Counted from the first letter of the whole stretch, positions 1 through 55,460 are shown. The stretch: 55,460 nt of DNA, filler included, from Sphacelaria rigidula (GCA_964200075.2; 4 parts of 4 records of this genome joined end to end with filler, not necessarily neighbours in it), one strand, 5' to 3'. Program-made: numbers and translations. Notes: generated by a model from the sequence alone, not told the origin.

Positions 1-65
1 GATGAGGGGCTCCGAACAATTCTAACCTCAGAAATTATTTCTGTACCCCTACCGTAGCATCACTC
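1..65. mobile_element. Right end of 255-bp Sola-like MITE family (truncated by scaffold start)
   Basis: Matches 12890-12957 and the reverse complement of 18114-18180; ends in TIR ...ACCCCTACCGTAGCATCACTC. Confidence 0.75.
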
Positions 66-570
66 TCCCTTTTTTCCCGTGGCCCGATCTCTTATTTCTG
101 TCTGGTAGTTTGTTCTGGGACGAAGATAGGGGAGGGATGGGGGATGAGGGGGTGATGTCTTCTAAGGTGTCACCCTGTAGTAGGAACGTGTACTTCGAAG
201 TACAGCTGACGAAAACTTGCACAAGACGAAAAGGCGATGCCACAAAACACACTTTGCAGCGGAGAAACGTAAACGAAGAACGGATGTGGTGGACTGAATT
301 CTTCGTCAGACCTTTCTCCAAGTTTTCCATACATGTATGGCCGCGTGGGTTGACATCCAACACGACACAGCAAAAAATAGATGACTACAACAAAAAACAG
401 ACATCCACACTATTCTGCAACAAGCGGGCATCCTACTTATCTACCCTAACCGTAGACTCTTTCCTTGCCCGAACGATATCATTGCGTGCGTCAATCGCTC
501 AAGCTACAATGCACCAAGTGTTGGCGGGTTTCTCAAAAAGAGACGGGAGATGCACAATATTAGTACAGAT

Positions 571-1008
571 CACGGGATCTTACAAATCGGAGATTGATCT
601 TTTTGGGGGGATGAGAAACCCGGAGGATTAAAATCTTCGTATCCACACCAAATCTTCGAAATGTGGTTCCATTTCTTCTCCTACTGATAGATATTGATAA
701 CTGTTACACGCCATAAAAAATTGGATTTCGATCACCGAGGTGTTGGGGTCCTAGGTGAAAAACCAATTTTCGGGAATTCTGGGTGTCCGAACGGACGCCA
801 AAATGGTTCCGATTTTGTTTTCACCTGGGACCCCAACATTTTTGTGATCGAAGTCCAAATTCCTACGGCGTGTAGAAGTTGTCAATAGCTATTAGTAGGT
901 GAAGAAATGGAATCATATTTCGAAGATTTGGTGTGGATACGAAGACTTTAATTCTCCGGGTTTCTCATCCCCAATAAATGATCCATCCCCAATTTGTAAG
1001 ATCCCGTG
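571..1008. mobile_element. Foldback/MITE element, almost entirely palindromic (~440 bp)
   Basis: CACGGGATCTTACAAAT at 571 pairs with ATTTGTAAGATCCCGTG ending 1008; arms keep pairing inward (640-690 vs 890-940; 721-761 vs 818-859). Confidence 0.8.
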
Positions 1009-1414
1009 TTACAGGCTGGTTGAGGGTGAACGACCAAAATTTACGCCGCAGCGATTTTTCATGCCGGGTTCTCGAGTCAGACCCTGCCATTTCGCACATT
1101 TCGACACGGGTGCCATGAGATATTTAGAAGGTCTGTATATATACTTCTTTTTTTTGTATTTTCGCCAGATATCCGGGATCCCACCGAGGTGGTGTAAGAG
1201 ATCGCCTTCCGGACCTCTGGGTAGGTGGCAAAATACACAAAAAGTCGGGGAAAATAAACATTCATACAGAGTTTTTGAATATCTTAGAGAACCCATGTGC
1301 AACGTTCCAGGGTCCAAGTAAAAAAGCCAGCGCGAAAAAATGCCCGCATGTACGTTGAAGTACAGTACAGTAAACAGATGTACGCGGAATCCCGCTAGTT
1401 ACTTGGTAATAGTC

Positions 1415-1496
1415 GTGGGTACGTCTATTGTGAGACCACGGCTGGACCCCTGGGGAGTCAGTTAAAGTGCGACAATCAATCAATCAATCAATCAAC
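1415..1496 (+). mobile_element. 3' end of a (CAAT)n-tailed non-LTR retroelement
   Basis: GGGTACGTCTA...GACCACGGCTGGA...AAGTGCGAC followed by (AATC)n; reverse complement of 10120-10202 and 12056-12140. Confidence 0.7.
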
Positions 1497-4403
1497 CATC
1501 AGTACTCTGCCAACGTTTTCCGTGTGCCCATGAGCTTACATCGACCGTTTGAGACCAGCTTTTCGAGTTACGCAACGAAACTTTGTACAAACGCTCCCTG
1601 AACTACATCGGGGCAAGTTCAGTTTTTATTTTTTATTTTGAGGCGACATTTTCCGGCTTCTGTAGTTCTCCACGCCAGCCCCCCCCGGAAGGCGGTACGA
1701 GAGCGGATAAACTTGTATATATTCTTGAACGATTTTTTCCCCCATTCGCATTACTCACTTTCACCAAACTGCCGATATCTGGATAAAGGAGCGTTTCTAC
1801 TACAGTTACAAGGGAAAGCGTCAAGAGGGTTAATGGGTCGTTGATGCATTTTATAATTAGTGAAAAGTCTGTTCTCAGTGTTATGTTAGTCTTCTTCAAC
1901 GTTATGGAGTCGTTTTTTAAGAATAGGCTCGCCAACACAGCACACCTGGTGTCTGATAATAATGCTGAAACATGACGTGTGTGTTGCTTGAAGCCTCAGG
2001 CAGGCGTTGATGCAGCAGTTTCGGCGACCCAAGGCGTTTCGTGCGCAGTGTGGCTTGAAAATACGATTCTGCGCGATGCTGCGTTTAATTCCGAAAATTA
2101 GAGCACTTTCTAGTGACGATTCTAGAGGGTAATGATGTGAAATCCGCGCGGAGCCAGGGATATATTTCACCGGCCTTGTTGTTAACGTCGGCCCCCTGTC
2201 GGTCGAGGCTGACACCACGACGGGAAATAACCACCAGTCAAGGTTTACAGTATCTTAGAGGCAGTGTCCTTGGGTACGCCATGCCGAGCAAAGATGCGGC
2301 CGAACAGCGTAGCCGAAGAGGAGAACATTTCCTCCCTCACAGTGCCAGACTTGTGGCGGTTACCACGACAGGGGCGATAGCTGCAGTTTTCTTTCATCAG
2401 AACCAACCCGATATTCTTACGCGGCTTGCTCCCACGTGAAGATATGACCTTTCTCTAACAGGGGCGAGATCGCCCTCTTGGAGAGGACAGAGTGCAGATT
2501 GCAATCCGGAATGTTCCCACCTTGGATAAAACATAGCCAATAATATAGTTGGAATAGACATGAAATGTACTGCGTGAAGGATAGGACTTTTGCGACTAAT
2601 GCTGGCTCATATTTTACGCAGTACATTTCTTGCCTACTGCAACTGTTGACCGTATATTGTCCAAACTGTGAGAAAATTCCACGGATGGATCGCAGGTATT
2701 CTAGCCCCGCAGAGACGTGGTTAGCATCGTGCAGTCGGTAGGTGCTGCAGTCCTCGGTTGTACTGCCACGAGTAACACACACAGTGTCAACTTCGGCAGG
2801 TATTGGCGTGGCGGGATACACGTGCAGTAAACGCTTCCCCCCTCCGCAGTGATATGCACATATGAATCGATACTGTCCACAGCACGCTGTCTTCAGTTCT
2901 CTCGTCTCATGTCAAATGCCGACCTCTCTAGTACTGCAACGGCTTGCATGATACAAGCCCTAAGCACGACGGTGCCCGAACCAGCGTGCGACCCGCATGC
3001 ACACGAGTACGCCAACAGCACACGACAGATAGATATAGACAACACGAGTCACCATGACGCGGCATCGAGTTACCTTAACACAGACACCCCGGCCATGACC
3101 CACACGTGCCCAGGCTGGCTATTGTATGCAAAGGGGTATATATTCAACTCTAGCGATGGCTCCTCTAGCAATGGCGAGCTACTGCTAGAGTGTCATACCC
3201 TTTGATTGTATGCATGGGCACTTGTCTCAAGACTTTGGCGGTGCAGCAGTACACACACAATATATACGCATAGAAGCTGTCGTGCAGTGCGATGGTTGAT
3301 TTTTCCACAGCATATATATGTCGATTCGGTGGAGAAGTCGGTCGCTTCCCTCACCTTGATATCAATCTAGTGTTTGTGTTAGCTTCCTAGAGTATAGCTG
3401 TCCTATGTAGTGCCCTCCGTGTCCTGCTGATAATGGATACATCGAAGAACTGCCAGCTGGGCTTGCGTGCGTGCGATCTGATGATGCGACCTGTAAACAT
3501 GTTTAATTCAACATACAGGGATGAAAATCAGCGGACCGCGAGGACAAGTATTTTTGAGGTTTAGTCAGCGCGCCAAACGTCACAAGTAACCAAGATCGCC
3601 ACGCAGACACTGCATTGTGTTGCCTTGCTTTCCAACTCACAGTTTTTGTTGCTCAGGGTCGAAGAAGCGACGACTGCAACACTCCACGGGACATCCACGC
3701 ACTCGTATCTGCCGCGCTGCAAGAACCGATATCTGAACTCGAAGTTTACAGAAATCTTGCCATCTGGGGTACTTCATTCAGAGGGTGCGGCAGTAACAAG
3801 CACCGTCGGTTTCTTGTCGTCCCTTGTTAAGTAGGAGGTATACCTTGTGGAAGGTGAACACAGTCACCAACGAAGACCCATTTTTGTTCACAGCAACAGA
3901 ACAGACATGAGTCGCCCAAGCACCCGCCGGCAAAGGCAGGCGAAGCTCTTGTCATCCGACGGCTGGAACTTTGGAGAATTCGACATGCAGCAGGTGTGCA
4001 CGTATTCTTTTCGTTGCCGTGCGCTCGATCAACATCAGGGCGGGAGGCTCGGAAGAAGCCGCCTAGGATAAACGGGGCGCAAGTGCGTCAGCGCACAGTA
4101 ACAGCATCATTTGTGCCCGTCGAATGGATCGAACAGTACAACAGAATCAACATCAGAGTAGTATGCTCTGTGAGGACAAAGCTGCCTTGTAGACGGCCGC
4201 CGCGACGGAGCTCTCAGCCGATCCTCGTTTGTTCGTGTAGCAGTATCTTGGCGGGATGGGGGACCGAGGAGCCGGGGGTCTGACACCAATACAACTTCGC
4301 GAAAAAATCTGCAGAGCAGCACTTGACTTTTGTTGACGCTCACGTAGATTTCGGGAAACTTGCCAACTGTATTTTCAGCATATAGTTTTGTCACAACGGC
4401 GGA

Positions 4404-5378
4404 GTGCACCTGCACGGCGTATCAATCCCAGCCTATACGTGTGTTCTGCTCTCTTTTCTTTTGTCGGCCATCATTTCCACGCACGCGCAGGTTGGCACCC
4501 GTCGCCAGCTCCAGAAGCAGCAACAGCACAGACAACTGCGCCCAAGGCCGCGCAAAACGCCCATACTGACGAAGAAAAAACGGGGAGGAGTCACAGGCAA
4601 GCCCGGGGGCAACAGTCAGCAACACTCCAAGAAGAGGTCCGCTCCAAACAACCTCCAGACCACGGCCCATGCACGTCGGGCAACTAGAGTTGCCCCAACT
4701 ACTGCAACGACGACTCGCTCTTCGGCTCGTCGCACAGAAATCGTTCGTGCACCAGGCCGCTCCGCCGATGAGAACCGCGGAAACATCGACACGTCGAAGG
4801 CAGACACAGTACCAATCGCGTGCAACAACCAACAACCAGCCAACCGACTAGGCAACAACCGAGCGGAAGCAGCTGGCAGGAGGACGCCTGCCGCCCCCAG
4901 GCGCCGCAACCCCTTCGCAGCAGCCATGAAGCCAGCACCCGCTGCAAACAGAACCTCTTCGCCGCGTCAGCCCGCTACTGCCCTCCAAAGGCTGAGGAGG
5001 GTGGTTCCCTTCGCAAGATGCACCAATCCGCGCGTGAACTCGCAAGCCTGTGAGTCGAGTGCCCTCAGCACTGCAGGCGGGGCACTTTTTTCCCCTGTAT
5101 CCCTGGTGACCACACCGGCGAGGTTTATCCGCGGTGTGGTGGGTTCGTCAGTGCAGTCTCTACGCACGGCGCTGTTCGGCGAAGAAAAGGCAGAGGAGGT
5201 CAGCGGCGGCGGTGACTCGAGGGAAGGTGCCATCAGCAATGACGCGGGGCTGAGCGGGGGTGGTGGAGAGGCCGGAGGAGGTTCAGTTGCAGGAGGTGGG
5301 GCGAGGAGTGGCGAGACGGAGCGGAGTGACAGTCCGGAGGCGGCGATGATGCGGCGCGCACGGAGGCGGCCTAACTAG
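4404..5378 (+). CDS. Low-complexity Ala/Arg/Gly/Pro-rich ORF or exon, unknown function (possibly TE-derived)
   Basis: 324-codon open frame, GC-rich; plausible acceptor cacgcgcag|gttggc at 4490; no recognisable domain. Confidence 0.3.
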   Translation: MHLHGVSIPAYTCVLLSFLLSAIISTHAQVGTRRQLQKQQQHRQLRPRPRKTPILTKKKRGGVTGKPGGNSQQHSKKRSAPNNLQTTAHARRATRVAPTTATTTRSSARRTEIVRAPGRSADENRGNIDTSKADTVPIACNNQQPANRLGNNRAEAAGRRTPAAPRRRNPFAAAMKPAPAANRTSSPRQPATALQRLRRVVPFARCTNPRVNSQACESSALSTAGGALFSPVSLVTTPARFIRGVVGSSVQSLRTALFGEEKAEEVSGGGDSREGAISNDAGLSGGGGEAGGGSVAGGGARSGETERSDSPEAAMMRRARRRPN

Positions 5379-5394
5379 CGATAGGCGGCGGGTG

Positions 5395-5900
5395 GTTATA
5401 TTGTGGTGGGCGGGCATGGGAACACAGGAATGGCGGGGTGGTAGGAAGGAAGGGCATAATCGGTCGTCTGATAGCTGTGGATGGGGGTGCGAAGTACGGC
5501 TGAGCAGGGTGAGGGACTCTCGAAGATTGTGGTGGGCTGGAGGATGGAAGGGTGGCAGGAAGAAAGGGCATCACTTGTGTGACAACTGTGGACGGAGGTA
5601 CGGAGTACGGCTGAGCAGGGTGAAGGGTTTTCGAAGATTGTGGTGGGCTGGGGGATGGAAGGGGGATGGCAGGATGGCAGGAAGGAAGGGCATCATTTGT
5701 GTGGCAACTGTGGATGGGGGTACGGAGTACGGCTGAGCAGGATTAGGAATTCTCGAAGATGGGGGTGGGCTGGAGGATGGAAGGGGGATGTCTGGATGGC
5801 TGGATGGGAGGAAGGAAGGGCATCAGGTTGTGTGGCAACTGTGGATGGAGGTGCAGAGTGTGGCTGAGCAGGGTGGCAGGGTTTCGAATATGGCGGTGTG
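5395..5900. repeat. G-rich tandem repeat, ~110-130 bp unit, about 4.5 copies
   Basis: Recurring GTGGTGGGCTGG.GGATGGAAGGG...GGGCATCA...CAACTGTGGA.GG.GGT.CGGAGTACGGCTGAGCAGG unit at ~5400, 5530, 5640, 5760. Confidence 0.85.
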
Positions 5901-8436
5901 CTAGAGGAGGGATAGATGGATACGACAACTGTGTACGAGACAACCAAAAGTATATGAGGCGGGGAAAGGCGGGGTGAGAAGAGCCAGGGCGATTGGGTTG
6001 ACTTGATGATCACGACAGTGACAAGGAGCAAGCTGTGCGTGGGGAAGCTACGTGCGTCTCGTGGTAGTGTACGAACTACGCTATCTGTCAGTCCTTACGC
6101 ATAGCACTGTTCGGCGACAAAGGAGGGGTGGATTATAGGCAGACGCGGCGACAGGAGAGGGCCGACATCAGGCAGGGGTTGGTCGTGAGCTGACGAAAAG
6201 GCCGTAGGCTCAGGCGCAGGGAGCGGGGTGGTAAATGGCGATGGAAGCGGGGCGGGGAGCCGGCGGATGGGTGAGTAGGGGAGGAAAGGTATGACGACCT
6301 CAGGATAAGGGGCCGGGAGGCAGGGCACCGTTTAGATGAGGGTCCTGGAGGAGAGCAATGGGTGTGGCCGAGTGGGGTAAGGGGGATTCGAATATGGCGG
6401 CGTCATTAAGAAGGAACACAGATGCAATATGTGTGTGGTTGAGACGAAGAGATATACGAATAGCCACGGTAGGGAGACAATGGTCGTGGAGGGTGGGATC
6501 GGGGGAGATGCGGTGGCTTGATCAAGGCAATGCAAAGTAGCAAACCGTGTGGGGGTAGGCTACGCACATTTCAGTGTTGCAGATCTGTGTGCGCCACGTA
6601 ATTTATATGTTTGAATCAGCGAGACTTCCAGTCAATCGCGGAGTCGTGGAGATATCGGCATTTTAATGGAGTTTGCTGCGTATGGGGAGTTCATTTTTAG
6701 TCTGTAAACGTGTTTATTTCAACGGACGGTAGTCGTGCTTGTCGTTAGTGATTGTTTACGTGTGTTTTGTGTTTGTTTTTGCAGTTGTAGCGCGGCATGA
6801 CCTCGCTGTTGAGTTTTTTGCTGGTGAAATATATAACTCGACCCAGCGAGCGGCACCAGGCAACACGCGTTGTAGGAAGTCAGCACAGGCAGGAGAGCGT
6901 GAGCATATACACACACGTATGAACTCATGTGCGGCGAATCGGGTGCTAGCAACGACGGAAGAGATCAAGCGCCAAATCACATGATTTGGGGTTGTTCAAA
7001 CAAACGATCACCACATTTTTAGCGCCGTCAGGTTGGGTCTCGAATTTCGCTCTCGGCAGCACTGTGGAAATGAGATGGCCAAAACCGCGGATCGACTGAC
7101 ATGTTTTCAGATCGATATTCATCACGATATCCAGAGCAACACAAACCGGGGCCTGTGATGTAGAGGGATACGCAGCTTGCCTGGACACATAGCGACACAC
7201 GTACAGACATGTGATGTGTTCCCGGAGTCTGTGTGTTATCGGTGGCATTTGTTTCACCCAAAGCAACTTTTCCTGCACTATTACACACGCTGGGTACATA
7301 CAAACACGGGAGTTGTGATGGTGCGCCCCCCCCTGCATCCAACACCCCCTATCGCCAGCTCAACGCGACGCGCAAACAATGTCTACTAATTATCGACACA
7401 TACATCCAACTACCATGCGCATCTCGAGAATCCGTCACCTCGTCTCGACAGCTATACCACGTGCCACCGGCCAGAGCGATACGGTTTCGGAAAGGTCTCA
7501 GGGGACAAGTGTTCGTGGACATGCCTCCCATGGTCAGCCCCATTGCATTTATCCAGAGGAGACTGTATTCGATGTGGTGAAATATCCACACTCCGATCGA
7601 ATATACCGATGCACCTTTCGGATACCAACCCCTTCGCGGCTGCCTGCTCAGTCAGACCGATGCTGACCGAGATATGTTGAGATTTCACAATCTCGTGCAT
7701 CCTCTCACTACAACAAAATAGACTTTGGCAGTCACAGAGGTCGCACAGACGCGTCGGAAAAACAGGGATGCCGTGTGCCTAGCTACGGAAGCATTGGAGA
7801 CATGCAGTTAACTTTCTCTATCTCATACTGTGAGTAAAGTCAGTCATGGGATGCAAATCGAATCTCCCCAACGGAAATGCGTCCGATACTGTGCTCATTG
7901 AAAAGACACAGTTGTGAAGATTCTCATGAGAGGAAGACAAATCGATGTCATGGAGTTGAGAGTTTTCAAGACGAAATTGCCCATATTTTGATTTTTAATA
8001 CTTTTCGACATCTGTTTTAGGATTGTCTGCTTTTTAATCATATTTTCGACGGTTAATCGCCGCCCACTTTGCTTGCCTGCCGCAACCACGAGGGACTCTC
8101 GCGAGCACACCACCCCCCTCCCCCCTCTTCCCCTGTTATAAATAGGGCGCCGAAGTATCGTTGGACCGCCGTTGCGCCATTGCGGTTGAGATAACGGGGA
8201 CCACCCCGCCAGGGAACTCAAAGTTTCCGAAGGGCAAATCAGAATCACTCACGGAGCGGTACGGTGTTGATCCCGGGTACCAAACAAAACGATGGAAAGA
8301 CTGCAATACTCAGAGAGACGGTACCGAGGAGCTCGACCTCTCGAGCAAACATCGGAGTGGCGTCGCTTCTTACTTCAACAAAGGGCCGCTGCGCTGTGGA
8401 CGGTCAACAAGCATATCCGGTATTCTTTCGTGATGT

Positions 8437-8952
8437 CCCCCCCCGCCCCCCCCGCCATGTCCGGCGAGAAGCCGGCGTGCTTTGTCCCGGTTTTATAGGG
8501 GCGGACATCCGATGGGATTGGCGTCGGTTGGCGATGCCGCTGCAAAACACGTCACTCACTGCGTAAGCCGGGTAACCAGGTTACCGACTGTTTTTTGCAT
8601 GCTCGCGTTTTTTTTCTGCGGTAAACATGATGGTAGTCGAGCTAGATTATGTTGTGCGGCGTGGGAGAACCTCAACTCCGCGCGAAGGAGATGATCGTAC
8701 TACGTAGCGTTTAGATGATGAGACACACATGAGGCAGTGTACAAACCGCCGCTGTCTCTGCAAGTAGCGATACCATAAAATGAAGCAACTCATTGCGGAC
8801 TGTCATCCAAATGCAAGATAATCAGTAGGCTTCGGGCCGAACAATCTTTGCAAGAGGCAGCTCGCTCTTCATGCGACTCGCCGAACACACCACGAAGCTT
8901 CGCGCTCGGTGATTGATCGCGAGCCTGATCCGACGGAACCCTGGCGTGCTCC
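8437..8952 (+). mobile_element. ~600-bp poly(C)-tailed non-autonomous element, 3'-truncated copy preceded by a C-tract
   Basis: Reverse complement of 9290-9790 throughout; starts right after CCCCCCCGCCCCCCCG. Confidence 0.8.
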
Positions 8953-9110
8953 ATGAAGGGTGAGCTGCATCCTCCTAAAGTTGTTTAGCCCAAAGCGTAC
9001 TGATGAGCTTGCACTTGGATGGCAGCCTACAGTGAGTTGCTTCATTCTCTGGTATCACCACTTCCAGAGAGAATCACGGGCTACACATGATCTCGTGGGC
9101 GTCTCACCAT
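8953..9110 (-). mobile_element. Internal fragment of the ~600-bp element, opposite orientation
   Basis: Matches 9371-9530 (AAGGGTGAGCTGCATCCT...GTCTCACCATG). Confidence 0.75.
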
Positions 9111-9200
9111 GGGAGGGGGGAGTGTACTCATTCGTTGCTTGCCTTAGTCGTTTGACCATTGACCACGCATCCCTTTCGAGACGGAGCACCGTGGCGGGCG
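9110..9200 (-). mobile_element. LINE-like 3' terminus (encodes ...APSRKGCVVNGQTTKASNE*) with poly(C) tail
   Basis: Same sequence at 11690-11780 (-) and 54200-54283 (+); open frame ends just before GTACACTCCCCCC. Confidence 0.7.
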
Positions 9201-9800
9201 GGGAGGGGCGGGGGTGGGGGCGGGTATACTCATGATCTTGCATGCCATAGTCATGTGACAATTGACCTCGCATCCTTACAAAGCCGGGACGGAGCACGCT
9301 GGGGTTTCGCTGTACCAGGCTCGCGATCAATCACCAAGCGCGAAGCGCCATGGTGTGTTCGGTAAGTCACATCAAGGGTGAGCTGCATCCTGCCAAGATT
9401 GTTCGGCCCGAAGCGTACTGATTATCTTCCACTTAGATAGCAGTCTAGAATGAACTGCTTCATGTTCTGGTTTCGCCGCTTTCAGAGACAGTCATGGCCT
9501 ATACACTGCCTCACGGGTGTCTCACCATGTAAACACTACGCAGTACGATCATCTCCTCTGTGCGGAGTTGAGGTTCTCCCACTCCGCACGATATGATCCC
9601 GCTATACCACCATCATGGTTACCGCGAAAAAGCCCCGCGAGCGCCTTAAAAAATCCCGGTAACATGGTTGCCTAGCTTGCACAGTGAGTGACGTGTTCTA
9701 CAGCGTCATTGCCGACCGACGTCAACCCCATAGGGAATCCGTTCCTACAAAGTCGGGATGGAGCACGCCGGTTTTTCGCCGGACCCGGCTAATATGTAGG
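9200..9800 (-). mobile_element. ~600-bp poly(C)-tailed non-autonomous element, near full length
   Basis: Colinear with 22445-22950 and 52308-52918; G-tracts at both ends on the + strand. Confidence 0.85.
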
Positions 9801-9920
9801 AGGGGGGGGTGTACTCATGATCTTGGATGCTGTAGTCATATGGCCACTGAACTCGCATCCCTACAAAGCCGGAACGGAGCACGCCGGCTTTTTGCCGGAC
9901 CAGGCTCACGGTGGGGAGGG
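9801..9920 (-). mobile_element. 5'-truncated copy of the ~600-bp element
   Basis: GGGGGGGGTGTACTCATGATCTTG...CCAGGCTC matches 9222-9322, followed by GTGGGGAGGG. Confidence 0.8.
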
Positions 9921-10119
9921 TCAGCTATTGCTCGAGAAATACGGGTCCGTGGATCTATGCACATCAACGTTGTTTTGGACACGTGCCCTTCGGCGAGATA
10001 AAGGGTCACCAAGCTCCCAACATCGCGATAGAGGGACCGTTCTGAGTAGTGTTTCCTACCTCAAGACTTGTATCAGTGTGGGTTACTCTCCCGCTACGCT
10101 TGGTCGATTTTACCTCACC

Positions 10120-10920
10120 TTTGATTGATTGATTGGTTATCGCACTTCACCTTATCCCTCAGGGATCCGGCCGTGGTCATTATCCACATGGTAGACATAC
10201 CCGAGACAAAACAAAACTGTGACACTCGCAGACGAAAAGTGAACAGACGAACAGGGTAATAGACTAAGAAAAAAAGAAGAAAATATATGGAAAAAAAATA
10301 GAACAGAAAAACGATAACGGCAAAAGAAATGAAGAAGAAAAAGAAATGGCTGGCCCTTCCCTCATGGCTTCGGAGGAAAAGGTCTTGCGGAGAAAGTACG
10401 CTCATATCCAATCGTAGAGAACAAAAGGACGTGGGAAAAGATTGCGGATAATCGACTACGACCTCACTATTTGTGTGTGTGGAACCTCTCATCTATGAGC
10501 CCTACGGGGGCGAGGCACCAAACGCATCTGGCATACATCGGCGGAAGAAAAATACGTGCATAAAGAGAAACGTAGAGAAACGGAGAGCAGAGAAGGCGAC
10601 TACAGAAGTGGTGAAATCCAAATGATTCAGGGCAGCAGAGCAGGCACAAGCGCACACCAGAGGGCACCCCAGAAGCACCGACCAAGGGCAAAATCAACAA
10701 CCGGCAAAGACAGGCAGGATTGTCCCATTGGCGGCTCTCGACGCAGCAGTCTCTCGCTTGTCTTCGCATCGCCGCGTGTCTCCAAACTCTTTCTATCCTT
10801 TCTCGACCCACCATATACCGTGTGATAGCTCCTCTGTTGCTAAACACAGCGTCCGTGATGATGAAAATGTCTGGTTTTGTCCTGGCCGGCAACAATTTCC
10901 TGTTTTCAGCAGCTCGCATA
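10120..10920 (-). mobile_element. (CAAT)n-tailed non-LTR retroelement 3' region (possibly a LINE 3' UTR with decayed ORF end)
   Basis: TTGATTGATTGATTG tail at 10121; 10120-10470 is homologous to 12055-12702; extent beyond 10470 is uncertain. Confidence 0.6.
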
Positions 10921-11689
10921 TCCTAGTATTGCTTGAAGTCGACCCGTTGACCGCAAACCACAAGAGTGAGCCATATTGATGTCGGCATCATGTGTTACTT
11001 GGAAGATTAATTCAAACTCTAGTGGACCACCCTGGCGGCCGTATGGCGGTCGCGGGGTTATGGCCCGTTCTCAACGACGGGTCGGAAAACTTTCGATCTA
11101 CTTCGCTTTTCCCTACCGGTGAAAGTGCAAAGCGATAGTTTTGATGCAAATGGCTTCTAGGTCCCCTTCCACATTGCACTTGTCATCGCACGTTGTTTCA
11201 CCAGTAGCCGCCGGCGACCAACACCAACATCATGATCATATCCAAGAACGGCAAAATCTCCTCTATCGATGAGTGATGCTGGGATCTCTCCCCCCCTCCC
11301 CCCGCCCCCGCCCCCGCCCCCCCAAAGGGGTTGATTTGAGCAGCCAAAATCTACATTCGAGGCAGAATGAGAAAGGCTGAGCACGCAGAGCAGCTGGGAA
11401 CTCCCCCGCCTCGAATCGTTTTCGCCAATAATATCGCCCGTACGAGGCGCTTCCTGCAGTCTGTGACCAACTATGATGCGCTGCACGGTCACTTCCTTCT
11501 TGACTGTTTGGGAGCTTGTTTAGGTGGAGACTTTCGCGGCATCACTTTTACGACATGCAGTGTAGTCATCGTGTGTGTGTGTGCAGTATTGGGACTATGC
11601 GTGCATCAAACCGCATGAAACAAGCAGCGGTGCTGATTTTCGACGCTGCCCACCATTCAAACTTGGAATGGAAATGGGCAACGCGATGT

Positions 11690-11780
11690 GGGGGGGGGCG
11701 TTACTCATTTGTTGCTTGCCTTAGTCGTTTGACCATTGCCCACGCATCCCTTTCGAGACGGGGCACCGCGATGGGGGGGA
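11690..11780 (-). mobile_element. LINE-like 3' terminus with poly(C) tail, G-tracts on both sides
   Basis: GGGGGGGGGCGTTACTCATTTGTTGCTTGCCTTAGTCG...GATGGGGGGG; matches 9110-9200. Confidence 0.75.
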
Positions 11781-12054
11781 ACGCCATGGATTTTTCCAGG
11801 CTCCAAACGTACACCGCAGGAATGTGCACGGAAAACGGAAATGTGCGAATGAACAAGAAACAAATATTTTCCCCCCACCAAGAACGGTGATTATCTGCAG
11901 CGTTGCGCTGCTGGGCATGACACCGCGTGATGGGATATTGCATGGTGGACGAGGATCCCAAACCGCGTTAATAAACGTGTCGTTCTCCATATTTTTAGGT
12001 GGAAGTAAGGGTACCCGCGAATCGTTTACACGGCATCATAGCTACAGAACTGAT

Positions 12055-12702
12055 ATTGATTGATTGTCATCATCTACTTTAACTGATCCCCCAGAAGTCA
12101 TTATCCAGTTATGGCCATTTTCTACATGGTAGACGTACCCGAGAAAAAAAATGGAAGCATTCGCTGAAGAAATAGGGAGCAAATGCGGAAATATTGGACA
12201 GATGAGAAGCGTAGACGAAGAGAAGAAAAGAGGAGAAAATAAAAAAGAAAAGAGAAGGGAAGAGAAGGGAAGGGAAGAGAAGAAAAGAGAAGAGAAAAGA
12301 AAAGAAAAGACAAGAAAAGACAAGAAAAGACAAGGCAAGGCAAGGCAAGGCAAGGCAAGGCAAGGCAAGGCAAGGCAAGGCAAGGCAAGGCAACGCAAGA
12401 CAAGACAAGACAAGACAAGACAAGACAAGACCAGACCAGACCAGACCAGACCAGACCAGACCAGAAAAGAAAAGAAAAAACAAGACAATAAAATAAAATA
12501 AAATGAAAAGGTGGGGGGAAAGAACGAAACAAAACAAAGCACCAAAAGGACGAAGACAAAGAAAGAAAGAACTAAAGTAGAAATGACCGGCCGCTACCGT
12601 ATGGCTTCGGTGCGAGAGGTCTTGCGAAAAACTACTCTCATATCCAATCGTAGAAAATAGAAGCCCGTGGGGATAGATTGTGGCTAATCTATTTCGACCT
12701 CA
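12055..12702 (-). mobile_element. Second copy of the (CAAT)n-tailed element, containing an expanded microsatellite
   Basis: Shares ACATGGTAGAC.TACCCGAGA and ATGGCTTCGG...GGTCTTGCG...CTCATATCCAATCGTAGA...CGACCTCA with 10185-10467. Confidence 0.8.
12220..12505. repeat. Compound pentanucleotide microsatellite
   Basis: AAAGA/GAAGA tract, (CAAGG)12 at 12331-12390, (CAAGA)7, (CCAGA)7, AAAGA, AAATA. Confidence 0.95.
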
Positions 12703-12957
12703 GAGCAATGCTACCGCAGGGGTGCACTTTTTGCGCAAAATCGTGTCTGGTTTGGGGCTCCTAACGATTCTAGATGCACAAGGATATGGACCAGGGCATC
12801 CCCGTTCGCAAATTCATTCGGGATATCCCTAGCACATTGGAATAGTAACCCTGGCGTACTCTCATATACTTCATGAGTCATGTTTTGGATGAGATGCAGG
12901 GCTCCTAACAATTCCAACCTCAGAAAATGTGTGTGCACCGCTACCGTAGAATCACGC
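12703..12957. mobile_element. 255-bp Sola-like MITE
   Basis: ~25-bp TIRs beginning GAG (GAGCAATGCTACCGCAGGGGTGCAC / GTGCACCGCTACCGTAGAATCACGC); perfect 4-bp TSD CTCA; same length as the 18114-18368 copy. Confidence 0.8.
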
Positions 12958-13792
12958 CTCATTATTTTGGGTTTGAGGCCATCATCCATGAATGTCGCTG
13001 TTGTGTGGGAAGTAGACCGTCCACAGGGAATTCAGGTGGCTTTGAGTGGCCATACTCATCAAAGCAAATAGACAGACTTTCTATACAAGAGTCAAGTGCT
13101 TGATGGAGATCTTTTCGAAAGTGAATGCGGCCGCGTAACTTTTGCTAGATTAAAAACCATGATGTCTGCATATTCGCGAACGTTTTGCCCGCCTCACGCG
13201 ATACATCACGCGAATCTCAAAATGCTGCAAGAACAAATGCAAGTTTTCGATAGCAGTAGTGTGAGGTCTAGGTGATGAACAATCACAAATTTGCGTTGAC
13301 AAAAACTCTGATGTCCGTGTGTACCAAAGTCGCGTAGCTAGGTCTTCACGCTTCAAAGCTAACTACTTCGAAGTGGTGGTTATCTCTACTTTTATAGTAC
13401 AAGGTGTCGACTGAAACAAGTACTTAAGTGACGTAATTAGTTGGTCGCACATCCTGACGTCAAATGGTTGATGTACCTGTTCCAGTTGATGAGAGAATCT
13501 CCTTCAATGAGTCCTTATCTCGGCCACTAGGTACTGGAGAACTCGTTCTTTTGGCTGTCGATTACTGGACAAGAAGCAGAATCTATGCAGTTCAGGTACT
13601 CTGCGCGTACTCTTTCGCCCGGAAAAGGTACAACGCTTCCACTGTAACGCCAACACCAAGCAAGGTCACATGTATACCTCTCCTGATTACCAACCCAATC
13701 GGGGTAAAGGGGTGATTATATGGTAGAGGGAAATGTACTAATTAAGATACGCTTAAGGCACCTGGCGGGAAAAACTCTATATCTTGGGACCC

Positions 13793-13892
13793 NNNNNNNN
13801 NNNNNNNNNNNNNNNNNNNNNNNNNNNNNNNNNNNNTTAATTAATTAANNNNNNNNNNNNNNNNNNNNNNNNNNNNNNNNNNNNNNNNNNNN
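13793..13892. other. Artificial scaffold-joining linker
   Basis: N44-TTAATTAATTAA-N44; stop codons in all six frames; identical at 27683 and 41572. Confidence 0.97.
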
Positions 13893-14008
13893 CTGGATAT
13901 CGCGTCTCAGTTTTTGAGAGTTGGGCTATGAAATTTGTACCTACCTTACCTACGGTGCCTGTGCAAATTTCATAGCCCAACTCTCAAAAACTGAGACGCG
14001 ATATCCAG
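13893..14008. repeat. Perfect 45-bp inverted repeat with ~26-nt spacer at scaffold start
   Basis: CTGGATATCGCGTCTCAGTTTTTGAGAGTTGGGCTATGAAATTTG and its exact reverse complement ending 14008. Confidence 0.9.
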
Positions 14009-14599
14009 ATTTAGGTCATATGGTGCCTCTGCTCGTAATATGCTGATGTTAGTAGGGAAATGTATTTGCGCCATATCTCGAGATAGATAACGAATAAGGT
14101 GAAGGTGAGGGTATCTATCGTCTCCCCGTGTTCCAGGGAAGGTCCACACCAACAGTCGCGATCATCCGCTCAATCAATCGTTCGAGGTTTCATATATATT
14201 CTAGTGTGGACGCTATCTCCCCTAGGTATAGGAATTACTAGACATGGGGTTTAATCAACGAGAAAAAATGGCCTAAACTTTTGAGCAGATGGGCACCTTC
14301 CCCTTGATTAGACGATTAATACGATNNNNNNNNNNATGCGGATCACGGCCCAACTCGTGTGTGTCGTTGAGATATCGCTTTTAGAGCTTAAATCCGTTTT
14401 GAGGCTGGCCCAGCTCGTATATTTGCATTGAATCTCGTGTTGTTGTAGCAATAGCAATCTGCTTTTTTCAACATTTTCTGTAAAATGGGATTCAACATTG
14501 AAATGGATGTCAACCCACCCTCTGGATTTTAGCATTTTACCCCACATAGTTGTTTCAAAAACGAAAGTATTTGCAGATCTTTTGTTTCTGTTAAGGCTA

Positions 14600-16092
14600 A
14601 GCATGCAACAGAGCAGTAAACTGGTGGGGTGAGGAAGTGAAAGAGGCTATCAGAGTAAGGAGAGAGGCCCACGCTAGATGGATGTCGAGCAAAAGTACGG
14701 TCGGATGAGAGGAGTGTACTAAAGCTCGAAAGGAAGTAAAAAATATGGTACAGAAGAAAAAGAAGCAAGGTTGGGATAACGTAGTATAAAAACAAAAAAT
14801 GAAGATTCAGATGACGGGATGAAACAAATGTGGACAGGGATATGTGGAGAATAGTGGCTCGAAAGAATTGCAGAGAGAATCCACCAGAGGTGATGTGAAG
14901 GAGTGCGTAGTGTGACGATTCATAGGCAACCTGAATCGTCGAAGTAGCTAAACTCGCAAGAACAAAAAGGCAGCACGGGCAGACGTGAAAGTGAATGAAT
15001 TTCAGAAGCATGGGGAGGGAAAGAATTATTACCATGATGGTTATGCTGTTATAACTGGATATGGGAAAACGGGTACACGCTCAAGAGGTGAAGAGAAGGA
15101 GTAGTAGTCGATCTTTTCATAATACGAAACAAGGCTGACCCAGAGAACTATAGAGGGATACCGCTACTGAGCACGGTAGTAGGGAAAACGTTCTGTAAGT
15201 TTCTGAACGATAGACTAGGAATGATGCCAGAAAGGGACGCAATATTTTAGCGAGGGGCAAGCAGGATTTGGACCAAACCGTAGTTGCGTACATCATGTGT
15301 ACACTCTAGGTAAAATAAAAGTCAGGGTAGGAAAGACGCCGGGTTGACAACATACTGTTTCTTTCTGGACGTGCAAAACGCTTATGACGCAGTATGCAGA
15401 AATGGGCTGTGGAAAACGTTGTGGGGAACTGGGATCAGAGGAAGGACGTAGAGAAGGCGATAGAATGCGCCAAAAGTACCATCTATGATGCTAGACGGGG
15501 AAATATCGAAATATGTTGATGTTCTACAAGGAGTTGCACAAGGATGTACGTCATCACCCGCTCTATTCAAGGTATTCATTCATGACCTGATACTAGCAAT
15601 AGAAGCAGCAAAGCAAGGAGTCAAGGTGGGTGAAGATGTGATATCAGGTTTGGTGTTTGCAGACGGTTTTGTTGGAATTTCAGGAACAGCAGAAGGATTA
15701 CAAAAACAGATAGACAAGGCGCTAGCAAATGGAGAGTGACAGGGAACGTTAACGACTGCGGGGGACTCGCCTCTAACGAAGATGAGAAACATCCGGCAGA
15801 GTTCAAATGGAAGTGAGGAGAAGAGGAACTGCCGATCGTAGACCAGTATACATACCTTGGCGTAGAGATATATGTATAAAAAATGTTCTTGCGATGCACA
15901 CAAAAATGAAGTACTAGAAAAGGGGTAAGGCGCATATAGGAAGGATGGACGTGATCCTCAGAGACTCGCACATAGACACTAGGAGTAAGAGATGTATCCT
16001 GATGAAGGTGATCGTACCAAAGCTGGAATATGTAGGGGAAGTATGGGGGGGGGGAACGTGAAGTTGGTGAAGAAGTGAGAAACAGTACAGAC
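14600..16092 (+). pseudogene. Decayed non-LTR retrotransposon (LINE) ORF2, reverse transcriptase region
   Basis: RT motifs DPENYRGIPLLS, EGQAGF, FLDVQNAYDAV, GVAQGCTSSPALF, FADG, YTYLGV across frameshifts and stops. Confidence 0.9.
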
Positions 16093-16421
16093 CCGCGGTG
16101 TCGACGCGCGATTATCTAGACAGCCGATCGTTCTACAGTCTAACTGGGATCCCAAGCAAACAACAGCGACCGCACTTGTCTGCTGTTTCTGTCGTTGGAA
16201 AGGGCGCTATTGAATTTTTCCTCTCCTAACGGATATAAGTTTCCCCTGCTTAACAGGGTTTACCTACTCATTAGATCTGCAACGAGTTTTCCCCTGTATG
16301 ATAATTTTGCAGGTTTTTCTCGTTTTACCTTCAGGCGTACGATGCATAGGCTTTGTTTTTATTCCGGCCTTTCCAGCCCTTGAATAGTTTTCGTTTAGCC
16401 TTACAAATAAGGCTGAGGGGG

Positions 16422-16894
16422 TGTTACAGATTAATTGGTAACTTTCCAGTCGACTGGTCTTCATGTGTCATATTGTGTAATGCTTGACATCTAATCGGTC
16501 ATACTACAACTTGTCCTAGATTTGGCTGCCGGCCCACATGTGTTTGAAGTCTTTCGGGAACTGATCTCAAGCCACTTTATTAGCAGCTACTAGCCTGTTC
16601 GCCCATAATACAAGAAGCATCTACGCCATCCACGGACTGCGATATCAGAGGTGTCTCTGGTCTTCTAATGTAAGCGTGACTTCCCTGCAAAGGATGTTAT
16701 TCTAACATCCTTGCTGGTGGATGTGCTTGAGCACCTGCGTGACAACCCGCAGCCTCTTCGCTGCTGAGCATGATGTGCGTACCGTGAACTCGGTACGAAT
16801 CGTTGGTACTCATATGTGCATCAGCACGAGGGTGCTCAGGTGCCCACAGACTGGCGCCCCTTCACCTCAAGGCGTTTACCACCGATTTGTGACA
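16422..16894 (+). mobile_element. LTR (473 bp) preceded by a PPT-like tract and followed by a PBS
   Basis: TGTTACAGAT...ATTTGTGACA inverted ends (8/10); GAGGGGG immediately 5'; TGG-starting PBS immediately 3'. Confidence 0.65.
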
Positions 16895-16930
16895 TGGCGG
16901 TTCCGGAGGGCATCGAACCCTTAACCTTGT
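16895..16930 (+). other. Primer-binding site complementary to the 3' part of a CCA-ended tRNA
   Basis: Reverse complement reads AGGTTAAGGG-TTCGATG-CCCTC-CGGAACC-G-CCA (variable loop, T-arm, acceptor strand, discriminator, CCA). Confidence 0.7.
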
Positions 16931-18113
16931 GCCTGTTTCATGACACTAGTGCGGGACGATCTAGCGGGAATTTGCCGGGAGACGGCTCGGGTCTCAGCGT
17001 CGGCTTGCTGCGGGCTCTTGCGAATGCAGGGCGGCCGTGATAACACGAACATGATTTATGCTTCACCACAACTTCAAACCTCCGTGCAACGACACATCAC
17101 AATACTCCGGGTGCGGGCGGCAGACCTTCATTTTAGAGCCACTTGTAACAAGGGCCCAGCCGAGACCGCTCCGGTTTCACCGCCGCAATCCAAGAGCGCA
17201 ACGTCACAAACACCGAAATATATTGAAAATAATTCGAAGCACCCTGAGCACAAGGCAATCTATAATAAAACTCACGTTTAATCAAGTATAGATGTTAAAC
17301 TGGTGTCGCCAATGTGGAAGTCGTGACACTCCCGGTGACGGTAGAAACCGTCGAAGGTGGCCGATGATTTCCCTCGGGTTATGTAAAGGATTGACCGTAA
17401 GTCGTGGGGTTGAGGCAAAGTGGATCACTCGGGAAAGCTCGACGAGCGCGAGCGAGTTAGCCCGATGACGAAGTTTGAGAGTCTTGGTCAAGAGTGATCC
17501 CCAGGGATAGCCAGCACTTCGCTGGGAAGATCCCTGTTACCTTGGGGTCCCAGATCCGGCTGTACAGATATGGAAGTTTCGGGGCTCCTGCGAACTTACC
17601 CCTATTATAACAGCCGTTCACTAGGTTACACGTCATAAGAGGAAATCTCTCCGCACATGCTCAAATGGCGATCTCCACATAGACTCTTAATCTCACAGAA
17701 ACACTGTTAGTGTGTCGATGACGATGCCACCAGAGGAAATATGGCGGAGAGGAAGCTCCTCGCCCGTTCCCTTGGTGTGTCTTCCTTTGGCGATTCTCAA
17801 CCACTGGAGAAATTGGCATCATCTCGCAACAACACACTTACCCAGTTTGTCATCGTCGGCACAAGAACGGCATGCGGTTTGTCGTACAACTCCCCAAAGA
17901 TGGTGCCGCTTGGGTTGCCGCATCTTGACTGATAAAAATATGGCTTGTCTATGGCGCTGATCAAGGTAAATATTGATATCTTCATGCCTTTCGTTTTGGA
18001 CAGGACGTGCCTCTGTGCGCTACAAAACACGTCGTCGAAAAGCAGGGAGATATTTCCGTCACCGCTATCCCCCTGTCATATATACACACGCGCGAGGAAT
18101 GGCCGAGGAGTGA

Positions 18114-18368
18114 GAGTGATGCTACGGTAGGGGTGCACAAATGTTTTCCGAAGTTAGAATCGTTAGGAGTCCTTTATTTAATCCAAACAAGATTTATGCA
18201 ATATGTGAGAGTACGCCAGGATTACTGTTTCAATGTGCTAGGGATATCCCGAATGAACTTGCAAACAGGGATGCCCTCACTCATATTCTTGTGCATCTAG
18301 AACGGTTAGGAGATCCTGAACCAGAGACGATTGTGCGCAAGAAGTGCACCCCTACCATGTCATTGCTC
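18114..18368. mobile_element. 255-bp Sola-like MITE, opposite orientation to the 12703 copy
   Basis: TIRs GAGTGATGCTACGGTAGGGGTGCAC / GTGCACCCCTACCATGTCATTGCTC; flanks GTGA/ATGA (degenerate 4-bp TSD). Confidence 0.8.
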
Positions 18369-18865
18369 ATGACCAATGAATGACCGTTGCAAGATCCACG
18401 AGCATGTCGGGGGCTGTTATTATCGTTGATTTTGCCCTACGCGTGGCACAGGGACAATATTCTTACAAATCCCACTTGGGGAGAAGTATGAGAGATCAAA
18501 AGCTCATGGAAAATTTTTGGCTTGCGGAGTGAAAAAAACAATACCTCTGGCGTTGAGTTAGCTGCTGCTGGCGTGACCACATGGAGGCTGGCGTACTGTA
18601 AACTGTGAGCTCATGTGATGTATAATCGGCGCGTGGGAAGGGATGTTTCTTTCAAATTTCGACTCTGAGGAGGTCATGGCTCCACCGGGAACAAGGGCGT
18701 TATCGTGACACACTTTTGACTACTTGCCGTTTCATTTGTGACCTATGCCGTCAAGCGCTGACCAGAAACGTCTTGTATGAGACAGGTTGTTGAGCCAGCA
18801 TTCAGGCAGCGTAGTCTGTAGTAGCTGAAAGGAGCCCAGATAAACCGTTGTCACTGCCTGCCTGT

Positions 18866-20052
18866 TGTAATAATTCGATGCTTTTAATTGCACAGATACG
18901 AAAAGCTCTCATGACTTGAACTTTTGTCATACCCTCAAAGCAGCTGTCAATAGCTGAGATAATCCCTCTCTCCGGCTCCTGTCAGACGTGAGAAAAAATG
19001 TGTTTTTGCGAGCCCTATAGTGAACATTGTTGCCGAGAGCAGGGCGTTGTCTTCGAATGAAAATTCCCATTTTTCAGCCTTACGGAGGATCCCGAAAAAT
19101 AAGATTGAACACTAGATTGGAGCTCAAGTAGTCTTCTAAAAAGTCACATGTTACGTGAAACAGTGTTGCAAGAACAACCAACTGAGGATTATATGTCTGT
19201 TGAAACTTCCCCTAGGTTGCCTTGTCGCGCACTGTTGCTCCGGTGTTCATAATCCTTTGTGGTACATTCGAAATGGTGCTCACAACGTGAGAGAAGGCGC
19301 TGTTCATTGGATTCCCTCATCTTGGAGGAAAATGGCACCGGAGACTTTTTCAATTCCCAGGACAATTTTCAAGGGGCAGCAAGTTTGTCACCTATGAAAC
19401 TTCGTATCGTTACATCTACAAAACGTTTCCAGCAACGGTATTCTTGACCGAAACACCAACGGCGGCACTTTACTTATCATGAAAGTATTGCCTCTTTCAT
19501 TCGAGAGAGTTCGAGAAAGCTCCGGAACAAGTTGAAACCCGAAGGAAGCTGACGAAATCATCCTCCTCTCACCTGGTAAGAGCCGTTTCGAATGTGCAAA
19601 GGAGATACATATGGCTTCAGATACCGCGGCAACAGTGCGCGACAGGGCGAGTAGGGGAAGCCTAAACTGTAAAAAAACTAAGTTGGTTGTTTTTGCAAAA
19701 CTGTTCGCGTAACAATTGACACTTTGGAAAGCCAATTTAACCCAATTTTTGTGTTCAACCTTATTTTTCAGGATCCTCTATTACCCGTCAATCGTTTCAA
19801 GCAACGATTTTTTATTCCAAGCAACGATTTTTTATTCCCAACATAAATGAGTAATTTTCTGTTTTATACTGATTGCTCCATACAAAGTCCAGAGATGTTT
19901 GGCAAACGAGTGTCATCGTTTTTTCTGACATCTAACCGAAGCGAAAGTGAGCGCCCTCGTTGACCTTTTGACAGCCGTTTCGAGAGTAAGAAATTAGTTC
20001 GAATCATGAGAACTTTTCGTGCCCGTACAGCTATAAGGATCGAATTATTACA
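18866..20052. mobile_element. ~1.2-kb foldback element with TGT...ACA ends
   Basis: TGTAATAATTCGAT...ATCGAATTATTACA; inner arms also pair (19085-19120 vs 19742-19778; 19200-19240 vs 19628-19670); no clear TSD. Confidence 0.75.
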
Positions 20053-21373
20053 TACTCGAACTCCTACTACTCAGGAATCTTGTTAGAGGTATTGATGAAT
20101 GCGTCTATTTTTCCTTTATGAAATCTTTAAAGTTTTTGAAAACAAATAAATCTTCAAAGAATGTGGGAGCGCATTTCTTCACCAGGTCAGGCAATAGATC
20201 AAATTAAGGCTGACTCAAGGGTCTGTCGAGAGAAAAAAAATCGGACACGGAGCCCGCCCCCCCGCCCCGGAGGGCAATTTTTCGAAACTTGTCATGAATT
20301 TTTACCTTTTCTTCGTGTTTTTTTTTGTGATTTTTGTCAATTTTTCGTTGAATTTGTTGTCAAAAACTGATCAACAAACACTGACAGAAACCGAAAATTC
20401 TGGCGGGCTTTGCGAGATTTGCTTCTCCTCCTTGTCCGCCGATGACCTCGGATGCCGGCAGCGCTCACACACATCTATGCACAATACACGAGCGCACGGT
20501 AGCGACAGCCTGTAGTCAAAGTAGCAAGATTCTCTCACGCCTCGCCAAATTTTCCCGGACTACCAGTGGTGGGTAGTCGAGGCACACGACACGGAACATG
20601 ATCCCATAAATGTAGGGGCGGTGTGTCCGTCATCTCAGCAGTTTCCATGTTAAGGATCTCTGTACACGGCAGCTGACCGCATCCACCAACGCCTCAGCAA
20701 TAAACAAGGGGACAGCAGGATGGGTGTCCCCCCCCTCCCCCCCCCCTCGAAAACTCGAATTTTCGATCTTGGGGCCTACGTGTCCCGAAATATATTCTTG
20801 AAAGACCCTTGGCTGACTAGATTTTTCTCCGAAAATCCAGCGTCCGAATTTTGTCTCAGCACTTCTTTCCGGAGATGTTGGGAAACGATTCCCATTTTTC
20901 GGGAAAAGTGAAAAAAAATCTGAAATGTTTCCAGGAACATCATCAGATCCCCCGCACCACAACTACGCTAGCGTTATGTGGAACAAGACACTGTACACCT
21001 GCAGAAGAGTACGGACACGGCGAACCTCACTGAACGGAACAAAACTCAATTTACAGCCGTCGCAGAGAAGCACGGTACGTATACAGCACATGCGTACCAC
21101 GTGTCCGATCTGATCGTATGTCTTATAGCTGTAGATGAGAATTTCAACCCATGCTGATCTTACCTTGCTGAAAGTGAGCACGGCGGTGGCACCACAGCTA
21201 TCGACACATCATACGACCATGTTGTTGCTGGCCCATCGCATGCAGTACAGTACACTGCCGTCTCGTCAACACGCGCACATTGCGAGGACTACAACAAACC
21301 GTACACATGTGCGCCCACATTTGCTTTACAGAAATTCGTGAAAATCGTACCAGCAATATTGTTTTACTACATC

Positions 21374-21527
21374 CTAGAACCCCCGCCGTGCGGGCGTGGG
21401 AGACAGACTCCGCTGCCCTCCACTACCGGCGCCACTATTCCGAAGGGCATCCAAGAGGCTATTTCCCCCCGGCCTTTGATCCTGCGAAGCCCCGACTTCT
21501 GGCTGCCGGAAATCATCGCCACCTTGC
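21374..21527 (-). CDS. FIP1: FIP1-like terminal exon (RQGGDDFRQ...RSLSPTPARRGF*)
   Basis: Acceptor TTTCCCAG|G, phase 2 matches the upstream donor; ends in TAG at 21374. Confidence 0.7.
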
Positions 21528-24500
21528 CTGGGAAATTTAAATGCAGCATGAGCAAAACGGAAAAGAGTGGGCCCGAGAACGTCCATCATCATCTGTAAGC
21601 ATCCATCGTGTGCCTTGTTTGTGGTTTGGGAGAGACCTTTCGCGCGAGGACAAGACGGGAGACACAGCCAATGAGGTAAAAATACGCATGTTCTGAAACA
21701 AGGATGATCGCAGTTCAGTTTACCGTACCTTCTCAAGATCGATGCCACTTGCGGGTAAATCAATCGCGCGATATGAACTGTACACACTTCAACAGAATTC
21801 CAACGCGAACTACCAGAGTAGCCAACGATGGATTTCATCGCAGAGAACAGGCTAGAACCTGTTTCTGCCCCAATCAAGCGGCCGAACATCAGGCGGAACA
21901 TCTCCCACAACATGCTCCATTCACCTTTACATCACCCACATACACTTCACACGCAAGCGCACTACTCCATTCACTTGCCCAAAACAAAACTACGACACGG
22001 GAGAGGAGAACCCCCGCCCCGGTCCCTGATCCTCACCTGTCCCCATTCCATCGTTCCATATCCCCCCCTCGCGCGTGACCTACCCCCGGCCGTGGCGGCA
22101 TATTTTGACCAACTCCCGGCGGGTACACGTGCGGTGGACCACCCGGACCCGGCCCGGACCCGTCAAACCAGGGTGGAGGTCCTCCCACGTGTCCCAGGCC
22201 ACCAGGCGGACCAGGCCTTCCGCCGGGCCCCCATGCATCGGGCGGCGCGCCTGGTGGTCCCCGCGGCGGGAAGTTACCTCTGCCCACCCCACTGTGCGGT
22301 GGTTGCATTGGACGCTGTTGTACGCGTGGGGTCACGCGATGGAATTATAAAAAAATGTGGGAAGGGTGTTGTAGGGTCGGCAAAATGCCGGAAAGTGAGG
22401 AATATACAAGAGGGACAAGCGCACATCGCAGGGTGGCTATGGCGAGAGGGGGGTGTACTCGTTGCACACCGTGGTCATATGACCAGTGACCTCGCATCCC
22501 TGCAAAGCCGGGACGGAGCACACCGGGTTTCCGCCGGACCAGGCTCGCAATCACCAAAGCGCGAAGCGCCGAGATGTGTTCCGCGAGTCGCATGAAGGTT
22601 AAGCTGCATCTTACTAAGATTGTTCAGCCCGAAGCCTACTGATTATCTTGCATTTGGATGACAGCGTACAATGAGTTGCTTCATTTTCTGGTGTCGCAAC
22701 TTCCAGCGACAGCCACAGGGTACTGCCTCAAGGGTGTCTCACCACGTAAACACTACGCATCTAGTACGATCATCCCCTTGGCGCGGAGTTGATATTCTTC
22801 ACCCCGCATAATATGACCTAGCTCGACCAAGGCCATGGTTTTGGCAAAATATCGCAAGCGAGAACAAACGGCAACCTGGTTGCCTAGCTTACGGACTGAG
22901 TGGCGTGTTGTACAGCGTCGTTGCCGATCGACGCCAACCCTAATAAGGGGGATAAGGAAAGGACGGGTGGGGCAAATCCACAACTCACGGAACTTAAATA
23001 TCGAGTGATTATGCAACCACTGTGTTGAGGTATACGATGCTATCGCTGCGTGCACGAGAAAACCCGCGGATTGCTGCCAAAAAGCAACCCGATGGAATTA
23101 TAGGAGTGACATTGGCCTTCCGCGGGGAACCGGTGGAGCCGGTCGACTCCACGCAGTTGTAGGAATCCGAACAGAAACACAGTGAGCTTGCTCAACCCGA
23201 AAATAGCTAAATAGATTGTAGTTTTCGAGCGACTCCTTCCTTTGCTGGTCGAAAGCTCACGTCATATTTGCGCGTGAGCGCGCGAGGGAGTGACGTAGTT
23301 CTTCAGGGTCGAAACTCACCGGCGGATCGCCGCCTCCTCGGCGCGGCCCACCTCCTGCGTGTCGCATATGGTTGCTATTCTTGGTGGACTTTGCGGTGGT
23401 TCGATTAAATTTGTCGTAGCGATTCCTGCGGCGCGAGCAAAGAGAGAGAGAAAATAATAAAGCGTGTCTTGCGATGTTATCGTACGGACATGCAAGACTG
23501 ATCCTACGAGAAAGCGTACATCTGCATGTGACCCATTACTGATCGCATCGTCAAAGCTGCATTATCTCAACCAGTCGCCGCGCTTTTGGCAGGCCAGCGG
23601 CGGCGGGCTGGAAATAAAAATTCAGGCGTTTCAGTTAGGAGACGACATCACCTCTCTCAATAAACCGAGGAATACTGTTCCGAGAGGCACACCCCTACAA
23701 GTCTCTCTATAGAACACTACCGAACAGAACAAAATGAGTCAAGATACACACACTGCGGATCATGACGAGATAAACGTCAACCGTGTGCCAAAAAAAAACA
23801 AAATCACGAGACACGTGACAACACGAGACGGAATAGAGGCACCGCAGTGCACCTGCGCAATAACGTGAGTCAGACCACGTCATGCTGAAATAAATCATTT
23901 TCAGACAGGAGTGAAAAATCGTGACGGAAGCTATGATCCAGGAGCGGCAGAGCAATGCCGTACTGTCCGACCCCAGGCTGGATTGCTGTTGGGGCAATTG
24001 GCGGCGGCGACAAGAGCAGCAACATACATCTAAGTTGCGGGTACTCTCGCCTGAGTTGCTTCTCGCAGTAAACCCGCCACGATTCTTCTGTGAAGCCGTA
24101 GTTGAAGAAATCTGCGACGTCTACGCCGGGATGTCGCCACGGTTGTTCTTCCATGCCGTCGATATCGACGTCAAACGCTGACTTTCCCGCTGGGACCTGT
24201 TGCGTATACCAAATGTTTTTTTTGTTCAATTGCACCGTTCTTGACGTACGTATCTAGCACTACATCACCGAACAGAGAGTGGGGTAAGTTGGTTGAAGGT
24301 GGCGGCAAGCTATTGTACGTTATACAAGACGGTTTAATAGGCAGATTCTCAAAGATTCGGCGTAACATCGCGGAGGAGGATATGGGCCGGGAGAGTGGTC
24401 CATAGCCCGCCATGAAGAGGTGAGACGGGGACAAGAAGCACAGCCGGGGACGATCTATCTCGACTGCTCAAGACAAAAGCGGAAATGTATAAGATGCTGG

Positions 24501-27085
24501 GGAAATGCGAATTCCACGAATAGCATGCTCCCATGAGCCCTGCAATAACTGCCACGCCGCGTCGGCGACAACGCGATGGGAGGATTGCTTTAGCACTCAA
24601 CCTCACTCAAGCTCATGCCGTGTACGTCCCCAAAGGACCGCCGTCAACGTTGAGGGCATATCCGGAATTTTTGCATTCGTCTTTCCAGTTTCCACCTGGA
24701 ATAATGGAAACGACTATTTTATGCTGGATTCCTTGTGCACACGTCCTACATACACTCTACATCCCATCAAAAGATGTCCTCCCAGCAGCACAAGTGGTCA
24801 GCATGATGACAATCATCCCCAAGAACAGCAACATCATATCTGCAAGCAATGCAGTCGCGGGGTGCGCAGTCTAGGGGCTACGCGTGCCCCAAACTGCATG
24901 AGACGAAGACAAGCACTGTGCTCTGCGTGCGGATCATTCTCGGAGGTAAGACTCTCTGAATCCGAACATGGAAATGGACATCACCACATGCAAATAGGTA
25001 ATAGTTGTGCAGCTTCCCTCTCTCCTAAAAAAAGGGAAATGTGCATGGAAAACGTGCAGAGGGAGCGAAAGCGCCCATGCTATCATATCGTTAGGAACGG
25101 CATTAAGAAAACAACACATTGGTACAAAGAGAGGCGTTTCAGCGAGTCAGAAAGTACAGCATACACATGTACAAACTGCTCCCCCCCCCCCCCCCCCGCC
25201 GCCACCACGCCCACTGCGCGACGCCGCCCCACCCCCGGAGCACACCGCCCCCCCCCCCCCCCCCCCCACGAGGTCAATGGTCTTATGACTATGGCATGCA
25301 TGATGATGAGTACACCCCCCCAACCCCCGCCCCCCGAAAACCCTCCCTACAGATAAATTTTGAACTGATCATGGAAAGTATCCGCATCAGATGATCAGTA
25401 CGGTAATACACGTACTCCGCAGATATCGGAATGGTTTTTACCGTGAACAAAAATAGCTACAACAAACTCATTATCTTTTCTTGCAAAGTTAGCTAGATGG
25501 CACCCGAACTTGCAAGAATCTTGGCACCTCACAAACTCGACGGTGGCCTACACACCTGCAATTCGGCAGTTGGGGGGTACTCTCCCGGCTTCAGCGACGG
25601 CCTTGCTCCAACAACCGGAGCCCCCTTTGATGGTACGAGCGAAGCGATTGCAGCCGCCGCCGACACCGGCTTCGACGCGGCGCTACTTTTGGTGGTGATA
25701 CTACTATTGCCGCTACTGTTGCTGGCAGCAGGGGGCGGGGTGTTCACCAGCGTGTTGGTACCTGATCGACGTGTGTACGCATGTTGACCGTATGAAGACT
25801 TGTCCACGTTCTACCAAAATAATCAATTTGACTCGAGTCCGTGGTACAGAGGATCTCCTTCTTGAGAGTCTGATGAACGGGGGAAAATATTTAGTTTTTT
25901 CGATTTTTTCGAGAGATTAGATTTTCGTTTCCGACTTCTCCCGAACGAACGATGCTGCGAAAATATGACGCTTGATTTTGGGAGCAAAACCGTAGTCAGT
26001 CTTCAATTGATCTATAGCGCGACCTGATCGAGAAATATGCTCTCACTTTTATTGGAGTTTTTTTTTTTCGAAACACTCGGATATTTCTGGGTTGGAAAAC
26101 AGACCCGTTAGTAAGACATCTTACATTTCGAGTGCGCTCTGCGTAACGTTGTGTAACTTACACGCAATATGGCTGATCGTCAGCATGGGAAACCTTGAGA
26201 AATACTGGAAATGTTCACAACGAAGGTAGGTAGAGCTACGAGCATGCGTATATCTGACGAGCGTTAGTATAACACCGCCTGCAGGCAGTATGCATAGGGG
26301 TTCTCACCACGCAGAAATCGTTTGGTGGGAGCGGCTGGAGCCGCAGGGGCTTCCCTCTCCCGCCCGACCACGATTCTAAAACCGTCGCCAACGTCATCAC
26401 CATCGCTACTGTCCTCTTCATCTCCCCCCGCGTTCGCTTGCCCTGCGTTAGTATTGCCCTTCTGATCACCAGCGCCTGAGACTGCCACCTCCTGCGATGC
26501 CGCTACCACGGCCGCCGTCACCGCAGCCACCCCCGCCGCACCGACAGACATCGGGTTCGCCTCTGACTTGACAGCTGTTCCTGGAGAGGACGCCTCTCGG
26601 CCGCCGCCTTCCTCGACCAAAACATTACCACCATCCGCTGAGTTCTTCTCGTTGGCAGTAGTTACAGGCGGCTCTATTTTTCTGCATGGCGCGGTCATGT
26701 CAGCCTGTTTGCTGTCCGTGGTATCAGCATCTGTTGCTTCAGAATCAGCTTCAGCCGGAGCTTCGACTGCGGGGTCGGATGATTTAGCAATCAGAGATGG
26801 CGGAGACCCTGCCGCCCTCGATTCGCTTTCGCTGCCGCCCGCTCCTGCTGCGGTGTTTGTTACAGACGCTTTCGTTTCTACTTCTTCTGCGATCTCCTCC
26901 TCAACCTTCGTCGCCCGTCCCTTCAGCGAGGCTGCTGTAGACTTGCTGTTCGGGGTGAACGCCAAGAACGCGTCATGAAGAGCGGAGGAGTGGGTGTTTC
27001 GAATCCTGGCCGTAGTGTCTGCCTGTCTGCGCAATGGTTTTACGGCACTTGTACTTATACGACCTGTTTTGATACGTTGGGCCAT
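21374..27085 (-). CDS. FIP1: FIP1-like pre-mRNA 3'-end processing factor, multi-exon gene span (5' end uncertain)
   Basis: Fip1 motif exon plus phase-compatible GT-AG exons upstream (26308 to 25761) and downstream (22037 to 21527); acidic N-terminal part and Pro/Gly-rich C-terminal part as in FIP1 proteins. Confidence 0.85.
22037..22279 (-). CDS. FIP1: FIP1-like exon, Pro/Gly-rich (GNFPPRGPPGAPPDAW...WNGDR)
   Basis: Pro/Gly-rich frame; donor AG|GTGAGG in phase with the last exon. Confidence 0.75.
22445..22950 (-). mobile_element. ~600-bp poly(C)-tailed element in a FIP1 intron
   Basis: Colinear with 9222-9735; GAGGGGGG at left, AAGGGGG at right. Confidence 0.85.
23320..23354 (-). CDS. Candidate 35-nt FIP1 micro-exon
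   Basis: CACGCAG|...|GTGAGT splice signals around a GC-rich 35-nt block; phase not resolved. Confidence 0.4.
24051..24196 (-). CDS. FIP1: FIP1-like exon encoding the Fip1 motif
   Basis: AFDVDIDGMEEQPWRHPGVDVADFFNYGFTEESWRVYCEKQLR is the hallmark Fip1 motif; acceptor AACAG|GTC; donor position approximate. Confidence 0.93.
25268..25335 (+). mobile_element. Severely 5'-truncated copy of the poly(C)-tailed element inside a C-tract
   Basis: C-run then CGAGGTCAATGGTCTTATGACTATGGCATGCATGATGATGAGTACACCCCCCAACCCCCGCCCCCC. Confidence 0.75.
25556..25761 (-). CDS. FIP1: FIP1-like exon (GTNTLVNTPPP...PPTAELQ)
   Basis: Acceptor ATCAG|GT in phase with the previous exon; donor CAG|GTGTGT. Confidence 0.7.
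26308..27085 (-). CDS. FIP1: FIP1-like exon, acidic/Ala-rich N-terminal region (true start may be the acceptor at 26945)
   Basis: ...GGDEEDSSDGDDVGDGFRIVV... resembles the acidic D/E-then-IVL segment of FIP1; donor G|GTGAGA at 26307. Confidence 0.75.
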
Positions 27086-27101
27086 GGCCGACCGGCAAGT
27101 A

Positions 27102-27682
27102 CAGTACTTTGCAGCTGAAATGGGGTATTATTATAGTCGGCGATTTTCAGTAGTGTTTTCGCGTGCCACCGTTCATCCCAGTGAAGGCTTGATCCCAAAG
27201 TTTGGGGATCGAAAAATACTAGGCTTCCGCTCTACATTCCGAAAGAAAATTATCTCTGCAGTCAATCTTGAGCGGCTTACGGGCTGACCGGTTTTTGGGG
27301 GACTACCCAGCTCCTGGTACTGACCCTTGAGTATTTTTGCTCGATTGAAGCAATCCCGCTCGTTTTCATGAACAAATATAAAGGGATGATTTTCTGAATT
27401 CCTGTTTATTCATTGCACTAAAGCTGAACATGTTTTTTTTTGCCCAGTGACGGTCGATAGCACCCCCGATACACGAAGGACTCAGTCCGTATCACCCTGA
27501 AGACACCAAGTAAAAATCGTGCCCTGGGCACGACCTGCTTTTTTCCCAATATCTAATAACGCTAGGGCTTTCAAGCGCTGAGGAAAAATAGTGTACAAAA
27601 AAAAAATCAGAAAAGTACCCAAAAACGAAAATTGCCCAACCGAGCTTTGTTTATCACAGGTGTGGGTTGTTGTTTTAGTGCC
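27102..27682. mobile_element. Tc1/mariner-like MITE, left part (cut by scaffold end)
   Basis: TA|CAGTACTTTGCAGCTGAAA terminus; colinear with 51739-52299. Confidence 0.75.
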
Positions 27683-27782
27683 NNNNNNNNNNNNNNNNNN
27701 NNNNNNNNNNNNNNNNNNNNNNNNNNTTAATTAATTAANNNNNNNNNNNNNNNNNNNNNNNNNNNNNNNNNNNNNNNNNNNN
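27683..27782. other. Artificial scaffold-joining linker
   Basis: N44-TTAATTAATTAA-N44. Confidence 0.97.
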
Positions 27783-28044
27783 AGTGTGGAGAAAGTACTG
27801 TTTTGGGCTCGAACCTCATTTCATTGATGAACCTCATTTTATAGAATCCTCTGTTTTTTGTTGCGTGTCGGATCCCATACGGTGGTAACGGTGCAGTATG
27901 CGGGATATGCACAGCTGACGCTGCTCGCAATAACTCTCTTTTCCCCCAATTCCTGGATGAAATTGGAGGGCAGAGTGAAGATTTACTTCGAGCTTCTTCT
28001 GCTGTTCAAATTCCAAATCTGCCAGTGTGCATGGGATTCGCGCA

Positions 28045-28285
28045 GCAGAAAAAGCTGTTCGAAATAGATCCTTTTTTTCTCGATTCAAATGGGCGAAAGA
28101 GTTATCTATTTTGAACAGGTTCTTCTGCTATTCGAAATAGATCCTTTTTTTGCCCAAATAAATCGGGAAAAAAAGGATCCGTTTCGAATAGCTTCTCCTG
28201 CTGTCCGGGATAAATTCCTTTTTCCCCGGTTTGAATCGGGCAAAAAGAGGATTCATCGCGGACAGCAGGAGAAGCTATTCAAAAA
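28045..28285. repeat. Cluster of overlapping inverted repeats
   Basis: Perfect 21-bp stem GAATAGCTTCTCCTGCTGTCC (28186) / GGACAGCAGGAGAAGCTATTC (ending 28280); TTCGAAATAGATCCTTTTTT recurs at ~28058 and ~28131 and inverted at ~28170-28190. Confidence 0.8.
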
Positions 28286-28659
28286 AATATAAATACAGAT
28301 TTTATACCAAAATAATTTAGAATTTTCCAAACTGGGAAGGCCTCTCCACAGGGTTGCTTGCAGGGTTTCGACAAAAACGCTACGCACAATGCTATTACAT
28401 GTACTAGGGTTTGCAAATGCTGCACAGGGATTTTCACAAAGACTGTGGAGAACCCTGTGCACCTCGTCCTGTAGGGTGCTATTTGTCCACGTGTGTGGCG
28501 CGTGTCGTGATATGTTGTTCGGTCGGTATATATATATATATATATCATGTCGCGAGCCTTGACATATTGGTGACGCAATATATTTCGACCAGTTTCCCAT
28601 GCCATCACGGTGCTCGGGAGAAAGGTCGATACATATTGCGTCGAAATATTGGGCGGACA

Positions 28660-30620
28660 ATATACATTACGTATTGTGTTGTCCAGGGTGTGAAAAAATG
28701 CAAACACACTCTCCGGACGTGATGTGCGACCTCGCTGATCCTCAAAAACATGTTATCCGCAATTATGTTTCAACATCCCGTGCACACAGGGTATTGTCAA
28801 GAGTGGGAACGAATTTTGTACAGGATTGAACAGAGGTGGGATTCGTTTGCAGCAATCAAATGAGCGAGGCCGTACATCACGGCCGAAGAATATATTTGCA
28901 TCCCTCCCCAAACGTATTCCAATGCTCGCTTGTGAACATTCCTGAGGCCCATTCTAAAGAGCTCTACCTAGAATCTGTAAAACCCTGTGGTGAAACAGGA
29001 ATGAACGAGCACATGTTACCACATTTACCATATTGAGCAGGAAGTCAACGCAACAGCTCAATAAAGAACACAAAGGCACCCCTGGCACCTCCCTATCGAA
29101 GTAAGTATGCGATTATTGTGCCCACAATAATGAATTGCGTTTATCTTGAAGTACGCAGTTTTGAAACGTACAATACGCAAACCTGGAGACGTCGGAAAAA
29201 GTGGGCATGCCAAAAGAGAATACATATCGAAACGAAAAGTCGACGGAGAAAAAAAAAGAGAGGCAAATCTGGCACAGGTTTCAACGAGCGGAGGTGGAAG
29301 AATCATATTACCCCAAAGTAGCCTGGCTACCGGAAAGAAATTCCTTCTTGAAGAATATTCTTGCCCGAAGTCGAGAGCAAAAAACGCCAAAACGAAGAGT
29401 AATATGGGTAAGAGCCTAACAATCACACCCCGCCAGCTATACGTTGAAATATTCCTTACTGTTCTGCTAAAAATACAGCATTTTTTCTCGTATAGTACGG
29501 TACTGCATCGAACTTATCGTTATCATTGTGGCTATCGTTATAATTATCATTCTATCGAACCGTTGTTTTCGATACGATAACGATAGCGATACCAATATTT
29601 CGATACGATATATCGTACCTTTCGATACGATATCCAACACTACCACTCATAGCTATGCGGTCGGACGAGGAACACTTTCGTCATCCTACGATAGGGGGTG
29701 GGGGGTGTATTTCATGATCTTACATGTCGTAGCCACGGGTTAAACACTGCCTCATTGGTGTATCACCATTTTTCAAACGCTATGTAGTACGATCATCCCC
29801 TTTGCACGGGGTTCAGGTTATCCACCTCGCCCAACACGATCTATCTCAACGACCATCATGGTTACCACGACAGAACGCAAGCGAAAAAAGAGACGGTGAT
29901 CTGGTTTCCTGGCTTAGGCAGTGAGTTGCATGTTAACAACATAGTTGCCAACCGACGCCAAGCCTCAAGAGCAGGGGCGACAGGGGGAGAGGGGGGGGAT
30001 CCAGAGCCAGTTGTTGCAGGAAAATGCCACTTAAAATCATTGTTGGAAACAGGAAAGTTTGTTCGAACGCGCTTGATGCCAATAAGACACATGCATTGAT
30101 AGTGCTAGACATCGTTCTTACCCGAATTGAAGCACAACGCGAGTGTGTTGGATCGTCTGACACGCCTGTGAGTCCCTGTCTCGCGTGCCATCAAACACCC
30201 GCCTCCTATCGTAGGACCACTAGTTAGCAACGTTTGCAGCCAGTTCACCGATAACACCAGCGTTTCGTGTGCCCGTGATCACTCGTGCTCGGCTGTGTGG
30301 ATTGCTCGCGCTACGTTGAGGGTTGTTGAAATGATTCACCATCCCGAACTGTTGGGGCCAGTTTGAGTAGCTGTTTGTTTGTATGCCAAAGCTTCCATTT
30401 TAGCTCAAATTACAGGCGGCATAACGTGTTCATGCAGAGCCGTTGACTTGCAAGAATTCGCATTGCCGTGCAAATATGATCAATTTGTAGCCAAATATGG
30501 CTGCTTAAAGTGTCGATGCAGAGCGGTTCATCACCTCCTTGATCTATTGACCTGTCACCTCACCATTGCCAAAGCCCGTTCCACCGTTGGCATCTGCTCT
30601 TCTATCCCTCGAAGGTAGAA
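28660..30620 (+). pseudogene. Probable decayed MULE (Mutator-like) transposase with SWIM finger, interrupted by insertions
   Basis: TCSCRAVDLQEFALPCKY (SWIM-like, H to Y) at ~30424-30477; upstream RTRLMPI...LIVLDIV and HVIRNY resemble MULE transposase segments. Confidence 0.4.
29694..30000 (-). mobile_element. Internally deleted copy of the ~600-bp poly(C)-tailed element
   Basis: GGGGTGGGGGGTGTATTTCATGATCTT joined directly to ACACTGCCTCA...CCGACGCCAA; G-tracts on both sides. Confidence 0.75.
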
Positions 30621-33280
30621 GCTATTAATGTATACTGGCCAGATATGTTGTCTTCGCGCTAGCGTACGCGTATATCTAGGCCAGAAGCAAACCCACGCAG
30701 CACCAACTGTTGAGGTCGCAATTTTTGTTTACAAATGGCCGCCATGCCCCATCATTGAGCTGACCGGAGTCATGGATCACGCTTCTTCCGATATCCCCCA
30801 CGCAGGTGGAGGGGGATAAAGCGGCAGCTACTCTTCGTGGTTGTGTAAAGGGCGCACGATGTTTCATGCAGATTCCTACGGGCTCCGCGGGCCACTAGTA
30901 AGGACCATAACATGATGAGTAGAACAAGTGTGATACTTCAGCAGCCTATCGGTCGGACGACTTGTGCTCCTGTGTGGCGAGTGAGGGATTCAGCAAGTGA
31001 CCACCAGTTTTATCTGCCGCCCTCAGATACAATATATAAGCGTGAAAACTCTTTCCAGATACCACCACCAGATCATCACGAATACCGATAATGCTCTCAT
31101 CTCTAACATGGGAAGCATAACTTTAGTAAAACCACTACATGATCCTATGAGAACAACAATGGTTACGTGAGCTGTGTTCATCACGTTGTGTGGTAAGCGT
31201 GCCCCTAATCTCGAGTGAGCACGTTTGGACGCCTCGTTTCACGTCGCCACGCCAGCCAATCCTACTGCATATCATCGCGGCCAATGTTTGCCCCTCCTTT
31301 CCCCCCGTTCAATGATACTTGAACAGGCCTTTGTGTGATCCACAGTTGAAGCGTCGTTTCTATGCTTTTTTTTACCCCATCTTTGGGGTGGACACAATGT
31401 TGTTTTCTCTAGATACACAAGAGGATACGGCTGAGAACTTGTATGTGGGCTACCTCGATTCACGTGAGCAGCATCGCCTACAAGGGGTGCACAAATACAC
31501 CCACTGCTCGCCTCAGGTTCTCGTGGTTCGCACGCCAACGAATGTCCCATGACGATAGCTCGGGTGGGCACGTGCTTCGACCGCTGACTGCGCGATGCAC
31601 ATGAAAACAAGTGCACATCTGTAGGAACTGAAATATGCAGATGTAGACCGCTATCTCTGAACAGATGCTGGACTAGGCAGTATTTTTCAATAAGACTCTT
31701 CGTTCGGCTTCGGTTCACCTTTTCTTCGGGCGTTTCTCGGCATACCAGTGAGTCTGTTTCTGGACGGGCGGGTACGGTCCAACATTTTCAAGCTAGTGAT
31801 CTTGTCGGTGACTACCTACCAAAGGGCCGTGAACGCCCGGCGGAACAAGAGGGGCGCAGAGGTGAGCCTCTGGAGCTTCGCAGCGGCCAGAGACAGCACG
31901 TACCTCTTCAACGGCAGGCCGGCATCGATGAAGCTGCTGTCAGCCAGTGAGCTCCGCCGGTATTACGACGGGATCATTTCGTGAGTGACCCCGGTCGCCC
32001 CACGAGGGTCGCCGTACTAAGTGTGCGGAGTAATGAACATAGCCTCAATCTGTTGCAGCAGGTACGTGTGCGGTATTGAATAGAACATGCCTCTTGATCA
32101 ATTCTGTGTGATAAGAAATTTGTGTGAAATGTTCGCGTGTACTGCGTCAAGAAAGCGCGTGGACAGTGGTTTTCGCAAGACAAGACACGTTGCGATAAGT
32201 TCAGCGCTCGCTAAGCAAACATGTCTAGAACCAAAACCTAAAATCGATCACGAATCATTTCTGTATTGTTCTGGTGTTTCAAATATGCAGAATGCTGTCC
32301 GACAGCTGTGTGACCCAGGAGCAGCAGCGGCCACCGTGCCGACCGCGGAGAAGATCGGGGCGGAATGGACTGTGCTGTTGGTGAGCCACTGTCATTACAC
32401 CATACCAAATTTGGAGGGTGCCTGATGGGCGTATATGATATATTCGCTGATTTCGCCAGTTTCTCTCCTACTGTCCCTACCCGATAAATCTTGCTGCCAG
32501 AGATGGGTTTGGGCGAACAAACATCACCGGAAGTGTCGCTGCGGTTGCCTCCTTCACTGCCTCAAGTATTGCGAGAAGCGCGAAAAAAGCAGTCGTACCA
32601 TAGCTCAACAGCTTATCTCGCATGAGGTGGAAGTTGGAACAGGAAGTAGTGTTGACTAGAAGCCACCGCGGACATGCCCAGTATCCCTCACCTGACAAAC
32701 GTCGCCCTCGGTCATGTGATACGGCCTCTGTCAGACTGCTCGTCTCGTTTCCGTTGATGGCTACGCCGATAAAAGGATGAAGGCGGCAAGAGGAATGGTC
32801 GACTTTGCGTTCAGAACGTTAGACGACAGTGAGGTGTATCACAAGCGTATCGCGGGGAAGGGCAGGTGACTACTAAACTTCACTTCTATGGTCCGCTAAT
32901 GATCGCGTATTGCTGCTCAGTTGCTTCGCTCGGCCAAAGGACTACCCCGCTCCCCCTGATATCGATCTCCTGCTGTGACGATACTTGTACAAATGTACGA
33001 CGTGGCGTAGCATGCTGCTTGAATTATGCTATGATAGCCCCCCCAAAAGCAGCCCAAAATCTGTCACGAACAATAAGACCACACAGCGCATGATAGCTGC
33101 TTTCAGGCAGCATAAAACCTCCGTTCTAGGCAACATTGGCGAGAATGATCCCACCCGTGGCAGTTCTTAGCTTCTCGGTGTGCTCCTTGATCACTCAGAT
33201 TGGCATGTAGATTCTGCAACCTCAAACCAGTCACCTTTCTAGATGGGGCTACCGCGCCATTACTCGCTTCAGAGAGTGAA

Positions 33281-33643
33281 GTGTGTGTGTTATGTTGTGT
33301 TGTCATCCCATTTATTCTGGTCGTCGGCCTACACCTTTCGGTATATGTGGGCACATCAGCCGGGGTCACACAGGAAAAAGGTCAACACAGGAGTTTTTTC
33401 TTTCGCATTTGTTTTAGTTTCTCATCTTTCTTCTACGGTGCTTGCCTTGTATTATTAATCGCGAAAGGGAGTCAGCAATCCCTTTCCCTCGTCGACCGTT
33501 AACTCAAAATTTGTGTACCTGGGACATCGTCGCTCTCTTCTTTGGGGCACTGTGTGATGAAAATCCTTGATCGCTCCGAGATTTGAAGACACGACCCAAC
33601 CATCAGATAGTTTCTAGGTTACCAAGTGAGCCACCGGAGCGAC
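33281..33643 (-). mobile_element. tRNA-derived SINE with (CA)n tail
   Basis: Reverse complement of 47605-47973; A-box TGGCTCACTTGG, decayed B-box. Confidence 0.8.
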
Positions 33644-36353
33644 AGGAGTAGTCGGGAAAATCGAGACGGGGCGCTACATCTATTCGATACCGTACGGGTG
33701 TCCTGCCCTGTGCGTTGACCTAGTAAGTACTGGTAGAAGCTCTACAGGTAGCGATTTGTGCTTCACGACAGTCCTGCTTTTGCTTCGCGTACTTTTGCAT
33801 ACGTACTTTAGAACAGAGCTGAAACAAACACGCGTGTAACTGTGGTTGTGCACGAACAAGGCTTATCTATGCAACGGCGCAACACTAAAGACGTAGGCGA
33901 CAACGAATAGTTCCGTCCCTACAGTGCGCTCACGCTTCAACCACATTGTTTCCAGTTCTCACGCCAACGGTAGCATGCACAGCGACGAAGGTACATCTAC
34001 TTCTGTTCACATGTCAAACTCATTCCTTCCACAATCGATCATGCCGGGATTCGAATGGCGTATCTTGTGTTCAGGAAGCGAACATTTGACCCATTGAGCC
34101 ACCAGTGAGCGCTCACTGGTAGCTCAATGGTCAAATGTTTGCTTCCTGCACACAAGATATGGATTTCGAGACTTAGCATGATCAATTGTGGAATGAAGGA
34201 ATTTGAAATGTGGATAGTGAGGCTTGCGGGGGGCAAAAGGCCTCGGAGATCCCTGATGTGTCATGCCGGCATGGACCACGCAGCAGGTCTTTTGTTCAAG
34301 AAGCGAACCTAAGCGACCTACTGCTTGTAGGAAGTCTAATGGAACGGCGCAATGTACCCGCCGCGACGGGTACTGTGAACGTACGCGAACCGTTCGCCGC
34401 TTCCATTATCATTTCACCACATAATTCACGAGAATCTCGATTAAAGATAATGATGACAAAACCCAAATACGTATTAATCATTACCGTTGGCGTTTTCCAC
34501 TATACTGCCCGTCCATCTCTGCAGCAGTTCGTGCAATTCCATGTCCGTGACATTCGGATTTTTGTTCCACGAAATTCCGGGATATTCTCGACTCAGGGAC
34601 CCAGTCTTTCCCGACGGATCCTTTTCGGTCAGCCGGTGGAGTCAGCGCTCGGGACAATCGAATAAACGGTTCTGAAGTGGTAAAGGATGAGGTTGTAAAA
34701 CTCGAAGTGGTTAGGCAGCAACACGTAGACTGTGGAGTCGCGCAAAAGGGATCTGCGAACACGAGAGTGGGTAAAACAAAGTCAATGGAAGATGATGTTG
34801 CGGACGGAAGGCACTCGGGTAGCACCATCGACAGCAAGGAGCCAACGGAGTCGGGTGTCAGAAAAAACACCTGCAAAGATGGCACGGGGGATCCCTTCGC
34901 CTCCACAAAACATCGTTGCCTGCCTCACGTCTCACCCAGGCGTTGGAAACTTTGACCTCGGCCGCTGCTGAGGACGATATATATCCGACGAAAGTCGTGT
35001 CATGGCCGGCATTCGATGATTCAGACATCTATATTGGAATCTTCGAGGTAGGCATTGGCGGCAGCGTTGCAGTCGCGCCCGAGGGTCACCAATACTCATG
35101 CCATTCCTACCGGACGATTCTGATGTACTGTGGGGTTAGTCATACTACGGTCGGGTTGCAATGCTTCGGCCAAAACTTGTCTGAGGTATTTCCGAGTCGT
35201 GAAAGAACACATTGTCGTTTGTCAAGATTGCGATGCTCGCCTGCGAATGGAGCGCCTCACGTCCAGGCGCAACTTTATCCCCACTGCACTATTACGAGCG
35301 CGCGAAAGTCTATATCTAACTCTTGTACACCGGCCCATACAAGGTTTTGTGCACCCCTGTCGTAGCACGACCCTTCTATATGCGCGACTTGAAGTGTGTC
35401 TCAACGCAGTTCCCTCCAAAGCAGCTCACATGTTCCCTATATCCATGCGCTCAAAGCTTTCCATTGCTGTTTCGATACTATACTGCAGATCCGATACTCG
35501 TATGTATAAGCCCCTCTTGCCATCGGGTACGCGCACATCGCATATAGCCGCAATGACTCATTGTCAGGGTACTTGGGTCGGCATTATCATATCAACCACA
35601 TGGCTGGGTATTGAAGAAAGCGCCGTGGGCGCGAATGAGACATATCAGAGACCCGAATAGGGAACCACATTTTGGCGCGAATTGGCGGTATACTCGTGTA
35701 CTCTGTATCCTAGATCGTGAAACAGCCATGAGACGAAACACGCTTTTCCTGATATTATCACTTGTTAATCCTGATTCAGCGCTATGGCAAAAGAGTCACG
35801 GACTGGAGCACACCTCATGCTCCGACGCTGTGTACGCCTCGGCAATGGTGCTGTACCTGAGGTGTCATCAGGGCCTCCTGAACTACAAATGCTACGGGTG
35901 TCGGGAAAAATTACCGATGATATTCGACTGCCTTGTCATCACCATAACATCAGCATGTGAGCGATATTCCCATTGTTTTCCCTTCAAGCTCTCTCGTCTT
36001 GCGCTTGCCATGAAAGCTGTGCGTGTTGTGTGTGTGTTGTGTGTAATTATCCAATCTACTGTATGCGGACGCCCGTCTTCACCTTTCCGTGTACGTAGGC
36101 GCAGAAATCGGGGCCACACAGCAGGAGCGTCGCCACGGCAGGTATTCTTTCATTCGTTCACGCGAACCAGCCGATCTCCATCGCCGGTAAGGTCTAGGCT
36201 GGAACATGCAATACACGCCAATGCGTGGGCCGGGTTCACAGTAGATATGTGAATGATGGCTCGAGCGTGGTTCCGTCGCCGTTACAGTTGCATAATCCCG
36301 TAGGAAGCGCGTGAACAAGGCACCATGCTATCCCCGACAAATCCCCCTCGAGA

Positions 36354-36600
36354 GACACTTTCTACGATAGCCCCTCCCCAAAAGTGCATGGTTTTGGGAG
36401 GCGAAATCTTCACGTAAATCGGAATGGGAAAAGCCGAGCACAACGAGAAGCTGGGGATTCCCACGCGTGGGTTCGTTCTAGCCAATGTCCGCCTATATGG
36501 GTCGCTTCATGCAGCCTGAACCCGAGCATCGAACGCTGTATGGCCATTTTTTCGTGACACTTTAGGCTGGTTTTGGGGGGGGGCTATCGTAGAAAGTGTC
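36354..36600. mobile_element. 247-bp MITE
   Basis: Perfect 21-bp TIR GACACTTTCTACGATAGCCCC; flanks GAGA/AAGA. Confidence 0.8.
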
Positions 36601-36699
36601 AAGACTGTCAGTGATCCGCACCCCGCTCTTCGCCAACAAGCCTGCGTGTCCTCCTTCAGAGTGTTGGTTCCGTTCAGAAACGATGTGCAACTCGCACTT

Positions 36700-37880
36700 C
36701 GCGCTTGAACAAAAGCCCTCTGTCGTGGACTAGGCGTTAGTGACGCACTGTAGTCTAAACAACAAGCAACAAAGGTTCAAGGATATCGACGAGGGCGACG
36801 TGTTTCGCCTTGTAAACACGTACACGTATTGAGCTGTTGAATGTGCGCTTCCCCTGTATCTTCTTCCTCACCCCATCAAGCTCGTATCGGCCTCATTCGT
36901 AGCCCGACATATCTCTCACCTCCCCATGATCTCGCTTGTCACGCTCGTCAGCCGATCTCTATCGTCGGTAGGGCCTCGGCTTGATCGTGCTACACGCTCC
37001 AGCCGTGCGCCGGGTACTCGCAGTAGTTCTGTGAATATAACCTCAGGCGTGTCCGACAGTAAGTTGGAGTCCCATGATCTCGTGAAGTGCGCGTTGTCGA
37101 GGCCTCGTGCGGTCGTGAAGGCGCGCTCGATGGCTGCTCTCTGTATGCCGTGACGAAACCAGTCAAGCATCGACGCTCCACTCGGTCGCATGAGGCCTCG
37201 ACCACGGGCTACCACCACAGCCATGAATCCGCACCGGACAGTACCAACGAACCGTTACCTTCTGCAACAGAGTGTCGCTTTTTCTCCAGGACGCGACGTG
37301 CAGCCCAGACCTGAGGTTCGACCCCGACACTCCTTCTTTCCAGACCGACGACCGGTCGGGACCACCGGCCGCGGCGTCGGTCGTACGGACGTTTGAGTGA
37401 GGAAACGCACACGTTTCGGGGTCGGGCCTCACTTCTGGGCGGAACCTCAGCGCCGAGGAAAGCCCTCTGCCGTGGACTAGGCGATGGGAGCGTAATGCTG
37501 CATACTTGACCGGCAACAATGGGCCATAGATACCGACGAAAAAGAGAGAGGCGCGTTGGCGTTGTAAACGCCGTAGTATCGACATCGTGTAGATTGTTCT
37601 CCTCACGTTTTTCTCGCTCATCACGCTCCATTGGACCCCGAACTCGTATTCAGATCGCTCCATTCCGGCTCGTCACGCGAGCCAGCTGATGTCCAACGTC
37701 GGTAGGGTCTAGGCTCGATCGTGCTACACGCTCCGACCGTGCGCCGGGTACTCTTAGTATTTCTGTGAATATCAACTGCGGCCAGTCCGACAGTAAGTTG
37801 GCCTCGCATGATCTCGTGAAGTGCGCGTTGTCGAGGCCTCATGCGATCGTGAAGGAGCTCTCGATGGCTGCTCTCTGCAA
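36700..37880. repeat. Diverged direct duplication (~740-bp period), with a third partial copy at ~36155-36250
   Basis: AAAGCCCTCTG.CGTGGACTAGGCG at 36713 and 37459; 36937-37145 matches 37671-37878. Confidence 0.8.
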
Positions 37881-38525
37881 TACATTACACAAAAATACTG
37901 TTTCATATTTTATCCTCGTCCCGTTTCGCCGTCTGTGGTCGCCATTTATCTTCGAGTGCAGGCATCGTTTTCGCGCTACTGGCTAATGCATTAAACGATT
38001 CCATGCCGCCTTCGTGCACGTCCCGCATTTCCCCCTTCAGCACGTCCCCTTTCTCCTTGTATAGTTCGCATTCTGCAACTACATGACTTCTGTTCTCTAT
38101 TATTTCGCCACATAGGTAGTTGTGTGCATGCAATTCCTCCTGCACACAACTACTGGTATATCTCTATCTTCTTCCTGGCATGTCCAGGTCCTCCACACGA
38201 AATCTCAGTTTCAAATGTTGCGCCGGGTCCACGGGGCCATGCAGGTATTTTTCCATCTCGATCCCTCTCTCCACCCCCCGTATATCTACAGGTTTTCTTC
38301 CTCGTCTACCTTTCGTCTGAGCGCTCCTTTTCCCCTCATTTCTACCATGTCTCTTACGTTTGTCCTCAACCCCGCGCCTTCACCTATGGACAGTATTTCG
38401 TCTTGGTTTCTTCTTATTTTCTTTCACACTTTCTCGACTTCGTTATTCCACCTTATTACATGCCCTTTCGTACGTTCCGTCCATACAGCCTTATCAACGA
38501 TTACTGGCAATCTCGTTCTCTCCAT

Positions 38526-38730
38526 TGTAATGCGTGAGAGGACCGCGTGCTTAGAGGACCGCACCGGAATTTGAACATCCCCATGGTTAGGGTAAGGGTC
38601 AGGGTTTGGGTTAGAGTTAGGGGCGTGGTACCTGCAGTGACTGGTCCGATTGGTTCTGAAAAACGTCGATCCTGAGGTGTTTTGAACCACGGCGCGGTCC
38701 TCTAAGCACGCGGTCCTCTCACGCAATACA
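38526..38730. mobile_element. 205-bp Ginger-like MITE with internal telomere-like hexamers
   Basis: ~37-bp TIR TGTAATGCGTGAGAGGACCGCGTGCTTAGAGGACCGC; TGT...ACA ends; perfect 4-bp TSD CCAT. Confidence 0.85.
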
Positions 38731-38749
38731 CCATCTTCTTTACGCTGTA

Positions 38750-39592
38750 CAGTGGAGAGCTCGCAGTAGTGCCGGTTGAATAGTGCCAGCGGCCTATGTA
38801 ATGCCGGTAAAATCTCCGCGCACAGCCAGAGCTTGCAGCAGTGCCGCCCGGCACTACTGACAGATGAACCTCAGTAGTGCCGGTTTGAAGGGTTTTGTAC
38901 CCTCAACAGTGCCGGTTCCGGACACACTCACGCACGCCTTACTCCTCACCAACCAAGAGGCAGTAGGGGTACAGCAGGGTACGTGCTGATGCAGACCTTG
39001 CAACGTAGGGACACAACATACCTTGTGCGGAAGATGAACTGTGCCTGCTGCAGGCCACGACGCCAGAAGGCCGTCATGGCCACGGTTGCCAGGGGACATG
39101 TGGCGGGAGACTCCACGGTATTTGCGGCAGCTTGTTTGGCGACAACGAAATGCACCGCATCTGCAGCAAATGCCTTCAAAAAGTAGGCAAGCGCCCAAAG
39201 ATTTCATTCGAGGGTGCTGGAACGGGACAACGTTTGTGGCCGTACTGCTGCCGTTCTGCTAGTAGGGAAGGAAATGATCAACCTGTGAGCAGGATCAATC
39301 AAGTTGAATGTGAAAAACAAAAAAACACCGGGTTTAGCTCTGCTACCCCGAAACCTTAGGTGACGTATCCTATCGAAACCCCTTGAAACAAAGGTCCTCG
39401 TCCGTTTTGTGCTTCCGTTGGTCCCACGAAGGGCAAGTGTAGCACTGTACGAACGGACGGTCGTCAGTGGTGCCAGAACCGGCACTACTGAGGTATTAAG
39501 AGCTCTCAAGTGCACCTGTTTTGGCACTTTTCAGAGTAGTGTGCCGGTGTCCGTGGTGGGCACATACCGGCTCTAATGAGAGCCCCCCACTG
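38750..39592. mobile_element. 843-bp Tc1/mariner-like non-autonomous element
   Basis: TIR CAGTGGAGAGCTC / GAGCCCCCCACTG; flanks TA/CA; removal restores the LINE reading frame. Confidence 0.75.
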
Positions 39593-40362
39593 CATTGTCA
39601 TCTCAATTTCCTCGTGTATCTGTTTGTTTTAAGTGAGCACATTCTCAACTCTTTTCTCAGTGCTGTATTACTCGTCGTTTTCGAGCATCCAAGTATCTTC
39701 TTAGCTGCTGCCATCTGTACTGTTTCCAACTTCTTCATCAATTTCACGTTCCCCTTCTGTACTTCTCCTGCACATTCCAGCTTTGGTACGATCACGTTCA
39801 TCAGAATACATTTCTTAGATCCCAGTGCCCAGGTGCGAATCTCTGAGGATCACGTCCATCCTTCCTATCTGTGTCTTGCCCTTTTCTATTACTTTGTTTA
39901 TGTGTGCATCATAAGAACATTGCTTTGAGATCTCTACTCCAAGGTATGTATACTGGTCTACGATCGGCAGTTCCTCTTCTCCCCACTTCCACTTGAACTC
40001 TACCGGATTTTTCTTATCTTCGTTACAGACGAGTACTGCGCATTTGTCAGCATTCGCTGTCACTCTCCAATCCCTCGTGTATTCTAGCGCCTTGTCTATC
40101 AGTTTTTGCAAGCCTTCTGCCCTTCCTGAAATCCCCACAAAACCATCTGCATACGTCGAACCTGATATCACATCTTCACTCACCTTGACTCCTTAATTTG
40201 CTGATTTTATTGCTAGTATCAAGTCATTGATAGATACCTTAAATGAAGTGGGTGATAACGTACATCCTTGTGCAACTCCTTTCGAAATATCAAAATATTT
40301 CGATATTTCCCCGTCTAGCATCATGGCACTTTCGGCGCAATCTGTCATATTCTTCGTTATTT

Positions 40363-40574
40363 TGTAATGCGTGAGAGGACCGCGTGCTTAGAGGACCGTG
40401 CCGTGGTTCCAAACACCCCAGGATCGACGTTTTTCGGGACCAAGCGGGCCAGTCTCTCCAGGACCCACGCCCCTGACCCTAACCCCAACACTAACCCTAA
40501 CCCCAACCCCAACCATAGGGGTGTTCAAAATTCAGATGCGGTCCTCTGAGCACGCGGTCCTCTCACGCACTGCA
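40363..40574. mobile_element. Second Ginger-like MITE copy (212 bp), opposite orientation
   Basis: Same TIR; flanks ATTT/ATTC; internal CCCTAA-like array. Confidence 0.85.
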
Positions 40575-41350
40575 ATTCTCCACACCTTTCCTGTGATCCC
40601 AGCTTCCCACTACTTTTTCCACAGCACATTTCTTAATACTGTGTCACAAACGTTTTGCACGTCCAGAAAGAAACATGACGTTGTCAATCCGGCGTCTTTC
40701 CTACCTCGAATAATTTTACCTAGTATGTACACATGATCTACGCAACTACGGTTTGGTCTGGAACCTGCTTGTCCCTCGCTGCGTTTCCCGTCTTCGTCTA
40801 TCATATTTCCTACTCTATCGTTCAGAATCTTACATGATGTTTTCCCTACCGTGCTCAGTAGGGTCATCCCTCTATCATAGTTTCCTGGGTCAGCCTTGTC
40901 TTCATTTTTGAAAAGATTGACTACTACGCATTCTCTTTACACTTCGGGTGTGTACTCGGTTTCCTATATCCAGTTATACAGCATAAGCATAATGGTAATC
41001 ATTCCTTTCCCCCCATGCTTCAGAAATTCATTCACTATTCCGTCTGCACCTACCGCACTCCTATACTTCATATACGGGAAATCATCTCTGCGATTCTTCC
41101 TAGCCACTATCCTCCCGGTTTGACGTTTTTACATTTTGTTATGCTCACTCGTTGAACTCTTTTTCGAATTCCGTGTCGAACTTCGTGTTGGTGTTTGGTG
41201 TTCCTAGTTTACGGTAGTGCTCGACTAGCACCTCTCCCTTCCCCTTCGAACTGCTGATCACTCTACCGTTCTATGCCCTTAGCGTCGCTATCCCATTGTC
41301 TATACTTCTTGCCTGTTTTCCCATAATCCCTTTCATCCCTATGCCGCCGT

Positions 41351-41571
41351 GCCCTGGTGGTGTAATGGTCCGATTGTCGCCATTAGGGTGGAGAGAACGG
41401 GGGTTCAATTCCCGATGCGTTGGGTTTCTATTTGTAATATATGGTTTCCACCGTGGAAAACGTAAGAATGTGAGTAAACAAAATGGTCGATTGGGTTTGT
41501 GTGACGTGAGTTGACGCGGTGCGGAAGTGCTGACCCAATCCGCGAGACCAAAATGAAAGACGCGTACCGGG
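41351..41571 (+). mobile_element. 5' part of a second tRNA-derived SINE family (cut by scaffold end)
   Basis: A-box TGGTGTAATGG and B-box GGTTCAATTCC with tRNA-like spacing, but no intact cloverleaf. Confidence 0.6.
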
Positions 41572-41671
41572 NNNNNNNNNNNNNNNNNNNNNNNNNNNNN
41601 NNNNNNNNNNNNNNNTTAATTAATTAANNNNNNNNNNNNNNNNNNNNNNNNNNNNNNNNNNNNNNNNNNNN
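41572..41671. other. Artificial scaffold-joining linker
   Basis: N44-TTAATTAATTAA-N44. Confidence 0.97.
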
Positions 41672-41699
41672 GTCTGGTACGCAGGATGTGAGTACAAAC

Positions 41700-42500
41700 A
41701 TGATCTCGAGAAAGTGACCCTCAAGTTGTCTCAGACTGCGTATACTCAGCGGATTCTTGAAAGGTTTTCGATCAAAAGAACCGCTGCAACCCCTGCGTTT
41801 GTTTCTTCTGACTTCAAGGTCGATGAGGGAGAGGATTTCGAGGGGAGGTACCGTGAGGCGGTGGGATCTTTGATGTGGCTCTCCATCAACACCCGCCCGG
41901 ACATCGCTGACGCCGCGAGAGCTACATCCCGCCACAACGAAAACCCGACGCCTGAGGACTGGCGCAAAGTGTTGCGGATTTTCGAGTACCTCAAGACAAC
42001 AGTAGACTTGGGAATCGCGTATGCTAGGGATTCGAGTGACGAGTCGGTGGCGTATGCGGATGCAGACTATGCGAAATTCGATGATCGACGTTCAGTGTCG
42101 GGAGGGGCGACATTTTTCTGCGGGGCTGTTGTAGGTTTTTCTCTCGCACTCAAAGAATGTAAATCTCTCTTCTACTCAGGCTGAGTACGTAACGATGGGC
42201 GACGCAGTGAAGGATGTTCTGTTCGTGAAGGTGATGCTGAAATTTATGCAGCCGCAAAGGAAGGAATTTTGTATGCCACTGACGGTGTATGAGGATAACA
42301 GGAGGCGATTCAACTCGCGAAAAATCTGCGAAGATCCCATAACAGCAAGCACGTTGATGTGCGTCATCATTTTCTGAGGGAGCTGGTGTCTGAACAAATC
42401 ATTCGAGTGGAGTACGTTAAGTCTCCTCAGCAGCACGCAGACGTTTTGACGAAACCTTCGCCTGTTGCTAGCTTCGGGTACCTCAGGAATGTCCTAATTT
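41700..42500 (+). pseudogene. Ty1/copia LTR retrotransposon pol remnant (RT C-terminus and RNase H)
   Basis: LSQTAY, YREAVGSLMWL..TRPDIA, AYADADYA..DRRSVSG, AEYV, VYEDN, SKHVDVRHHFLRE, QHADVLTKP; frameshifted. Confidence 0.93.
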
Positions 42501-42810
42501 TCACTTTGACCATATTGAAAGTTGAAGTGAGACCGGTTGATAGTCTTGGACCTTGTATTTTCTACGTCAAGCTATGAACATTTGGAGTGAGGTGTCGCCG
42601 CGAGGTTGCAGCTGAGTGTGTCTCATTAGGAGCAAAGCGCATTCTCACGAGCCTCGTGTCATAGCCAAGGCCAAACTATATTTCGGTCATGGCTTGGGTG
42701 TGATTTGTGTTTCTTTGGGAACAGGAAACGGGTTTTGGTCGAAGTGGTCTGAATGTTTTTCTTGTTTGTTGATTCGTATTTTCGACACGCGTTTGATTTC
42801 CCAGTGTGCA

Positions 42811-43220
42811 AAATCAGGGAGGGTGTTAATCGTGTGATTTTACTCATGGTAAATGTGAGATCCAGGATACTATAACGAGACTATCGGAGGTGAATGTGAT
42901 TTCCAGCAATGGTCCTGTGGAACGACGGTTCGGATCAATTCTTGGAATGTTCTTGAAAGTGTTCGTTGTTCTCACTTTTGTTCTCGAATGATCCGGAAAC
43001 GACGGGGAGTTATCTTGTGGTATACGGTACGTTTCTGCGGGATGAAACAGGAGATATTTTCCGTAGCTCGAGAAGGATTCTCGACGATGATGCACCTCTG
43101 CATCTCTTGCCCCACCGTGTTCAGTGGGTGTGTGTGCTTTCCTACCCAAGAGCGGTTCAATATAAATGAAACAAAAAAAGACAACTATACACTTCTGCTT
43201 CTGTGGCTTCATCTTCGACA
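42811..43220 (+). mobile_element. Copia PPT and probable 3' LTR
   Basis: AGGGAGGG directly before TGTT at 42824; the LTR end (...CGACA at ~43220) is tentative. Confidence 0.5.
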
Positions 43221-43274
43221 GCGGACGCTGTGCGAGATTGCCTCTAGACTCTACCGAACAGGGGCAGTCCTTAG

Positions 43275-44053
43275 TCAGATTTCCGGCGTCACCGCAGTTG
43301 TAACACGCGCGAGTGGACGACGCTCGCGAAGACGGCTGCTGTTTCCGTTGCTGTCGTCGTTGCTGTTTGCGCCGTGCACTACCCGCACTTGCCGCAGAAT
43401 CTCGCCGGCCATGTGCCTAAATGAATTTCCACTGGTCGGCGGCATCAAATATTTTGTTGAACACGACCGTCGGGTTCTTTTTCCAGACGTCAACATACGT
43501 TAGTACACTTCTAAGATACGCCTTGAATTCCGAAGGCGAAATCCCTGCCACAAAATCTCGGCCGGGCCTGTCAACCAGCTCCTGTCCTCCGCACGGTATA
43601 TAGCTTGCACCGTGAGGATTTCTGCAAAACCTTTTCCATCGATGAACTGACCATAATTGCACGATCCTTCACGGATATTCCTCCGCTTTGCGGCATAGTA
43701 CTAGCAAGAGCTCCGTTTTGGTCTGCTGCAGCCCGCGCAGTGTCATACTTGTCGCCGGTTGTGGTGTATCCGGCATGCTGCTTCACAGCATCTGGCAATT
43801 TGTCGGGGTTCATAGCCCGACGATCCTTGTACATGCCTTCAAAGCACCGGTGAATATATGTGAGGATAAGTTGTCCGATACTCACCCTGGGATGCCTCAT
43901 GACTCCTGTTGCATTGGCCAAATGCAACCTCTCTGAATAGTCGAGGTATGCGGCATGAAAAACTTTTGACGCTTCTTCAGTCCACACTTCGCCATACTTT
44001 GGCGGCTCTAGTGGCTCACCTAACACCAGCGGCGCTGCCGCCGGTTGAGCCAT
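43275..44053 (-). pseudogene. Frameshifted ORF, possibly gag-like protein of an LTR retrotransposon
   Basis: Protein-like ORFs 43571-44053 and 43417-43662 overlap on the same strand, suggesting one broken frame; gag assignment is only by general resemblance. Confidence 0.35.
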
Positions 44054-44559
44054 GTCGTTTAGGATTCACCACTTTACGAAGAGATTCTTGCCTGACTTGT
44101 GCGTTCTTCAACCCATGGAGCGTCCTCCACTGCTGTGCGCTATAAGTTGGCTACAAGTTGGTCTCCCCGACTGCAGGCTAAGCTGGCTTCCAGCTGCGCC
44201 CCCTCTCCCCAGCCAAACTCCTCCAGCAGAGTGCCGAAAAGAATAATATCTGGATATTGTAGCCTCTGCCAGACGATCTGGACAAGAGAACATTCAACGA
44301 GGGACTCCCTCCAGTATCACTGGCCTCGTGCCCGACAAGTCCTTCTTCTCACTTGTTATTATCACGCAGTGATCCTCAACAGATCACATCAAGAGCCAGA
44401 CAGCAAGGGGCCACACAGATAAGGGTCATCAATCCAGGATCCCCTGTCCCCTACCACTGCTCCAACCATGCATGCGATTATACTGAAACCTACGGCTTGA
44501 TATCATTCGGCTACAATTCACTGCTCTTTGTGGAAAAAACAATGAAGCGAGCACTCGAG

Positions 44560-45460
44560 CCGTTGCTCGTTGTGAAAAAAGGGTATGGCTCGAGCGCACG
44601 AGACATTGCTTGTCGTAAAAAAGATCATGACTCGAGCACACGAGTCATGCTCGTTATGTTTGAAAAAACATCCATGAGTGCACTTGCTTCGTCGAATAAT
44701 GACTCGTCCGACGTGTGAAAAATTGCCCTCCGGGAGGGGCGGGGGCGGGGGGGGGGGTCCGTGTCCGAAAATTTCCTCTCGACAGCCCCTCGGCCCAACA
44801 TTTGTTTTTTCACAGTTTTTGTTTTTGGTGAGAAGTTGTTTTCATACTACTGATGGAAATTCCTTCGAACTGTCGCGCCACAATGTCACCACCCGTTTTT
44901 GCCGCATATCACCCACGTATCGATACATTGAGCTCTTCTGTAACAAGTGCTTCTTCAGCGTCGAAAGGCGGTATGCGCGTCCCAGCAACATTACTACCCG
45001 GACAAACGGCCAAACACGTGTGAAGGGGTGTGAAAAAAAGGCATGACTCGAGTGCACGAGACATTGCTTGTTGTAGAAAAAAGTCATGACTCGAGCACAC
45101 GAGTCATGCTCGTTATGTTTTAAAAAAACATCCACGAGTGCACTCGGTTCGTCGCACTCGGTTCGTCGAACAATGATTCGTCCGACGTGTGAAAAATTGC
45201 CCTCCGGGAGGGGCGGGGGGGGGGGGGGGAAAAAAATCAAACGAAAATTTCGAAATTTTTTTCAGCATCCGCCCCATCTTAATAAAAAGGAGCGTATCTN
45301 NNNNNNNNNGGACGTGGCACGGGGCAAGGGACTGGGACGGGGGGGCGAGAAAAAGGCCGGGGGGCGGGGGGGGTGAGCGGGTGGGGGAACACAATCAACC
45401 GGAAATTTCGAAATTTCTTTCAGCATTCGCTCCATCTTCATAATAAGGAAGCTTATGCCA
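44560..45460. repeat. Duplicated palindrome-bearing repeat with G-tracts
   Basis: 44570-44760 matches 45025-45230 (CATGACTCGAGCACACGAGTCATG hairpin); 45243-45290 matches 45401-45450; 44715-44770 is the reverse complement of 20240-20285. Confidence 0.75.
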
Positions 45461-47604
45461 GATACCGTCGCGATGGACAATATTTGTTACACTACATATG
45501 GTGCCCACACTCAGGGCTGTCGTTCAAGCTAAGGATCGTTGCTGAACTCCAGGTATATCAATAGATATATCCACCTATGATCGCCACCAAATCACAGCTG
45601 TTATCAGTTATTGGTGTTCGTAACATACAAAATGACTCACGATTTTCGTGATTTAATTCAATGCGTTTATTTTGGTCAATACGGAGTCTCGTCACCCTTG
45701 AGTGTAAAGCCCCGTACTGACTGTGGTCTGGAGTATATTTGCGGTGTTGGTGCTGCGAGTTAGTGGCGCACATCGATTGTAAAGCAGCCGATGTAACTTT
45801 GGATGGAGAATATATATTTTTCGGCGTCTCAGGTGGTGAGTTTCATGCCATAATCTCTTTTCGAATACTCTGCACCAGCCCATTTGCGGTCCACTTCAAC
45901 CAGTCCTGTACTACGAGTACTGTATCGTCCACGCAGGCTATGCCTCGATGGCGGTGTATACCACCCTAACTTGTACGAGCTGTGACCTCTTCTCTCAATG
46001 AGCAAACGTCTCACCCCCAAGGTATCCTTTAGATCGTACAGTATCCACGATTCCGCCCCAGCATCATCACCTTTGGTGATGCTGCAGTCACGATTCTCGA
46101 CAAAATTGTGTGTCAACCAATTGCTCATCGTGGATGTTAAACCCCGTCCTGACGGTCGCCTCGGCGCTGACCGTACTGCGGCACTTGATGTAACGTGCTG
46201 CTGTGTAGTCTGGCCTCGGGCACCACATGGCGAAAATCTCCCACACTAACCTCACATTGTGAAGAAATGCTAATGTCGATGGAGTCCTTGGGCAGTGATT
46301 GCCAACTGACTGCGGAGGATTGCTTGAACGCATCACGTGCACAGACAGCAATGCGCAGTTGCAGCGAAGACTTGACCTTCCATGAAGCGCGGTATCGTTG
46401 CACCCAGAAACGTGTTCGTGCGTGCTATTTACCCGCTCTGTTGGTTACGTCCAACATGTGTACGCAGCGATTATCTCGGCGCCCCTCTTTGCCCATATCA
46501 TAGATTATGCAGCCTTCGCGAAGCTGTCTTTCCTGGAGCCGTGCAAGAGATGCTTACGATGTACGGAATACAAACCAGTGTTGTTCCTTTTCGATAATAT
46601 GGAGGCGGTGTTTTGGAAGGTGAGGCGTCAAGATAATCCGCACCTGGCTTATGATGGCGCCGAAACTTGGAGGATGTGTAGATTGGTTCTACAGCAAGGT
46701 TTCACAGTCACAGCCGTAGCCGTGCAAGGCGCTGGGGGCCCGGTCTCCTCAGAAACGACGGATACCAGGGGTGACAGTACATATATATTTTTCAGCACTT
46801 CCTGTTTGATGCCGACTATACTGGGTATGGTATCGCTCGGGCCCGCAAGCTGCAATGCATCCTGTCGGCCTCACCACCAATCTCCGCCCTGTTAGGGATG
46901 AACGCCCGCAGAAACCTAGCATATGAGCATCGTACGTCCATTATATATCTGAGGGTCGGGGGCTGAAAGTTCCCGGTCCAAGTCGCTCGACAGGTGAAGT
47001 TTCAGCTTCTGTCGCGCGATCACTGCGTTCTGCCACTGACCCTTGCCCGTGTACCCGGCAGGGGGCAACGTTCCCGTACCGATAGTAGCAATGCTAGCGT
47101 ATCCAAGTTGCTGACAGCCTGGCAGCCGGCAAAGTGGTTGCAGTGGTGTTCTTCTAGCGACATCAACTTACAGTGCACTGGGGGGAGTTTGTACGTCAAT
47201 ACACTGCGACCGCGGGTTCGAGAGATAGAAATAATGTGACAGATATGATGATAAAAATAAATAATAAAAATAAATAAATAATAATAACAACAACAATAAC
47301 AAAAACAATAAAAATAATAAGGTTGGCAATTGCCCCACTTAATTTCGCCCACATATAGGGTTTCTTTCACGATCTCGCCGCGTTGAGTTAAATGTGGAAT
47401 TGTACCACGCCCTGGGCAAAATATTTCGAGTCAATACGCGTATGATGCAAAAGAGTGTACTGCGCATAGTATATGATCTGTTTCCTGCTGCAATTTGCGC
47501 AATACTCGTACTTGTCGGTAGCTGCACGCACTACACTTTGGTCGCAATTCAAGCGTCTACGTTCATGCTGTGATGAACTGCATAAGGCAACGGGGAATGA
47601 ATAC

Positions 47605-47973
47605 TCGCCCCGGTGGCTCAGTTGGTAACCTCAAAACCCTCTGATGGTTGAGTAGTGGAGTTCAATTCCTGGAGCGATCTAGGATTTTTTCTCACAACGT
47701 GCTTAGCAGTGGAGAGCGACTATGTCGTGGGTACACAAAATTCGACTGAATGGTGGACGAGGGAAAGGGAGTGCTGAACCCCTTTCGCGATAAAAAACAA
47801 AGGCAAGCACCGCAGAAGGAAGGTGGGGTACTAAAAATAAAAACAAAAAACAAAAAACTCCTGTGTTGACTTTCCTCCTGTGTGACCCCAGCTGGTGCGC
47901 CCACATATACCGAAAGGTGCAAACTGGCGCCCAGAATAAATGGGACGACAACACACACACACACACACACACA
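47605..47973 (+). mobile_element. tRNA-derived SINE with (CA)n tail
   Basis: A-box TGGCTCAGTTGG, B-box GAGTTCAATTCC, (AC)11-12 tail; second copy at 33281-33643. Confidence 0.85.
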
Positions 47974-50900
47974 GGGATTGGCTAAGGGTGTGACGTTTTG
48001 CGGTGTGCTATGTCACTCTGCACCCTGCCGCTGTGCAGTGAGCAGATAATACCGCCCAAGGCATCACTGCTGCAGTTGGCACGCAGTTTCAAACACAGAA
48101 GGCAAGCAGTATTTTCATTACGTGTTTCGAAACCGATACGCACATGGCGGAACTCGCACCTAGAGAACCCTGCACCAAATTCACCCTGTCCTAGCGTATA
48201 CAGATATCTTTTCAGCAGCAGTCGCTTGCGACATGTGCTGCGACGGATCTCGTACATGATGCGGCATTCTCCACCGTGGGGGGTGGCCTGTGAAGCCAGT
48301 TGTTGATGCTACCACGGCCCACCCGTCTTCCAACGATGACCTCCTCTCTGTGCACAAGACAATTTGAAACTGCGGGACATGATTCTGTCTACTAAAATAT
48401 ACGCCTTTCCCAGACGTATGCCCCTACCTCAAGGACAAGCAATAACATTGGAACGCCAAACGGCAGGCACAACGGTACCCGCTGCAGGAATTCCGCTACG
48501 CTCGGAGCTCACATACTTGAATTGCCGACGGCGACCTGTTTTTTTTGGCGAGCAGTTCATTACTCGACACCCACTCATCTTTTAAACGGTTGATCCTCAG
48601 ATAGCGAGCGTCACCTCGGAACAGTTTCACGGACTGACAGTCCAGGGACATCCGGGGGTTTCCAGGCGGCGAGGGAGTGGTTTTGACTGTGGGATGGGGA
48701 CCTATGCGCAGAACAGCCGAAAAGCTCACCGAGTCAACCATGTGTGTTTGTAAGTTTCAACGGAAAGTTGTAAGCCACGAACGAGGCCCGAGAGGAGCAG
48801 AGTGACCATACTGACCAATCACGGCCATCAAAATGGTCAAGTTCTTCTCCTATTGGTGGACTACAGGTGGATTTCTTCGCTATCTAGTGTCTAGCCATAT
48901 TTCTCATTTTGGTCCTGGCACTTCAACCATAGATCATGTGGGCACAAAAAACGTGTTTTTTACCTCGTGGCCTCCATCGCTTGCCCGCCCCCTCATGTGC
49001 TGGCAACGTAACTTTTTACTCTCTGCAGTGTTACTGTGGAACTTTAAGCAGAGACATCAGCAGCATGCATACGTTCAGTGGAGAGCGATGGCACGCTGAC
49101 TGTTTCTTGCCGTGTATGGAGCGGAGGGATACAGCACACAAACTGACTCTCCACGAAATTAACTAGACAGTGAAAACCGGTCAGGGTTTTTCCCGGGCTA
49201 TTTTCTATGTAGATGCCAAATATCCCCTTGTTCATAAAAAATGCGATTTGTGGAGCAAGGAAAGAGCTGTTTCCAACCCCAAATATGGCATAGTCCATCT
49301 CAATCCACGTGCTGGAGGATCGCCGTCAAGCGTCAAGTCCTTACTGGCCCATTCCTGCAACTATTTGTTCGTAGGTGAACGTGACTTCTGTGTTGCATTG
49401 AATGTTCATGACTGGACGGCCGCTCTGCATGTAAGGTACCCGTGTCGTTTGCGGACATGGGCTACTTGCTGCATATGTGCGGACGATATGACTATAAAAG
49501 TCGTTCAAAGGGTCTGCTTGGGGATAAGGTTGTCGAGTGTGAAATGATGTCTGATTTGATAGTGTACGCCACTCCTGTTGGTCATACAGTATCCGTCATT
49601 GTAGAGTACCCTAAGTGTGCTTGGGTTGGCATGGGGGTGCGCGAAAAAAACAGGTACGGGGTGACATAATTCAGTATCGCATGGGAGTCGATGATACCGC
49701 ACAGGGGGGCGCTGATCCCACGCTAATCTCACTTTGGGCGTCAGATTGCGCGCTACCGCGAGTGACTCCGCAAGACTCGTTGAGCTCAAAGACGGAATAC
49801 TTTGAGGTGTCGCGAGAAACACTATTTCGTACGGCGACGTGTATGATCGGGGTTCCTGTGGTCATGCATGGCCCCTCGGCGGTGGACGCGTCGCAGTATT
49901 GCATGGCGCCTCGGCGGTGGACAAACCGGTCAATTATTCCACCCGCTACACAAGAAGTAAAACATGAAAGAGAACGCATCGCCAGACCAGAAATTCCAGC
50001 AGGTGACCGCGTCGTGCTTCGCACGCAAACATTATATGTGCACCCTGATGCGCCCTTGAACTCGAATGCGCTCATGGATGATGACAAATATAACCGCGGC
50101 CAGTCAAGATTTGAGATCTGCCAAGCGCGCACTTGCCTAGAACACCCGTCGCCCGAGTTATCCGTATGCCTTGGGTTGGCGTTAGGCTTACCCTTACCCT
50201 TGGCCTTCCCGCATTCGCCGTGCACGAAAATAGCCTAGCCGTGAGAACTAGATCTGCTGTATGATGGAAGTTGACAAGTGTGGTGTTGTGTTGCACAGTT
50301 CAGCATTGTACGTAGATCCCACAAAAGCAAGCGAAAACACTGCTTCGACAAAGTGACCGCGATTGAAGCGGTCATGCAGAAATAGCCAGCCGCTCGTTGT
50401 ATTTGCCATTTTCCACGGGTGTGCACTATTTTCAAGGAAAACAAACAATCCAAGTTTTGTTTTGCAATTTCTAGGCGTGTGGGTTCATCAAAGATTCGGT
50501 GTACTCGGAGGCCAGGAGAGTTTTCCCTGACACGTCTCCAAACCACCCATGGTTGATATTACTTGACTTGAGCGTGAACACCAACAGTCGGATCATTGCT
50601 GGGGCTGACAGCCCCGAGTACTTCCTAGTGTGCGCAGAATGCTTTGTGTTGCCCTTCCTCAAGACAGCCCCACCCGCCAAAATCCGTTGGTGCAACTGGT
50701 AATCTGGAAAATGCCGTCGGCAAACATTGGTTTACTATGTAGACGTGTTGGTGCTGTACTGCAGCGAATAACCAAACATGCCTACTTGTAGCGCTTCATC
50801 ACCATATGTAGAATCCTCCCTCCGCTCAGAGTTCACCCCCGCCCACTCGCATCGTGCAACGTTCAACAAAGTTGTCCAAGAGATGGGTGTAGCAGCATGT

Positions 50901-51738
50901 GTTCATGCGAAACAACCAAGATATATTCTCTTAGACAACGCCCTTCGAGGCACACGCGCTAGTCATACCTCCCGCAACGTCTTGAGCGATGAGCTCGTCC
51001 CAGCCCCCTGCCCGTACACCCTGGGAATCAACACAACCGATGTCAGGTATGCACATTCGTCAGCACACGCTTGGTGTCGCCTGCCCCCTAGCTATCCCCC
51101 CCCCCCCCCCCCGCCACGCCCCCGCCCCCCCACCCCCACCAACANNNNNNNNNNTCTCGCGTCCTAGCACTCCCCCCCCCCTCCTTTGTGGCGCCCGCCC
51201 CTAATCCCCCCCCCCCCCCCCCCCCCCCCCCCCCGCCCCCTGCAAATCAACAAACAAAACAAATATCCACCTTATGGCTGGGCCGAAGTTAAAATAGACG
51301 CATGCGGACGAATTTTGTCCTGCTTCATCCTCCGTATCTCTACCCGACGATATCCCCACCCCCTTGTTATTACGGAAATACAGCAAAAATAGTAGGATAG
51401 CGAGCCGCTTGTTGCACGCGTATTCGATGTCTCTGGCACGTTTCCCGAGTAGTGACTGCTGCTATTGAATTCCTTGTGAATATTTTACGTGTACGAATAT
51501 CGAGGACTTGTTTCCCTTCCCTTCCCTGCCTTCTCATATAGCTTTTGTTTCCCCCCTTTTTTGTGTTCGCTTCTTGTCGGCGCTGAATGAACCACACAAC
51601 CCCACTGGACCTTGCACGTGCGTTCCAGCTGTCACGGTCTTGACCAATGGCATCGGCCGTCCACCGGTGAATGTACCGCCCGTCCGTGTAGAGTAGATAA
51701 AGTCGCCGAAACTGCCTCGCACAGCACGCAGTCTTGTA

Positions 51739-53245
51739 CAGTATTGTGCAAGCTGAGATAGGTGATTTTTGTGAATTTCGTAGTGGGCGATTTTCAAAAG
51801 TTTTTTCACGTGCCACCGCTCATCCCGATGAACGTTCGATCCCAAAGTTTGTGCATCGAGAGGTACGCAGTGCGCGCTCCACATTCCGAAACGGAATAAT
51901 TTCTGCACTCAAAACTGACCGGCTTGCGGGCTGACCGGTTTTCGGGGGCTCCTGCGACTACCCAGCCCCAGGTTCTGATCCTCGAGTATTTTCGCTCGAT
52001 CGAAGCAATCCCGCTTGTCCTCGTGAACAAATGAGAATAAATGCATTTTTGAATTTCCACCTATTCACTGCGCTAGAGCTGAAGAAATGTGTTTTCGGCC
52101 CAGTGACGGTCGATCGAATCCCCTTGGTAAACGAGGTACTTCGTATCACCCCGACAACACCAACTGAGGATTGCGCCCTGGGCACGATCTGCTTTTCCCC
52201 CCGATATCTATCGACGCTGGGGCTTTCGAGTGCTAAGGAAGTATGATATGCGATAAACGGAAAACTACCTTACTGCGAATATTGCCCAACCGAGCTTTGC
52301 ATGGCATGAGGGGGGGTGTACTCGTGATCTTGCATTCCGTAGTCAAATGGATGGCCATTGACCTCGCATCCCTTCGAAGTCGGGGTGGAGAACGCCGGGT
52401 TTTCGCCCCACCAGTCTCGCAATCAATCACCAAGCGCGAAGCGCCGTGATGTGATCGGCGAGTCGCATGAAGGGAGAGCTGCATCCTGCTAAGATTGTTC
52501 GGCCCGAAGCCTGCTGATTATCTTGCATTTGAATGACAGCCTCCAACGAGTTGCTTCATTTTCAGGTATCGCCACTTCCAGAGATGGCCACGGTTTACAC
52601 ACCGCCCGTGAACGTCTCACCATTTGAACACTACGTAGTATGATCATCCCCCTTCCGCTGAGTTGAGGCTCTCCCATGCCGCACAATATGATCTAACCCG
52701 ACCACCACCATGGTTACCGCATAAAAAAACGTCACCATGTGAAAAAAAAATCGATAACCTGGTTGCCAAGCCGCAGTGAGTGGCGTGTTTAACAGAGTCA
52801 TCGCCAACCGATGACAACCTTATGGGGGGTCCGTCCCCACAAAGCGGGGGGTCCGTCCCCACAAAGCCGGGACGGAGCACGCCACGTTTTCGCCGGACCG
52901 GGATTGTACAGGAGGGGGCGAACCAATCCCGATCGCTCTCGTGCATAATTCTAAGTTTTTTTTAGTGTTACGTATTCATCGCGCTGGAGCCGCAAACAAA
53001 TGTGTTTTTGATAAAAGAAAAACGGTGAAATATACCCCGTGTTAACTCATCCCATAAGTCGTTCGATATTGAGCGCAGGGACCCCCTCTTGTTCCAGAAT
53101 GTGGAGCAGATGCCCATTGCCTCCCGATCCCCAAACTTCGGGATCAAACGCTCACTTGAATAAACGGTGGCACCCGAAAAACAAATGGAAATTGACGACT
53201 ATGAAAAAAGTCACAAGAACCCTCAGTTTCAGCTGCAATCTACTG
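51739..53245. mobile_element. Tc1/mariner-like MITE with long TIRs, carrying a nested ~600-bp element
   Basis: TA|CAGTA...TACTG|TA; 51739-51865 pairs with 53120-53245; same family as 27102-27682. Confidence 0.8.
52308..52918 (-). mobile_element. ~600-bp poly(C)-tailed element nested in the MITE
   Basis: Colinear with 9222-9790; GAGGGGG on both sides. Confidence 0.85.
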
Positions 53246-54199
53246 TAGTACCGCTTACAACCCCCCGATACACCCAGAAATGAACCGGCGGCGCCTAAGA
53301 GACGGGCAGAACAATGGCGTCGCATGGCAGCGGGTGCAAGAACTGCCCATGCCCTGTCGGTAGCAGCTTGCCGTGCAACAGTGGGTACCCCCGGCTTCTT
53401 CGTCTTTTTCCTTCTGCGCCTGCACCCTTCCTCCCCACCAGCAGATGCACCAGCGGGCGGCACCGTGCTGAAACAAGCAGTGCACGAATGTATTGTGCTG
53501 TGTTCGTTGGATATGCAGGTTGTGGGACATTGGAGACAAAGGCCACCGACGGTGGCAGGAAGGGTGGGTCAGGGCCGTGGATTATTGTCGAGTAGAGGAC
53601 TTAGGGTCTGCTCCTTCGTGGTAGCGAGATCAATGGGCTCGAGGCCTTGCTGGCAGGCGGGGCGTAGCTTGATGGGCTGGATGGAACTTTCTACTCAGAG
53701 TTCGGGGCTGCACTTACACCCGTCGACTTGGAAATGGATCGCACGGTAGAACTACCCCTGTCACGTCATGGCCACGATCAATTGGTCAGACAGGACGCGG
53801 CGAGCTAGAACAACGGCACTCTCGGGATCTTGGCCTCAGTCTGGGACGGATCGCAAATCCTCTTGCACCGGACAGTGCAGACGATGCACTGTATCCCCTC
53901 CACGCCCACTTCCGATTGTTCAGAACATTCTCATAACGGGTACGCACGAAATCGGTCTTGAATGCGCCGAAAGAAGTCGACATGAGGCTGCAAGACTCCA
54001 CAGAGGATTTCGAATTTGAAACACACCCGGTCGACGGTATTTGTACCCACTGTTTTCTCGACCACAAATCATTTCGAAAAAAATACCGTGTCACCTGGTT
54101 CCAATATCCATCGTCTCGTGCCTCCCCTCGCCAGACGTCTCTGTCACACTCTCGCCTGACTCCGCCGCAATGATCGTTCGCACATCCGTCCCTCATTCC

Positions 54200-54283
54200 C
54201 CTACTCCGTCTCGAAAGGGATGCGTGGTCAATGGTCAAATGACTAAGGCAAGCAACAAATGAGTACGCCCCCCTACCTCCTCC
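54200..54283 (+). mobile_element. LINE-like 3' terminus (...PSRKGCVVNGQMTKASNK*) with C-rich tail
   Basis: Reverse complement of 9110-9190; ends GAGTACGCCCCCTACCTCCTCCC. Confidence 0.75.
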
Positions 54284-54333
54284 CTACGTTGCGGCGGCGG
54301 CTATCCGTCGAGTGGCTTGGTCTGCCGTGAAGC

Positions 54334-55460
54334 TTACGGCTGTGGAAGTGGCGACCCGTGGATGGGTGCTTCAGACTTTCCGCCGTCATTCCTGGCGTTA
54401 TGATCAGTCACCAATACCAGCGACTGAGGGTGAGGGTGAGCACCTGCCGGTATGTGTTGGATAGCTCCTGCGGCACGATCCGGTCGCCCTGTCTCCGGCC
54501 CTGCATCCCGCACTCTCGCCCTCTCTCGCTGGGCGACCATGTCCGCGGCATGCGCTCCTCGCGACCCATCGACCACCAAATGGAGGTATTCCACCATCGT
54601 TTGAAGGCTCGCGATCTTACGCCTTGCCGCCGCGTCCTGCTGCGCTAGCGCGTATTGCGCTCGAGCCTGACTCGCCTCCACCTCCTTCTTCAGCATGGCG
54701 ACCTGCGTCTTTGCACGCGCGGCAGCACACTCTGCCTCCTTAGCTTTGGCGATGGCGCGCCGTGGGCCTCCGACTGATGCGCGGCGTTCGCCAGCAGGTC
54801 GTCGAAAGGCGCTAGATAACGCATCAGCTTCCCCGTGCATGGCCTCCTTGAGCTGGTCTCGAAGATTCTAGGACTCGGCAAAGAACTCCGCCTTCGCCTG
54901 CTGCTCCTTGTTTGGGCGCCTCACAACTTTCACCATGTCGTTGGCGTGGAGAGTATTCGTGTCCGCGTACGACTTCTCCTTCGCGAGCTGGGCACTGCTC
55001 TCCTTGTCCAAGTCGCTCACTCTCTCCTCTAAGCGACGTTCCAGCTTCTCAGTTTCCTTGTGCAACGCGGACGTCGCGGCCTTAGCGTCTGCGTGATCCC
55101 AACGCTTCTCCGTCGTCGTCGACAAGTACTTGGGATGTAAGCTCTGCGTCTGTTCGCGGTCTACGCGCCGTCGTTCCTTGGCCGGTTGTTTCCGCAACCT
55201 GTCGACGTCTACACTCAGCGATTCTCCGAAACGCTCGGCATTGCTCAGCCTCTCCGTGACAGCCACCAGGTTTGCGTGCAGTGTGTCGACCTTCTCGATT
55301 AGTCGCTGTTGAGAACGCTTCGCATGTCTCAGTCTCTCCTCCACAGCGCCAAGGCTTGCCAACGCCGTCGATGCCTTATACCGCCTGTTTTCCAACTCCT
55401 GCAGTGCCCATGGCAAGCAGTTTGCCATGGGCACTGCAGGAGTTGGAAAACAGGCGGTAT
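54334..55460 (-). pseudogene. Coiled-coil protein fragment with one in-frame stop
   Basis: ORFs 54868-55434 and 54334-54840 are in the same frame, separated by TAG plus NLRDQLKEA; E/K/R/A/L-rich helical composition. Confidence 0.5.

Follow-up and report, generated by a model that had tools for sequence, protein, structure and literature searches.

Stacked and solitary repeat copies in the window

The window, a stretch of 55,460 nt from the brown alga Sphacelaria rigidula (GCA_964200075.2), is made up of four scaffolds, separated from one another by N spacers (13793-13892, 27683-27782 and 41572-41671). Two kinds of repeat copy were located by BLAST of the window against itself and by alignments, namely a LINE-type end of about 65-80 nt (L, n = 3) and a non-coding element of about 610 nt (N). 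The coordinates of these copies, their C-rich tails and flanks, and the degenerate LINE fragments are given in Table 1.

Table 1. Copies of the LINE end (L) and the partner element (N), adjoining C-rich runs and LINE relics in the window
Coordinates	Strand	Feature	Support
8437-8456	+	C8-G-C8-GCC run adjoining the 5' end of a tail-less N copy	X4 contig placed on 6726-8490 spans the run
8457-8952	+	N copy with full-length 5' end (reference positions ~17-510), without 3' module or tail	BLAST, alignment
8952-9111	-	N fragment (reference positions 272-431), 5'-truncated and tail-less; tail-to-tail with the 8457-8952 copy at 8952	
9112-9121	-	C-rich tail (TCCCCCCTCC) of L_9112	
9122-9192	-	LINE 3' end L_9112; encodes ...GAPSRKGCVVNGQTTKASNE, then stop	94% identity to the L002 LINE
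9193-9224	-	N_9196 tail, 32 nt and C-rich, doubling as the L_9112 5' flank	
9225-9798	-	N_9196, full-length N, reference copy	BLAST, alignment
9799-9809	-	Tail (C8TCC) of N_9800, also the 5' flank of N_9196	
9810-9909	-	N_9800, 5'-truncated N, last ~100 nt only	
9910-9920	-	C-rich 5' flank (CCCTCCCCACC) of N_9800	X1 and X3 contigs from 9878 (to 10199 and 10193) span it
11676-11698	-	L_11690: C9 tail (11690-11698) and 3' copy of the target-site duplication (ATCGCGTTGCCC, 11676-11687)	
11699-11772	-	LINE 3' end L_11690; first 12 nt (11761-11772) match the duplicated target at 11/12	
11773-11779	-	C7 run at the L_11690 5' junction	X1 and X4 contigs span it
14603-16091	+	Second degenerate fragment (RT region), from the same LINE as the 37880-41341 relic	
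22448-22942	-	N copy, C6 tail (22448-22453), body 22454 to ~22942; 5' end diverged, not definable	
25248-25335	+	C20 run, 47-nt N tail fragment (25268-25314; N_25333), then C7-AA-C5-G-C6 tail	
29694-29998	-	N_29694, internal deletion, body 29706-29964; C6-A-C5 tail (29694-29705); C-rich 5' flank (C8, 29991-29998)	
37880-41341	-	Degenerate related LINE ORF2 relic with stops and frameshifts	Aligns to P0005 residues 592-1313
52308-52918	-	N_52301, full-length N (52317-52910); C7 tail (52310-52316); CCCCCTC on both sides (52912-52918, 52308-52314)	
54196-54280	+	L_54280 LINE 3' end (54204-54267); C6 tail (54268-54273); CCCCTA(C) on both sides	100% identity to L002 over 70 nt

All nine ends listed in an earlier note on this DNA were recovered at their places, and its claim that the copies are spread over all four scaffolds held, with L and N copies present on 4/4. 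The same G/C motif that it had described on both sides of 52308-52918 was found as CCCCCTC. Two N copies without a tail (8457-8952 on the plus strand and 8952-9111 on the minus strand) had been overlooked, and so the stack that had been reported as three copies at 9110-9920 is indeed a stack, with five copies in 8437-9920. Four tandem members of this stack lie on one strand.

The two additional N copies, which lie on opposite strands, meet with their 3' sides at 8952, where reference position ~515 of one abuts ~431 of the other. Neither contains the tail module, and a C-run stands at the outer 5' end of each. The joint at 8952 may have arisen from a convergent (quasi-palindromic) pair that lost its centre, or through a change of strand while the copies integrated, and no contig bridging 8952 was found among the contigs listed.

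Full N copies measure 574-594 nt plus the tail and are non-coding. Three full-length starts lie within about 10 nt of each other, each preceded by a C-run. The variable 5' truncation claimed earlier was found to be polarised, with 9/11 copies retaining the common 3' end and differing in their 5' ends, the two tail-less copies being the exceptions. A pol III-type head of the kind that defines a SINE in the strict sense (derived from tRNA, 7SL or 5S RNA, with a pol III promoter) was not found: the search for tRNAs was negative, and Rfam returned nothing at gathering score for the window and nothing at E<=1 for 9100-9920.

An internal direct repeat was observed in N, the first ~50 nt (reference positions 11-57) being similar, at 82-87% identity, to a box at 476-524 that immediately precedes the shared module (noted for 9225-9798, 52317-52910 and 8457-8952). 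N_9800 (9810-9909) begins near the start of the repeat box at 476-524.

The shared 3' end and the LINE reading frame

The earlier claim that two different repeats have a common 3' end of ~60 nt running into a C-tract applied to all nine window ends. The shared module of ~60-65 nt ends with GAGTA and is present at 9/9 listed ends, in each of which GAGTA (GAAATA in N_29694) is followed by 1-3 nt and then by C6-C9, and after some ends the C-rich run extends up to 32 nt, e.g., 9193-9224. GAGTA was invariant across an alignment of nine rows (eight window ends and the LINE of public contig L001; N_29694, which reads GAAATA, was left out). The motif GTACTCAT occurs five times in the window, compared with 1.17 expected. 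As for 3' structure, 0/14 predicted pairs covaried in the alignment fold, and seven single folds of the module had z-scores of -1.6 to +0.9, no more stable than shuffles.

To the link between this end and a reverse transcriptase, which had previously been inferred only, three lines of evidence contributed: protein C-termini, public DNA contigs, and contigs from sequencing runs of the organism itself. Among brown-algal LINE proteins with intact ORFs, the C-termini of P0005 (1360 aa), P0004 and P0003 read ...NGAPSRKGCVVNG(Q/L)MTKASNK and that of P0006 (1328 aa) reads ...NGAPSRKGRVVNGQMTKASNK, which is the same C-terminal peptide as that encoded by the L ends of the window. P0005 contains the domains Exo_endo_phos (E 3.4e-12), Exo_endo_phos_2 and RVT_1 (E 9.8e-31), indicating an APE-type non-LTR retrotransposon with endonuclease and reverse transcriptase in one protein.

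A 20-letter tail pattern was scanned across public metagenome, genome and viral collections. One metagenome contig (L001) was found with an open ORF2, then the same end, then C8, and one genome contig (L002) with a 1382-aa open frame, then the same end, then C13, while the viral collection yielded 0 contigs. The sole copy in the genome behind L002 is L002 itself, and the L ends of the window are 94-100% identical to it. On the reverse strand of L002 at about 440-525, upstream of the intact LINE, an inverted and diverged tail-like module (GGTGCTCCGTC...CAATGG...CATGAGTTC) was observed, which belongs to another family member.

Contigs of four runs (X1, X3, X4 and X5), which contain 0.36-0.95 of a unique window stretch (0.78-0.95 for X1, X3 and X4), were placed on 5000-13792. 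From position 9192, 453 (X1), 355 (X3), 496 (X4) and 58 (X5) contigs run into the ORF2 coding sequence that L001 and L002 also carry. In the contigs of X5, a run only guessed to be RNA, L and N copies are embedded in longer sequence.

In the LINE, a single long ORF codes for 1360-1382 aa and stops at the TGA inside ATGAGTAC, 5-6 nt ahead of the C-run; the shared module is therefore LINE coding sequence. The same stretch contains stops in N. Sharing between N and the LINE is limited to the last ~65 nt of N, with 75-81% identity to L001/L002, in agreement with the earlier idea that the partner borrows a LINE 3' end. Judged from these alignments, N is probably a LINE-dependent element that takes only the 3' end from the LINE, and the last ~65 nt of the LINE coding sequence would double as a 3' recognition module.

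The ORF2 copy at 37880-41340, for which the earlier note had raised a junction with this tail, is a related but different copy without the L tail. It was ruled out as the carrier because its alignment to P0005 stops at residue 1313; it aligns to L002 positions 2815-5028 and then runs on in other sequence. Its degenerate reverse transcriptase at 39770-40321 on the minus strand, when read through, matches brown-algal LINE proteins. The sequence following the relic occurs twice in direct orientation (36934-37143 and 37668-37877, 86% identity), and contains GAGTACCC; its encoded peptide, ...QRAAIE..GLDNAHFTRS..., corresponds in diverged form to the L C-terminus, which suggests a putative sister family with a different 3' end. 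A repeat of ~210 nt forms two insertions in the relic in opposite orientations (38524-38730 and 40363-40576), with inverted matches of 37-41 nt at its edges, and may be a small DNA transposon.

C-runs at the junctions and elsewhere in the window

A 5' junction was scored for a C-run within 12 nt upstream, and nine junctions were definable; those at 22439 and 29694 were left out as diverged and not placeable. A run of C>=4 was observed at 9/9 junctions against a background of 3.3%, and a run of C>=5 at 6/9 against 1.1%, and the earlier claim of a C-tract at most 5' junctions is thereby exceeded at the lower threshold. Three of these junctions are the tails of sister copies; excluding them, the counts were 6/6 and 4/6, respectively. 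In several copies the C-run contacts the first base of the element, as in C20 at 25248-25267 and in 8437-8456.

Target-site duplications were found in 3/3 solitary copies with definable ends, a small sample, and all begin with the C-run. For L_11690, the 5' copy is C7 + ATCGCGGTGCCC and the 3' copy is C9 + AC + ATCGCGTTGCCC (C-runs of 7 and 9; pattern C7 + ATCGCG.TGCCC); for N_52301, CCCCCTC stands on both sides (5 and 7); and for L_54280, CCCCTA(C) stands on both sides (4 and 6). In all three, the 3' run has 2 C more than the 5' run. Of these duplications, two span just 6-7 nt, and the third, that of L_11690, overlaps the start of the element itself, leaving its boundary ambiguous. The 5' copy of the L_11690 duplication is a hybrid of target and element, which suggests that this junction formed at a microhomology.

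In all three copies the C-run is separated from the element by the unique letters of the duplication, indicating that the run belonged to the target and is not an addition to the cDNA end. A duplicated target that starts with a C-run is also what L1-like pairing predicts, in line with the tail/target pairing idea put forward earlier, and the duplications are arranged as in L1 insertions, C replacing A. Targeting of C/G tracts as the apparent mode of insertion is supported by these junctions. No target duplication was found for the full LINE in L002, the first 1300 nt of which hold no run of C>=5. With regard to empty sites, none of the 15 joints listed (of 15 + 1339) skips exactly one copy. 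The repeat at 51781-52299 / 27134-27649 was rejected as a paralogous empty site, since its two copies match only to a point 10 nt short of the N tail and differ from there on.

Past the L tail at 11702, the consensus of loose ends is mostly C across the 30 letters displayed, with longest unbroken C-runs of 26 (X1), 19 (X3) and 26 (X4), as derived from 163, 158 and 189 contigs, respectively, at a per-position agreement of 0.52-0.56. Among the joints listed for X1, in 9/15 an L fragment beginning at 9187-9189 directly adjoins another tail (N at 9802-9805 or L at 11702; 118 contigs in total), indicating that head-to-tail stacks with members in the same orientation are frequent across the genome. 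A shared strand of stack members is expected if a C terminus pairs with a G-run as primer.

Many genomic L fragments were observed to start at one fixed point (9186-9192), which lies some 77 nt short of the end and directly follows a long C-run. The point is among the best-supported loose ends listed (4178 further loose ends), and in X1 it comprises 221 + 175 contigs with a long C-run upstream of the L start at 9188/9189. Reverse transcription may preferentially stop here, or these fragments may be a discrete mini-element.

Runs of G/C of at least 10 nt occur nine times in the 55-kb window, compared with 0.08 expected from base composition. The earlier note had suggested that the L/N family could explain the many poly-C/G runs; only 9/29 runs of at least 7 nt are at L/N copies. 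Since 20/29 do not adjoin any copy and other repeat families with C-runs are present, the L/N family alone does not explain the tract excess.

Several of these other runs were located. A different repeat family (20257-20263, 44747-44757 and 45215-45229) has an internal C7-C15 followed by GCCCC..GGAGGGCAATTTTTC and is a source of excess C/G runs separate from L and N. Another repeat, present as an inverted pair (33029-33254 and 36365-36592), carries ...GATAG + C7-C9 + AAAA(G/C)CAGCC... at one end. Compound C tracts of up to C29 with no recognisable L/N adjoining are present at 51096-51234 (with a 10-N assembly gap inside), 25181-25197, 11290-11323 and 20728-20746, and may have come from other families as their tails or from insertions consisting of a tail only. 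On the minus strand, 23873-24253 is a host exon that encodes a Fip1 motif (Pfam E 1.5e-22), and 7/7 of its protein matches are brown-algal.

Proposed insertion mechanism and known systems

Taken together, the elements are probably a brown-algal LINE with endonuclease and reverse transcriptase and its partner of ~610 nt, most likely of the RTE-X group, which insert by target-primed reverse transcription at C/G tracts. In the proposed mechanism, the endonuclease would nick the G-strand of a C/G tract, the freed 3' end of the G-run would pair with the terminal C's that the RNA is presumed to carry, and reverse transcription would begin at the paired G-run end, frequent early stops giving 5'-truncated copies. 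A second nick 6-20 nt downstream would produce a duplicated target beginning with the C-run. Every insertion would leave a C-run on either side, and later insertions would enter those runs in the same orientation, giving head-to-tail stacks such as 8437-9920. Against this explanation stand the two copies in 8457-9111, which are entirely without the 3' module.

The C's on the RNA are the point at which a different reading of the same elements and the same C-tract targeting departs. It holds that the RNA has no real C-tail, its end lying a few nt beyond GAGTAC and perhaps including two C's, so that nearly all of the C-run on both sides would be duplicated target, and the family would copy existing tracts and create none. 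The excess of only 2 C in the 3' run of the three solitary copies fits this reading, as do the short tails of most window copies (C6-C9), and we know of no cellular activity that adds poly(C) to transcripts. It is nevertheless considered unlikely, since the consensus past the L tail at 11702 has unbroken C-runs of 19-26 in three runs while G/C runs of at least 10 nt occur only nine times in the window, the 32-nt compound tail at 9193-9224 is unlike the 5' flank of N_9196, and the tail of N_25333 (C7-AA-C5-G-C6) is unlike its 5' C20.

A further proposal, that the C-runs are made by the reverse transcriptase and not chosen, would involve untemplated G's on the cDNA end and a jump to another C-terminated RNA, whereby one event would yield a head-to-tail array with C-run joints. 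Such arrays are common, many L fragments among the best-supported loose ends start at 9188/9189 behind a long C-run, and the run touches the first base of the element at 25248-25267 and 8437-8456. This proposal is very unlikely in view of the unique letters between the C-run and the element in 3/3 solitary copies, and of the full-length N starts, which cluster within ~10 nt while also lying behind C-runs. That there is no mobile-element signature, and that the pattern reflects an assembly or sequencing artefact (spurious G-runs from two-colour chemistry) or local tandem duplication, is hardly credible. Homopolymers are error-prone and short-read contigs break there, but the C-runs are strand-specific relative to the element with unique sequence alongside, and contigs of three runs from two studies span them at 8437-8456, 9910-9920 and 11690-11779; because of this strand specificity and these spanned junctions, the runs are not sequencing artefacts. 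The independent public contigs L001 and L002 also carry the same end.

A broader form of the targeting model, in which the LINE uses a C homopolymer as L1 uses poly(A), multiplies its own landing sites and is, together with sister families, a main source of the excess of long C/G-runs in brown-algal DNA, is put forward tentatively and is itself rather doubtful. If true, a C-tailed LINE needs a tail that is made or renewed without polyadenylation, e.g., by read-through and slippage of the reverse transcriptase. A C-run terminus with a duplication starting with the same run would free the L1 principle from A/T and from polyadenylation, would offer a testable cause for part of the brown-algal C/G-tract excess, and would mark C/G tracts as places prone to nested insertion and to breaks in assemblies. 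The use of the last ~65 nt of the ORF2 coding sequence as a mobilisation module would aid annotation of the most abundant repeat class of brown algae.

The pairing of a LINE with such a partner is already known, because the same architecture has been published for Ectocarpus, where the non-autonomous RTEX-N1_Ec32 of ~600 bp is described as very abundant and of unknown 5' origin, with a 3' end conserved with the autonomous RTE-X LINEs RTEX-1/RTEX-2_Ec32 and likewise without a pol III-type head (PMC12477816, passages on these elements). N is likened to RTEX-N1_Ec32 by this description (~600 bp, non-coding, 3' end shared with an autonomous LINE, brown-algal host) and not by sequence; the host is another brown alga, and the identity of the LINE to Ectocarpus proteins is 32-68%. 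One Ectocarpus protein, P0010, ends in the related peptide ...NAPSSRGRVVNGLTAK. The assignment to the RTE-X group, most likely on this basis, rests on the description in those passages of PMC12477816 and on Ectocarpus matches at 47-57% identity. The same passages mention no C-run tail, C-run flanks or target choice, and the main text of PMC12477816 contains neither "homopolymer" nor "C-rich" (0 occurrences). RTEX-1 is also named in Saccharina, with no tail data in the passages concerned (PMC4421812). In the literature searched by titles and abstracts, no non-LTR retrotransposon with a C-run tail or C-tract targeting was found.

The elements can be placed beside three further systems. Known LINE tails consist of poly(A), of A-rich sequence or of short tandem repeats, and to our knowledge no C-homopolymer tail and no LINE targeting C/G homopolymers has been described. 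"Stringent" LINE/SINE pairs share a 3' end, e.g., UnaL2/UnaSINE1 of the eel. As in that pair, the partner consists of the LINE 3' module with a short repeat-like terminus, and the tail is not poly(A); in contrast to it, the module here is LINE coding sequence with the stop 5-6 nt before the tail, and the terminus is a C homopolymer instead of a short tandem repeat. A conserved 3' stem-loop recognised by the reverse transcriptase, as in stringent pairs, had support here neither from covariation (0/14 pairs) nor from fold stability relative to shuffles.

In mammalian L1/Alu, the poly(A) tail, which comes from polyadenylation, pairs with the T-run of the nicked target. The present elements resemble L1/Alu in the 3' homopolymer, the duplication starting with the same homopolymer, the strong 5' truncation and the insertion into older tails, and differ from it in that C/G takes the place of A/T and that N shares sequence with its LINE whereas Alu does not. 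The R1-clade LINEs Waldo, Mino, Kibi/Koshi and Dong target the simple sequence carried at their own 3' end, and the match between target and 3'-end simple sequence is common to both; those LINEs belong to another clade and target di- to tetranucleotide repeats. What is new here would be the C-homopolymer terminus together with the targeting of C-tracts, as a variant of the pairing between LINE tail and target.
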